DNA of 64,000 nucleotides from Acidimicrobiales bacterium (GTDB lineage: Bacteria; Actinomycetota; Acidimicrobiia; Acidimicrobiales; Bog-793): NCBI GenBank assembly GCA_050012675.1, contig JBEKGS010000001.1, forward strand, positions 128,733-192,732, read 5' to 3'. Below, piece by piece: positions 1 to 64,000 of this stretch. The number at the start of each line of letters is the position of its first letter. Position 1 is the first letter of the stretch. Both the position numbers and the translations under genes were made by a program. The notes beneath the pieces are model-generated. The model ran no database searches and had not been told where the DNA came from. It was given only the letters and a program-made list of their open reading frames with translations.

Positions 1-745
1 CGCGGCCGCCGGCATGGCCATGGGCGGCCTGCGACCCGTGGTGGCGATCTACTCCACGTTCCTCAACAGGGCCTGGGACCAGGTCTATTACGACGTCGGC
101 CTGCACCGGCTCCCGGTGGTCTTCTGCCTGGACCGCGCCGGCATCACCGGCGACGACGGGCCCAGCCACCACGGCGTGCTCGACATGATGCTGCTGACGA
201 AGGTGCCCGGGATGACGGTGCTGGCGCCGTCGTCGTACGAGGAAGTGGGCAACATGTTGCACGAGGCCCTCGAGATCACCTCGGGCCCGGTCGCCATCCG
301 CTGGCCGAAGAGCGAGGCCTGCTCTGATCCGCATGTGGGTTCCGGGCTGCGGGCACGCAGGCTCCGCGCCGGGTCCCGTGTCTGTCTCATAGGCGTCGGG
401 AAGCTCGTCTCGGCCTGTGAGCACGCAGCGCAGATCCTGGCTGGAAAGGGCGTCGACGTCACCGTTTGGGACGCCCGCGCAGTCGCGCCATTAGACCCGG
501 CCATGATCGAAGATGCCCTGGCCCACGAGCTCGTCGTCTCCGCCGAGGACGGCATCCGCGAGGGTGGAGCGGGGTCCAGGATCATCGCCTCGCTTCGCCG
601 TGCGTCCCCGACTGGCACCGGCCCGGTGGCCGTCAACTGCGGCGTGCCCACGGCTTACCTGCCCCACGGCGACGCCGCCGACATCCTCTCGCGCCTCGGC
701 CTCGACGGCCCGGGACTGACCAGGATGGTGCTCGACAACCTCTGA
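1..745 (+). CDS. dxs: 1-deoxy-D-xylulose-5-phosphate synthase, C-terminal part (5' end lies outside the window)
   Basis: The frame is open from the window edge. The translation AIYSTFLNRAWDQVYYDVGLHRLPVVFCLDRAGITGDDGPSHHGVLDMMLL...LAPSSYEE matches the conserved Dxs transketolase-like C-terminal half. GC3 is high. Confidence 0.9.
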   Translation, partial: AAAGMAMGGLRPVVAIYSTFLNRAWDQVYYDVGLHRLPVVFCLDRAGITGDDGPSHHGVLDMMLLTKVPGMTVLAPSSYEEVGNMLHEALEITSGPVAIRWPKSEACSDPHVGSGLRARRLRAGSRVCLIGVGKLVSACEHAAQILAGKGVDVTVWDARAVAPLDPAMIEDALAHELVVSAEDGIREGGAGSRIIASLRRASPTGTGPVAVNCGVPTAYLPHGDAADILSRLGLDGPGLTRMVLDNL

Positions 746-896
746 GAGACCAGCCACGGCTCGCCCGCTTTACGCCTGGGTCCCGCCGTTCGGACAGGGC
801 AGGCCCGTCGCGGGGCCTCGGGGTGCTCGCGTAACCTTGCCCCGGATCCGTCCGCAAGGCGCGCCTTCCCGTCCCTTAACAGAATCGAGGAACACC

Positions 897-2243
897 ATGG
901 CCCAGGTCGTCTCCGCCGAGGAGGCCACGCCCGTCAACGCCTCAGATGCCCACGTGTTCTACTCCTGGTCGGCACAGGCGCAGATCAAGCCGATGCTCAT
1001 CACGCGAGCCGAAGGCTCCTACGTCTTCGACGACAAGGCCAAGCGTTATCTCGACTTCTCGTGCCAGCTCGTCAATACAAACATCGGCCATCAGCACCCC
1101 AAGGTCGTGGCCGCCATCAAGGCGCAGGCGGACCGGCTCTGCACGGTGAGCCCGCTGCACGCCAACGACATGCGCAACGAGGCCGCGCGCCTCATCTGCG
1201 AGCTCGCCCCCGACGGCTTCAACAAGGTCCTTTTCACCTGCGACGGTTCGGAGGCGATCGAGCACGCGTCCCGCATGGCCAGGCTCCACACCGGCCGGAT
1301 CAAGCTGTTGGCCAGGTACCGCTCCTACCACGGGAGCACGACGACGGCCACCAACTTGACGGGGGAGCCGAGGCGTTGGGCCAACGACCACGGCAGCGCG
1401 GGAGTCGTGCACTTTTTCGGCCCGTTCCTGTACCGGTCCGCGTTCCATTCCGCCGACGAGGCCGAGGAGTGCCGGAGGGCCCTCGAGCACCTGGAGCAGA
1501 CCGTGCTCTTGGAAGGGCCGTCGACCATCGCGGGCATCGTTCTGGAAACCGTTCCCGGCACGGCGGGCATCATGCCGCCGCCTCCCGGCTACCTCGCAGG
1601 GGTGCGCGAGATCTGCGACCGTCACGGCATCGTCCTCATCACCGACGAGGTGATGGCCGGGTTCGGCAGGACAGGGAAGTGGTTCGCATTCGAGAACTAC
1701 GGCGTCGTGCCGGACCTGGTGACCTTCGCCAAGGGCGTGAACTCCGGCTACGTGCCCCTCGGGGGCGTCGTCATCTCCGACCCGATCGCCGCCAGCTTCG
1801 AAGAGCGCGTCTACGCGGGCGGCCACACCTACTCGGGCCATCCGCTCGCGTGCGCGGCGGCGGTGGCGACCATCAACACCATGAAGGAGGAGGCGATGGT
1901 CGAAAACGCCGCCTTCATCGGCGAGAAGGTGCTCGGACCAGGTCTCGCCGAGCTCGCCGACCGCCATGCCTGCGTCGGCGAGGTGCGCGGCCTCGGTGTG
2001 TTCTGGGCCTTGGAGCTTGTGAAGGACAAGGCGACCCGCGAGCCGATCGCTCCCTACGGCGGCACCAGTGCCGCAATGGCGGACCTCGTCCGCGCCTGCA
2101 AGGAGCGGGGCCTGCTGCCGTTCACGAACTTCAACCGGCTGCACGCGGTGCCGCCCTGCAACGTGAGCGAAGCCGAAGCCCGCGAGGGGATCGAGATACT
2201 CGACGAGGCGCTCACGGCCGCCGACGCCTACTGCACGGCGTAG
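897..2243 (+). CDS. Class-III (omega) PLP-dependent aminotransferase
   Basis: ATG at 897 is preceded by GAGGAA. The translation carries class-III aminotransferase blocks (HPKVVAAIKAQ, FTCDGSEAIE, LITDEVMAGFGRTGKWFAFE, TFAKGVNSGYVPLG). The track ORF starts at TTG 837, but ATG 897 has the better RBS. Confidence 0.85.
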   Translation: MAQVVSAEEATPVNASDAHVFYSWSAQAQIKPMLITRAEGSYVFDDKAKRYLDFSCQLVNTNIGHQHPKVVAAIKAQADRLCTVSPLHANDMRNEAARLICELAPDGFNKVLFTCDGSEAIEHASRMARLHTGRIKLLARYRSYHGSTTTATNLTGEPRRWANDHGSAGVVHFFGPFLYRSAFHSADEAEECRRALEHLEQTVLLEGPSTIAGIVLETVPGTAGIMPPPPGYLAGVREICDRHGIVLITDEVMAGFGRTGKWFAFENYGVVPDLVTFAKGVNSGYVPLGGVVISDPIAASFEERVYAGGHTYSGHPLACAAAVATINTMKEEAMVENAAFIGEKVLGPGLAELADRHACVGEVRGLGVFWALELVKDKATREPIAPYGGTSAAMADLVRACKERGLLPFTNFNRLHAVPPCNVSEAEAREGIEILDEALTAADAYCTA

Positions 2244-2433
2244 CCCTCGCCCCGGGCGTTGCGGCAGGTCATGGGGCTGCGGCCAGTACTATTCATCAGT
2301 CGGCCCTTAGGGTGGGGGGACCACCGCTGATGAAAGAGGAGCGTCCGCGATTCAATTCTCCGTCCGAACGCTTTCCCGTTCCGCTGCTCGCGCCCGCGCT
2401 CGCGTCCCCGCCCTTTTTTCGGGGCCAGCGACG

Positions 2434-3459
2434 CTGAGGCGAGCACTCAGGTTTGCCTTCATCGTCGTTCTGGCGCTCTTGTTGGCGGCCTGTGCGGCCG
2501 CCTCACCGTCCGGCACCGGACACGTGACGATCACGCTCTACAACGGCCAGCACATACAGACCACCGACGCCCTCGTGGCGGCGTTCGAGAAGGCGACCGG
2601 CATAGGCGTCGACGTGCGCAACGACGACGAGGACGTCCTCGACGCCGAGATCATCGCGGAGGGGGCGCGGTCGCCCGCGGACGTGATCTTCACCGAGAAC
2701 TCCCCGGCCCTCGAGTACCTGCAGGCAAAGGCCCTGCTCGCCCCCGTCTACCGCTCGACGCTCGAGCACACTCCGGCGCGGTACAACTCACCGCAGGCGG
2801 ACTGGGTCGGCATCTCCGCCCGCGTCAGCGTCATCATCTACAACCCGGGCCTGATCCAAAAGAACGCCCTGCCGACCCACGTCCTCGAGCTCGCCGACCC
2901 CCGTTACAAGGGCAAACTCGCCTTCGCGGCGGGTGAGACGGACTTCCAGCCGATAGTCACCTCTGTGCTGCGCACCTACGGCAAGGCCGCCACCCTCAGA
3001 TGGCTGGAAGGCATGAAGACCAACGCGGGAAGCCACGTCTACCCCGACAACGAGACCATCTCGACGATGGTGAACCGCGGGGTCGTCGCCCTCGGGGTCG
3101 TAAACCAGTACTACTGGTACCGCATGCGCGCCGAGATCGGCGCCTCGAACATCCGCTCGCGGATCGCCTACTTCGCGGCGCAGGACCCCGGTTACGTGCT
3201 CGACATCTCGGGCGCCGGGATCTTGAAGTCGTCCCGGCACAAGGCGGCTGCGCAGAGGTTCCTCGCCTTCCTCGTCTCCGCACGGGGACAGGAGATCATC
3301 GCCCACTCGATCAGCTTCGAGTACCCGATCGCCTCGGGCGTGAAGACCGTGCAGCCCGAGACGCCCTTCGCCGAGCTGAAGCCGAACCCGATCTCCGTCG
3401 GTGAGCTCGGCACCGGTTCGCAGGCGATCAGCCTGCTTCGCGACGTGCAGCTGCTCTGA
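2434..3459 (+). CDS. ABC transporter substrate-binding lipoprotein, Fe(III)/FbpA-AfuA-like
   Basis: ITLYNGQHIQTTDALVAAFEKATGIGV...VIFTENSPALEYL is typical of iron(III) ABC binding proteins. The track ORF starts at TTG 2479, inside a lipoprotein signal. The in-frame CTG at 2434 would give MRRALRFAFIVVLALLLAAC, a complete signal with lipobox. The start is therefore uncertain (2434 CTG or 2479 TTG). Confidence 0.8.
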   Translation: MRRALRFAFIVVLALLLAACAAASPSGTGHVTITLYNGQHIQTTDALVAAFEKATGIGVDVRNDDEDVLDAEIIAEGARSPADVIFTENSPALEYLQAKALLAPVYRSTLEHTPARYNSPQADWVGISARVSVIIYNPGLIQKNALPTHVLELADPRYKGKLAFAAGETDFQPIVTSVLRTYGKAATLRWLEGMKTNAGSHVYPDNETISTMVNRGVVALGVVNQYYWYRMRAEIGASNIRSRIAYFAAQDPGYVLDISGAGILKSSRHKAAAQRFLAFLVSARGQEIIAHSISFEYPIASGVKTVQPETPFAELKPNPISVGELGTGSQAISLLRDVQLL

Positions 3460-3461
3460 CC

Positions 3462-5027
3462 GTGGCAGCAAGATCCGCCCGGCGGCGGCCGAAGGTCCTT
3501 GTCGGTACATCCCTGCTCGTCGTGGCCGTGCTGGCGCTCCCGCTCGCCTTCCTTCTGACCGAGTCTGCCGGTGCGGGCGTGTCCAACGTCTGGCACCTCA
3601 TCTGGCGCTCGCTCACGGCGAGCCTTCTGTGGAACACGGTCCGGCTCACTTTCGTCGTCACGCTCCTTTGTGCGGTGATCGGGACACTCGCCGCATATGG
3701 CGTCGAGCGGACCGACCTGCCCGGCCGGAGCATCTGGGCTGTGCTGGTCGTGGTCCCTTTCGCCATCCCGGACTTCGTCGTGAGCTTCGGCTGGTCGTCG
3801 ATTTCGACCTGGGTGCAGGGCTTCAGGGGAGCGGTGCTCGTCATGACGCTGGCCGTCTACCCCCTCGTGTACCTGCCCGTCGCCGCCAGCCTGCGCGGAG
3901 CCGACCCGGGTCAGGAGGAGATCGCCCGCAGCCTCGGGGCCGGACGTGTGAAGACCTTCTTCCGCATCACCGTCGGCCAGGCGCGCCGGGCCATCTTGGG
4001 CGGGTGCCTTCTCGTGGCCCTCGTCATCCTCGCCGAGTACGGCGCTTTTGAGATCCTCGGGTTCCAGACCTTCACGACGGAGATCTTCACGGAGTTCAAC
4101 ATCGTCGACACCTCGGTGGCCTGTGCCCTCTCGCTCGTGCTCGTTTTGCTGAGCCTCTTCGTGCTCGCGGGCGAGAGCGTCTCGGGAGGACGCGGCCGGC
4201 TGGGCCGCACGGGTCCGGGGGCCCAGAGGGTGCTCACCCGAAGCCACCTCGGTCGCGCGCGCCTGCCCGTGCTCCTCGGTTACTCGCTGCTCGTCCTGGC
4301 CGCTTTAGGGGTGCCGATCGGGTCGTCGGTCTACTGGATCTTCGAGGGCGGTGCACACGCCCTCACAGGAGCCTCGCTCGCCTCCGCCGCGTTGCACACG
4401 GCCGGCTACAGCCTCGGCGCCGCTTTAGTGGCTACGGCGATGGCGTTGCCGGTCGCACTGCTCGTCGCCCGCCACCCCGGGCGGCTGCACCTGTTCTTGG
4501 AGCGCTCCACGTTCCTCGTGCTCGCCATGCCCGGCCTCGTCGTCGCGCTCGCTCTCGCCTACTTCACCACCCGCTACGCGGACAGCTTCGGTTACCAGAC
4601 GGCACCCCTCCTCGTCCTCGCCTACTCGATCATGTTCTTCCCGCTCGCCCTCGTGTGCGTGCGGGCCTCGGTGGCACAGTCACCCGTGTCCCTCGAGGAG
4701 GTGGCGGCCTCGCTCGGGGTGCGCCGCCTCCCGGCGCTCGTGAGGGTGACCCTCCCCCTCGTCGCCCCCGGGGTGGCAGCGGGCTTCTGCCTCGTGTTCT
4801 TATCGGCTGTGACCGAGCTCACCGCGACCTTGATCCTCATACCCACCAACGCCGAGACGCTCGCGACCCAGTTCTGGGCCTATCAACAGAACCTCTCCTA
4901 TGGCCAGGCTGCCCCGTTCGCGCTCGTCATCATTGCCGTCGCGGCCGTGCCGAGCTACGTGCTCGGTCGTTTCTTCGACCGGCTTCCCCGGCGCGGGCAC
5001 GCGCAGGCACCTGTGGTCGTGACGTGA
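3462..5027 (+). CDS. ABC transporter permease, two-domain FbpB-like (iron(III) type)
   Basis: 521 aa and polytopic, with two MetI-like halves. The start lies 3 nt after the SBP stop, and the stop overlaps the ATPase start. Confidence 0.85.
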   Translation: MAARSARRRPKVLVGTSLLVVAVLALPLAFLLTESAGAGVSNVWHLIWRSLTASLLWNTVRLTFVVTLLCAVIGTLAAYGVERTDLPGRSIWAVLVVVPFAIPDFVVSFGWSSISTWVQGFRGAVLVMTLAVYPLVYLPVAASLRGADPGQEEIARSLGAGRVKTFFRITVGQARRAILGGCLLVALVILAEYGAFEILGFQTFTTEIFTEFNIVDTSVACALSLVLVLLSLFVLAGESVSGGRGRLGRTGPGAQRVLTRSHLGRARLPVLLGYSLLVLAALGVPIGSSVYWIFEGGAHALTGASLASAALHTAGYSLGAALVATAMALPVALLVARHPGRLHLFLERSTFLVLAMPGLVVALALAYFTTRYADSFGYQTAPLLVLAYSIMFFPLALVCVRASVAQSPVSLEEVAASLGVRRLPALVRVTLPLVAPGVAAGFCLVFLSAVTELTATLILIPTNAETLATQFWAYQQNLSYGQAAPFALVIIAVAAVPSYVLGRFFDRLPRRGHAQAPVVVT

Positions 5028-6133
5028 TCGACCTCGAGTTGACCGGCATCTCCAAGTCCTACGGCTCCCAAGCCGTGCTACAGGGTCTCGACCTCGCGGT
5101 CGTCGCAGGATCGTTCACCTCCATCCTCGGGCCCTCGGGCAGCGGGAAGACCACGCTCTTGCGCGTGATCGCCGGCTTCGAGCGCGCCGACCGGGGCGTG
5201 GTCCGCCTGGGGGGAGAGGTCGTCGACGACGCTGAGCACTATCTGGCGCCTGACCGTCGCCGTATCGGCTTCGTCCCCCAGGAAGGCAGCCTGTTCCCGC
5301 ACATGTCCGTGGAGCAGAACGTGGGCTTCGGCCTGCCCCGCGGCGAGCGTCGCGGCCGGCGCGTCGGCGAGCTGTTGGACATGGTCGGGCTCAAAGGCCT
5401 CGAGAGGCGTTATCCCCACCAGCTCTCGGGTGGCCAGCAACAGCGTGTCGCCCTCGCCCGCGCGCTCGCGATCGAACCGTCGCTGGTTCTTCTGGACGAG
5501 CCGTTCGCCTCGCTCGACGCCGCCCTCCGGGCCCAGCTGCGCCAGGATGTCCGGCGCGTGCTCAAGACCGCCGGCACGACCGTGCTGCTCGTGACCCACG
5601 ACCAGGACGAGGCGCTCTCGCTCGCCGATCGGGTGGCGGTGATCCACGACGGGCGGATCGGCCAGTGCGACACGCCCATGGCGCTCTACACACACCCCGC
5701 CAGCCCCGAGCTCGCCCTCGGTCTCGGGGAGACGAACTTCCTTCGCGGCACGGCGCGTGGCGGTGGCGCCGAGACCGCCCTCGGTGAGCTCATGATCGAG
5801 GACCGTGCGCACCCCGGCGCCGGCCGGCTCGAGGGCGAGAGCCTCGTCGTCCTCGTCCGCCCCGAGCAGATAGTGGTCTCGGCGGTGCAGGGTGAGGACC
5901 GCCGGACCGCCCGTGTCCTCGACTCGGAGTTCTACGGCCATGACGCCGTGGTGAGACTGCGGGCCGAATGGGACGCATCGCTGACCCTCGTCGCCCGCAC
6001 GTCGGAGGCCGGGTCCCTGCCAGAGGTGGGCGCGCGGGTGGCGCTGTCGGTCCGCGGGCGAGTCGTCGCCTGGCCCGCGGCCTTGCCGGAGAGCCGCACC
6101 CAAGTCGGGGACGGCACCGTGGGCGGCTCGTGA
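5024..6133 (+). CDS. ABC transporter ATP-binding protein (FbpC/PotA-like)
   Basis: GTG at 5024 overlaps the permease stop (GTGA). Walker A GPSGSGKTT, signature LSGGQQQRVALARAL and Walker B LLLDEPFASLD are present. The part of the track ORF upstream of 5024 is out-of-frame overlap with the permease. Confidence 0.9.
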   Translation: MIDLELTGISKSYGSQAVLQGLDLAVVAGSFTSILGPSGSGKTTLLRVIAGFERADRGVVRLGGEVVDDAEHYLAPDRRRIGFVPQEGSLFPHMSVEQNVGFGLPRGERRGRRVGELLDMVGLKGLERRYPHQLSGGQQQRVALARALAIEPSLVLLDEPFASLDAALRAQLRQDVRRVLKTAGTTVLLVTHDQDEALSLADRVAVIHDGRIGQCDTPMALYTHPASPELALGLGETNFLRGTARGGGAETALGELMIEDRAHPGAGRLEGESLVVLVRPEQIVVSAVQGEDRRTARVLDSEFYGHDAVVRLRAEWDASLTLVARTSEAGSLPEVGARVALSVRGRVVAWPAALPESRTQVGDGTVGGS

Positions 6134-6175
6134 CGGCGCGGGCCGCCCGGGCCGGTCCCGCGAGATGATGGTTTC

Positions 6176-7369
6176 ATGACACGCCGCCCCGCCACCTGGA
6201 GGTCGCGCCCGTCGCGAGGGCACCGATACCTGCCGTGCGCGACAGGGGCGCTCCTGAGCGTGCTCTTTGTCTCGTTCGCGCCGGGGACCGCCGCCCCTTT
6301 GGGCACCGAGGCTGTGGCCACGCCGCAGGTCGCGACCCCGAACGTCGCCTGCGCCGGGGCCGGTGCCGTCTCCACCTGGACCCTCTCGCGGCTCGCCTCT
6401 CAGGTCGTCGTCGTTCCCGTCGACGAGAGCGAGGTCGCTTCGGTGGCGCCCGAGGTCGCCGCCGGGGTGGGTGGGGTGATCCTGCTCGGGGCGAGCGCAC
6501 CCTCAGACCTCAAAGCGGCGCTCGGTCACCTCGCCGCAACGGCGCCCGACGGCATCGCCCCGTTCGTGATGACCGATGAGGAAGGTGGCGTGATCCAGCG
6601 CATGGCGAACCTGGTCGGGTCCATCCCCTCGGCGAGGCAGATGGGCGCCACCATGACGACGTCGGAGATCCGCCTTCTGGCCACGAACCTCGCCCGGCGC
6701 ATGCTGGCGGCGGGCGTGACGATGGACCTTGCTCCGGTGCTCGACGTCGACGGCGGCCAGGGTCCCGACAACGAGGACCCGGACGGCACGCGCTCGTTCA
6801 GTGCCGACGAGAAGATCGCGTCGGAGGACGGGCTCGTCTTCGCGGCCGGGCTCGAGGCGGGCGGGATCGTGCCCGTCGTCAAGCACTTCCCCGGCCTCGG
6901 CGGGGCGACGGGCAACACCGACGTCATGCCGGCCTCCACACCGCCGTGGAGCACCCTCAAACATGACGGGCTCATCCCCTTCGAGGACGCGATCGAGGCG
7001 AAGGTCCCGGCGGTCATGATCTCCAACGCCACGGTTCCCGGGCTGACCGGCGTTCCTGCGAGTGTCTCCCCTGCCGTCATCACGGGGCTGCTGCGCCATC
7101 AGCTCGGCTTCAAGGGCCTCGTCATCACCGACTCGCTCTCGGCTGTAGCCCTCAGCGCTGCCGGGTACACGGTCCCCGAAGCGACCGTGGCGGCTTTGGA
7201 GGCGGGCGCGGACATGGTGCTGTTCGACGCGGACCCGACAGCTGTGGCGTCGGTCACGAAGGAAACGATCTCCGCGGTGACGGCCGCTGTGAGCGCGGGC
7301 AAGCTGGGGCGTTCCCGGCTCGTGAGCGCCGTCACTCACATCCTCGATGTCAAGCACTTCAAGTGCTGA
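6176..7369 (+). CDS. Glycoside hydrolase family 3, NagZ/LpqI-like beta-N-acetylhexosaminidase (secreted or lipoprotein)
   Basis: Contains the KHFPGLGGATGNTD motif, the GH3 N-terminal domain only (397 aa), and an N-terminal hydrophobic signal-like segment. Confidence 0.8.
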   Translation: MTRRPATWRSRPSRGHRYLPCATGALLSVLFVSFAPGTAAPLGTEAVATPQVATPNVACAGAGAVSTWTLSRLASQVVVVPVDESEVASVAPEVAAGVGGVILLGASAPSDLKAALGHLAATAPDGIAPFVMTDEEGGVIQRMANLVGSIPSARQMGATMTTSEIRLLATNLARRMLAAGVTMDLAPVLDVDGGQGPDNEDPDGTRSFSADEKIASEDGLVFAAGLEAGGIVPVVKHFPGLGGATGNTDVMPASTPPWSTLKHDGLIPFEDAIEAKVPAVMISNATVPGLTGVPASVSPAVITGLLRHQLGFKGLVITDSLSAVALSAAGYTVPEATVAALEAGADMVLFDADPTAVASVTKETISAVTAAVSAGKLGRSRLVSAVTHILDVKHFKC

Positions 7370-7558
7370 GCGCGGCGGCGCCGCCCCCTCTTTGATCCGG
7401 GCCGCTTTTCTGCCCGGACTGGCGGCGTCCTAGACTCGCAGACAGACCGCTCAAGGTCATCGCTCGCGTTCAGGGTTCCTACCGGCTCCTCGGAGAAGGG
7501 CAGGCCCCGGCCACCTCACATGGTCACCCGGAGACGCCAAGGGCACGGAGGTACCGTC

Positions 7559-8818
7559 ATGGAAACGTCCGAAGTAATCGCCGGCGCCGAGGAGCAAGTC
7601 GTCGACGAGGCAGTCGCCGAGCTCGAGCCCCGTCACACGAGCGACCAGACCTCGAGTCCGGAGATGCGCCACCGGCACCTGCGGGACCTGTTCCGGCTCG
7701 TGGTCAAGTGCGTGCAACAAGGCAGTGCCGAGCCGATCATCGCCTCGTGTCAACAGCTCGCGGCGGACCGCTTCGCGGCAGGTTTCGACATCAGCGAGGT
7801 GCAAGGAGAGTTCAACGTCCTGGAGGAGGTGCTCTGGCGCGTAGTGGCTGAGCACCTGGCCGGCGACCAGCGCATCGAGGCACTCGAGCTCCTCAACACG
7901 GTCTTCGGGGCGGGAAGGGATGCCTTGGCGCGTACCTATGTCGCTCTCGCTGGCAGCCGGAACCCTTCGAAGGACGAGCAGCCCGCCGCGTCGCCAGCAG
8001 GCGACGGCCCGGGTGAGGACCCGGCGAAGGACCTCGTGAATGGCACCCTCGCCATAGAGGTCATGGGCAGGGTAGGCGTCATCACCCTCGGTGACAGGCA
8101 CCGGCGCAACGCCATCAGCGCCGCTTTGGCGAACGGCATCGTGGCGGCGCTCGAGCACTTGCGGACCGAGGACGTGCGCGCGGTCGTGCTCCGGGCGGCG
8201 GCGGGGATGCGCGTGTGGTCGTCGGGACGTGACATAACCGAGCTTCCCCGGGGCCGACGCGACCCGCTCGCCTACAACGACCCTCTCGAGGAGCTGATCC
8301 GTGAGGTGCGCACGTTCCCGGCCCCGGTGATCGCGATGGTGCACGGTTCGGTGTGGGGTGGGGCTTTCGACCTCGTGCTCAGCTGCGACATGGTCATCGC
8401 CGACGAGACGGCGATGTTCGCCATCACACCTGCCAACCTCGGGCTCCCCTACAACACGACGGGGCTGCTCCACTTCCTCGGGCGCCTCCCGATCAACCTC
8501 ATAAAGGAGCTGTTCTTCGTGGCCGCGCCCGTCGATGCCCACAAGGCCAAGGAGTGGCTGATCATCAACCACCTGGTGGAGGCGACCGAGCTCGAGGCCT
8601 ACACCTTGGACCTGGCCGCGACCATGGCGTCGAAGTCACCTCTCGCCATCTCGGTGATCAAAGAGCAGCTGCGCGTCCTCAACGACTACCAGCCCATCGC
8701 GGCCCAGGTCTACGAGCGCATCCAAGGCCTGCGTCGGGAGGCTTACGACTCGAGCGACTATCTCGAGGGCCTGAACGCCTTCGCCGAGAAGCGACAGCCG
8801 GTCTTCCGGGGCACCTGA
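7559..8818 (+). CDS. Crotonase-fold methylmalonyl-CoA decarboxylase-like enzyme (ScpB/YgfG type) with an N-terminal RsbRD_N-like helical domain
   Basis: ATG 7559 is preceded by GGAGG. The C-terminal ~260 aa align by eye with E. coli YgfG/ScpB (GRDITELPRGRRDPLAYNDPL, GSVWGGAFDLV, TPANLGLPYN, IKELFF, PLAISVIKEQLRVL, YDSSDYLEGLNAFAEKRQP). The N-terminal ~135 aa form a helical domain. Confidence 0.8.
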   Translation: METSEVIAGAEEQVVDEAVAELEPRHTSDQTSSPEMRHRHLRDLFRLVVKCVQQGSAEPIIASCQQLAADRFAAGFDISEVQGEFNVLEEVLWRVVAEHLAGDQRIEALELLNTVFGAGRDALARTYVALAGSRNPSKDEQPAASPAGDGPGEDPAKDLVNGTLAIEVMGRVGVITLGDRHRRNAISAALANGIVAALEHLRTEDVRAVVLRAAAGMRVWSSGRDITELPRGRRDPLAYNDPLEELIREVRTFPAPVIAMVHGSVWGGAFDLVLSCDMVIADETAMFAITPANLGLPYNTTGLLHFLGRLPINLIKELFFVAAPVDAHKAKEWLIINHLVEATELEAYTLDLAATMASKSPLAISVIKEQLRVLNDYQPIAAQVYERIQGLRREAYDSSDYLEGLNAFAEKRQPVFRGT

Positions 8819-9485
8819 GCCTGGAGGTCCTGGAACAAGGCGCCCGGAACCGGGTGCAGGCGCCGACGAACAGCTCGAGCGCACGGGCGACTTGAGCTGC
8901 GACCTCGCAGTCGCCGGGGCTTGGTTCGAAGAGCTGCCGCCAGGAGCAGGTCCACGTGCTTGCCCGAGAGAGCTCCCCGAAGCCGCGCAGCCGGCGCAGC
9001 CCCGATGGCCATTCTTGTGACGGGCGTTGTCCCGGCGCCCGACGCAGAGGCGCAACGACCAGAGGAAGAACCGGCTTATTGGCGAGGGCTCTGCGCAGCA
9101 GCTGGCGCGGACCGATCTACCCCGTTGTTCCCACACGTTTCTTCGCAGCCCCGTCGCGCAACAGCCGGCGGTTCGTTCGAGTACGAGAGCCTCGTCGAAG
9201 GTGCCGGTCACGAATCGCGTTTCGGCCGCAACCTTTCATGAACGACAAGTCGACGAGGACTTTCCCGTGCAGATCGTCACCCAGTCCTTGCGTGCAGCCG
9301 ACGACCGCGAGGACCAACTGTTGACCCGCGCGGCGCCTTGGGTGCCCTAAGAGGGCAAAGGCCACCGGCTCGCAACACCGTCACGGACCCGCCATCGTTC
9401 CATCGGGCAACCGAAATGGTTGTCATGAGGATTTCACTGGCTGTTTACTCTGCGACCCCCAATAGTCCTTCCAAAGTGGCGCTGC

Positions 9486-9507
9486 GTTCATTCCGCCTTC
9501 ATTTGCG
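9486..9507 (+). promoter_or_regulatory. PHO-box-like pair of 11-nt direct repeats upstream of the 2-AEP transporter operon
   Basis: GTTCATTCCGC CTTCATTTGCG is two contiguous 11-nt units with a TTCA core at 11-nt spacing. This resembles the actinobacterial PhoP direct-repeat unit G(G/T)TCAYYYR(G/C)G. It lies ~113 nt upstream of ATG 9620 in a locally AT-richer stretch. Confidence 0.35.
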
Positions 9508-9619
9508 CCAGTTATGTTGCGCCCGGGCTGCCAGTTCGGTGGTTCAAGGAACCGGGACCGGAGCGGGTCGCGCCGTGAACGGAACGTTCGTCAGGGACGA
9601 GAAGGAGGATCCGAGCGGG

Positions 9620-10816
9620 ATGCAGAAGAAAACAGCCCTGCGCTGGTACGCCGGCGTAGCCATTGCAGCGTCGGCCCTTGTGGCCGGGTTCGGGGCGGTC
9701 ACGAGCGCAAGCGCGAGCGTAACTAGCTCCCACGCCTCCTCGGCGAGCTGCTGGACGACGGCTTTGACCGCCAACCAGTGTGGCGGCATGAGCGCGCTCG
9801 TCGCCGCCGCCAAGGCCGAGGGCAACCTCACCGTCACGACCGACCCGACCACGTGGGCGAACTACGGCAACATCATGAAGGACTTCACGGCCAAGTACGG
9901 CATCAAGATCCTTGACACCAACCCGAACGGGACGAGCGCTGACGAGATCCAAGAGATCGTGAGCGACAAGGGCAAGCCCGCCGAGCCCGACGTGCTCGAC
10001 ATCGGCCTTACCTACGCCACAGAGGCCGTGAGCGGCGAGCCCGGGGTCTTCACGGGCCCGATCTTCTCGCCCTACGAGACCCAGGAGTGGAACGAAATCC
10101 CCTCAAGCGGGAAGAACCCCAAGGGCTACTGGGCCTATGACTACGCGGGCCTCGTGACCATCGGCTACAACGCCAACGTCATCAAGACCGCGCCGACCAC
10201 TTGGTCGGACCTGCTCCTTCCGGAGTTCAAGGACGCGGTCGGCCTCGACAACGCTCCGACGGCCTCGGGTGCTGGCTTCGGCGCGGTGATGGCGGCCGCC
10301 ATCAACAACGGCGGCTCGGTGACCAACGTCCAGCCGGGCATCAACTTCTTCAAGAAGCTGCACGCAGCCGGGAACTTCAACCCGATCGAGGCCGGCGGAG
10401 CCGGCGACGGGCCGATGGCGGACAAGAGCGTGCTCGCCACGATCGACTGGAACTTCAACCAATTGTCGTGGCAACAGGAGCTGGCGAAGTCCCCGGGCAT
10501 CGACTGGAAGATCGTCGTTCCGGCGGGCAAGCCGTACGCGCAGTACTACGCGATGGCGATCAGCGCCTACGCCCCACACCCGGCGGCGGCGCGGCTGTGG
10601 CTCGAGTACCTCTACTCGCCGACCGGCCAGAACCTGTGGGCCGAGGGCGGGACGCTTCCCGCCACCTGGACGACGATGGTGAAAGATGGCACGGCATCGG
10701 CAGCGGCCAAAAAAGCCGTCCCGACGCTCAGTCAGGCGCCCGTAACCGCCACCCCGTCCGAGGTCACGGCGGGCCAGGACCTCGTCATCAAGGAGTGGGC
10801 GTCTGCAGTTGGCTGA
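9620..10816 (+). CDS. ABC transporter substrate-binding protein, putative 2-aminoethylphosphonate (PhnS-like)
   Basis: ATG 9620 is preceded by GAAGGAGGA. Signal peptide MQKKTALRWYAGVAIAASALVAGFGAVTSASA. Family-1 solute-binding protein that is the first gene of an operon ending in phnW-phnX. The track ORF start at 9338 is an upstream extension. Confidence 0.8.
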   Translation: MQKKTALRWYAGVAIAASALVAGFGAVTSASASVTSSHASSASCWTTALTANQCGGMSALVAAAKAEGNLTVTTDPTTWANYGNIMKDFTAKYGIKILDTNPNGTSADEIQEIVSDKGKPAEPDVLDIGLTYATEAVSGEPGVFTGPIFSPYETQEWNEIPSSGKNPKGYWAYDYAGLVTIGYNANVIKTAPTTWSDLLLPEFKDAVGLDNAPTASGAGFGAVMAAAINNGGSVTNVQPGINFFKKLHAAGNFNPIEAGGAGDGPMADKSVLATIDWNFNQLSWQQELAKSPGIDWKIVVPAGKPYAQYYAMAISAYAPHPAAARLWLEYLYSPTGQNLWAEGGTLPATWTTMVKDGTASAAAKKAVPTLSQAPVTATPSEVTAGQDLVIKEWASAVG

Positions 10817-11741
10817 TCCGCCTGCGGGTACCGCATCCGGTGAGGGCAGGGTCCGCGTCAGCGACGCGGGCCCTGCTGTGCACCGCGGCCGGCGACGCGG
10901 TCTCCTGGCGGTGATCGGCGTCGCCCCGTTTTTCGTCTACGTCGGGCTCTTTCTCGTCGTGCCCGCCGGCTCGGTGATGGTCGAGGCATTCCACGACAAC
11001 AACGGTCGCCTCTCACTCGCCAACATCCGCACGCTGCTCGACTCGAGCCAGCCCTACCTCCATGACTACGCCACGAGCCTCGAGCTGGCGGCGGTCTCGG
11101 CTGTTGTCGCAGGAGTCATCGGCCTTCTCGGCGCGGTCGCGCTCGTGAGCTTCCCGAACCGCACGATGCGCCATCTCGTGTCGACGGCCTGCGGGGTGCT
11201 CGCCAACACCGGAGGTGTGCCGCTCGCGTTCGCCTTCATCGCCTCGGTCGGCAACAGCGGCGTCATCACCGACCTTCTGGCTCGGCTCGGGTTCAATCCC
11301 TACGACCACGGCTTCAACATCTCGTCCTTCTCAGGCCTTGTCATCGTGTACCTCTACTTCCTGCTGCCCCTCACCATTCTGCTGATGTTGCCGCCCGTCG
11401 AGGCGCTGCGACGCGAGTGGCGGGAAGCGGCCTCGACGCTCGGGGCCGACACGCGCACCTACTGGCGCAAGGTCGGGCTCCCCGTCATCGCCCCACCGTT
11501 CGTGGCGACGATGATGGTTCTTTTCATGGACGCCTTTGCTGCCTACGCCACGGCGGACGTCTTGACCACAGGCGTCGTCCCGCTCGTGCCGCTCACGATC
11601 GGGCAGTTCTTAGACGGGAACGCCGTGGCAAACCAGGTCCACCTCGGTGACGCGCTTGGCTTTGGGATGGTGGTCGTGGTGATCATCGCCGGCGCACTCT
11701 ACGTATTCGTGCAGCGCCGCACTTCACGATGGTTGCGATGA
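10809..11741 (+). CDS. ABC transporter permease (PhnU/PhnV-like)
   Basis: Polytopic MetI-type permease that overlaps the SBP stop. The start is uncertain (TTG 10809 or a downstream GTG). Confidence 0.8.
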   Translation: MADPPAGTASGEGRVRVSDAGPAVHRGRRRGLLAVIGVAPFFVYVGLFLVVPAGSVMVEAFHDNNGRLSLANIRTLLDSSQPYLHDYATSLELAAVSAVVAGVIGLLGAVALVSFPNRTMRHLVSTACGVLANTGGVPLAFAFIASVGNSGVITDLLARLGFNPYDHGFNISSFSGLVIVYLYFLLPLTILLMLPPVEALRREWREAASTLGADTRTYWRKVGLPVIAPPFVATMMVLFMDAFAAYATADVLTTGVVPLVPLTIGQFLDGNAVANQVHLGDALGFGMVVVVIIAGALYVFVQRRTSRWLR

Positions 11742-11781
11742 GCGGGCTCTCGATAAGGGCGGCTTGGAGGAGGCCACCGTC

Positions 11782-12636
11782 ATGATCCGCAGCCGCACGT
11801 TCGGTTTCGTCACGCTGGGTCTGATCGGGCTCTACGTGATCGTCCCGATGTACGCGACCGTGCAGTTCAGCCTGGAAGGCGGCTTCCATGGTCGGCTTTC
11901 GTTCGCCGCGTACTCCCAGGGGCTCTCGCAGCCCGGTCTCGGCTCGAGCATTGTCACCTCGATCGAGGTCGCCTTCGGAGCGATGGCGCTGACGCTCGCG
12001 CTGCTCGTGCCGACGATCATCTTCGTCAACCTGCGCCGGCCGCGCTGGCGGACCGTACTCGAGGCGGTCTCGCTGCTACCGCTCGGCGTACCGCCCATAG
12101 TTATCATCGTCGGGGTGCTCGGCGTCTACAACAGCCTGCCGAACTGGATCATCGCCTCGCCGGTGATCCTCGTGCTGCTTTACGTAGTCCTAGCTCTGCC
12201 GTACTCGTACCGGGCGATCGACGCCGGCGTGCGCTCGATCGACCTGCACACCCTCGTCGAGGCGGGCCGCTCGATGGGGGCCGGTTGGATCAAGCTGTTC
12301 TCACGGGTGCTGTTCCCCAATCTGCGGTCGGGCATCCTCGCCGCGTCGTTCCTCGTCGTCGCGCTCTCGCTCGGTGAGTACGCCGTCGCCAGCCTCCTCT
12401 TGCCCACGCAGCCGACCTTCCCCGTGTTCCTGGCGAGCGTCGAGACGAGCGGCGTGTACCTGTCCGTCGCGCTCTCGGTTATCGCCTTGGCCGTCACGTG
12501 GGGCCTGCTCGCAGCCATCTCCATCTTCGGTTCCGGCCGCCGGCGCAGCTCAGCCGCCGTGACCGGCGCCGCCGCGCCGGAGGGGCCGCCCGCCGGGATC
12601 GCCGTCGCCTCGGCATCCGCCGAGGTTGTCTCATGA
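11782..12636 (+). CDS. ABC transporter permease (PhnU/PhnV-like)
   Basis: ATG 11782 is preceded by GGAGGAGG. Six hydrophobic spans, high GC3. Confidence 0.8.
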   Translation: MIRSRTFGFVTLGLIGLYVIVPMYATVQFSLEGGFHGRLSFAAYSQGLSQPGLGSSIVTSIEVAFGAMALTLALLVPTIIFVNLRRPRWRTVLEAVSLLPLGVPPIVIIVGVLGVYNSLPNWIIASPVILVLLYVVLALPYSYRAIDAGVRSIDLHTLVEAGRSMGAGWIKLFSRVLFPNLRSGILAASFLVVALSLGEYAVASLLLPTQPTFPVFLASVETSGVYLSVALSVIALAVTWGLLAAISIFGSGRRRSSAAVTGAAAPEGPPAGIAVASASAEVVS

Positions 12637-12655
12637 CGAGTGTGCAGGAGGTCAC

Positions 12656-13792
12656 ATGAGCACGACCGAGGCCGACATGACCGCGGTGACCCGTGCCGTT
12701 GCGATGGTTCAGCAGGTGCAGCGCCGCGCCGCCAGCACCGGGCTCGAGCTCGTGAAGTGCCGGCGCAGCTTCGACAAAGTGCAGGCGCTTGACGGGTTCT
12801 CCATTTCGGTCGCGCCCGGCGAGCTCGTGGCCTTGCTCGGCCCATCGGGGTGCGGCAAGACGACGGCGTTGCGTGCCGTGGCCGGGCTGGAGCAGCTTGA
12901 CGAGGGCGAGGTGCTCGTCGGCGGCGAGGATGTCACCAAGCTCCCGGCGCACCGGCGCAACCTCGGGATGGTCTTCCAGGCCTACAGCTTGTTCCCGAAC
13001 ATGAACGCGCTGGACAACGTCGCCTTCGGCCTCGAAGTGCGCAAGGTCAACGCTGCCCAACGCCGGGCACGGGCCGGGGAGCTACTCGACCTCGTCGGGC
13101 TGACCGGGCTCGCCGAGCGCTTCCCCTACGAGCTCTCGGGCGGCCAGCAGCAACGGGTCGCCCTGGCACGTGCCCTGTGTGCAGAGCCGCGCCTGCTGTT
13201 GCTCGACGAGCCGCTGTCGGCCCTCGACGCCAAGGTGCGCGCCCAATTGCGCGACGAGATCCGACGTATCCAGCTCGAATTCGGCATCACCACGCTGTTC
13301 GTCACCCATGACCAGGAAGAGGCCCTGTCGTTGTCGGACCGCGTCGGGGTGATGCGAAAGGGGCGCCTCGAGCAGCTCGGCACGCCGGCCGAGGTTTACT
13401 CCCAGCCTGCGACCGACTTCGTCGCCCAGTTCGTCGGGTCCGTGAGCCGCCTGCCGGGCGAGATCGTCAGCCCCGGCACGGTCGCCGTCCTGGGCTCGCG
13501 CCTCGCCGTCCCGAACGCTGCCAGTGCCGAGCTTGCCACTGGCACAGCCGTCGACGTCCTGGTCCGTCCGGAGAGCATCCGTATCCGGCCCTCGCCGGCC
13601 GGTCCGGCGGTGGTCGTTCGTGCCTCTTTTTTTGGCGCCTCCGTGCGCGTCGTCGCCGTGCTCCCCGGCGGGGTTGAGGTGGCGTCCACGATCTCCGCGG
13701 CCGACAGCTACGCGCTCCCGGCTGGCGTCCGGGCCGACATCGAGCTGCTCGATGAAGCGCTGTTCGTCGTCGGAAGGCAGTTGACCCCCTGA
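12656..13792 (+). CDS. ABC transporter ATP-binding protein (PhnT-like)
   Basis: ATG 12656 is preceded by AGGAGG. Walker A GPSGCGKTT, signature LSGGQQQRVALARAL, Walker B LLLLDEPLSALD, and a C-terminal TOBE-like tail. Confidence 0.9.
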   Translation: MSTTEADMTAVTRAVAMVQQVQRRAASTGLELVKCRRSFDKVQALDGFSISVAPGELVALLGPSGCGKTTALRAVAGLEQLDEGEVLVGGEDVTKLPAHRRNLGMVFQAYSLFPNMNALDNVAFGLEVRKVNAAQRRARAGELLDLVGLTGLAERFPYELSGGQQQRVALARALCAEPRLLLLDEPLSALDAKVRAQLRDEIRRIQLEFGITTLFVTHDQEEALSLSDRVGVMRKGRLEQLGTPAEVYSQPATDFVAQFVGSVSRLPGEIVSPGTVAVLGSRLAVPNAASAELATGTAVDVLVRPESIRIRPSPAGPAVVVRASFFGASVRVVAVLPGGVEVASTISAADSYALPAGVRADIELLDEALFVVGRQLTP

Positions 13793-14000
13793 TCGCCCCC
13801 GTTATCGGCGCCCGTAAGTCGGCACCCCTTCGTCACCGGAAACCCCGGCGCAGTTGGCAGGCGCGAGATCGTGCCTGCTGGTTTGCCACGACGAATGCGT
13901 GTCCACAAGGTGGGATTCGAGACCACGGCCTCCGCGAGGCCGGCTGGTGCTCGCGTGCGCCGCGTAGTTATCGTCCGGCCAGTCCCCAAAGCGAGGTGCC

Positions 14001-15122
14001 ATGAGAGCTCCATATCTGCTGACCCCTGGCCCGCTCACGACATCGGAAACGGTGAAGGAGAAGATGTTGCGGGATTGGGGCTCGCGCGACGCCGCCTTCA
14101 TTGCCATGAACAGCAAAATGCGCGAGCGCCTGGTCGCTTTGGCTAACGCCCGCGAGACCCACGTCTGCGTGCCGGTCCAGGGGTCGGGCACTTTTGCCAT
14201 CGAGGCGACGATCGCGACGCTGCTCGCGCGCGACGACAAGCTGTTGGTACTGGTGAACGGTGCGTACGGAAGGCGCATGGTCCAGATAGCGCGCGTCATG
14301 GACCACAGCGTTGAAGCTCTCGAATGGCGCGAGGACCAGACTGTCGACGCGGGGGCCGTGGACCGGCGGCTGGCCGAGGGCACGGACATCACCCACGTGG
14401 CGGCCGTGCACTGTGAGACGACCTCGGGCATCTTGAACCCCATCGAAGAGGTGGCCGCCGTAGTGGCATCCCACGGCCGGGCGTTCATCATCGATGCCAT
14501 GAGCGCCTTCGGGGCGCTGCCCCTCGATGCGGCGGAAGTCCCGTTCACAGCCGTGGTCGCCTCTTCCAACAAGTGCCTCCAGGGAGTGCCGGGCATGGGC
14601 TTCGCACTGATCCGCCGTGACGCGCTGGAACAGTGCAAAGGAAATTCCCACTCCTTGAGCTTGGACCTGTTCGACCAGTGGGAGGGCTTCGAGAAGAACG
14701 GGCAGTGGCGCTTCACCCCGCCTACCCACGTCATAGCGGCCTTCCTGCAGGCGCTCGACGAGCACGCCGGCGAAGGTGGCGTGGCCGGACGTGGCGCCCG
14801 CTACGCCAGGAACCACCAGGTCCTGGTGGACGGCATGGAGCAACTGGGGTTCCGCTGCCTTCTCGCGCGCAAGGACCAGGCACCGATAATCGTGACCTTC
14901 CACATGCCGGCCGATCCGCACTTCAGTTTCGCCGAGTTCTACGAGCGCCTCAGTGCCAGGGGGTTCCTCATCTATCCGGGAAAGCTGACGGTGGCGGATT
15001 CCTTCCGCATCGGTTGCATCGGCGACCTCGGCGAAGGCGAGATTCGTGCGGCACTTGGGGCAATCGGCTCTGTTCTCGGGGAAATGGGCGTGCGCGACGG
15101 TGCACCCTCGCTGACAGCTTGA
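14001..15122 (+). CDS. phnW: 2-aminoethylphosphonate--pyruvate transaminase
   Basis: N-terminus YLLTPGPLTTSETVKEKMLRDWGSRD, class-V aminotransferase length (373 aa), and immediately followed by phnX. Confidence 0.9.
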   Translation: MRAPYLLTPGPLTTSETVKEKMLRDWGSRDAAFIAMNSKMRERLVALANARETHVCVPVQGSGTFAIEATIATLLARDDKLLVLVNGAYGRRMVQIARVMDHSVEALEWREDQTVDAGAVDRRLAEGTDITHVAAVHCETTSGILNPIEEVAAVVASHGRAFIIDAMSAFGALPLDAAEVPFTAVVASSNKCLQGVPGMGFALIRRDALEQCKGNSHSLSLDLFDQWEGFEKNGQWRFTPPTHVIAAFLQALDEHAGEGGVAGRGARYARNHQVLVDGMEQLGFRCLLARKDQAPIIVTFHMPADPHFSFAEFYERLSARGFLIYPGKLTVADSFRIGCIGDLGEGEIRAALGAIGSVLGEMGVRDGAPSLTA

Positions 15123-15161
15123 CAAGACCACATTCGCGACTCGTAGGCCCGGAGGCCAGCC

Positions 15162-15992
15162 ATGTCATCTGATCGTGCTCATCGTTATGTCGGCCCACTC
15201 AAGGCAGTCGTCCTCGACTGGGCCGGGACGACCGTCGACCACGGTTGCATGGCTCCGGTCGCAACCTTCATGCAGGCCTTCGCCGAGACGGGCGTCCCTA
15301 TAACCGTCGCCGAGGCGCGCGCCCCGATGGGTATGGCCAAGTGGCACCACATCCAGGCGATCACGCGCATGGACCAGGTCGCCGCGAGGTGGCTGGCCGC
15401 CCACGGGCGCCTGCCTGACGACTCCGATGTCGACGCCCTCTACCGGCGCTTTTTGCCCCTGCAGGTGCAGACGGTCGAGCAGTACTCCGATGTCATCGAC
15501 GGGGTCGTCGAGACGGTCGCCGCCCTGCGGGCGCGGGGCCTTGCCATTGCCTCGACCACCGGCTATCCGCGCGAGGTCATGGACGTCGTCGTACGCATCG
15601 CCAAGGAGCAGGGTTACGAAGCCGACGTGACGGTCTGTGCCGGCGACACACCGACGGGTCGGCCGGGCCCGTTCATGGCCCTGCAAGCTCTGATCAAGCT
15701 TTCGATCAGCCCGGTCGAGGCGGTCGTCAAGGTCGGGGACACCGCCGTCGACATGGGAGAGGGGCTGAACGGCGGCATGTGGGCCGTCGGTGTCGCCGTG
15801 ACCGGCAACGAGGTGGGCCTCACCGCTGCCGAGTACGCCGCGCAACCAGCCGAGTCACAGCTCCGCCTCGGCGCGCAGGCAACCGAGCGGCTGCAGGCGG
15901 CCGGCGCCCATTACGTGGTCGACCGCTTGAGCGACGTCGTGGCGGTGGTTGACAAGATCGAAGCACGCTTGGCCAAAGGCGAGAAGCCCTGA
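15162..15992 (+). CDS. phnX: Phosphonoacetaldehyde hydrolase (phosphonatase)
   Basis: AVVLDWAGTTVDHGCMAPVATFMQAF...ARAPMGMAKWHHIQAI...STTGYPREVMD...KVGDTAVDMGEGLNGGMW are HAD-superfamily PhnX signature blocks. Confidence 0.9.
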   Translation: MSSDRAHRYVGPLKAVVLDWAGTTVDHGCMAPVATFMQAFAETGVPITVAEARAPMGMAKWHHIQAITRMDQVAARWLAAHGRLPDDSDVDALYRRFLPLQVQTVEQYSDVIDGVVETVAALRARGLAIASTTGYPREVMDVVVRIAKEQGYEADVTVCAGDTPTGRPGPFMALQALIKLSISPVEAVVKVGDTAVDMGEGLNGGMWAVGVAVTGNEVGLTAAEYAAQPAESQLRLGAQATERLQAAGAHYVVDRLSDVVAVVDKIEARLAKGEKP

Positions 15993-16016
15993 GCCCTGCT
16001 GAGGGATTGGACTGGC

Positions 16017-17384
16017 GTGGCTGTGTCTGACCAACGTGAAGGGGACGCGAACCTGAGCGCCAACCGGGCCGGATGGGCCGAGCGCGCTCTCGGAGAGGCC
16101 GCGCGCGCTCTGCTCCGGCGCGATGAGGCGGTCTTTATCCGCCAGTCCCTGTCGACTCCCTGCCTGAGCGCCATCGTCAAGGCCGAGGGGTGTTGGATCG
16201 AGGATGCCGACGGGCGTCGGTATCTGGACTTCCACGGCAACTCCGCCCATCACATCGGCTACGGCCACCCGAAGGTCATCGCGGCCGTGGAGCGGCAGAT
16301 GCGTTCCCTGCCTTTCGCCCCGCGCCGGTTCACCTGTGATCCTGCTGTGACGCTGGCCGAGACCTTGTGCGCCATGGTGCCTGGCGGACCATGGAAAGTG
16401 CTCTTTGCTCCGGGCGGCTCGGAAGCTGTGGAGATCGCGCTCAAGATCGCCCGCCTGGCGACAGGACGGTTCAAGACGGTGAGCTTCTGGGACTCTTTTC
16501 ACGGAGGGGGCTTCGGCGCGGCTTCGATCGGGGGAGAGGCCCTTTTCCGCTCGGGCGGGATAGGGCCTCTCCTTCCGGGCACAGAGCACGTTGCCCCCTT
16601 TGCCTGTTACCGGTGTCCCTACGGCTTTGAGGCACCGGGCGGCACGCCCGATCTCGACCGGTGCCTCATGGCCTGCGCCCGGATGGCCAGCTACGTCCTC
16701 GAGCGCGAGGGCGATGTCGCGGCCGTGGTGGCCGAGCCGATCCGTGCCGTTCCCTATCTGCCGCCGCCGGGCTTCTGGCAGGAGGTGCGGCGCGCCTGTG
16801 ACCGCACCGGAGCGCTGCTCGTCTTCGACGAGATCCCCACCGGACTTGGAAAGACCGGGCGGTTCTGCGCCCACGAGCATGTCGGCGTCTCACCCGACGT
16901 GCTCGTGCTGGGCAAGGCCCTCGGCGGCGGTCTGCTGCCCATCGCCGCCGTAATGGCACGCGCCGACCTCGACGTGATGGCGGACAAGTCCATTGGCCAC
17001 TACACCCATGAGAAGAACCCGGTGCTGGCGGCTGCTGCGATCGCCACCTTGGAGGTGATAGTGGAGGAGGGCCTCGTGGCCCGGGCATCCGAGCTCGGCC
17101 AGTACCTCGGCGCACGTTTGGGTGAGATGGCCCGCCGCTTGCCGGTCATCGGTGACGTCCGCGGAGCGGGCCTGCTCCATGGTGTGGAACTGATAACACC
17201 CGACGGGGCACCGGCCGCCGAGACGGCAGACAGCGTCCTTTACCGGGCCCTGGAACGAGGCCTTTCCTTCAAGGTGACCATGGGAAGCGTGCTCACACTC
17301 TCCCCACCTTTGACGATCTCCCGCGACGAACTGGACCTTGCCCTCGCAATCCTGGAGAGCTGCCTCGAAGAAGCGACGTGGTGA
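16017..17384 (+). CDS. Class-III aminotransferase-fold PLP enzyme in the phosphonate locus (possible PbfA-like lyase or second transaminase)
   Basis: GTG start 24 nt after phnX. Class-III blocks are present (FHGNSAHHIGYGHPKV, APGGSEAVEIALK, VFDEIPTGLGKTGRF, LGKALGGG). Confidence 0.8.
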   Translation: MAVSDQREGDANLSANRAGWAERALGEAARALLRRDEAVFIRQSLSTPCLSAIVKAEGCWIEDADGRRYLDFHGNSAHHIGYGHPKVIAAVERQMRSLPFAPRRFTCDPAVTLAETLCAMVPGGPWKVLFAPGGSEAVEIALKIARLATGRFKTVSFWDSFHGGGFGAASIGGEALFRSGGIGPLLPGTEHVAPFACYRCPYGFEAPGGTPDLDRCLMACARMASYVLEREGDVAAVVAEPIRAVPYLPPPGFWQEVRRACDRTGALLVFDEIPTGLGKTGRFCAHEHVGVSPDVLVLGKALGGGLLPIAAVMARADLDVMADKSIGHYTHEKNPVLAAAAIATLEVIVEEGLVARASELGQYLGARLGEMARRLPVIGDVRGAGLLHGVELITPDGAPAAETADSVLYRALERGLSFKVTMGSVLTLSPPLTISRDELDLALAILESCLEEATW

Positions 17385-17710
17385 GGGCGTGAGGCCAAGG
17401 GCAAGCCGCGATCAGGGTTCGGTCAGGGCCGCTAACGGGGCTTTCGGGCGCGCGCGTCCCGGCTGCGCGGTGAACTGCGCCCCGGCTGCGTGCGTTTCGG
17501 CGTTGCCCGCCCTGAAGATGTGCGCCCCGCTGGATTGTCGCCCTGGGCAGCGGCGTCCCGAGCCTCCCTTTGGACCCTGGTCGCTCCTCTACGGGCGTCG
17601 AAGACGATCAAGGCGAACGCCGCGACTACGAGCACGATCACGAGCACTAACACGGTGACGCACTTCCTTCCTCTCCCGGCGCAGTCCGCCAAGGAGCGGT
17701 CATCGCCAAG

Positions 17711-18046
17711 CTATCGGAGCTTCAAGGACCGCAGGTCGTTGTAGACCGCGAGCGCATCCGACACGAGGAGCCGCTGGCGCCCGGTGTCGGTGGTGATGGT
17801 GACCCGCAGCTTGCGGAGCGTGGGCGTGAGCTGGACGTCGGTCACCGAGGAGAGGGGCCACGACACGGCCCGGGCGCCGAAAAGCGCGTCGAGGCGTTTT
17901 GGTTCGAAGCCCAGTTTGTCCTCGGTCATGTAGACCAGACCTCCGCGGGCGACGCCGTGCTGGATGTGGTTCGCAGGACGTGCCCACTTGAGCCCGGTCG
18001 GGTCAAGCTCCGGTTGGCCGAAAAAGCGGCGCAGGCCCGCGGTCAC
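17711..18046 (-). CDS. Small GRAM/PH-like domain protein (hypothetical)
   Basis: 111 aa with high GC3. The pattern GGLVYMTEDKLGFEPKRLDALFGARAVSWPLSSVTDVQL resembles bacterial GRAM/PH-like domains. GTG start. Confidence 0.55.
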   Translation of the reverse strand: MTAGLRRFFGQPELDPTGLKWARPANHIQHGVARGGLVYMTEDKLGFEPKRLDALFGARAVSWPLSSVTDVQLTPTLRKLRVTITTDTGRQRLLVSDALAVYNDLRSLKLR

Positions 18047-18554
18047 GGGCCCACCGGCTCGGGCCGGGTCGCCCCGGCGGCGGAAGCGATTATGACGAAG
18101 ATCGACATATTTGTGGCAGGGGCTTGACCCATTCGCGCCTTGCGTCCGGCACTCCGCATGCCGGCGACGGTACTAAGCCCCTGTCGAGGCGACCAGTCGT
18201 CGGGAGTTGCGCCTGGCCTGGGCACGTCGTCGGCCTTCCCGCGCTTGATTGTCACGGCCTTTTCCCAGCCCCATGGCTCCAGACGGCTGCCAGCGGCAGG
18301 AAAGGGCCTTTGAGTAGGGAATTCCCAGACAACCAACTGCTGATTGACATCAACGCTCGAGGCTAGTTCGCCATGCCGGCCACGAGCGGCGTCATCTTTC
18401 CTGGCAGTCATGTGACATTGGACTCTGGTCGAAACCCCACCGTACCGGTACGGTGCAAAACGAGGTAGCAGAGTGCCAGTGGCCGGAAAAGGCCGCGGAA
18501 CCATAGTCGTGGCCCCTGGCCGTGGGACGAGGCCTTTATTGAAAGGGGTGCCAA

Positions 18555-19946
18555 GTGAGTTCACTGGGCCTATGGACGGTGCACGGCGACGGTAAGCACA
18601 TTCCCCCGACGGAGGTGGTGGCGCCTGACGAACGACTTGCATGGCCGCAGACCGTAGGTCTCGGCTTCCAGCACGTGCTGGCGATGTTCGGGGCTACGTT
18701 CATCGTGCCGGTGCTGATCGGCTTCCCGCCGAACACCACCATCTTCTTTTCTGGATGCGGCACTTTGATCTTCCTGCTCATCACCATCGGACGCGGGCAG
18801 CGGCTGGGGCTTCCGAGCTACCTGGGCAGCAGCTTCGCTTTCATCTCACCGGTGCTGGTCGCCGAGCAGAAGGGCGGAATCCCGTCCGCGCTGGCCGGCA
18901 TCTTCGTCGCCGGGGCCGTCTTCTTTGTCATCGGCTTCCTTGTCAACAAGTGGGGATCACGCTTCATCGAGTGGCTCATGCCGCCCGTTGTCACTGGCGC
19001 GGTCGTCGCGCTCATCGGGCTCAACCTGGCTTCGAGTGCCTTCACAAACTTCAACAAGCAGCCTTGGACCGGCTTTGCGACCCTTTGCGGAGTAGTCCTT
19101 GTGACCGTCGTGTTCCGCGGCTTCATCGGCCGTCTCTCGATCCTGGTCGGTGTGGCATTTGGCTACCTGATCGGCTGGGCTCAGGGCCAGATCAGCTTCA
19201 CGGCCGTGAGGACGGCCGGATGGGTGGGCCTGCCGCACTTCACCGGCCCGCACTTCAGCATGCGGCCGATCTTCCTCATCGTCCCTGTCGTGATTGTCCT
19301 CATCGCCGAGAACACGGGCCACATAAAGGCGGTGGCGACGATGACCGGACGGAACCTCGACCGGTCGCTGGGACGCGGCTACATGGGCGACGGTCTCGCG
19401 ACGATGCTCGCAGGCCTCGGTGGCGGTAGTGGCACTACCACTTATGCCGAGAACATCGGCGTCATGGCGGCCACGAAGGTCTACTCGACGTCGGCCTACT
19501 ACGTCGCAGCAATCGTGGCGATCGCATTCGGCTGCATCCCGAAGTTCGGAGCGCTCATCTCCACCCTGCCGGCCGGCGTGCTGGGCGGTGCGGGGACGAT
19601 CCTCTACGGGCTGATCGCGGTCCTCGGTGGGCGCATCTGGGTCGAGAACCGGGTCAACTTCAACAACCCGGTCAACCTCATACCCTGCGCGATCGGCCTC
19701 ATAGCCGGGGCCGGGAACTACACGCTCATCTTCGACCACGGGAACGTGCAGTTCAACGGCATCGCCATGGGCTGCTTCGGCACGATCATCGCCTTCCAGC
19801 TCATGAGGTGGCTCAGCGGCTACGGCGTGTTCCACAACGGGCAACCGCCGATGTTCGCCACTACGGTGCAGCCCAAAGACGAACTGGCAGGCGTAGGCGC
19901 CGAAGGGAACGCTCCACCACCCGGAGCCACCTCCTCGGCTTCATGA
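18555..19946 (+). CDS. NCS2-family nucleobase:cation symporter (uracil/xanthine permease)
   Basis: About 13 hydrophobic spans. NCS2 motifs are present (AENTGHIKAVATMTG, GGGSGTTTYAENIGVMAATKVYS). Confidence 0.9.
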   Translation: MSSLGLWTVHGDGKHIPPTEVVAPDERLAWPQTVGLGFQHVLAMFGATFIVPVLIGFPPNTTIFFSGCGTLIFLLITIGRGQRLGLPSYLGSSFAFISPVLVAEQKGGIPSALAGIFVAGAVFFVIGFLVNKWGSRFIEWLMPPVVTGAVVALIGLNLASSAFTNFNKQPWTGFATLCGVVLVTVVFRGFIGRLSILVGVAFGYLIGWAQGQISFTAVRTAGWVGLPHFTGPHFSMRPIFLIVPVVIVLIAENTGHIKAVATMTGRNLDRSLGRGYMGDGLATMLAGLGGGSGTTTYAENIGVMAATKVYSTSAYYVAAIVAIAFGCIPKFGALISTLPAGVLGGAGTILYGLIAVLGGRIWVENRVNFNNPVNLIPCAIGLIAGAGNYTLIFDHGNVQFNGIAMGCFGTIIAFQLMRWLSGYGVFHNGQPPMFATTVQPKDELAGVGAEGNAPPPGATSSAS

Positions 19947-20025
19947 GCCCGGAGGCCAACCTGCCCGCACCGAGCTCGTCAAAGAACTGCTCGTCAGGCG
20001 GGTAGAGCCTCAGGCCCCGGAGTGG

Positions 20026-20062
20026 GCGAGCGGCCCGGCACTTAGAGTGCCGGGCCGCTCGC
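20026..20062. terminator. Bidirectional intrinsic-terminator-like hairpin between convergent genes
   Basis: GCGAGCGGCCCGGCA-cttagag-TGCCGGGCCGCTCGC is a perfect 15-bp stem. It lies between the permease stop (19946) and the minus-strand gene stop (20096). Confidence 0.6.
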
Positions 20063-20095
20063 ATCGAACAGGTCCGGTTCCGGATCCACCCTCCG

Positions 20096-20350
20096 CTACT
20101 GCGTCTCGCGCCGGTACTCGCGCAGTCCGAGCCGTGCCACCTCGACGCCGATGAGGGCCACGACAGCCAGGGTGATCATGAGTGAGGCCGTGTTCGTCAG
20201 CGCCATCACCACGGCGGCCACGAGCAGACCGAGACAGATCGCGCCTATCAACAGAGCGCGCCGCAACCGGTCGATCGTGACCACTCTTCTCCCCAGATCT
20301 TCGTCGGTCAAAGACCGCGTGAGGAGCTGGAATTCAACTTCATCGGACAT
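20096..20350 (-). CDS. Small membrane protein (hypothetical, ~84 aa)
   Basis: ATG 20350 is preceded by GGAGGG. Two hydrophobic helices (LLIGAICLGLLVAAVVMAL, LMITLAVVALIGV). Confidence 0.5.
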   Translation of the reverse strand: MSDEVEFQLLTRSLTDEDLGRRVVTIDRLRRALLIGAICLGLLVAAVVMALTNTASLMITLAVVALIGVEVARLGLREYRRETQ

Positions 20351-20667
20351 GGAGGGTCCCTCCCGTCCCGAGGTCCGGCCCGAGCAGGACTGCTGGCGGG
20401 CCGGTCGGCCGTGTGCGCCGACGACGATCTGTGCCTGGCGTCGAGGCAATCTGCACGGGGCACAAGTGGTCACCGATTGATCCGATGGCGGAATTCACAG
20501 GCATCGCTGCCCCCCCAAACTCTTTCAAACTGCACTTCGGAGAAAGGTGCAACTCAGACAAGCACCCTGATGTTCCCCCAAGCCCGGCTTTCCAAACGAC
20601 CGCGCTCAGCCCGCACAGGTATCGGGAGCGGACCCACGCCGGTGCGGAGCATGGTGAAATTCGAGGC

Positions 20668-21291
20668 GTGGCCATTCGCGTCTGTGTCGAGCAAGGGGAC
20701 AGGCTGGTGTTCGCCTCGGCGCTCGACTGGCCGGGGTGGTGCCGCCCGGGGCGCAGTGAGCAACAAGCACTGGAGGCCCTTGCGGCCTATGCCGGTCGCT
20801 ACTGCGCAGTGCTACGCGCGGCGGCCCTCGGCTTTGAGCCCGAGAGCACCGAGTTCGACGTCCTGGAGCGGGCGCCGGGCAACGCCACGACAGACTTCGG
20901 TGCCCCGGCGATCATCTCGGAGGCTGAGCGCGAGCCGCTCGACGCCGCGGCCGCAGCCCGCCTCGCCGCTGTCGTTGCAGGCTGCTGGCCGTTTTTCGAC
21001 CGAGTCACGAGCGACGCACCCGCCCTGCTTCGCAAGGGGCCCCGAGGTGGTGGCCGCGACCGGGACGAGATCGTCGACCACGTAGCCGCTGCGGAGCTCG
21101 CCTACGCTCGCAAGCTGGGGATAAGGAACGTCCCCGACGCCGGGGCTTGTCGCGTAGCCATCGTCGAGGTCCTCGCGGCACCGTGCGAGGGCAGTGCCGC
21201 CGACGCGAAGGGCTGGCCACCCCGTTACGGTGCCCGCCGGATCGGCTGGCACGTCCTCGACCACGCCTGGGAGATCGAGGACAGGAGCTGA
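20668..21291 (+). CDS. Hypothetical protein (function not recognised)
   Basis: Good GC3 and protein-like composition from about GVAIRVCVEQGDRLVF onwards. The start is uncertain (GTG 20668 is the first plausible one). The track ORF from 20413 includes a low-quality N-terminus. Confidence 0.55.
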   Translation: MAIRVCVEQGDRLVFASALDWPGWCRPGRSEQQALEALAAYAGRYCAVLRAAALGFEPESTEFDVLERAPGNATTDFGAPAIISEAEREPLDAAAAARLAAVVAGCWPFFDRVTSDAPALLRKGPRGGGRDRDEIVDHVAAAELAYARKLGIRNVPDAGACRVAIVEVLAAPCEGSAADAKGWPPRYGARRIGWHVLDHAWEIEDRS

Positions 21292-21797
21292 GCGGAAGAC
21301 CGGCCAAGACGCCGGACCGGTCGAGGTGGCCAGGGCCGAGGAGCCGGGTGCCGATGATGCCGGTCCGGTTCTCGAGATGTACCACCGAGCAGCGCGCGTC
21401 AGACTGGGTTCTGCGACGCGAAGGTACGGAGCTCGTGACCGAGGCGCCCGGCCATCCGGTGTTCACGCTGACCCCGGACAGGCTCCGGAACTGCGGCAGC
21501 GCCCGTGATCAGCATGTTCTCGTGCTTGCAGGTGTTTTGCGCGCCTGAACGGTTGACATTCGGGTTACGGAGTTGTTGACTGAAATCGGAGAGCATGTCC
21601 ATCCGGCGTGACCGTGAAGCTCCCCCCCGGCCCCGGGCCAAGCCCCGGGGCCGTGTTGACTGCACCGGTCGAAAGCCGCGCTCTTTCAACGCACCCCCAC
21701 CCGGCGAGTCTCGGCGGGTGAGACGCGGGTGTCTAGGGGGTGATGAGCCTCAGGTACGGGGCCGCTTTTCCCGACAAGCAATGACGAGAGAAGTCTT

Positions 21798-23201
21798 TTG
21801 GCAGGACGGCCAGCCGTCCCGAGCGGCTTCGAAGTCCGCGGGAAGGGTGATCTGTTGATCCACCGAACCGGCCTCGAGGAGGCGATAAGGCGCGCTGCCG
21901 ACCCGGTGGTGCTCACCCAGCGGGTTGCTGACGAGGCCATGACCCTCGTCGCGAGCGTCGAGGGAGTTCTCGTCGGCTTCATCCAGGATCCGTCGTGTCT
22001 GGCCTTCGAGTGTGGCGCGGGTTTTCTCGAACCAGAGATCGGTTGTCGGATGGCGCTGGACGAGTCGCTGGCCGGGCTGGCGTTCCGAAGCGGCGTGACC
22101 CTTCACTCCGATGACGTCGAGAGTGACCCGCGTTGTCGACGGGTGCAAGGTGTCCGGTCGTTGGTATGCGTACCGCTCTGGCGTCAGTCCCAAACGGCCG
22201 GGGTGCTTGTGGTCGCTTCGTCCCGACCGCGGGCGTTCGACGATCGCGACGTCGCGACCCTGACGAGCCTTGCCGAGTTCATCAGCGTCGTGATCACAGT
22301 TGCCGTCGACCTGGCGGGCGCTACGGACGCGTTTCTCTCCCGCGTCTGTAGCGACACCGTCAGCACCTCCGTGTGCGAAGGTGCCGACCGGGATGCCGAG
22401 ACGCGGTTCGTTGCCAACGTGTTGAACCCGGGAGCCTCCAGCAGGCTCGAGATCCGCAGGCGAATCGACCGCGTTCTCAAAGGACACGGCCTCAGCCACG
22501 TGTTCCAGCCTGTTTTCGACCTGAGGAGCGGGGAGTGCTTTGCAGTCGAGGCGCTCGCCCGGTTCGCGGGCAGGCCAAAGCGGACACCTGACGTGTGGTT
22601 CGCAGAGGCGCACGCCATGGGTGACGGCATCGATCTGGAGGTCATCTCGGCAAGGCGAGCCTTGAGCTATTCGCGGCGGCTTCCGCGAGGGGTCGCCCTC
22701 TGCGTGAACGCGAGCCCCGAAGCGATGATCTCAGAGGAGCTGCTCCACGTCCTCGAAGGCTCCGACGCGGAGCACCTCGTCATGGAGCTGACCGAGGAGG
22801 CCAGGGTCGACGACTACCCTCGCCTTTCTCGCGTGCTCGACGAGATGCGCCTGAAGGGCGTACGCCTGGCCATCGATGACACCGGCGCAGGCTTTGCGAG
22901 CCTTGCCCACATCTTGAAACTCGTCCCCGACTTCATCAAGCTGGACCGCGAGCTCACCTCCGGCATCGACCACGACCCCGTCCGCATCGCCCTAGCGACC
23001 GCCCTCGTGAGTTTCGCGTCGGGGCTCGGGGCCGAGATCATCGCCGAGGGGATCGAGACTGCGGCCGAGCTCGAGGTGCTTTGCAGTCTGGGGATCGGTT
23101 ACGGGCAGGGGTTCTTCTTGTGCAGGCCGACATCGGTCGACTCGATCCCGGATCGGCTGCCCACCGAGCTGCTCCCGGCTGTCTCGGCGCTGGCGTCTTG
23201 A
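21798..23201 (+). CDS. GAF domain - EAL domain protein (c-di-GMP phosphodiesterase)
   Basis: EAL-domain blocks FAVEALARF, MELTE, AIDDTGAGFAS, IKLDR, AEGIET and GYGQGFF are present. The N-terminal ~170 aa are GAF-like. No GGDEF domain. The start is uncertain. Confidence 0.85.
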   Translation: MAGRPAVPSGFEVRGKGDLLIHRTGLEEAIRRAADPVVLTQRVADEAMTLVASVEGVLVGFIQDPSCLAFECGAGFLEPEIGCRMALDESLAGLAFRSGVTLHSDDVESDPRCRRVQGVRSLVCVPLWRQSQTAGVLVVASSRPRAFDDRDVATLTSLAEFISVVITVAVDLAGATDAFLSRVCSDTVSTSVCEGADRDAETRFVANVLNPGASSRLEIRRRIDRVLKGHGLSHVFQPVFDLRSGECFAVEALARFAGRPKRTPDVWFAEAHAMGDGIDLEVISARRALSYSRRLPRGVALCVNASPEAMISEELLHVLEGSDAEHLVMELTEEARVDDYPRLSRVLDEMRLKGVRLAIDDTGAGFASLAHILKLVPDFIKLDRELTSGIDHDPVRIALATALVSFASGLGAEIIAEGIETAAELEVLCSLGIGYGQGFFLCRPTSVDSIPDRLPTELLPAVSALAS

Positions 23202-23491
23202 AACGGCCGGCCTTCGGGCCCGGCGCACTGGCCGCTGTGACGCGCTGAGTTGGGTCGCGGTCATGGCGAGCTTGGGTCAAAGGGGTCACGTGCGTTGTCG
23301 GGCACTTTCTTTTGAACCTGCGCAGTGGCGCGCCGGTGACCGATGTCGCCGACCCTTTGAAGACGATCCTTTCACCCGTGTCTTTGCCTCGCGCTCGAGC
23401 CGGAGGCTGAACTGAGAAAGACGCGGGCGAAGTCGGGCTTCCCCGCTCCATGGCGCGCGACGTCGCCACATGCTGGGCCGACGCCCAGTCG

Positions 23492-24658
23492 TCAGCTCCC
23501 GCGCACCATTGTCCGTAGCAGGGCGGCGACCTCCTCGTGCGAGGGCATGGCGGCGATCTCGGCTTCGACCGATCTCGCACGTTGACGACAGCCGGGATCG
23601 TCGAGCACAGAACGCAGCCGGGAGACGACGGCTGGCCCGGTCACCTCGCCGGGCATCAAGCACTGAGCGACGCCGGCCTCACAGAGCCGGGAGGCGATGA
23701 CGAAGTTGTCGGCACTCTGCGGCAGGGCCACCGAGGCCAGTCCGTGCGCGAGGACGCCGAAGCTCGTGCCGGCCCCGGCGTGGTGGACGACAGCCGCACA
23801 GTGCGGGAGCAGTTCAGCCTGGGGGACGAACCGTTCCACGAGGGCATTGCCGGGCAGGGGCGCGAGAGCTGCCGGGTCGTTGTCCCGCCCGATCGTCGCC
23901 AGCACATTGACGGGCTCGTCCCCGAGGGCCTCGAGCACGAGCCGGAACAGATCGATGGCGTTGTTCGAGAAGGTTCCCAGGGTCAAGTAGACGAGCGGTC
24001 TTTCCGGATCGGGAAACGAGAGGTGAAGTTCGGGAGGCTCGCCGAGCGGTGCCGGGACGGGACGCAAGGGCTGTGAGTCCGCGAGATCTGCGGCGGCGTG
24101 GTCCAGCGAGGATGGGCAGATGGTCAAGGTGGTGCCGGAGTAGACACCTGCCGCGGCCGGGACGTCGCGACCGAACTCCCGCCAGATGGGAGACACTGCG
24201 TCCGCCACGAGGCCGAGAACCTCCGGGTCCACGAGAGGTCCGATGGAGTGCTGAACAGCGTGGGAGCCCGTCAGTGCTGCCACGAGCGGAGCGGCGAACA
24301 AGTACGGGTCGAACACGAGCAGGGACGGCTCGAACTCCGTGCAGAGCTCGAGCAGCTCGTCGAGCATCAGGGCCATCCCGATCTCGCCGAACAGCCGGGG
24401 CACGAAGTAGCCGAGCACGCGCCCCGGCTCCAGGCCGTCACCGGGCACGCCGCGCGTCCGGGAGCGGAGAGCCTGGAACCAGGAGCCGAAGTCCGGCCCG
24501 GCCCTGCGGAACCCGAGACCGCGCTTCGAGACGGCTTCCGTCGCGTCCGGTCCGCTGGCAACGACCACGTCGTCGCCCTGGGCGGCGAACGCCTCCGCCA
24601 AAGGGAGCAGAGGTTGAATGTGACCGGTTTGTGGCACACAGCTGACAACGACTCGCAA
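23492..24658 (-). CDS. GT1-family (UDP-glycosyltransferase/MGT-like) glycosyltransferase
   Basis: MRVVVSCVPQTGHIQPLLPLAEAFAAQGDDVVV is the typical N-terminus. The C-terminal nucleotide-sugar motif reads VVHHAGAGTSFGVLAHGLASVALPQSADNF. TTG 24658 gives ~388 aa. The track ORF extension to 24982 is Arg/Pro-rich and not protein-like. Confidence 0.85.
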   Translation of the reverse strand: MRVVVSCVPQTGHIQPLLPLAEAFAAQGDDVVVASGPDATEAVSKRGLGFRRAGPDFGSWFQALRSRTRGVPGDGLEPGRVLGYFVPRLFGEIGMALMLDELLELCTEFEPSLLVFDPYLFAAPLVAALTGSHAVQHSIGPLVDPEVLGLVADAVSPIWREFGRDVPAAAGVYSGTTLTICPSSLDHAAADLADSQPLRPVPAPLGEPPELHLSFPDPERPLVYLTLGTFSNNAIDLFRLVLEALGDEPVNVLATIGRDNDPAALAPLPGNALVERFVPQAELLPHCAAVVHHAGAGTSFGVLAHGLASVALPQSADNFVIASRLCEAGVAQCLMPGEVTGPAVVSRLRSVLDDPGCRQRARSVEAEIAAMPSHEEVAALLRTMVRGS

Positions 24659-24963
24659 CGAAGGCCCTTTCTGAGTGACCCGGCCACAGCAGGTCAGCTG
24701 TGTGGACAAGCCGCGATCGTCATACGGTAATGGCCAAGGTCGCCCCGCCGTCCGTGGTCGCTGATCGCGGCGGCACGCCGAACGCCTCGGACAAGCTCTT
24801 GGCAGCCGCGGCGACGCCACAGGACGGGGTGCGCGGTGAGGACTCGGAGTCGTCCCGGCTGTCCTTGACGCCGGGCATATGCTGAGAGTGGTCGGGTCGT
24901 CACAAGTTGAGACCTGGTCCTGGGGGGGAGGCCGGCGACACTGTGAGTAGTCCGCGCAACGAG

Positions 24964-27900
24964 ATGGACCGGCGTTCGGCACTCAAGCTGATCGGGGGCG
25001 CAGTCGCCGGCGTCGCAGTCGGCCCGCGCATGTTGGCACGCCCCGGCCCCTCCTCGAAGTACCCGCTGGTCCCGTTCAGGTCCTACGGCCACTCGTTCCC
25101 GGCGCCGCTGCGCGCGGCCCTCACAAGTTCGGCCAAGCCGAGCCTGGTCTTCCAAGTCGTCCGGACCACCGACATGGTCTATCTCGGCTTCGAGTTCTAC
25201 AACGCCAAGGTTGTCGTCACGGCCGGTCAGACCGAGATAGTCGCCGAGGACACCAAGACGCCGATGTACATGGTCGTCGTGTTCCCTTCCCAGCACCTCG
25301 GCGAGGAGTGCGTTGCCTACACGCCGGGAGTGACCACTTGGCCGACCAGCCCCATGAGAGGCGCCCTTGCCGGTTTCAGCTGGCTCGTGTTCGAGCTTGC
25401 CGGCACGGCCAAGGTTCCCTACACGATGGCGGGTCTCCTCGACTGGTCGAAGGCGAAGCCCGAGCTCGTTCCGGTCGTCACCTCCAGCTCGGGCGAACCT
25501 GCCCCGCCGGATCCCCTCCATACAGCCCTCGAGATCCCCTGGCAGCTCTGGCTCACGCCCCTCGAGCACGGCACCTGGCACCATGCGGCCAGCCCGGTCG
25601 TCTTCAAGCAGATCACCGAGCTCTGGCACACCCGCCTAGGAGCTGGTGACTTCGAGCCGCCGGTGGTCACTCCGTTGCTCAAAGCCTTCTGGGCCCCCGG
25701 CTACGGCGGCACCCTTGCCGGTCCTCCGGCCGACCCGTGGCTCATGTCCCTGTTGCCGCAGAACCGCATCGACATCGTGGCACTCACCACCGGTAGCACT
25801 GCAGGCGACGCTCCGATCGAGGTCGACCTGCTCCTTCTCTCGGCGCTCGGGGCGTCGGTCAACATCCAAGGATCGTGGTCGCCCGGCCCCAACACTCCCG
25901 TCGACACGGCGTCGTGGTGGCACCGTGCATCGGTCGGGCGCGACAGCTACGTGCGCGTCGTCAATATCGGTTACCTCTTCCCGTGGGGCAACCGGGCCAG
26001 CCGGATCACGATCTCGGACCGGGAGATCCAGGTCAACTCCGACGGCGAGGCGGTCGCCTACCTGGTGCAGAAGCAGTACATCGCAGTGAAGGAGCCGGAG
26101 ATCGTCTACACCGGCGACCACTTCGAGCCCAACGACGGGAGGGGCAACCCGATCCGGAGCCTTCTCGTGAAGACGGTGACGACCCCGCCGATCGACTTCG
26201 ACAACACGGTCGATCCGGGCATCAACGTCGGTCCCTTTGCTTCCGACACCGCCGACGTCTTGTGGGTGCGAAGCGGTTTGGAGGACGTCCCGTTCTCTTT
26301 CGTCGGCACCGACGCGGAGGAAAGGAGTGTCGACTTCACGACCGGTGTCATCTGGGTGTCGTCCAGCTTCGCCGAGAACGCGGGCAATCTCCAAAAGGTC
26401 GCTGCGGCTTATGCCGCCGATCCCAGCCGGCGCTCGCCGTCGTTCGGCGGGTCGCTGTTCGCTTTCGCGGACACACTCGGCGCCACCCCGGGGTCCACGG
26501 CCCAGCACGTCAACACCTACGGGCTGGCGGCGCTCGTCGCCGTGAACGGCAGGGCGAACTTCTACCCCGCGCTCGACTCGGCGGCGGTCAGCCTGCCGGG
26601 GGCGGAGCAGATCGTGGGCGCCGGCTCCAGCGCCCTCGCGAGTCCGAGCGTGTCGATCTCGTCCAACTACCTCGCCCACGGGTTCCAAGCCGGAGTGACC
26701 GAGGTGTACCTCGCCGTGACCGAGAACGGCCCCGGCCTTTCCTTCCCGGCCAACCTCGTCGGTGGCATGGCCACGCCCAACTTCGACGTGAGCGGGATAG
26801 CCCGGGACCTCGGTCCCGTCGGTGGCGACCTCAACGACCTGCTGGCGGGCAAGTTCGACCCGACGAAGTACTTCAACATGGTCTCCGGGGACATAGGCAA
26901 GCTCCTCGGCGCCATTTCGGTCGCGGACATCATCCTGCCCGTCGATCCCGACCAGGCCGCGAGCAACGCGCAAGCCCCGCAGATCTCCGACAAGATCATC
27001 TACCCGGACAACGACGACACCAAGCCCCCGACGGCACTCGACGTGAAGATCGACTGGACCCCGACCGTTACGGCGGACCCGACAGGCTTGTTCCAGCCAC
27101 AGGGCGGGGGCCTCACCATCCACGCCGAGATCTACACCCCGATCGCCAACCCGAGCCAGACGACCTACTCGATCCACGGGGACCTCACCAATTTCGAGCT
27201 GCTCCTGTTCGGGACCGACAATCCCTACATCGCGATCACGTTCAACTCCTTCAGCTTCGACTCGAAGACCGGTGCCAAGACCTCGATCCAGCCGGACATC
27301 GACTCTGTCGAGTTCAAGGGCCCGCTCACGTTCATCTCCGAGCTCGAGAACCTGCTCAGCTCGCTGGGTGGCCCGTCGATCTCGGTCAGCGACGGCGGTG
27401 TGGAGGCGAGTTACTCGCTCGCGTTGCCGGATATCGGAGTCGGGGTTTTCGCCCTCCAGAACCTCGCTCTGTCCGCCGGGGTCAACATCCCCTTCGACGG
27501 GACCCCGGTCCGGGTCCGCTTCGGCCTTTCCTCGAGGGACAACCCGTTCATCCTCACCATCGACCTGTTCGGCGGCGGGGGCTTCTTCTCGCTCGGGATC
27601 GGCGCGGACGGGATCGAGCTGATCGAGGTCTCGTTGGAGTTCGGCGCAGACTTGTCCATCGACCTCGGCGTGGCGAGCGGGGGCGTGTCGATAATGGCCG
27701 GGATCTACTTCTCGCTCCAGACCGTTCCGACAAAACAGATCCAGCTCACCGGTTTCCTGCGCGCCGACGGGAACCTGTCCGTGCTCGGGATCATCACGAT
27801 CTCGATGGAGTTCTACCTCGGGCTGACATATCTGGACCCCGGCAAGGCCTACGGCACTGCGACCATCTCGGTCTCGGTGAGCGTGCTGTTCGTGAGCGTC

Positions 27901-28008
27901 TCGGTGGGCGTGACCATGCAAAAGACCATCGGCGGGAGCGGCGACCCCGATTTCAGACAGGCCCTGACGGAGAAGAACTGGCAAACCTACTGCGAGGCCT
28001 TCGCATGA
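24964..28008 (+). CDS. Large Tat-signal protein of unknown family (1,014 aa), giant ORF A
   Basis: The N-terminus MDRRSALKLIGGAVAGVAVGPRMLARP has a twin-arginine motif (RRxALK), an h-region and an A-x-A-like cleavage site. Strong GC3 bias runs across all 3 kb. I recognised no named domain. The stop overlaps the next start (ATGA). Confidence 0.85.
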   Translation: MDRRSALKLIGGAVAGVAVGPRMLARPGPSSKYPLVPFRSYGHSFPAPLRAALTSSAKPSLVFQVVRTTDMVYLGFEFYNAKVVVTAGQTEIVAEDTKTPMYMVVVFPSQHLGEECVAYTPGVTTWPTSPMRGALAGFSWLVFELAGTAKVPYTMAGLLDWSKAKPELVPVVTSSSGEPAPPDPLHTALEIPWQLWLTPLEHGTWHHAASPVVFKQITELWHTRLGAGDFEPPVVTPLLKAFWAPGYGGTLAGPPADPWLMSLLPQNRIDIVALTTGSTAGDAPIEVDLLLLSALGASVNIQGSWSPGPNTPVDTASWWHRASVGRDSYVRVVNIGYLFPWGNRASRITISDREIQVNSDGEAVAYLVQKQYIAVKEPEIVYTGDHFEPNDGRGNPIRSLLVKTVTTPPIDFDNTVDPGINVGPFASDTADVLWVRSGLEDVPFSFVGTDAEERSVDFTTGVIWVSSSFAENAGNLQKVAAAYAADPSRRSPSFGGSLFAFADTLGATPGSTAQHVNTYGLAALVAVNGRANFYPALDSAAVSLPGAEQIVGAGSSALASPSVSISSNYLAHGFQAGVTEVYLAVTENGPGLSFPANLVGGMATPNFDVSGIARDLGPVGGDLNDLLAGKFDPTKYFNMVSGDIGKLLGAISVADIILPVDPDQAASNAQAPQISDKIIYPDNDDTKPPTALDVKIDWTPTVTADPTGLFQPQGGGLTIHAEIYTPIANPSQTTYSIHGDLTNFELLLFGTDNPYIAITFNSFSFDSKTGAKTSIQPDIDSVEFKGPLTFISELENLLSSLGGPSISVSDGGVEASYSLALPDIGVGVFALQNLALSAGVNIPFDGTPVRVRFGLSSRDNPFILTIDLFGGGGFFSLGIGADGIELIEVSLEFGADLSIDLGVASGGVSIMAGIYFSLQTVPTKQIQLTGFLRADGNLSVLGIITISMEFYLGLTYLDPGKAYGTATISVSVSVLFVSVSVGVTMQKTIGGSGDPDFRQALTEKNWQTYCEAFA

Positions 28009-37931: not shown

Positions 37932-38942
37932 TCAACTCGCGTAGAGGATCGAGAACGTCCCGCCGTGAGGACCGGCCAAACCGTTGCCGTTGCCCACAGT
38001 GCCGGTCGTCTGTGGCGGTCCTCCGGCGACGGGAAAGACAGCCCTCTCGGCGGAGTACAAGTAGAGCGGCTTGCCGTCATAAGTCACCTGTTCGGTTCCG
38101 TCAAGGCGGCGGATGACGCCCACGTCTCTTGCAGCGATGCCGGCAGCGACATGGGGCCTTCCCGTCGTGAGCAGGGGGACCCACTCGACGGCGCAGGTGC
38201 CGGTGCAGGCACTGGACCGCGAACGGTCCTTGCTGTAGGAGTAAACGGTCACCGCCATCGGACGGACGTTCGACTCCATCTCCGCGGCGACGGCGGTCCT
38301 GCCGTCCGGCAGGGTCTCGGTTTCGATCGTGGCCGGGCCGGCCACCGGTTGGCCTCCCTCCGACGACACGAGGAACCAGTACCCGTGCCAGGGTGGGAGC
38401 GGTTTCACCGTTTCCATGTAGCGCTCGCCCTGAGGCTTGAAGGGCCGTGACGGGGTGTCGAACAGGTAGAGCGGATGCCCTCCGTAGGTGACCTGGCGTC
38501 CGATGCCGCGGCGGTAAACGCTCCCGAGGAGCTTGGGGTTGACTCCCGGGCCCGCAACAGGTGCACCGGTGCTGGTGAGCGCGGGCCAGTCGTCGGTGTA
38601 CCCATTGCCGATGATGTCGCTCATCGGACCGCTGCAGGTCAGAACAATGTCGTGGTCCGAGCCAGGGTCGAACCCCAGCTCCGCGGTTCTGCCGCAGCTG
38701 TACCTGCCGGCGCTGTCACCACTGAACTCATAGATCGGGTAACCGGCCAGTTCGTTGTCGACACCGCCCACAACGAGCACCGAGCCGTAGCTGCTGGTCT
38801 TAAGGACGGTCACCACCGTTGCCGCCTGAGCAGCTGTCTTGGCCGACGCTCCCGCCGGCGACATGAGCGAGGCCGCGCTGAGTGCTGCGGCGGTCATCGA
38901 CACCAGGAATCGGCGCGACTCTCGCGCCAGTCCGATCTTCAT
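37932..38942 (-). CDS. Secreted protein or lipoprotein with repeats of the 'secreted repeat of unknown function' type (GxPLYxFxxD)
   Basis: ATG 38942 is preceded by GGGGGGA. Signal peptide MKIGLARESRRFLVSMTAAALSAASLMSPAGASA. Repeated motifs GYPIYEFSGD, GHPLYLFDTP and GKPLYLYSAE. Confidence 0.75.
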   Translation of the reverse strand: MKIGLARESRRFLVSMTAAALSAASLMSPAGASAKTAAQAATVVTVLKTSSYGSVLVVGGVDNELAGYPIYEFSGDSAGRYSCGRTAELGFDPGSDHDIVLTCSGPMSDIIGNGYTDDWPALTSTGAPVAGPGVNPKLLGSVYRRGIGRQVTYGGHPLYLFDTPSRPFKPQGERYMETVKPLPPWHGYWFLVSSEGGQPVAGPATIETETLPDGRTAVAAEMESNVRPMAVTVYSYSKDRSRSSACTGTCAVEWVPLLTTGRPHVAAGIAARDVGVIRRLDGTEQVTYDGKPLYLYSAERAVFPVAGGPPQTTGTVGNGNGLAGPHGGTFSILYAS

Positions 38943-39149
38943 TGTCCCCCCGTCAAACAAGCGACCGGTTACCAAACCCGATTCCGCAAGACATTACCGG
39001 TGTGCAAAGGCTGCGATGCTCACCGCCCGGCGCGAGCCACAGGCGCAACGGGGCCGGTAACCATCTTGGACGAGCGGCCGACGGTCGCGGACGCCGGTTG
39101 CCTCAGGCAATCGGTACCAGGGCTGTCGGCTGGTGGCCTTCTCGCCGGC

Positions 39150-39617
39150 TCAGCGGCGTCGTGTCCTTGTGTCGGCCCCTTTGATGAGCACAAACAGGTC
39201 ATGCCAGGCAGGATCCGTGAACCCTGCCTCCAACAGGAGACGGGAGCAGCGCTTCTCAGTTCGGGCCTTGCCTCGGCGACTCGTGAGGAGCGTCGGGATC
39301 AAAAGCCGCGAGAACTGGTCTACGAGAAGGAGGCGTCCGCCCGGGATCAGTACCCTCGCGCACTGTGCGAGACCGGCCCGCTGATCGGTCCAGTGGTCGA
39401 ATGAGGTCGTGCTCACAACGAGGTCGAAGGCTCCGTCCCTGAACGGCAACTGCTCGACGATGCCGGAGCAGTACTGAAGGCGCCTGTCCTCCGACTTGGT
39501 TCGGGCGATCTCGATCATCGCGGGCGCCGGATCGACGCCGACCAGGTCGGTCACGCCCGGGCACAACCGGGCAAGGCGGCGCAGTAGATAGCCGGTACCG
39601 CATCCGACGTCGAGCAC
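39150..39617 (-). CDS. Class I SAM-dependent methyltransferase (core); the conserved N-terminal region continues in frame to 39800 without a canonical start codon
   Basis: Contains SAM motif I LDVGCGTGYL and motif post-I VGVDPAPAMI, plus FDLVVSTTSFDHW and LIPGGRLLLVD. Upstream in-frame codons encode DIAAFDERAPDYEAGWLGRLHREIADR, which is a typical methyltransferase N-terminus. Confidence 0.75.
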   Translation of the reverse strand: MLDVGCGTGYLLRRLARLCPGVTDLVGVDPAPAMIEIARTKSEDRRLQYCSGIVEQLPFRDGAFDLVVSTTSFDHWTDQRAGLAQCARVLIPGGRLLLVDQFSRLLIPTLLTSRRGKARTEKRCSRLLLEAGFTDPAWHDLFVLIKGADTRTRRR

Positions 39618-40274
39618 GCGGGAGAAAGCCGTCGTTCGACCGAGGGTGAGACTCGTGGTGCGATCCGCGATCTCCCGATGGAGCCTGCCGAGCCAGCCTG
39701 CCTCGTAATCCGGTGCTCGCTCGTCGAATGCCGCAATATCACGATGCCGCGACGCTGGCCTGACAAGTCCCTCATTCCGTGACGTCTTAGCGGTCCTCTC
39801 CTAGGCCCCGACGAAGACCGTCGCTAGCGGTCGTGGAAACCCAACCATGTTGTCCCATCTTGTCATGAAGGAACAAAGGCGCAGGTGGGGATCCAGGCCC
39901 GTGCCGATGTAGTGAACAGCGAACCGTAGGACTCTCGATCTCGCGCTTCTCAGATCCCATCACGCACTGGACGATTCATCCAAATCCCTCGCAATTGGTT
40001 GTTCGTTCCGGACAGGGACTACGCCATTTCTTACTTGTTAAGTTAAGTATCAATCGCGGGGGGGAAGCCTGCGAAACATCGGAATGTGATCGAGAGTGCG
40101 AGGGGATAATGGCTCGGTCTGTAATCACCCGGGAGGGTCGCTGGCTACGCCCATACGGCATACGCGGCTCACGAATTGAGCGCACGGGGAGCGCATCGCG
40201 CGTCTCGCTCGCTGTTGAAGAGAAGATTTGCGCCGACGCCCCAGCCGAACAGCGGTAGCGCCTTGGACACCTCG

Positions 40275-41138
40275 ATGCTCAAAGGCTCGGAAACGACCGA
40301 GGTTCGGTACCTTGTATTGCCCGACATCGCGAACCCGTACCTGCTCGCGATGGTGCGCTTTCCCGACGTTGCCCAGGCGATCAGCCAGGGACAGCCCGAG
40401 TGGCAGGGCGACCCGGGCCTGTTCGATCTCCCTTACGACCCGAGCAGCGTCGCGGTGTCGCCCGCCCACGCCGCTTCGATTGCGGCCCGCTGGGGCGCGC
40501 GCCTGCCTTCCGACAAGGAGGAGCCCGCATCCTCGCTGATCCGGCGTATGCCGGCCAACTGGTCCAACCTCTCGCCCGCGGAAAAGCGCGCCTGGTCTCT
40601 CGAGTACCTCGCCGGATGGCGACGGGCGGCCCCACTTTCCCGGATACGCCGTCGCTCGGCGCGCCCGGCCGACTTGGGCCAGGCCGGAAATGGGTTCAGC
40701 CTTCCCGACGCGACGGGCGACGGATCATCGCCATCTAACGGCTCTTATTTGGCAAGCGGTGGCCGGAGCAGACAGACGCCAGCGACCCGGGAACGCCGAC
40801 GCCACGCCCGGGTGCGTGTCCGGGGACGAGCGCGCCTGAGCATTGGGCGCAAGACCGTCTTGGCGAATCTGGTCAATGTCAGCCAGGGCGGAGCAAATTG
40901 CGTGGTGGCGGACGGGGAGTTTCACCTCGCGCCCGGTGGCTTGATCGAAGCGCCCCTCATGTTCGAGGATCAGCTCTCCCTGTCCCAGGTCAGCCTCGAC
41001 GTCGCCGCCAGCGTCGCCTGGAGAAGCGATACAGGGACCGGCACCCAGTTCGGGCTCGTGTTCGGTGAGCTGAACAACGATCAGGCCGAACTGGTCCAGC
41101 AATTCCTGTCGTCGGTCGGTTCTGAGACAGGTTCCTGA
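40275..41138 (+). CDS. PilZ-domain (c-di-GMP receptor) protein with an uncharacterised N-terminal domain
   Basis: The C-terminus has canonical PilZ motifs: RRRHAR (RxxxR), then NVSQGG (N-x-S-x-x-G) about 25 residues later. ATG 40275 is chosen over the upstream track start at 40176. The stop lies 2 nt before the lepB ATG. Confidence 0.7.
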   Translation: MLKGSETTEVRYLVLPDIANPYLLAMVRFPDVAQAISQGQPEWQGDPGLFDLPYDPSSVAVSPAHAASIAARWGARLPSDKEEPASSLIRRMPANWSNLSPAEKRAWSLEYLAGWRRAAPLSRIRRRSARPADLGQAGNGFSLPDATGDGSSPSNGSYLASGGRSRQTPATRERRRHARVRVRGRARLSIGRKTVLANLVNVSQGGANCVVADGEFHLAPGGLIEAPLMFEDQLSLSQVSLDVAASVAWRSDTGTGTQFGLVFGELNNDQAELVQQFLSSVGSETGS

Positions 41139-41140
41139 TC

Positions 41141-41944
41141 ATGCGCGTGAGCTCTCCCAGCACGGGAGAACAGCCGCCTGCGTCCGGCGGCGTGGCTCTC
41201 GAACAAGCGGAGCGTGGTTCGGTCGCAGGCTTTGTCGCGGGCGACGGGGACCAGAGCGTGAGGCCGGCGAGGGCATTTCGCTCGCGCAGGGGCGCCGACT
41301 ACCGACTGCGGGGGCTGGAACTGGCCCGGCCGGAGACGGCCGCGAAGCCGGCGCAACCGGCAAAGAAGCTGCGGGCCCGGCAGAGTCGGCGAAAGCACCG
41401 CAGACTGGTAGTCAAGTGGGCCGTCGTCCTCGCCGTGGCCGCCGCCGCCGCCGTGTTTCTGAGGGCTTCTGTGTTCCAGCCCTTCTCCGTGCCTTCGGCT
41501 TCGATGTTGCCTACCCTCCAGGTCGGCGATCGGATACTCGTAGTGAAGTCGAGCCCCTTGGCCGGAGCCATCCGGACAGGGGATATCGTCGTCTTCCGCC
41601 ATCCGAAGCCATTTCCCTGCAGCTCGGGTGAGGTCAAGGCCGGGGACCTCGTGCAGCGGGTGATCGGTCTGCCCGGTGAGACGATCTGGTCCGACGGTGA
41701 CAGGATCTATGTGAACGGTCGCCCGCTGAGCGAGGCGGGCTGGTACGACTCGCTGTACGGGCAGGTCGGATCCACGCCGATACTCCGTACGACGATCCCG
41801 CAAGGCGAGTACTTCGTGATGGGTGACAACCGCTCGGATGCATGCGACTCCCGGGCGTTCGGCGCGGTTGCCCGATCGGCCATTGTCGGCAAGGTGTTCG
41901 CCATCGTCATGCGCGCCGGTCACCCGTACATCCACCTGTTCTGA
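41141..41944 (+). CDS. lepB: Signal peptidase I
   Basis: Catalytic boxes SVPSASMLPTLQVGDRILV (Ser), HPKPF...LVQRVIGLPGE (Lys box) and GDNRSDACDSRAFG. It has a single TM after a basic N-terminal extension. Confidence 0.9.
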   Translation: MRVSSPSTGEQPPASGGVALEQAERGSVAGFVAGDGDQSVRPARAFRSRRGADYRLRGLELARPETAAKPAQPAKKLRARQSRRKHRRLVVKWAVVLAVAAAAAVFLRASVFQPFSVPSASMLPTLQVGDRILVVKSSPLAGAIRTGDIVVFRHPKPFPCSSGEVKAGDLVQRVIGLPGETIWSDGDRIYVNGRPLSEAGWYDSLYGQVGSTPILRTTIPQGEYFVMGDNRSDACDSRAFGAVARSAIVGKVFAIVMRAGHPYIHLF

Positions 41945-41990
41945 GCCGCGCGCGGCTCCCAGGCATCCAGGTCCCAAACGGAGCCGTCAG

Positions 41991-43097
41991 GTGGTCCTCG
42001 TCACCAGGTTCGTGACGTGGTGCCGCCAACATGCAGGTGGGCGGCGCTGGGCCGGTGTGCTTGTTGCCCTGTGCAGCCTCGCGCCGCTCCTTGCTGCGTG
42101 CGCACAGGCTGACGCCGGACCCGCAAGGGTTTCCCTACTGCCAGATCCCGCTGCCAACGGGGCGACTTGGGCCTGGACCGCACGCTGCCTCTACGGTCCT
42201 TACTCGCACGGAACCTGTAAAGACGCGGGGCCCAGTCTCGGGGCCGCCCAGCTGATCGGGGATGAATGGAATCTGGGCGGCGGCGCGGCGACGGCCGGGT
42301 CACTGGACATGTCGGTGAGCTCTCCCGGAGCGCTGGAACTAGAGGGTGACTTTCCCTCCACGCCGCCCTGCACTCAAGCCACCTGTCTCGCACCGAGCGC
42401 GAACACCTGGGTGCGCGGTTATCCAGACGTGCTGTATGGCTTCAATGAATGCCATACGGTCAGCCCTCCGCCGCAGTCCCGGGTCATGCCGATGCCGGTC
42501 AACGTCGCTGCCATCCCTACCGATCTCATCGGCACCACGACCTACGACTCGACGTCGCCGACGGTGACCTATGACGTCGCCTACGACCTTTGGCTCAATC
42601 GTTCGGACACGAAGAGACCCTGCAGAACAGAGGGCACAGTCGAGGTCATGGTCTGGACCGACTATGACCAGCAGGCGTTGCTGCCCTCGAGTATGCAAGT
42701 CGAAGACGTGACCATCCCGTTCGCGAGCGACGGGGTCGTCCACACCGGCACGTTCGCCTGGTCCGTCTACGTGAGCAACGTGTACGGGAAGGGCCAGACC
42801 GCACCGTGGGGCGGCACGGTCTGGTTCGTGTTGAACAAGGCTGACGTCGTCGCCAAGGGCACGGTGAGCGTCGACCTCAGCTATGTCCTTTCAGTCGTGG
42901 GCGCGCTCTTGCAGAACAACTACGGCTGGAACGACTTTCGCAAGAGCTACTGGCTCGACTCGATACCCTTCGGAATGGAGTTCGGCCCCGAGGACGGCGC
43001 TCTTTACGGCACGGGGTCGTCGTACTTCTCGCTCAGGCTCTCGTCCTACTGCCTCGACGTGGGGGCGACACTCTCACACGCAGCCTGCGCCGGGTGA
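41991..43097 (+). CDS. GH12-like endo-beta-1,4-glucanase, lipoprotein
   Basis: GTG 41991 gives a signal with lipobox (LCSLAPLLAAC). GH12-type blocks are present: IGDEWNLGG, YDVAYDLWLN, GTVEVMVWTDY (nucleophile Glu motif E-[IV]-M-[IV]-W) and WLDSIPFGMEFG (acid/base Glu). The track ORF start at 41823 overlaps lepB. Confidence 0.65.
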   Translation: MVLVTRFVTWCRQHAGGRRWAGVLVALCSLAPLLAACAQADAGPARVSLLPDPAANGATWAWTARCLYGPYSHGTCKDAGPSLGAAQLIGDEWNLGGGAATAGSLDMSVSSPGALELEGDFPSTPPCTQATCLAPSANTWVRGYPDVLYGFNECHTVSPPPQSRVMPMPVNVAAIPTDLIGTTTYDSTSPTVTYDVAYDLWLNRSDTKRPCRTEGTVEVMVWTDYDQQALLPSSMQVEDVTIPFASDGVVHTGTFAWSVYVSNVYGKGQTAPWGGTVWFVLNKADVVAKGTVSVDLSYVLSVVGALLQNNYGWNDFRKSYWLDSIPFGMEFGPEDGALYGTGSSYFSLRLSSYCLDVGATLSHAACAG

Positions 43098-43099
43098 GT

Positions 43100-43135
43100 C
43101 CCAACGCCCCGGCCAAGGGCGTGCCGGGCGTTGGG
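43100..43135. terminator. Bidirectional terminator-like hairpin between the convergent GH12 and GT2 genes
   Basis: CCCAACGCC(C)CGGC-caagggcgt-GCCGGGCGTTGGG forms a 13-bp stem with one bulged C. It sits in the 47-nt gap between the stops at 43097 and 43145. Confidence 0.55.
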
Positions 43136-43144
43136 AGGGGACTG

Positions 43145-46036
43145 CTACCTGGTCGACAGCGTCACACTGCCGGTCGAAACCCCCGACAGGTTCTCGTCAA
43201 AGGAAGTGACGATGGCGCTGTGGAAGGTCTCCGTCGTCTCGATCGTGCTCGCGTGGTCACCTCCCGCCTGCTGGCTGACGACGAGCGTGAGGGCGGGGAT
43301 CCCCTTTCCGGGAACGCCGCTACGAAGGATCTCGTCCAAGAGCGCGAGCGAGGAGGTCTGAAAGCTCAGGCTGAACCGCCCCGCGGATCTCCCGGCGGAC
43401 GTCCGCGGTTGTGAGAGCTCGACCGACGTCACGGGGTAGGCGACAGCCGCCCTGGAGCGGGCCGTGCCGACCTTGACAGAGAGCGCCGTGACGCTCGGCG
43501 AGGCCTGTTCAGTGTGGGCGACGACACCGAGAGCCCGGACGGCTCGGGGAGAGGTGAGCAGGTGGCCGAGCACGGGCAGCGAGAGCGTCGCCCCACCTGT
43601 CGGCAAGCCGGAGAGGTTCTCGTGGAACGAGGTGACGACGGCGTTGTAGAAGGTATCGGCCGCCTCGGTCGCGATCGCCCGCCCGCCGCTTGCCTGCGTG
43701 CGTGCAACCAGCGTGAGCTCAGGGACGGTCCTTCCGGACCCGTCGTAACCGAAGACCGCTTCCAAAGCGGCGAGCGAGGAGGTGTCGAAGCTCAGCTCGA
43801 GTCGGTCGGGCGAACCGGCTGCTGAGGAAAGCGGTTGAGACAGCTCGACCGAGGTGACGGGGAAATAGGTCCTCGACGGGGTCCCGCCCAGCGTCATGTA
43901 GACCTGCGTACCCGCCGACGAGTGGAAGACCGTGCGCTGATTGAACGTGTTCGCGCTCAGAAGCGTCGAAGGGGTGATGAAGGCACCCGCTATTCCCCCC
44001 GCACCGATTGCGAAAAGGAGAGCGAGAGCCGGGCCCAACACAGGCACAGGCGGCCGGCCGCGTCGCGCCCGGCGAAGACGCTGTTGCTCGAAGCGTTGCC
44101 GATAGGTGAGTGCGGGCAGCCGTTGCGCCCGTTGGTTCCACAAGGAAGCGACCGGCGAGCACGCGTACACCGAGCCCTGAATGGCGATGATGACGACCAG
44201 CAGCCAAGGCGGATGTGCTGATGCGGCGAGCAGGCCCGCCGAGGTGTACAGGGCGACCGCCAACAGGGTCTCGACGCGACTCAACCGCAGCGCAGTGCGT
44301 ACCCTTTGGCGACTGCCACCGGACTTGGCGGTTCTCAAGAACACGCCGTCTCGTCGTGTCAGGCCCTCTATGCAGGCGAGAGCCGTGATCCAGGTCGCGG
44401 AGAGGCTGATCAAAAGGCCGAGGAAGGCGCGGCGATGAGACATGGTCGTCCAATGGCGCAGCGTCCACATCATGCAGATTGCGGCGATCAGGATGAGCGA
44501 CATCGGCAGCAGTGACCGGTCGCCGCCAAAAGGCATGAGGGCGAAGCCGGAGCCGGAGAGCCGCAGCCCTGTTATCACGAGCAGTAGCACGGCGAAGCCG
44601 AACATCAGCAGGTCTCTCCACCATCCGAAACAAGCCATCAGATAGTCCCTGCGCTGACTGCTCGAGAGGTGGTTGTCAGGCGAGCGGTCGAAGGGCATGA
44701 GGCTGCGCCAGTGGAGGCGGAAGATCTGCATGGCGCCGAAGCACCAGCGGTGCCGTTGTGTGTTGAGACCGGCGTAGGTGGGTGGCACGATTCCCCGGCC
44801 GAAGCAGCGCGGTATGTAGAGGCCCGCCCAGCCCGCCTTGGACATGCGAAGGGACGCCTCGGTGTCCTCGCTGATGCACCACTCGTTCCAGCCACCGATG
44901 CCGACGAGTGCACTGCGGCGGAACAGGCCCATTGTCCCTACAAAAGGAACTGAGTCGCGCTCGTTGCGCGAAGACATGACGGAGAGATAGAAGCCTTGAT
45001 AAGAGTCGACACAGGCCGTGTAGTAGGCGCTGCCCTCGTAGTCCCTGTTGCCCTCGAAGGTCTGGAGGAAGCCGAGGTGCGGATCGGAGAAGTACGGCAC
45101 GGTCTCGCGCAGGTAGTACGGCTGGACGATGTCGTCGGCGTCGATCAAGCCGATGATCTCTGCTCGCGGGTCTGTGTAGCGGCGTAAGGCGAGGTTGCAG
45201 GCACCGGCCTTGTAGCCCGGCCAGGGTGCGACATGGACGAACCGGACGCGCTCGCGACCGCGGCAGTACTCCTCCACCGGACCGTAAACCGCAGGGTCCG
45301 AGGTGTTGTTGTCGATGACGACCACTTCGAAATTCGGGTAGTCGATCGCCTCGGCCGCCTTGATCGTGTTGATGAGAAGCTCGGGTGGTTCGTTGTAGGC
45401 AGGGATGTGCAGTGAGACGAACGGCTTGTAGGAGGGATCGGCGACCGGCAACGGGCGTGAGCGGCGCCGGCGGCACAGGACGTCGCTGACGTAGTTGATG
45501 TTCGAGCCCCACACTATGAAGGCCGCGAGATCGAGCAGGAGCAGGAATGAAGACGTCAAAGCTTCGGCGATCGAATGCGTCGCCGCGGCCGCGACATATC
45601 CCGCAAAGGCGATGAAGGTGAACCCTGCTGCGATATAGGAGGCGTGGAAGACCGAACCGACGATCCCGGTGTCGGGGCGGAGGACTATTACGACGACCTC
45701 GAAGATCACGAGCATATAGGCCGCTATCTCGAGCCCACCGATGGGCTTTCCCCAAAGCTCATAGGTGGCAAAGCAGGAGAAGGCAGAGATCGCGACCGCG
45801 CCAAGAGCGGCTAGGAGGACTTCGGTCACCTTGGAGCCCGTCCACCTCAAGCGGGTGTCAAACTCCCGAAGTGGGCTCAGCACCAGCACCGTCGTGAGCA
45901 GCAGCTGCGCGAACGAGACGATGAACAGGTCGTAGAGATTGAACTGACGCAGCAGCACTTGGACGTCCCCCCTCGCAGTCGTACACCTCGCCAAAGCGTG
46001 CGAGCTATACCTTATCGTGCCTTTTGCGGCGGGCAA
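43145..46036 (-). CDS. Processive GT2 beta-glycan synthase (cellulose-synthase-like) with a C-terminal tandem duplicated domain
   Basis: N-terminal TM bundle, then the GT2 blocks VVIDNNTSD, IDADD, GTMGLFRR, ISEDTE (TED) and QRHRWCFG (QxxRW). More TM helices follow, then ~250 aa made of two ~112-aa repeats. The start is uncertain (TTG 46036 or GTG 45958, which is preceded by GAGGGGGGG). Confidence 0.85.
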   Translation of the reverse strand: MPAAKGTIRYSSHALARCTTARGDVQVLLRQFNLYDLFIVSFAQLLLTTVLVLSPLREFDTRLRWTGSKVTEVLLAALGAVAISAFSCFATYELWGKPIGGLEIAAYMLVIFEVVVIVLRPDTGIVGSVFHASYIAAGFTFIAFAGYVAAAATHSIAEALTSSFLLLLDLAAFIVWGSNINYVSDVLCRRRRSRPLPVADPSYKPFVSLHIPAYNEPPELLINTIKAAEAIDYPNFEVVVIDNNTSDPAVYGPVEEYCRGRERVRFVHVAPWPGYKAGACNLALRRYTDPRAEIIGLIDADDIVQPYYLRETVPYFSDPHLGFLQTFEGNRDYEGSAYYTACVDSYQGFYLSVMSSRNERDSVPFVGTMGLFRRSALVGIGGWNEWCISEDTEASLRMSKAGWAGLYIPRCFGRGIVPPTYAGLNTQRHRWCFGAMQIFRLHWRSLMPFDRSPDNHLSSSQRRDYLMACFGWWRDLLMFGFAVLLLVITGLRLSGSGFALMPFGGDRSLLPMSLILIAAICMMWTLRHWTTMSHRRAFLGLLISLSATWITALACIEGLTRRDGVFLRTAKSGGSRQRVRTALRLSRVETLLAVALYTSAGLLAASAHPPWLLVVIIAIQGSVYACSPVASLWNQRAQRLPALTYRQRFEQQRLRRARRGRPPVPVLGPALALLFAIGAGGIAGAFITPSTLLSANTFNQRTVFHSSAGTQVYMTLGGTPSRTYFPVTSVELSQPLSSAAGSPDRLELSFDTSSLAALEAVFGYDGSGRTVPELTLVARTQASGGRAIATEAADTFYNAVVTSFHENLSGLPTGGATLSLPVLGHLLTSPRAVRALGVVAHTEQASPSVTALSVKVGTARSRAAVAYPVTSVELSQPRTSAGRSAGRFSLSFQTSSLALLDEILRSGVPGKGIPALTLVVSQQAGGDHASTIETTETFHSAIVTSFDENLSGVSTGSVTLSTR
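43154..43909 (-). repeat. Tandem ~340-nt duplication inside the GT2 gene, encoding two Hcp-like repeats (R1 43574-43909, R2 43154-43495)
   Basis: The duplication is visible at DNA level (for example GGTTCTCGTCAAAGGAAGTGACGATGGCGCTGTGGAAGGT versus GGTTCTCGTGGAACGAGGTGACGACGGCGTTGTAGAAGGT). It is also clear at protein level (YFPVTSVELSQP...LELSFDTSSLAALEAVF...PELTLVART...TFYNAVVTSFHENLSG versus AYPVTSVELSQP...FSLSFQTSSLALLDEIL...PALTLVVSQ...TFHSAIVTSFDENLSG). Confidence 0.8.
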
Positions 46037-46075
46037 ACACGGATTTTCCCGCCGCAGGCCGAGCTCCTTATGTGC

Positions 46076-47779
46076 TCACGGATGTTCCGTCCGGGCGGCG
46101 GACCCCTGAGTCGGCGAGGTCTTGCCGAACCCGTACAAGATGCCGTCTTGGACGCCGACATAGAGCATGTTCTCGCCTACACCCGGCGGGCTGAAGGCGT
46201 TGGTGTTGCCGACGAACCATGTCCCGAGGAGCTTCAGTCTCCGGTTCACCGGCACCGGCTCGTAGGCCTGGAGGCTCGCGCCGTCGATGACCCAGACGAC
46301 CGCAGATCCCGAGGTGGTGCCGTCGGAGGTCACGATGGGACCCGATACCCCGAAGACCGCCGCCTGCGAGCCGTATCCGACGAGGCTCAAGGCGGGCAGA
46401 CCACCTGTGGTCGAGTATTTGTAGACGTCTACCGCACCGGCGTGGCCGCTCGGGCTCTGAATCGTCGAGACGTAGACATAGCCCCCGTCACCGGGCCAGA
46501 CACCGGCTGTCGATATCGCTTGTCCGTTCGGCCCGTATTCCCCGACGACGTCGTCCCTCCCGCTCGGGCCTTGGTTGTGGCCACCGAGGTTGTCAGCGTT
46601 GAGCAGGTAGACGATGCCCTCTTTCCCAGTGGCGACAAGGAGATGCGGGTATTTCGGGGCGGAGAACTCAGTCGGCAACAGGACCGGTGAACCCGACATG
46701 TCCCAGTCGTTCTCGTCGGCCAGGGCGTCGTTGTGGATCGCGAAGAAATCCGTCGCCTTGAGTGAGCCGTCCTTTTGCACGCCGAGGCGGACGACGGAAT
46801 CACCGAGGTTCAAAGGTGGCGAGTGCCCGGGGATCGAGCCATCGGGATGGTTGGTCTCGGGGCCTTCGGCATTCCCGGACGCGAACAGGATCTGACCGGG
46901 ACCGTCGGAACTGAGACCACCGCTCGCCTGCCAGATGCCGGCTCCGCCGCCTTCGCTCCCTGGACCCGCTTCGTCGGTCCACAGCGTCGTCTGGCGGCCG
47001 GCGGTCGATACGCCCGCTACGAACCCGGCAAAAGGCGTGTGATCGCAGTGCGACCCGAAGGCGGCGTACACGACGCCGTCCAGGTACAAAAGGCCAGGCC
47101 TTTGCATCTCTTGCAGGGGACGGAACGCCTGTTGCGGGTTGTTGCTGGCTGGACCGTTGATCTCGACCGGGAAGCGGGGCATCTCGGCACCGGTGGCAGG
47201 GTTGATGGCGTTCATGAACCATCCAATCCCCGCACCGCCTGGCAAATGAACCTGATCGACGAGGTAGGCGACACCTGTGGTCGGGTCGATCGCCGGAGTT
47301 GAGGTCACTCCCAGGTAGGGGATCAGGTCAGGGCAGTGCACCGGAGCGTCTTCGAAGGGCGTCCCGATCTGGCGCGACCACTCAATGGCTCCCGTCGTCG
47401 GGTTGAGACCGTAGACCCAGTTGGTCTCCGTAGCGACGAGCAGAATCTTCCCGACGAGAAGGGGTTGCGCATAGATCTGGCCGTTGAGCTGTGTCTTGAA
47501 GACGATCCCGAACTGAGACGACCCTACGACTTCGGGGCTCAGGCCCGGCTCGTAGGAATACCAGCCGTCGCGAGAGTCGCCGCCCCGGTTTGTCTCAAGC
47601 TGAACGCTCTCGGGTGGGCCCGTCTGTTGGGCTGAGGCGGCGGCGCCCCTTTGTCCAGAGGTTCGCAGAGCCGCCCGCGTCTGCGCCGCGTGCCCGGTGG
47701 CCACGGCACCCGCGACTGTCGCCTCGACCACAAGCGCAGAAAGTGCCAGCGCGACCGTCAGCACGAGCACGGGCCGCAT
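46076..47779 (-). CDS. Secreted PQQ-like (BamB-like) beta-propeller repeat protein
   Basis: ATG 47779 gives the signal MRPVLVLTVALALSALVVEATVAGA. Repeated motifs are of the type GQIYAQPLLVGKILLVATETNWVYGLNPTTGAIEWSRQ. The stop lies 40 nt upstream of the GT2 gene start. Confidence 0.75.
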   Translation of the reverse strand: MRPVLVLTVALALSALVVEATVAGAVATGHAAQTRAALRTSGQRGAAASAQQTGPPESVQLETNRGGDSRDGWYSYEPGLSPEVVGSSQFGIVFKTQLNGQIYAQPLLVGKILLVATETNWVYGLNPTTGAIEWSRQIGTPFEDAPVHCPDLIPYLGVTSTPAIDPTTGVAYLVDQVHLPGGAGIGWFMNAINPATGAEMPRFPVEINGPASNNPQQAFRPLQEMQRPGLLYLDGVVYAAFGSHCDHTPFAGFVAGVSTAGRQTTLWTDEAGPGSEGGGAGIWQASGGLSSDGPGQILFASGNAEGPETNHPDGSIPGHSPPLNLGDSVVRLGVQKDGSLKATDFFAIHNDALADENDWDMSGSPVLLPTEFSAPKYPHLLVATGKEGIVYLLNADNLGGHNQGPSGRDDVVGEYGPNGQAISTAGVWPGDGGYVYVSTIQSPSGHAGAVDVYKYSTTGGLPALSLVGYGSQAAVFGVSGPIVTSDGTTSGSAVVWVIDGASLQAYEPVPVNRRLKLLGTWFVGNTNAFSPPGVGENMLYVGVQDGILYGFGKTSPTQGSAARTEHP

Positions 47780-48049
47780 TCGAGGAGACCGCGCCAACGG
47801 ACCTATCTTCGACGCAGCCCCTGGTCTTGTTGTGGGCCCAAGTGCACCAGGCACCGAGCACGAGTCAGTTCTTCTTCCCCCTCGCAATGACACGACACGC
47901 CTCCCCCAGCGAACGCTCCAAGAAAACAGCCACAACTTGTTATCCCAGGGCGGCACTCACGTGGCCACGTCCGGAGCTGTCATGGTAGCAAGGGTGTGAG
48001 GATCTGCTGTTCGATCCCGTACTTCGATCCGGAACCGGTTCCCGGGCGG

Positions 48050-50599
48050 CTACTCGTCGGTTGGCGGCACCGTCGTGGGCAGCCATGCTGTCACGTCGGC
48101 ACTGGACTGACCGAAGCCGACCATGTAACGGCCGCGGACGGTGCGGAAACGGCCGCCGAGGAAGGCTTCGAAACTGCTGAGCGGCAGCACCACGGTGACT
48201 TGTCCGGATGCCTTCGGGACGAGCGTCACGGTCTGGAATCCGGCAAGCTGGCGCGGAGGCTCGCCGGCGCCGACCGGAAAGCGCACGTAGATCTCGACCA
48301 CGTCGGTCCCGCTGCGTCTGCCCGCGTTGGTCACGGTCATGTGGGCGAGCAGGCGTTTGCCGCCCGTCCAGCTCAGGCTGACCTTCGAGACGGAGAAAGC
48401 GGTGTAGCTCAGCCCATATCCGAACGGGAACAAGGGCTGAACGCCATGTGCCTCGTACCAGCGGTAGCCGATGTCGAGACCCGACGCGTAGGTGACGGTG
48501 CCGTCCACGCCGGGAAAGTTGTTCCCGGCGGCTGCGCGCGCGGTCGCTTCTGTGGCCGGGAAGCTCAGGGGCAACCTGCCTGACGGGTCCACGAGACCGG
48601 TGAGGACCGCTGCGATGGCAGTCCCGTCGTCCTCCCCCGGGTACCAGGCTTCGAGGACCCCCTTGACACTTGCCAGCCAAGGCATGAGGACCGCGCCCCC
48701 GGTGTTCAGCACGACGACGGTCTCGGGGTTGGCTCTGGCCACCGCCTCGATGAGGGCGTTCGCGTCACCGGGCAGATCGAGGCTCGGCCGGTCGACGCCT
48801 TCGGCCTGGGGACAGCCGGCAAATACCAGGGCCACCTTGGAGTTGCGTGCGACATCGACGGCACGGGCGATGAGAGGTGAAACGTCCTCGAACCCGAGCT
48901 GTGGCAGGCGATCGCCGTCGACCGACAGCCACTCCACAACGAGCCTGTAGGAGCGTCCGGCCCGGAGTTCGGTCGTGGCGGACCAGCTGGGCCGAGCGTT
49001 GAGGCCCGGAGAGGCGAGCAGGCTGTGCCCGTTGACCGCGAGCCAGGTCTGGCCTCCATATTCGAGGGAGAACTCGTATACGCCACTGCGGCGAACGCGG
49101 ATCGCGGCCTTCCACGACCACCAAGGGCCAGCGGGTGAGGAGGCGGTGCGGACAGGGGGGGTGATGCTGGTCGCCGTTTCGGGCCCAGGGTCGCCGGCAC
49201 GCTCTGCGCCTGTCCGAGTCTCCGCCGGCAGAGGGCCGCCGCTCACAAAGTCAACCGAGGGGATGGGTTCCAGCACGCTTCCTGCCGGCTCACCGGCCGC
49301 AGTTCCGATCCTGGTGCCTTTGCGGAGAGCCTTTCGTAGGGCCTCGAGCGGGGTGATCAGGAAAGGGGGGTTGACGAAAGCGCTTCCTGCGCCCGCGGTC
49401 ACGGCCGCGCTCTCGGCGTCCAGGCCGATGACCGCGACCGAGCGGGGCGAGCGTGCGAGAGGCAGCACATGGGCGGCGTTCTTGAGCAGCACGACCGAGC
49501 GCTCAGCGACCCGCAGTGCTGTCAGGCCATCACGTGGCGTTGCCGCCGGTGCTGCGAGATTCGCGGTCCGGGGGTGGGCGATCAGGCCGTAGGCGAACAT
49601 CTCGGTGAGCACGCGAACGACGGCCGTGTTCAGCATGCTCAACGTGATCGAGTGCTGGCGGACGGCTCGGGTGATCAGCACCCTGGTTTCGTCTGCCTTG
49701 GTTGGCTTGATCAGGTCGAGCCCCGCCTGGAACGCTGGCGCCGGTGCGCTGACGGCCCCGAGGTCGGAGCGGACGAAGCCCGTGAAGCCCCATGAGCGCA
49801 GCAGCCCGTAAAGGCTCGGATCCGCGCAGTCGGTGACACCGTTCAAGACACCGTAAGCGCACATCACCGAGGCCACGTGTGCCTGAGTGACCACAGCCTG
49901 GAAGGGCTTGTCGTACAGCTCCAACAGGGCGCGCTCTGAGACGATCTCGCGGAGGGTCTTCCGTTGTGTCTCCTGGTTGTAGGCGGTGAAGTGCTTTGCG
50001 ACTGCCATCACGTCGCGGGACTGGATCCCCTCAACATCCGCGACACCCATGACGGAGGTGAGGAACGGGTCCTCGCCGAAGGCTTCGAAGGTCCGACCGC
50101 TTTGTGGTACCTGTGCCAGGTTCAACTCAGGGGCCTGCACGGCGTCGAGCCCCTTGGCGCGGGCCTCGACGCCCAGCACCTCGCCATAGTCGTAGGCGAG
50201 CTCCGGGTCGAAGGTGGCAGCCAAGGCGACCGAGGCCGGGAGCTGGGTGACGCCGCGGAGGTCGAAGGCAATGCCATTCGGGCCGTCGACAAGCGTCAGC
50301 GGAGGGATGCACAAAGCGGGCACACCGGTGTTGATGTTCTCGATCCGACCGCGCCGGACCAGTTCGACAAAGCCGACCTTCTCGGCGAGCGTCATCCTCG
50401 CGACCACCTGAACCGCCAGCTGCTCGGGAGCAGCAGCGTGCCTCAGGGACTCCTGCACCCAGGGGCAGCGGCTGGAGGCCCGCGAGCCGGCGGGGCGACC
50501 TACGGGAAGGCTGGAGGATCCTCGGTTGCACGCAGCGACGACGAGCGCCACCGCTACGGCCACTGTCACGCGACCAAGGAGCGGCTGATGGAGGTTCAC
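48050..50599 (-). CDS. GH3 beta-glucosidase with a PA14-like insertion and C-terminal FnIII-like domain; lipoprotein signal
   Basis: GH3 blocks are present (VAKHFTAYNQE, GFVRSDLGA, the GH3 C-terminal domain VLLKN...IAVIG, and LEAWYPGEDDGTAIAAVLTG). The PA14-like segment reads RSGVYEFSLEYGGQTWLAVNG. N-terminal lipobox ALVVAAC. Confidence 0.9.
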   Translation of the reverse strand: MNLHQPLLGRVTVAVAVALVVAACNRGSSSLPVGRPAGSRASSRCPWVQESLRHAAAPEQLAVQVVARMTLAEKVGFVELVRRGRIENINTGVPALCIPPLTLVDGPNGIAFDLRGVTQLPASVALAATFDPELAYDYGEVLGVEARAKGLDAVQAPELNLAQVPQSGRTFEAFGEDPFLTSVMGVADVEGIQSRDVMAVAKHFTAYNQETQRKTLREIVSERALLELYDKPFQAVVTQAHVASVMCAYGVLNGVTDCADPSLYGLLRSWGFTGFVRSDLGAVSAPAPAFQAGLDLIKPTKADETRVLITRAVRQHSITLSMLNTAVVRVLTEMFAYGLIAHPRTANLAAPAATPRDGLTALRVAERSVVLLKNAAHVLPLARSPRSVAVIGLDAESAAVTAGAGSAFVNPPFLITPLEALRKALRKGTRIGTAAGEPAGSVLEPIPSVDFVSGGPLPAETRTGAERAGDPGPETATSITPPVRTASSPAGPWWSWKAAIRVRRSGVYEFSLEYGGQTWLAVNGHSLLASPGLNARPSWSATTELRAGRSYRLVVEWLSVDGDRLPQLGFEDVSPLIARAVDVARNSKVALVFAGCPQAEGVDRPSLDLPGDANALIEAVARANPETVVVLNTGGAVLMPWLASVKGVLEAWYPGEDDGTAIAAVLTGLVDPSGRLPLSFPATEATARAAAGNNFPGVDGTVTYASGLDIGYRWYEAHGVQPLFPFGYGLSYTAFSVSKVSLSWTGGKRLLAHMTVTNAGRRSGTDVVEIYVRFPVGAGEPPRQLAGFQTVTLVPKASGQVTVVLPLSSFEAFLGGRFRTVRGRYMVGFGQSSADVTAWLPTTVPPTDE

Positions 50600-51337
50600 G
50601 TGTCGTCAGGCCGCCAGGTCGTGTTCATGTCCCTGTCCTCGCGCGCTAACCGCGATGTCGCAACGTCTTCAACCCACGCACCGGTATCGAGCTGTAGATC
50701 CCTGCGTTTGGCCATGCCAACCCACGAGCCCGATCGCGTGTCCGGGAACCTGGCCGCCTGGCACGTGCACTATTGCACGAATGGCGGCGATCCTTGTCGC
50801 GCTCTGTTGAGTGTGGGAACGGCAAGGCGGCGGACGGTGCTGAGATGTCGCGACGACCTAGACCGGAGAACCGCTCAACTGAGGCTCACGACTTCGCCCA
50901 TGAACTTCGGGGATTCGTCGACGGCTCTGGCCACTTTGGCCGGGCCCGACGGGACTCGGTGTCTGTGCGGCGAGGGAGACGGAACTGGCTGACCGGTCGC
51001 CTGCGACAACAATCGCCTGGCGTATTGGTCACATGGCCGCAACGGCGCGGGACTTCGTGCTGGCCTCGCGGCCTATCTAGGAACAGCGGTACCAGCCCTG
51101 GCGCGAGGTGGTCCTTGGTCGCTCTCTACGACGCCGCATGGGAGCCCCGTCTTGGCGAGGACGGGGGCCGTATGCCGCTTGCAACCCCGGAACCCGAGCT
51201 GAACGACCTCGTAGAGGTCGTTCGTCACCAGTGCGGAGGCGGGTCTGTTGCGAGCTCCCCAGTCGGTCGGGCTCCTCGGCAGGTGAAGGCTCAGCCCAAA
51301 GACGAACTGCTCAAACGTTTGGATGGACTACCAGCTG

Positions 51338-52027
51338 TCAGGGCAACCTCAGCGGCTCATCCTCCACCACCAGGCCACCGACCGCGGCCCGACCGGAATC
51401 TATTGGCCGTGCACTCAACACTGAACCTTTGCCTTGTCTGATCTCGATGGGCGCTCCGAGCACTGTGGTGAGCTGGAGAGCCGCCGAACCTGTGGCTTCA
51501 TCTTCGGCGATACCGAACCTGGGTGCGAAGCATCGTGCCCGTACGACACCGGGCTCGACCCAGGCCCAGTAGAAGACGTGGTCGTGCTCGGGAAGGAGCG
51601 GTCCGTGCAGATCGTCGATGGCGGCAGGCAAGGCCAACTCGACGAGCGTCCAATCCGGCAAGCTTTGAAGCGGGGCGTCTATCCAGGTTCTGGTGTCAAT
51701 GTCGCTCCAGGCCCGGACGAGTCCGCCCGGGGGCCGCAGCTCGAGCAGCGTCCGGTCACTACTCTCGCGTGACAGCAGCCAGGCCGCGCCGACGAGGGGA
51801 TGTCCGGCGAGCGCAAGTTCCGTGGCAGGCGTGAATATGCGAAGCGCACCTGTCGCCCGATCCTCGATGAAGATGGTCTCGCTGAACCCGAGCCGGCGCG
51901 CCACGCTTTGACGGTCCGCCTCACTTACGAGGTCGCCGTCGATCACCCCGAGGCTGTTTCCCCAAACTCCGTTCGTATCGGTGAAGACACGGAGCACACG
52001 AACAGGCGTCTCGATGTTGGCGGTCAC
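51338..52027 (-). CDS. PhzF-family isomerase-like protein
   Basis: VLRVFTDTNGVWGNSLGVI and CFAPRFGIAEDEATGSAALQL are typical PhzF-family blocks. 229 aa, shorter than canonical PhzF. Confidence 0.7.
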   Translation of the reverse strand: MTANIETPVRVLRVFTDTNGVWGNSLGVIDGDLVSEADRQSVARRLGFSETIFIEDRATGALRIFTPATELALAGHPLVGAAWLLSRESSDRTLLELRPPGGLVRAWSDIDTRTWIDAPLQSLPDWTLVELALPAAIDDLHGPLLPEHDHVFYWAWVEPGVVRARCFAPRFGIAEDEATGSAALQLTTVLGAPIEIRQGKGSVLSARPIDSGRAAVGGLVVEDEPLRLP

Positions 52028-52144
52028 AGCACCGGTCTAGCGCTCCTGTCGCCGACAGGCGAAATCGTGCGGCGGTCGCGGAGAGACAACGCCGTATTCC
52101 ACTTCGGCATCCATTGTCCGGTGCTCGAGAACACACCGGTCGCG

Positions 52145-52777
52145 CTACAGGTACCGGGGCAGCGTGATGCCTGGCGCTAGGTCCGGCGAAGGCTCCGGCG
52201 TGCCCCGAACTTCGCGGATGGGCACGAGACCGGCCCAGTGGGTGAGGGAAAGGTCGTCCAGGTCGTCGGCTGGCGGGCCGGAACGGATCTTCGCCGAGAC
52301 ATCGACGAGCGGAAGCACCAGGACGGCTGTTTGGCGCAGTTCGGCTTCCGTCGCGGCTCTGACATCACCGCTGCGTCCCGGCGCCAGCTTCTCCATCAGA
52401 GCGTCCAGGCTCGCCTTCTTGGCATCGTCGCCTACAAGGGTGGCGGTCCCGTGCGCCACCACCGACCGGTAGTTCAAGGAGTGGTTGAAGCCCGCTCGGG
52501 CGAACACCAGCGCATCGACGACGCTTACTTCCAGGGCAACCTCGAGCCCGCCTCCTCTGGCAGCCATCCGCGCCATGTGCGCTCCGGTCGAGGAGTGGAG
52601 GTAGACGGACGAACCCATACGGACAAAGGTCATCGGCAACACATGAGGACGGCTGTCGGCAACGAAGCCAACGTGGCAGATGAGCGCCTCGTCGAGAATC
52701 TCGTGCACTGTCGCGGCGTCATAACTCGCCCGGTCGGGATGCCGGGAGGGCGTTGAGATGCTGGTCGGGTTGTACAT
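52145..52777 (-). CDS. Pyridoxamine 5'-phosphate oxidase-related FMN-binding split-barrel protein
   Basis: ATG 52777. RHPDRASYDAATVHEILDEALICHVGFVADSRPHVLPMTFVRMGSSVYLHSS matches the Pyridox_ox_2/COG3467 pattern. The track ORF extension to 53047 is not protein-like. Confidence 0.75.
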   Translation of the reverse strand: MYNPTSISTPSRHPDRASYDAATVHEILDEALICHVGFVADSRPHVLPMTFVRMGSSVYLHSSTGAHMARMAARGGGLEVALEVSVVDALVFARAGFNHSLNYRSVVAHGTATLVGDDAKKASLDALMEKLAPGRSGDVRAATEAELRQTAVLVLPLVDVSAKIRSGPPADDLDDLSLTHWAGLVPIREVRGTPEPSPDLAPGITLPRYL

Positions 52778-53183
52778 GGGTTCAGGCTGCCACGAGGGGT
52801 TCAGCGGCACCAAGTCGCACAGTTGTGGTGGATGCTTTTCGTCTTCCGGGACGAAAACGGACGGCCACCACCGCCTCGCCCAGACCCAGCACGCAGGAGT
52901 CCGGGCCGGGCCGGAGGGATCGGTCATGCCGGCCAGGTAGTGGCTCCGCAAGCCCTCAACCGGACACCGACCGGCGCGGTCGCCTAGCACGAGCGAATCA
53001 GGGCGGTTGTCGCAGGGGTCCCCGCCGGGCAGCGGACGCTCCCACAATTCCTTCAGGCCGCCGCTGAGGCAGCGTCATCGGAGGCAGGCGGACTGGGCAC
53101 CAAGACTGACTGACCGCCCACGAGTGACACAGCGATCAAGGCCACGGGGCGGCCGCCGGGCGCCGCTGCCGGGAACTGTCGTC

Positions 53184-54641
53184 TTATGGCAGCGGGGTGT
53201 CGAAGCTACTGGCCTCTACGCTTTTCCAACGTTCGAACGCCACGGCCAGCGACTCGTGAGCTCGTGGCTCGGGTTCCACCTCATCTACGACCGGGGGCGC
53301 CGAACTTGTCTCCTCCATGATGCCCGCAGAGCGTCCGCCAAGTATGGCAGCGCCGCGGGCAGAAGCGTTGGGGTTCTCGACGACCAATAGCTTCATGCCC
53401 AACAGGTCACAAAGGAGTTGACGCCAAGTACGTTGAAGAGTGCCACCCCCGGCGAGATAAAGCTCCGAAGTGGTTGCGAGCTCCGGGAGCGCACCAGCCG
53501 CCTCGGCGATCGAGAAGGCGACACCTTCGAATACCGCACGCAGCAGGTCTGCTCGGTCATGGCGCAGTTCAAGGCCGAGAAAACCTGCCCGCGCTGAACT
53601 GTTCATCGAGGGCGACCGCGCGCCGGCCAGGTGCGGGATGAAAACGGGGGAGTCGGTACCACCGCACGACGTGGCACCGAGCATCTCGTAGGCCTCTTCC
53701 CACGTCGCACTGAAAGCATCCAGTGCCCATGACAAGGCCACCCCGGCTGCCTGCACTGCGGCCATGGCGTACCACATGCCCGGCACGGCGGACGAGAAGA
53801 CGTGGTAACGGAGATCGGCGTCGGGATCTGGGCGCTCACGCGGCGCCACGACCTGTGCGGCTGACCCAACGGTGAGCTGGACGGAGCCGGCCCCCGAGAG
53901 CCCTGTTCCCACTAAGGCAGCCGCGGTGTCACCGGCGCCAAAGGCCACGGGGACACTGGCGGGCAGACCCAGCTCTCGGGCGATGGCGCCATCCAATGGG
54001 CCGGCTACGGCGGCCGAGAAACCGAGTGGAGCCAGCAGCCGGGTCGGAATTCCGAGGGCTTCGACAACGGGGAGGGCCCAGGTGTTCTCGCGTATGTCGA
54101 ACAGGAGGGTTCCCGACGCATCGCTCGCCTCGCTGCCGGCGCGTCCGACGAGCCTGAGCCGTAGCCAGTCCTTTGGTTGGAGGGCCCAATCGGCCTTTTC
54201 AAGGACGTCCGACTCGTGCGAGGTCATGAAGTGGAGCAGAGGTCCTGCCATCCCCGGTATGAAAGGGTTGCCCAACAGGGCACATGTGGCCGGAGGAAGA
54301 GACCGGTAGGCTCCGACGCTGCTCTCCGCGCGACGATCCAGCCATAGCACGGCGGGCCGTAGCGCTCGCCCGTCAGCGCGCGTCAGCACGACGCCGTGCA
54401 TCTGGCCTGACAGCCCGATCGCGCCAACCGGAGATTCGGCAGCCTCGAGCACCTTCGCCACAGCGGCCCTCACCGAGGTCCACCAGTCCTCCGGGTCCGA
54501 CTCGACCCAACCAGGTCGTGGTCTGGACAGGCGAACCGGGACTGAGGCAACGCTCAGCTCACGGCCGCCGCTATCCAGCAGCAACGCCTTCGTCGAGCCC
54601 GTTCCAAGGTCGATGCCCAATACACAGGGGCTACTGCTCAT
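53184..54641 (-). CDS. FGGY-family carbohydrate kinase (xylulokinase-like)
   Basis: VLGIDLGTGSTKALLLD, PGWVESDPEDWW, GLSGQMHGVVL and RPAVLWLDRR are present, together with the C-terminal FGGY domain. Confidence 0.85.
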   Translation of the reverse strand: MSSSPCVLGIDLGTGSTKALLLDSGGRELSVASVPVRLSRPRPGWVESDPEDWWTSVRAAVAKVLEAAESPVGAIGLSGQMHGVVLTRADGRALRPAVLWLDRRAESSVGAYRSLPPATCALLGNPFIPGMAGPLLHFMTSHESDVLEKADWALQPKDWLRLRLVGRAGSEASDASGTLLFDIRENTWALPVVEALGIPTRLLAPLGFSAAVAGPLDGAIARELGLPASVPVAFGAGDTAAALVGTGLSGAGSVQLTVGSAAQVVAPRERPDPDADLRYHVFSSAVPGMWYAMAAVQAAGVALSWALDAFSATWEEAYEMLGATSCGGTDSPVFIPHLAGARSPSMNSSARAGFLGLELRHDRADLLRAVFEGVAFSIAEAAGALPELATTSELYLAGGGTLQRTWRQLLCDLLGMKLLVVENPNASARGAAILGGRSAGIMEETSSAPPVVDEVEPEPRAHESLAVAFERWKSVEASSFDTPLP

Positions 54642-54939
54642 TGTTGACTCCTCATCGGTACTGACCGCTTGTCGATATCAGAGGCGATTGGCGAAGGATT
54701 CGCTGCCATCAAACGGCGCTGTGTCCCGTCATGGCACATGTGAGCAGTCCTAAGGGTTCAAGGGCATGGCCGGTCCGCTTCGTCAGGATATTCGCCTTTC
54801 CTGGTCGCGGGCCTGCCAACGTTGGGGCAGCGACCGGGCTTCAGTTCGCGCCGATGCCGTTGGGCGGCTCGACCACCGGTATTCTCCGCCTCAGCCTGGT
54901 CAGGAGTGGCTGACCAGGCCCGATGCTGAGGAGAAGAGC

Positions 54940-55158
54940 TTGGCCGAAGTCGTGTTGTTCCACCACGCCCAGGGCCTCACGCCCGGGTTGCGTCGCTTCG
55001 CCGACCAGCTTCGTGCCGGCGGCCACGCGGTTACGACGCCCGACCTTTACGGAGGGAGGACGTTCGACACTCTCGAAGCAGGGATCGCTTTTGCCGACGA
55101 GGTCGGGTTCGAGGCTGTCCTCGAGCGCGGCCGCCTTGCCGCTGAGGAGCTACCTGCC
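54940..55158 (+). pseudogene. Dienelactone hydrolase family gene, N-terminal fragment (interrupted by the IS element)
   Basis: TTG 54940 is preceded by GAGGAGAAG. The translation MAEVVLFHHAQGLTPGLRRFADQLRAGGHAVTTPDLYGGRTFDTLEAGIAFADEVGFEAVLERGRLAAEELPA then reads into unrelated IS sequence. Confidence 0.75.

Positions 55159-64000: not shown

Follow-up and report, generated by a model that had tools for sequence, protein, structure and literature searches.

The window, by which we mean the whole 64,000-nt stretch of DNA analyzed, carries an Actinomycetota-specific module whose most likely function is the c-di-GMP-controlled synthesis and export of a beta-glucan; to this reading, with the full mechanism proposed below, we assign a probability of a little under 60%. 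The module has a core of four genes, encoding a BcsA-like GT2 synthase, a protein with a new N-terminal domain (N-domain) and with or without a PilZ domain, an S26-like protein, and a GH12 lipoprotein. The initial annotation had proposed a convergent six-gene system for a cellulose-like exopolysaccharide, and this overall interpretation is partly supported. Its six genes, hairpin, and distant EAL gene were confirmed at the stated positions, the domains of the genes by Pfam searches; together with the subfeatures discussed here they are as follows:

40275..41138, plus strand: cytoplasmic partner protein, 287 aa (Pfam PF07238, E 3.4e-12)
about 40275-40619, plus strand: new N-domain of this PilZ protein (motifs PYLLA.VR.PDVAQAI, DPGLFDLPYD, and RRMPANW)
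about 40791-41108, plus strand: C-terminal PilZ domain (RxxxR and NxSxxG motifs present)
41141..41944, plus strand: S26 (signal peptidase I) fold protein (PF10502, E 3.8e-43)
41991..43097, plus strand: GH12 endo-beta-glucanase lipoprotein, lipobox LAAC (Cel12A match)
43100..43135, no strand: GC-rich inverted repeat in the 47-nt gap between convergent stop codons (43097, 43145)
43145-45958, minus strand: GT2 synthase, whole gene (best solved relative BcsA, E 6e-25)
43148..43960, minus strand: synthase C-terminal tail (AF2 model and Foldseek)
43961..45958, minus strand: BcsA-like processive GT2 core (Pfam GT2 families, BcsA match)
46076..47779, minus strand: secreted beta-propeller with PQQ/BamB-type repeats (faint Pfam matches, signal peptide)
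48050..50599, minus strand: GH3 lipoprotein of beta-glucosidase type with N, C, PA14, and Fn3-like domains (Pfam)
21798..23201, plus strand: GAF-EAL protein, possibly a c-di-GMP phosphodiesterase (PF00563, E 3.6e-43, and GAF)

The comparison set comprised 75 non-duplicate related loci, every one from uncultured Actinomycetota (MAGs). All four core genes were present in 57 of these, and in 42 of the 53 loci of this set with adequate flanks. At least eight core gene orders were found across related loci, with the genes still together, among them a single-strand operon GT2>PilZ>S26>GH12. Recurrence in so many loci and in many gene orders implies an association of the core genes far beyond chance. 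Of the six initially listed genes, the four of the core are conserved together; GH3 was found only in the four closest loci (L001, L008, L009, and L050).

The synthase matches BcsA (5ej1/4hg6) over residues 158-493 and consists of N-terminal TM helices, a GT-A domain with DxD, xED, KAG, and QRHRW motifs, a membrane channel, an Arg-rich cytoplasmic linker, and an extra ninth TM helix (TM9), which tail-less relatives have too; this topology is backed by hydropathy. Its motifs, including DxD, xED, QRHRW, and the gating-loop-like VFLRTxK, are invariant in 22 relatives. By homology to BcsA, it would polymerize UDP-glucose on the cytoplasmic GT-A domain and thread the chain through its own membrane channel. 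A fused PilZ domain is absent from the synthase, and BcsB (PF03170) was not matched in the Pfam search. The NCBIfam CelA score lies far under the cut-off (113 versus 699 bits) and the PgaC model matches as well, which counts against reading donor sugar and linkage from the sequence. What stands of the initial claim is the genetic link of a BcsA-like processive GT2 with two partners, an endoglucanase and a stand-alone PilZ protein whose c-di-GMP motifs are intact.

At its C terminus, the synthase carries two tandem repeats of ~115-120 aa each, 54% identical to each other. Sequence-level searches with this tail gave no match. Its AF2 model, of moderate confidence (pLDDT 75, pTM 0.73), matched T5 pb6 (tail tip 7qg9_A, E 7e-7), the P74-26 tail tube (8ed0, E 1.6e-5), and Hcp (6a2v/5xhh/1y12, E 4e-3 to 3e-2) in Foldseek searches of the PDB, and major tail proteins (E ~1e-6) in BFVD. 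Thus, the modeled fold supports a resemblance to tandem phage tail-tube proteins such as pb6 and to Hcp, and the earlier description of an Hcp-like tail is borne out at the fold level, where sequence alone would not detect it. Hydropathy and the positive-inside rule predict that the tail is extracytoplasmic. In the clade of the window, it would lie outside, after the extra TM helix, and may guide or bundle the emerging chain. Tails occur in 29 of 69 loci (window counted), and they co-occur with PilZ, present in 28 of the 29 tailed versus 10 of the 40 tail-less loci.

A 100%-identical database protein shows that the 287-aa start of the PilZ protein is correct. In its AF2 model, the PilZ domain (pLDDT >90) and the N-domain (62-89) are joined by a disordered linker, and fold searches returned the Alg44 PilZ domain as the best match (4rt1, E 3e-6, TM 0.73), with the BcsA PilZ domain also among the matches. 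The N-domain, which has no Pfam match, is present in 68 non-duplicate related loci and belongs to a family of only 154 clusters among 1.84 billion representatives. PilZ was found in 38 of 69 partner proteins examined (window counted). The constant cytoplasmic partner is the new N-domain, and PilZ is an add-on in about half of the loci; since ~30 of 69 modules are without it, the system as such does not entail control by c-di-GMP. In contrast to BcsA with its fused PilZ domain, control would be exerted by this separate cytoplasmic protein. The N-domain may dock on the complex, possibly via the conserved cytoplasmic DYRLRGL tail of the neighboring S26-like protein or via the Arg-rich synthase linker, and the tethered PilZ domain would bind c-di-GMP and release the gating loop in trans, as Alg44 does for Alg8. 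The EAL gene initially adduced for the c-di-GMP link is confirmed and encodes the EAL motif, but it lies 17 kb from the module and is weak evidence. Somewhat more weight attaches to the GGDEF/EAL genes that adjoin the module in 12 of 79 related loci.

The start codon of the S26-like gene lies 2 nt past the PilZ gene stop, suggesting translational coupling, and the N-domain gene adjoins the S26-like gene always. The encoded protein, which ranks among the partners that accompany the synthase most constantly, comprises a cytoplasmic N terminus with DYRLRGL, a single TM helix, and the S26 domain on the extracytoplasmic side. Aligned to E. coli LepB, the window protein has Ser90, and Lys145 is replaced by Gln. 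Among 68 relatives, the catalytic Ser position varies as S18/A46/T3/G1 and the Lys position as K12/Q22/L22/E7/other 5, leaving the dyad intact in 5, while conservation in the family reaches 90% or more for DYRLRGL and two Cys. Such free variation at catalytic positions with strict conservation elsewhere points to a non-catalytic protein. The supposed dedicated LepB paralogue does belong to S26, but by its aligned residues it is catalytically degenerate, a putative pseudo-enzyme that has gained the DYRLRGL motif. Its constancy beside the synthase agrees better with a role in structure or binding than with the cleavage of signal peptides. Its PDB matches include the inactive S. pyogenes SipA/LepA (4n31, 4k8w), a precedent for an inactive SPase-like protein (PMC4049620). 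Outside the membrane it has retained both its fold and the peptide-binding domain, and it would serve as the obligatory single-TM structural partner, a role of BcsB or GlxA elsewhere; CslA activity requires such a partner (PMC11022532).

The GH12 protein scored 26.7 bits in Pfam, just under the cut-off of 27, and matched T. maritima Cel12A (3amh) over 212 residues (E 1.7e-11), with both catalytic-Glu motifs (VEVMVW and GMEFG) aligned. The nucleophile Glu is present in 62 of 62 relatives and the acid/base Glu in 60 of 62, and the enzyme is predicted to be catalytically competent. By analogy to BcsZ, CcsZ, and CslZ, it would trim or release nascent glucan on the outside of the membrane. The propeller and GH3 lipoprotein would be clade-specific additions. 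The propeller, initially placed where GlxA would be, is indeed secreted, but the profile search detected no Glyoxal_oxid, kelch, copper-oxidase, or PQQ-dehydrogenase features; it gave PF13570 at 27 bits and PF01011 at 24 bits against a cut-off of 26.7, and BamB was the only PDB match (E 0.04). It is accessory, found in about 22 loci (~29%) at three different positions, its homologues being close in 11 loci, 47% identical in 2, and 24-37% identical in 9. GH3 scored 374 bits for NCBIfam beta-D-glucosidase, under the cut-off of that model. Relatives share the lipobox encoded at its long start, so that the lipoprotein reading holds; as a member of the system it is not conserved but a lineage-specific neighbor or accessory. 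The shared hairpin where the two arms meet is present, with a GC stem of ~10-13 bp. Its minimum free energy (-30.5 kcal/mol versus -27.3 +/- 2.9 for shuffles, z = -1.1) is unremarkable for this G+C content, and short convergent gaps, often with non-conserved stems, occur in related loci too; a bidirectional terminator is plausible.

The window also contains other glycan-use genes (GH66, GH15, solute-binding proteins, and sugar MFS transporters). With these, and with GH3 and GH12 as classic cellulolytic families, one might suppose that GH12, GH3, and the propeller together serve to break down plant beta-glucan and merely lie beside an unrelated GT2, with no dedicated exopolysaccharide system at all. 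This is highly improbable, considering that GH12 adjoins the GT2 gene in 60 loci despite rearrangements and shares one operon with GT2, PilZ, and S26 in some, that no sugar transporter or regulator lies in the cluster, and that GH3 is not conserved when the other parts are. Another reading, modeled on SipW serving TasA, makes the S26-like protein a working specialized signal peptidase that matures GH12, the propeller, or GH3, perhaps with a non-canonical base. The window protein retains the Ser nucleophile, which may confer residual or altered activity, as well as boxes B, C, and E, it scores 134 bits against a cut-off of 47 for the NCBIfam signal peptidase, and five relatives have both Ser and Lys. 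We consider this improbable, given Gln at Lys145, Q, L, or E there in most relatives, Ala for Ser in 46 of 68, and the lipoprotein nature of GH12 and GH3, since lipoproteins are processed by signal peptidase II and not by signal peptidase I.

The nature of the polymer invites two further alternatives. It might be a mixed-linkage beta-1,3/1,4- or beta-1,3-rich glucan rather than cellulose, the module otherwise being as proposed, with GH12 as a lichenase-type endo-enzyme and GH3 (window) or GH55 (relatives) as exo partner. A GH55 homologue (4pew, E 9e-126; precomputed Pfam label LAM55_pectate-like) lies beside the module at several positions in 20 of 65 loci and in 6 of 8 loci without GH12. As this exo-beta-1,3-glucanase family accompanies or replaces GH12 in relatives, "cellulose-like" is not secure, and beta-1,3 bonds are suggested. 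The GH12 family (CAZy) also includes beta-1,3-1,4-glucanases. Precedents are the BcsA-like synthases for mixed-linkage glucan, BgsA (PMC5567048) and that of Romboutsia (PMC10374906). A mixed-linkage product is nevertheless somewhat doubtful, since no GH55 was found in the window and the best solved relatives are beta-1,4-endoglucanases for GH12 and cellulose synthase for the GT2. The polymer could also be a cell-envelope component, like the CslA glucan at Streptomyces hyphal tips, instead of a c-di-GMP-induced biofilm matrix. Consistent with this, the host is a monoderm actinobacterium and its synthase has no BcsB, as is the case for CslA (PMC11022532); PilZ is missing from many modules, and the extracellular tail could span the wall or anchor in it. 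However, PilZ motifs are intact in the clade of the window and GGDEF/EAL neighbors occur; we regard an envelope role as rather unlikely, although it overlaps and is compatible with the main explanation. In the preferred reading of a c-di-GMP-controlled export module, the polymer would have beta-1,4 and possibly beta-1,3 bonds.

Like Bcs of Proteobacteria (BcsA-BcsB-BcsZ), the module combines a processive GT2 with its own channel, QxxRW, and gating-loop motif, PilZ-domain c-di-GMP sensing, and a dedicated endoglucanase. It differs in PilZ on a separate protein, no BcsB, GH12 instead of GH8, and a synthase far under the CelA equivalog cut-off with TM9 and, in part, an extracellular tail-tube-like tail. 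With Streptomyces CslA-GlxA-CslZ (PMC11022532), it shares a BcsA-like synthase of actinobacterial type that has no BcsB, a cluster that includes an endoglucanase, and probably dependence on a single-TM extracellular partner. Unlike that system, it has no radical copper oxidase, its propeller has no Glyoxal_oxid or kelch match, the constant single-TM partner is the S26 pseudo-peptidase, the glucanase is GH12 rather than GH6, and a complete PilZ domain is provided in trans. In alginate Alg8-Alg44, a GT2 polymerase is likewise controlled by PilZ on a separate polypeptide, as would be the case here, where fold searches ranked the Alg44 PilZ domain first. The coupled PilZ and single-TM S26-like pair looks like Alg44, with its PilZ domain, TM helix, and periplasmic domain, split in two. 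Polymer and envelope type differ, however, the module has a soluble PilZ protein that bears the new N-domain, and its outer domain folds as S26 where Alg44 has a membrane-fusion-protein fold.

SipA/LepA (PMC4049620) also has an S26 fold with the Ser/Lys dyad lost and serves surface-polymer assembly, but in sortase-dependent pilus assembly, whereas the module's protein has a polysaccharide synthase as partner and a conserved cytoplasmic motif of its own. T5 pb6, the P74-26 tail tube, and T6SS Hcp share the beta-sandwich tube-protein fold with the predicted tail model, pb6 also the tandem fusion of two tube-type domains; the tail differs in having no sequence similarity to them and in being part of a membrane enzyme, at a locus where neither phage nor T6SS genes were found. 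Clostridial CcsA-CcsB-CcsZ (10.1101/837344) and rhizobial BgsA (PMC5567048) are likewise BcsA-like systems that depart from the canonical type, either in the hydrolase (GH5) or in how c-di-GMP is sensed. However, Ccs retains a BcsB homologue, BgsA senses c-di-GMP by its own C terminus, and neither has an S26-like partner, N-domain, or tube-like tail. For cellulose-synthase-like systems, we found no literature description of a pseudo-signal-peptidase, a PilZ sensor on its own polypeptide with a putative new docking domain, a glucanase of family GH12, or a tail-tube/Hcp-like domain pair on the outer end of the synthase. The module, conserved in uncultured soil Actinomycetota, is real and most likely an as yet undescribed form of beta-glucan secretion by a synthase-dependent route.

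A BcsA-like GT2 synthase, a cytoplasmic partner protein with or without a PilZ domain, an S26-like protein, and a GH12 lipoprotein make up what is best read as a synthase-dependent beta-glucan export module. The initial annotation had placed six window genes in a c-di-GMP-linked glucan-synthase system, and all six were recovered with their domains by Pfam and NCBIfam profiles. That reading stood in part, in that the BcsA-like GT2, the GH12, and a separate PilZ protein are tied together, whereas GH3 as a core member and a GlxA-like propeller were lost from it. The window has a G+C content of about 66%, and a 100%-identical synthase is present on contig CAZPMY010000013.1 of GCA_964587825.1.

Features of the locus and of one related locus
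40275-41138, plus strand: PilZ protein (PF07238, E 3.4e-12)
41141-41944, plus strand: S26 signal-peptidase-like protein (PF10502, E 3.8e-43)
41991-43097, plus strand: GH12 protein (Thermotoga maritima Cel12A match, E 1.7e-11)
43100-43135: hairpin, within the 47 nt that separate the two convergent stop codons
43145-45958, minus strand: GT2 synthase (BcsA 5ej1/4hg6 match, E 6e-25)
46076-47779, minus strand: beta-propeller protein (faint PQQ/BamB-type repeats)
48050-50599, minus strand: GH3 protein (GH3 N and C, PA14, and Fn3-like domains)
21798-23201, plus strand: GAF-EAL gene
Related locus L003, 2792-4765, minus strand: GH55 homolog (equivalents in 19 other related loci)

The hairpin predicted between the two convergent arms is present, but its energy is ordinary for the local composition (z = -1.1). 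The EAL gene noted elsewhere in the window is real and encodes a GAF-EAL protein. No Rfam families, including c-di-GMP riboswitches, and no tRNAs were found in the window.

Related loci came from two sources, the gene contexts of database homologs and a scan covering a single genome for each species, which found 236 relatives and kept 78 loci; together they gave 85 loci for comparison. All of them are from metagenome-assembled genomes of soil, bog, and peat Actinomycetota, with carriers in Acidimicrobiales and Thermoleophilia/Solirubrobacterales and some labeled Streptosporangiaceae or Frankiaceae. Three approaches, tblastn with the window proteins, an architecture count, and unsupervised ORF clustering, agreed on the GT2 gene (G), the gene for the N-terminal domain of the partner protein (N), the S26-like gene (S), and the GH12 gene (H) as the co-traveling set. 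Of 75 non-duplicate loci, 57 hold all four genes, as do 42 of the 53 whose flanks are adequate. At least eight orders and orientations occur: the convergent layout of the window was seen in 35 loci, N>S>G>H< in nine, and G>N>S>H>, as an operon on one strand, in seven, such as L006. Because the genes are kept together through rearrangement, this is strong evidence for their functional coupling. The genes for the N-domain and the S26-like protein adjoin each other in every case, with 2 nt between the stop of the former and the start of the latter in the window and a 4-nt overlap in the related locus L007.

The two remaining genes of the minus-strand arm behave differently. By tblastn, GH3 is limited to the four closest loci, and this synteny rules it out as a member of the conserved core. 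An upstream GTG start gives the window GH3 a lipoprotein signal peptide, and since the lipobox is conserved in three relatives, the annotated start, which in the GenBank call for L001 (4765-7110, 781 aa) lies at an internal Met, is probably too short. Propeller homologs were detected by tblastn in about 22 loci, at three different positions. At E<=10 the window propeller gave only PQQ/BamB-type repeat matches, with BamB as the only PDB match (E 0.04), and no Glyoxal_oxid_N or galactose-oxidase-like (GlxA) match appeared in the Pfam search. Its scores lie under the cut-offs of PF01011 (24 vs 26.7 bits, covering profile positions 48-85 of 595 only) and TIGR03075 (17.8 vs 480), so that these profiles do not identify it as a full-length 8-bladed PQQ-dependent dehydrogenase. 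The proposed counterpart of GlxA was likewise rejected, given the absence of an oxidase signature and the patchy distribution.

Several neighbors in the window are not conserved with the module: a secreted Lipoprotein_15-repeat protein (37932-38975, minus strand), a short, possibly truncated SAM methyltransferase of 155 aa (39150-39617, minus strand), and an EryCIII/UDPGT-type glycosyltransferase (23492-24982, minus strand). At 57427-63801 (minus strand), genes for a GH66 (dextranase-type) protein, a solute-binding protein, and a GH15 (glucoamylase-type) protein form what looks like an alpha-glucan utilization cluster unrelated to the glucan synthase module. About 7 kb of coding potential at 24907-31970 (plus strand), without a Pfam match, is split over two frames, a 1,033-aa ORF with a coding-like GC3 of 0.88 and a 2,031-aa ORF whose first part resembles a shadow frame; the region may encode a frameshifted giant surface protein. 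Giant TIG-domain proteins were seen near the module in related loci.

BcsA of Rhodobacter sphaeroides is the best solved relative of the synthase. The protein is a BcsA homolog with the GT2 residues of that type (D, DxD, (T)ED, QxxRW) and a channel integral to the membrane, and hydropathy places TM segments on either side of the GT domain. Among 22 relatives (58-88% identity), DxD, xED, KAG, QRHRW, and a VFLRTxK motif resembling the gating loop do not vary. It scores far below the CelA/BcsA equivalog cut-offs of TIGR03030 (113.5 vs 699.1 bits) and PRK11498 (72 vs 992). No Pfam match for a fused PilZ domain was obtained, and the C terminus consists of TM9 and a tube-like tail. The longest ORF is 963 aa, for which an exact-sequence look-up gave no match; the start taken as true gives 937 aa. 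Tandem pairs of full-length tailed synthase genes, which share about 70-78% identity with the synthase core of the window, occur in several relatives (L003, 7148-12808; L007, 5984-11551; L020; and L026); these could mean hetero-oligomeric synthase complexes.

Hydropathy and the BcsA alignment place an Arg-rich cytoplasmic linker after TM8, followed by the extra TM9. Because these precede the 271-residue tail, the positive-inside rule predicts the tail to lie outside the cell. It is composed of two repeats, 54% identical, and no relatives were found in Pfam (including PF05638), PDB-profile, or PHROG searches, so that only fold comparison is informative and membership in an Hcp or tail-tube sequence family is not supported. 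An AF2 model of moderate confidence (pLDDT 75, pTM 0.73) matched in Foldseek the tail-tube proteins, each with tandem domains, from phages T5 (pb6), DT57C, and P74-26 (E 7e-7 to 1.6e-5), single-domain T6SS Hcp (E 4e-3 to 3e-2, TM 0.5-0.6), and predicted major tail proteins in BFVD. The Hcp-like tail proposed earlier is thus borne out at the level of the predicted fold, which appears to be the tube-protein beta-sandwich of Hcp and phage tail-tube proteins. The flanking genes include no T6SS or phage genes.

The separate PilZ protein suggested at the locus was confirmed, with intact RxxxR and NxSxxG motifs (RRHAR...NVSQGG) as in PilZ receptors. Its PilZ domain was modeled with pLDDT >90 and matches c-di-GMP-bound PilZ structures, the closest folds being the PilZ domains of Alg44 and BcsA. 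Between this domain and an N-domain of about 110 residues lies a disordered linker of some 60 residues; the N-domain carries invariant motifs and is the constant cytoplasmic partner. No Pfam family was assigned to the N-domain even at E<=10, and Foldseek on the whole PilZ-protein model gave PilZ-domain matches only. The N-domain family comprises only 154 clusters among 1.84 billion representative proteins, nearly all short; four long repetitive matches (P0369, P0372, P0376, and P0379) were discarded as low-complexity. Of the 29 loci with a tailed synthase, 28 encode PilZ, compared with only 10 of 40 tail-less ones. In 12 of 79 loci the module has GGDEF/EAL genes next to it, which lends modest support to a c-di-GMP link. 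The related locus L002, whose synthase shows 79% identity, has both an EAL and a PAS-GGDEF gene immediately beside the PilZ gene (16059-19330), and the C terminus of the GGDEF ORF looks frameshifted.

The S26-like protein had been taken for a dedicated LepB paralog. Fold and family hold, with boxes B-E of signal peptidase I (S26A) recognizable, but the Ser/Lys dyad does not: compared with Escherichia coli LepB, the window protein keeps Ser90 and has Gln at the position of Lys145. Across 68 relatives, the Ser position is occupied by Ala in 46, Ser in 18, Thr in three, and Gly in one, the Lys position by Gln in 22, Leu in 22, Lys in 12, Glu in seven, and other residues in five, and both Ser and Lys are kept in only five. 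Since the dyad is lost while a cytoplasmic DYRLRGL motif, two Cys, and box E remain at least 90% conserved, the protein bears the signature of a putative pseudo-enzyme with a new role. Streptococcus pyogenes SipA, among its PDB matches, provides a precedent, as it is an inactive signal-peptidase-like protein serving surface assembly and is essential for pilus formation (PMC4049620). The TIGR02227 score of the window protein far exceeds the cut-off (134 vs 47 bits); automatic pipelines will therefore call it "signal peptidase I" despite its degenerate catalytic residues, an annotation trap.

The associated hydrolases bear on the identity of the polymer. The GH12 protein has a lipobox, and both catalytic Glu motifs align with T. 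maritima Cel12A (3amh); the nucleophile and acid/base Glu are kept in 62/62 and 60/62 relatives, respectively. Although its Pfam score lies slightly under the cut-off (26.7 vs 27), its sequence thus points to a GH12 fold with both catalytic residues. Its association with the module is indirect evidence for a beta-1,4-glucan made from UDP-glucose. It is countered by a GH55 homolog (PDB 4pew match, E 9e-126; precomputed Pfam label LAM55_pectate-like), which is absent from the window but adjoins the module in 20 of 65 loci, at several positions. The protein in 4pew belongs to GH55 and is Streptomyces SacteLam55A, an exo-beta-1,3-glucanase. The homolog occurs in six of the eight loci lacking GH12 and in 16 of 28 tailed loci vs 4 of 37 tail-less ones, a hint that the product may contain beta-1,3 bonds. 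Because GH55 accompanies the module in relatives, a mixed-linkage beta-1,3/1,4-glucan may be considered a serious alternative to cellulose.

The data show how the genes are linked, which domains they encode, and which catalytic residues are kept or lost; from these we infer all interactions, the substrate, the topology, and any role of the tail as follows. In the beta-glucan export module, the BcsA-like enzyme would polymerize the chain and translocate it, and the GH12 lipoprotein, on the outward-facing side of the membrane, would take the role of BcsZ, CcsZ, or CslZ. The S26-like protein would be an obligatory single-TM partner, as BcsB and GlxA are for their synthases; CslA activity depends on the TM anchor and outer domain of GlxA (PMC11022532). 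The N-domain would dock the cytoplasmic partner on the complex, and in the clade of the window, the tethered PilZ domain would place the synthase under c-di-GMP gating in trans, in the way that Alg44 acts on Alg8.

The tube proteins pb6 and that of P74-26 form trimeric, pseudo-hexameric rings. It is tempting to speculate that the tail domains form a similar ring or short tube above a synthase trimer, as a glucan conduit or bundling collar across the wall, with the dead signal peptidase replacing BcsB and the N-domain tethering the PilZ sensor to it. We consider this elaboration unlikely as it stands; if true, it would place a domesticated phage-tube fold in a previously unrecognized polysaccharide-secretion architecture of monoderm bacteria.

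The module would work like Bcs, CslA-GlxA, and Alg8-Alg44, yet falls outside the definition of each. With BcsA-type Bcs systems it shares the GT2 motifs and membrane channel, but it lacks a fused PilZ domain, and neither BcsB nor GH8 (BcsZ) was found among the six window proteins or the genes called in related loci. In contrast to Streptomyces CslA/GlxA/CslZ, its hydrolase is GH12, and the window genes and called genes of relatives include neither a GH6 CslZ nor the LPMO LpmP, nor does the module include GlxA. No description of the module was found in the literature searched. Three of its elements are surprising: a putative pseudo-signal-peptidase as partner, an N-domain private to the module, and a tail-tube/Hcp-like tandem domain on the predicted outer side of a polysaccharide synthase.

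To our knowledge, assembly and export of cellulose-like glucans in Gram-positive bacteria, without BcsB or outer-membrane parts, are poorly understood, and only CslA-GlxA and clostridial Ccs have been studied. The module represents a third solution, with a wide distribution among the abundant but uncultured Actinomycetota of soil and peat. New to the field are a putative pseudo-signal-peptidase as a constant partner, a predicted trans-acting PilZ protein with a private candidate docking domain, and a phage-tube-like, presumably extracellular domain fused to a synthase. As a compact set of four or five genes that can be expressed heterologously, it opens the way to tests of c-di-GMP gating in trans and of the effect of a tube fold on an emerging polysaccharide.

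What the first reader, a model, noticed from the sequence alone, without database searches (positions are those of the whole stretch)
43154..43909. Processive GT2 glycan synthase carrying two tandem Hcp (T6SS tube protein)-like domains at its C-terminus
After the last TM helix the 963-aa synthase ends in two ~112-aa repeats, a duplication that is also visible at nucleotide level. Each repeat reads like an Hcp/TssD-type beta-barrel. The segment (V)YMTLGG...YFPVTSVELSQP matches the Hcp N-terminus (flki.G..GES...I.V.sfswgvSQP). The segment (F)SLSFQTSSLALLDEILRSGVPGKGIPALTLVVSQQAGGD matches Hcp (lSFtK.iDksSP.L..a...Gk.ip.A.Ltvrk.aGG). The segment TFHSAIVTSFDENLSG...GSVTLS matches Hcp (i.L.dvlvSS.s.sgsgg...E.vtLnF). 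Hcp proteins assemble into hexameric rings and tubes. Fused to a cellulose-synthase-like enzyme in a T6SS-less, Gram-positive-type genome, such domains could form a conduit or scaffold for the nascent polymer. I know of no described glycan synthase with this architecture. The assignment rests on my by-eye alignment only.
Basis: partly seen in the sequence, partly recalled or inferred. Interest (0 to 1): 0.75.

Follow-up and report, generated by a model that had tools for sequence, protein, structure and literature searches.

The report
Cellulose-synthase-like enzyme with two Hcp-fold domains
A membrane-bound sugar-polymer synthase from an uncultured soil actinobacterium carries, probably on its outer end, two copies of the protein fold that normally builds the hollow tube of bacterial injection machines and phage tails, a combination I found described nowhere, which suggests the tube fold has been re-used as a ring or collar for polysaccharide export.

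Summary
ORF 43145..46036 (-) encodes a 963-aa BcsA-like GT2 synthase. After a ninth TM helix it ends in two repeats (aa 706-822 and 846-963) that are 48% identical in protein and 68% in DNA. Pfam, NCBIfam, PHROGs and PDB-sequence HMM searches do not recognise the tail. Three independent tests nevertheless place it in the Hcp/tail-tube superfamily. First, a repeat profile searched against 1.84 billion proteins retrieves four multi-domain PF05638 (Hcp) proteins, matched in register. Second, hhalign against those Hcp domains gives 93.6-95.2% probability (P about 3e-8; controls 16% or less). Third, a confident single-repeat AlphaFold model (pLDDT 86.9) finds T6SS Hcp structures in 49 of its top 50 PDB hits. 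The two-repeat model best matches tandem-duplicated phage tube proteins (T5 pb6, P74-26), which form trimeric pseudo-hexameric rings. The tail occurs in one clade of uncultured Acidimicrobiales synthases (plus one Streptosporangiaceae MAG) and always as two repeats. It lies within a conserved GT2/GH12/S26-peptidase/PilZ cluster and usually next to a PQQ-like beta-propeller gene. No T6SS or phage genes lie nearby. Ring formation and any conduit function are inferred, not shown.

The parts
43145..46036 (-). Whole gene: 963-aa BcsA-like processive GT2 synthase with a C-terminal tandem Hcp-fold tail (stop codon 43145..43147)
   Evidence: ORF list; Pfam GT2 families; nearest solved relatives are the cellulose synthase BcsA structures 5ej1/4hg6, E 2.7e-25 to 8.3e-25; NCBIfam CelA TIGR03030 E 7e-33, below its equivalog cut-off
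44516..45418 (-). GT2 catalytic domain, aa 207-507. Read directly from the sequence: DAD 299-301, SED 389-391 (the TED-motif equivalent), QRHRW 427-431
   Evidence: Pfam PF13641/PF13632/PF00535; motifs read in the translation
44324..44341 (-). FLRTAK, aa 566-571: matches the FxVTxK motif of the BcsA gating loop, a cytosolic landmark between TM6 and TM7
   Evidence: Sequence. BcsA architecture from the review PMC8892547. The motif consensus itself is from my own knowledge of Morgan et al. 2014
43967..44041 (-). Extra ninth TM helix, aa 666-690. It follows an Arg-rich loop (aa 633-665, 10 K+R), which sits where BcsA has its cytosolic PilZ domain. It should carry the C-terminus to the outside
   Evidence: Hydropathy and charge tally. 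Conserved in both tailed and tail-less homologues
43571..43921 (-). Hcp-fold repeat 1, aa 706-822
   Evidence: Repeat HMM; self-alignment; two-repeat AF2 model; hhalign to Hcp
43502..43570 (-). Conserved inter-repeat linker, aa 823-845 (family consensus ..SHVLTSPxALRRxGPF..); low model confidence
   Evidence: Tail alignment A2 consensus; pLDDT 44-58 in this stretch
43148..43501 (-). Hcp-fold repeat 2, aa 846-963, ending at the protein's C-terminus
   Evidence: Single-repeat AF2 model of aa 840-963, pLDDT 86.9; Foldseek top hits are T6SS Hcp; hhalign 95.2%
46076..47956 (-). Upstream gene on the same strand: 626-aa PQQ-like beta-propeller protein with an N-terminal hydrophobic segment. It sits directly upstream of the synthase in 11 of 13 tailed loci
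   Evidence: Weak, sub-threshold Pfam PQQ/BamB-type hits; synteny; no solved relative by sequence
41823..43097 (+). Convergent neighbour: GH12-like glycoside hydrolase with a lipoprotein-type N-terminus (..LLAAC..); start codon uncertain
   Evidence: Pfam PF01670 E 7.4e-6, 26.7 bits against a cut-off of 27; conserved next to the synthase in most of the related loci
41141..41944 (+). S26 type-I signal peptidase, conserved in the cluster
   Evidence: Pfam PF10502 E 3.8e-43; synteny
40176..41138 (+). Stand-alone PilZ-domain protein (PilZ at aa 206-311), the presumed c-di-GMP receptor acting in trans
   Evidence: Pfam PF07238 E 3.4e-12; synteny

Best explanation
Shown: the gene encodes a BcsA-like processive beta-glucan synthase, probably cellulose-like, from an Acidimicrobiales bacterium. 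It has no PilZ domain in cis; a separate PilZ gene lies in the cluster. After a family-specific ninth TM helix it carries two tandem, shortened Hcp-fold (tail-tube superfamily) domains. Inferred from BcsA landmarks and the positive-inside rule: the tail lies outside the cytoplasmic membrane. Inferred by analogy: in every characterised case this fold is a hexamerisation module, and tandem-duplicated versions (T5 pb6, P74-26 tube protein) form trimeric, pseudo-hexameric rings. The two-domain tail therefore most likely brings three synthase chains together and forms a six-domain ring just above the membrane. That ring would act as an extracellular collar that holds the synthases in a fixed trimer and guides or bundles the emerging glucan chains. 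It would be functionally comparable to the periplasmic BcsB crown of Gram-negative cellulose synthases and to plant CesA trimers. The PQQ-like propeller, the GH12 lipoprotein and the PilZ protein would be the extracellular partner, the chain-trimming enzyme and the c-di-GMP switch of the same machine.
For: Fold and homology: a blind profile search retrieves four proteins made of 5-6 PF05638 domains, matched in register. hhalign gives 93.6% and 95.2%, P about 3e-8, against controls of 15% or less. The single-repeat model has pLDDT 86.9, and 49 of its top 50 PDB hits are Hcp. Viral hits are all tail-tube proteins but weaker. Ring geometry: the two-repeat model (pTM 0.70) best matches tandem tube proteins, namely T5-like tube and tail-tip proteins, 8xan and P74-26, at E 5e-6 to 1e-4 and TMq 0.43-0.52. 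Single-domain Hcp hits reach only TMq 0.23-0.31, so both repeats superpose together. [quoted passage not shown] Repeat number is exactly two in 20 of 20 complete proteins, and three of the four related multi-Hcp proteins carry six domains in one chain. Topology: FLRTAK gating-loop motif, then TM7/TM8, an Arg-rich loop and an extra TM9. Tail-less relatives carry Pro/Thr/Ser-rich tails or a different module at the same position. Synthase identity and context: BcsA is the nearest structure, and the GT2/GH12/S26/PilZ cluster is conserved in about 45 loci. The BcsB crown is a precedent for an extracytoplasmic ring that guides cellulose.
Against: There is no direct evidence of oligomerisation. Only monomer models could be made and no coordinates could be inspected. 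The two-repeat model is of moderate confidence (pLDDT 71.7, from 8 sequences), and its superpositions on tandem tube proteins are loose (rmsd 8-11 A). Each repeat lacks the roughly 30 C-terminal residues of canonical Hcp, and their absence could affect ring contacts. PF05638 itself does not hit the tail. Most members of the synthase family work without the tail, so it is an accessory, not a requirement. Topology is predicted, not measured. The polymer is unknown.
Confidence: 0.45

Rival explanations
1. The Hcp-fold repeats do not form a ring. They act within one chain as an extracellular glycan- or cell-wall-binding module, a functional analogue of the carbohydrate-binding domains of BcsB. They would hold the nascent chain or tether the synthase to peptidoglycan.
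For: The extracellular C-terminus of this family accepts varied add-ons: Pro/Thr/Ser-rich linkers in some clades and a different Gly/aromatic repeat module in L032/L033/L039. That pattern is typical of interchangeable binding modules. The repeats lack the C-terminal part of canonical Hcp. Many family members need no tail.
Against: No carbohydrate-binding role is known for this fold; every characterised member assembles into six-fold or pseudo-six-fold rings. No CBM or Ig family matched by sequence or structure. The strict two-repeat number and the tandem-tube-like packing of the two repeats go unexplained.
Confidence: 0.27
2. The tail is mainly a docking platform for the co-occurring PQQ-like beta-propeller protein (and perhaps the GH12 lipoprotein). 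It would recruit an extracellular modifying or processing partner to the synthase, as GlxA works with CslA in Streptomyces.
For: The propeller gene lies directly upstream, on the same strand, in 11 of 13 tailed loci. Only 2 tail-less loci have a strong homologue, placed elsewhere in the cluster, and 5 have a weak one. The actinomycete cslA-glxA-cslZ cluster is a precedent for a synthase paired with a membrane-anchored beta-propeller enzyme and a glucanase. Hcp rings are known carriers and chaperones of partner proteins in T6SS (abstracts listed).
Against: The co-occurrence is imperfect (L007 has the tail but no propeller hit; L029 and L037 have the propeller but no tail). No interaction evidence exists. 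This reading is compatible with the ring model rather than exclusive of it.
Confidence: 0.15
3. The tandem Hcp module is cut from the synthase after TM9 by the cluster's dedicated S26 signal peptidase. It then assembles as free rings, or stacks into a short tube that spans the cell wall.
For: An S26 peptidase gene is conserved in the cluster. Small residues (AGA/TSA followed by F) sit at the outer end of TM9. Hcp rings are known to stack into tubes (abstracts).
Against: The peptidase and the conserved A-x-x-P-x-x-LL motif at the end of TM9 are equally present in tail-less loci, so neither is tail-specific. No cleavage evidence exists. The repeats lack the C-terminal part of Hcp.
Confidence: 0.06
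4. The resemblance to Hcp is convergent or an artefact, and the repeats are an unrelated small beta-sandwich.
For: There is no direct Pfam, NCBIfam or PHROGs hit, and neither single-sequence nor profile HMM searches find Hcp among PDB sequences. Per-domain HMM scores against Hcp domains (4-10 bits) are no higher than those against cadherin repeats. Identity to Hcp structures is only 7-21%.
Against: Three methods agree, and the controls fail. Four of the six long multi-repeat proteins retrieved from 1.84 billion are multi-Hcp proteins, which are very rare, and they match in one register. hhalign gives 94-95% against 15% or less for controls. Foldseek returns Hcp in 49 of 50 top hits at prob 1.00.
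Confidence: 0.05

Closest known systems
T6SS inner-tube protein Hcp/TssD (Pfam PF05638; e.g. PDB 1y12, 4w64, 5xeu, 8yun)
   Same: Same fold and secondary-structure order (three strands, one helix, then three long strands). Remote but significant profile-profile homology over nearly the whole repeat.
   Different: Not recognised by PF05638. About 117 aa rather than about 160, lacking the C-terminal part. Two copies in tandem. Covalently attached to a polytopic membrane enzyme and predicted to be extracellular. No T6SS genes nearby. Host phylum (Actinomycetota) is not known to have T6SS (my own knowledge).
Tandem-duplicated phage tail-tube proteins (T5 pb6 / DT57C, PDB 9iny, 8hrg; P74-26, PDB 8ed0; SH-Ab15497, 8xan)
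   Same: Two tube-fold domains fused in one chain. These are the best structural matches to the two-repeat model, with both domains contributing. They form trimeric rings with pseudo-six-fold symmetry, which is the proposed assembly here.
   Different: They are virion proteins that polymerise into long tubes around a tape measure. The duplication is an independent event: here the repeats are still 48% identical, against 16% in P74-26. There is no phage context. At single-domain level the repeat is closer to Hcp than to phage tube proteins.
Bacterial cellulose synthase BcsA-BcsB (PDB 4hg6, 5ej1; E. coli Bcs macrocomplex with its BcsB crown)
   Same: GT2 core with QxxRW, the TED-type motif and an FxVTxK-type gating loop; BcsA is the nearest solved relative. 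A glucanase and a PilZ c-di-GMP receptor are encoded in the cluster. The BcsB crown is an extracytoplasmic oligomeric ring proposed to guide cellulose, the role proposed for the tail.
   Different: PilZ is a separate protein rather than the C-terminal domain. No BcsB homologue was seen. An extra ninth TM helix is present. The glucanase is GH12-like (my own knowledge: BcsZ is GH8). The extracellular module is fused in cis and has an unrelated fold.
Streptomyces CslA-GlxA-CslZ system
   Same: An actinobacterial cellulose-synthase-like GT2 clustered with a membrane-anchored beta-propeller protein and an endoglucanase.
   Different: [quoted passage not shown] No Hcp-fold tail is described for CslA. 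A PilZ protein and an S26 peptidase belong to the present cluster.
Multi-Hcp-domain proteins (P0065, P0070, P0078, P0081) and Hcp fusions (natural 'evolved' Hcp-toxin fusions; engineered Hcp1 fusions 4ksr, 7o42)
   Same: Hcp domains used as covalently linked modules. Three of the proteins have six PF05638 domains in one chain and one has five. The engineered fusions appear among the structural hits; from my own knowledge they use Hcp1 to force hexamer formation, conceptually what is proposed here.
   Different: Those proteins carry genuine PF05638 domains at high scores and are soluble, adhesin-like or T6SS-linked. None is a membrane glycosyltransferase.

Membership tests
T6SS Hcp/TssD (Pfam PF05638) | Sequence matches the PF05638 profile at or above its gathering score | tested here: not met
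   No PF05638 hit on the whole protein or the 261-aa tail even at E<=1. The repeat HMM finds no Hcp among PDB sequences at E<=10.
T6SS Hcp/TssD (Pfam PF05638) | Detectable homology to genuine PF05638 domains by profile-profile comparison | tested here: met
   hhalign A1 against 23 PF05638 units: 93.6%, P 3.4e-8, 108 columns (A1 8-117 to Hcp 1-122). A3: 95.2%, P 2.5e-8. Cadherin and Ig controls 0.2-15%. The blind profile search retrieves four multi-Hcp proteins in register.
T6SS Hcp/TssD (Pfam PF05638) | Hcp fold: beta-sandwich/barrel with one flanking alpha-helix | tested here: met
   Single-repeat AF2 model pLDDT 86.9. 49 of the top 50 Foldseek PDB hits are Hcp, prob 1.00, TMq 0.41-0.67.
T6SS Hcp/TssD (Pfam PF05638) | Free, secreted protein of about 160 aa including the C-terminal strands | tested here: not met
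   Repeats are about 117 aa, end at the 'vtLnF'-equivalent strand, and are fused to a 9-TM enzyme. TMt against Hcp is only 0.43-0.59 because the targets are longer.
T6SS Hcp/TssD (Pfam PF05638) | Assembly into hexameric rings or tubes | not testable with these tools
   Only monomer prediction is available and no coordinates are returned. Indirect hint from the tandem-tube-like packing of the two repeats.
T6SS Hcp/TssD (Pfam PF05638) | Encoded with T6SS core genes (sheath, VgrG, baseplate) | tested here: not met
   None among the 40 window ORFs scanned. The five neighbour families I searched for in the related loci are all glycan-related or regulatory; the remaining ORFs in those loci were not annotated.
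Tandem-duplicated tail-tube proteins (T5 pb6 / P74-26 type) | Two tube-fold domains in one chain, packed side by side as in a ring | tested here: inconclusive
   Two domains: met. Packing: TMq 0.43-0.52 to tandem tube proteins against 0.23-0.31 to single Hcp implies both domains superpose. But rmsd is 8-11 A and the model pLDDT is 71.7.
Tandem-duplicated tail-tube proteins (T5 pb6 / P74-26 type) | Phage or virion context and polymerisation into a tail | tested here: not met
   No phage genes in the window or the related loci. No PHROGs family hit.
BcsA-type processive cellulose synthase | GT2 domain with the D, DxD, TED and QxxRW motifs, between TM helices | tested here: met
   Pfam GT2 families. 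DAD 299-301, SED 389-391 and QRHRW 427-431 in the sequence. BcsA is the nearest structure, E about 1e-25.
BcsA-type processive cellulose synthase | Gating loop with the FxVTxK motif before the last two core TM helices | tested here: met
   FLRTAK at aa 566-571, followed by two hydrophobic helices at 590-607 and 611-633. Architecture.
BcsA-type processive cellulose synthase | C-terminal PilZ domain in cis | tested here: not met
   No PilZ hit in the 963-aa protein. A separate PilZ protein is encoded at 40176..41138 and is conserved in the cluster.
BcsA-type processive cellulose synthase | Meets NCBIfam CelA/BcsA equivalog cut-offs | tested here: not met
   TIGR03030 113.5 bits against a cut-off of 699; NF008558 72 against 992. 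The protein is cellulose-synthase-like, not an equivalog.
BcsA-type processive cellulose synthase | Product is beta-1,4-glucan | not testable with these tools
   Only contextual hints: a GH12-like hydrolase next door and a GH3 beta-glucosidase 2 kb upstream.

The most novel reading that the evidence does not exclude
The tail-tube/Hcp fold, so far known only from phage tails, contractile injection systems and T6SS, has been exapted in Actinomycetota as a built-in extracellular ring of a polysaccharide synthase. Three synthase chains would be held by a 3 x 2 pseudo-hexameric Hcp-like collar. That collar might stack further, or be released by the cluster's S26 peptidase. It would channel or bundle three glucan chains through the Gram-positive wall. 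This would be an independent, bacterial solution to the trimer-based fibril assembly of plant CesA and to the BcsB crown.
Probability: 0.3. Interest if true: 0.85.

Novelty: new variant of a known kind. Interest (0 to 1): 0.7.

Why it matters
The find would extend the functional range of one of the most conserved nanomachine building blocks, the tail-tube/Hcp fold, from nucleic-acid and protein delivery to polysaccharide export. It would also place that fold in a phylum that is not known to have T6SS. For cellulose biology it offers a compact single-polypeptide system for asking how synthase oligomerisation and an extracytoplasmic guide ring shape the secreted polymer. The clade also provides natural tail-less and alternative-tail relatives as controls. 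Practically, it defines a domain family of about 55 clusters at 50% identity that Pfam, NCBIfam and PHROGs do not recognise, and for which alignments and a confident model now exist.

Tried and rejected
1. Direct family scans of the tail gave nothing useful: Pfam at E<=1, NCBIfam, PHROGs, phmmer and profile HMM against PDB sequences. The only hits were chance-level ones (SusD-like, LIM domain, a methyltransferase).
2. The per-domain HMM scores that linked the repeat to multi-Hcp proteins were no better than scores to cadherin and Ig repeats. I therefore did not rely on them alone and added hhalign with those repeats as negative controls.
3. The search for related loci could not use alignments A1 or A2, because they have no sufficiently conserved 7-10-residue block. 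I used the full protein instead.
4. Apparent single-repeat architectures (P0035, P0042, P0046, P0067) were rejected as frameshift or assembly artefacts. Their sequences turn into Arg/Pro-rich out-of-frame text. The split GT2 and tail gene calls in L001 probably have the same cause.
5. I looked for a stand-alone Hcp-like gene in tail-less loci and for a hidden divergent repeat in their longer C-termini. Neither was found.
6. I tested whether the TM9-tail junction is a tail-specific signal-peptidase site. The conserved motif is shared with tail-less proteins, so the result is inconclusive.
7. The repeat phylogeny, meant to date the duplication, gave a mixed picture. R1 and R2 separate within the window's subclade and within the Streptosporangiaceae-like group, but they pair with each other in L005/L006, P0009 and P0018. 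That could be gene conversion or noise.
8. The propeller protein has no informative solved relative by sequence.
9. A linker-concatenated trimer prediction was considered and not attempted. The tool returns no coordinates, so ring closure could not have been verified.
10. Four literature searches found no description of an Hcp or tail-tube domain on a glycan synthase, or of this operon type.


Full report
OBSERVATION. The window encodes a 963-aa protein on the minus strand, at 43145..46036. Pfam places GT2 domains at aa 207-507. A hydropathy scan finds the last hydrophobic helix at aa 666-690, leaving about 273 C-terminal residues. Splitting this tail and aligning the halves gives 48% identity over 116 aa (E 1e-31). 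The underlying DNA aligns at 68.3% over 284 nt (E 8e-26). A repeat HMM delimits the units at aa 706-822 (nt 43571..43921) and aa 846-963 (nt 43148..43501).

IS THE REPEAT Hcp-LIKE? Direct searches say nothing. There is no PF05638 hit even at E<=1, no NCBIfam or PHROGs family, and no Hcp among PDB sequences with either the single sequence or a 13-unit profile. The domain is also rare: 7 relatives in the 90%-clustered database and 79 hits, 55 of them at E<=1e-10, among 1.84 billion representatives. Three more sensitive and mutually independent tests do support the assignment.

(i) Blind profile search. Besides family members, the search returned six long multi-repeat proteins. Pfam shows that four of them (P0065, P0070, P0078, P0081) are chains of five or six genuine T6SS_HCP domains (E 4e-90 to 5e-213). 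Every match of the repeat profile lies inside an Hcp domain at one constant offset, with profile position n matching Hcp position n+7. The other two proteins are Ig and cadherin arrays with similar per-domain scores, so this evidence alone is weak.

(ii) Profile-profile comparison. I aligned the 23 Hcp units and ran hhalign. The result was 93.6% probability, P 3.4e-8, over 108 columns that cover almost the whole repeat (A1 8-117 to Hcp 1-122). The cadherin and Ig repeats served as negative controls and scored 0.2% and 0.7%. With a deeper 50-unit alignment (A3) the value is 95.2%, P 2.5e-8, with controls at 6% and 15%.

(iii) Structure. A template-free AlphaFold model of repeat 2 (aa 840-963, built from A3) has pLDDT 86.9, with strands, one helix and then three long strands. 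In Foldseek against the PDB, 49 of its top 50 hits are T6SS Hcp structures or engineered Hcp1 fusions. The remaining hit is the Afp tube protein. Probability is 1.00 throughout, E reaches 2.9e-5, and TMq is 0.41-0.67. Against predicted viral structures the hits are all tail-tube or major-tail proteins, but weaker: best E 5.7e-4, TMq 0.56 or less.

Conclusion on the fold. Each repeat is a shortened (about 117 aa) Hcp-fold domain. It is a remote member of the Hcp/tail-tube superfamily and sits closest to T6SS-type Hcp. It does not meet the Pfam family definition.

THE TWO REPEATS TOGETHER. A model of the whole tail, built from 8 sequences, has pLDDT 71.7 and pTM 0.70. Its best PDB matches are not single Hcp proteins. 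They are the tail-tube and tail-tip proteins of T5 and DT57C, 8xan, and the P74-26 tube protein, at E 5e-6 to 1e-4 and TMq 0.43-0.52. Hcp hits reach only TMq 0.23-0.31. One repeat is 45% of the model, and a single domain superposed on Hcp scores about 0.6 on its own length. Values near 0.5 on the whole-model length therefore require both repeats to superpose at once. [quoted passage not shown] This is the basis for proposing a 3 x 2 ring. It is an inference. No multimer prediction or coordinate analysis was possible, and the superpositions are loose (rmsd 8-11 A).

TOPOLOGY. The catalytic part is closest to BcsA (5ej1/4hg6/4p00, E 2.7e-25 to 8.3e-25). The sequence shows DAD 299-301, SED 389-391, QRHRW 427-431, and FLRTAK 566-571, which fits the FxVTxK gating-loop motif (the consensus is from my own knowledge). 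In BcsA the gating loop is cytosolic. It is followed by TM7 and TM8 and then by the cytosolic PilZ domain (PMC8892547). Here two helices (590-607 and 611-633) follow the motif. Next comes an Arg-rich loop (633-665, 10 K+R), and then an additional helix (666-690). By the positive-inside rule and this homology, the tail lies outside the membrane. Consistent with that, tail-less relatives keep TM9 and continue with Pro/Thr/Ser-rich low-complexity tails. One clade (L032/L033/L039) carries a different Gly/aromatic repeat module at the same position.

DISTRIBUTION AND CONTEXT. A scan of one genome per species found 52 related loci. All but one weak outlier come from uncultured Acidimicrobiales, Acidimicrobiaceae or other Actinomycetota MAGs, mostly from soil and peat. 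Thirteen loci (L001-L010, L012, L025, L038), plus the window, have the tandem tail (proteins of about 950-1000 aa). About 38 have proteins of about 700-820 aa without it, and they have no separate Hcp-like ORF within the stored flanks of up to 10 kb.

On a neighbour-joining tree of the catalytic core, the tailed Acidimicrobiales enzymes form one clade nested among tail-less ones. The Streptosporangiaceae copy (L012b) falls outside that clade. All 20 complete tailed proteins have exactly two repeats, and the apparent single-repeat proteins are frameshift artefacts.

The cluster of GT2, GH12-like hydrolase, S26 signal peptidase and PilZ protein is conserved across about 45 loci. A PQQ-like beta-propeller gene lies directly upstream of the synthase in 11 of 13 tailed loci. 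It is strongly matched in only 2 tail-less loci. In the window a GH3 beta-glucosidase follows the propeller gene, and a GAF-EAL c-di-GMP phosphodiesterase lies at 21.8 kb. None of the 40 window ORFs scanned is a T6SS, phage-tail or contractile-system gene. Rfam and tRNA scans found nothing.

MECHANISM. Shown: a BcsA-like synthase with PilZ encoded in trans, an extra TM helix and two C-terminal Hcp-fold domains. Inferred: (a) an extracellular location; (b) trimerisation into a pseudo-hexameric ring; (c) a role as a collar that fixes three synthases and guides or bundles the glucan chains, analogous to the BcsB crown along whose lumen cellulose is proposed to travel and to plant CesA trimers. 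I put the fold assignment at about 0.9 and the ring-collar mechanism at about 0.45.

Rivals. The alternatives are a non-ring glycan- or wall-binding module (0.27), a docking platform for the propeller (0.15, and compatible with a ring), release by the S26 peptidase followed by free ring or tube assembly (0.06), and chance resemblance (0.05). The peptidase idea gains nothing tail-specific from the junction analysis, because the conserved A-x-x-P-x-x-LL motif at the outer end of TM9 also occurs in tail-less proteins.

COMPARISON WITH KNOWN SYSTEMS AND NOVELTY. The domain works like, and is distantly related to, Hcp. It fails several Hcp membership criteria: the Pfam threshold, the length, being a free secreted protein, and a T6SS context. 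The enzyme is cellulose-synthase-like but is not a BcsA equivalog (NCBIfam scores far below cut-off) and lacks PilZ in cis. Four literature searches found no description of an Hcp or tail-tube domain on a glycan synthase, or of this operon type. The curated libraries do not annotate the tail, and source names are 'hypothetical protein'. I rate it a new variant of a known kind: a known synthase type with a new, unexpected accessory module drawn from a known fold. It is of real interest to both the tail-tube/T6SS field and the cellulose-synthase field, but its function remains to be demonstrated.

Noticed in passing
window 24907..28008 (+) and about 28100..31970 (+): Two adjacent large genes (1033 aa and about 1290 aa) with strong coding signal (GC3 0.85-0.95) but no Pfam family at all. 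The second is listed as a 2031-aa ORF starting at 25875, but third-position GC shows it is coding only from about 28.1 kb.
   Followed up: partly
window 41141..41944 (+), and loci L001-L052: A type-I (S26) signal peptidase gene is a conserved member of the GT2/GH12/PilZ cluster in most of the ~45 related loci that carry it. A dedicated signal peptidase in a polysaccharide-synthase operon is unusual, and its substrate is unknown.
   Followed up: partly
proteins P0065, P0070, P0078, P0081 (metagenomic singletons): Proteins of 1125-1554 aa made of five or six tandem genuine PF05638 Hcp domains in one chain. Some also carry cadherin-like, Big_9 or RTX repeats. Six domains in one chain could form a covalently closed Hcp ring. 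One source names such a protein 'VCBS repeat-containing protein'.
   Followed up: partly
L032, L033, L039 (C-terminal ~130 aa of the synthase ORF): A tail-less clade of the same synthase family carries a different extracellular C-terminal module, with repeats such as GYWLVGSDGSVYSFGDAQYFGS. Other clades (L041, L044, L046-L048) carry long Thr/Pro/Ser-rich tails. The position after TM9 appears to be a hotspot for module accretion.
   Followed up: no
L008 9875..15658; L009 7811..13674; L012 2..3866: Three MAGs carry two tailed synthase genes in direct tandem, each with two Hcp-fold repeats. This raises the possibility of hetero-oligomeric rings.
   Followed up: no
window 21798..23201 (+): A GAF-EAL protein (c-di-GMP phosphodiesterase type) lies about 17 kb upstream of the PilZ gene. 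This shows c-di-GMP signalling components near the locus.
   Followed up: no
window 48050..50599 (-) and 6176..7369 (+): A GH3 beta-glucosidase with PA14 and Fn3-like domains lies next to the propeller gene (separated from it by a 93-bp gap). A second ORF with a GH3 N-terminal domain lies at 6.2 kb. Together with sugar ABC and MFS transporters, they point to beta-glucan or oligosaccharide turnover around the locus.
   Followed up: no
window 40176..41138 (+): The stand-alone PilZ protein has an N-terminal region of about 200 aa with no family match. In many loci the PilZ and S26 peptidase genes abut or overlap.
   Followed up: no
window 55616..56743 (-): An IS110-family transposase (DEDD_Tnp_IS110 plus Transposase_20) lies in a stretch of lower G+C (0.61-0.65) at the 3' end of the window.
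   Followed up: no
L001 3922..6754; proteins P0035, P0042, P0046, P0067: Several database entries for this family are split or truncated by frameshifts. In L001 the GT2 part and the tail are called as overlapping genes, and the proteins listed turn into Arg/Pro-rich out-of-frame tails. This would make the fusion easy to miss in automated surveys.
   Followed up: yes
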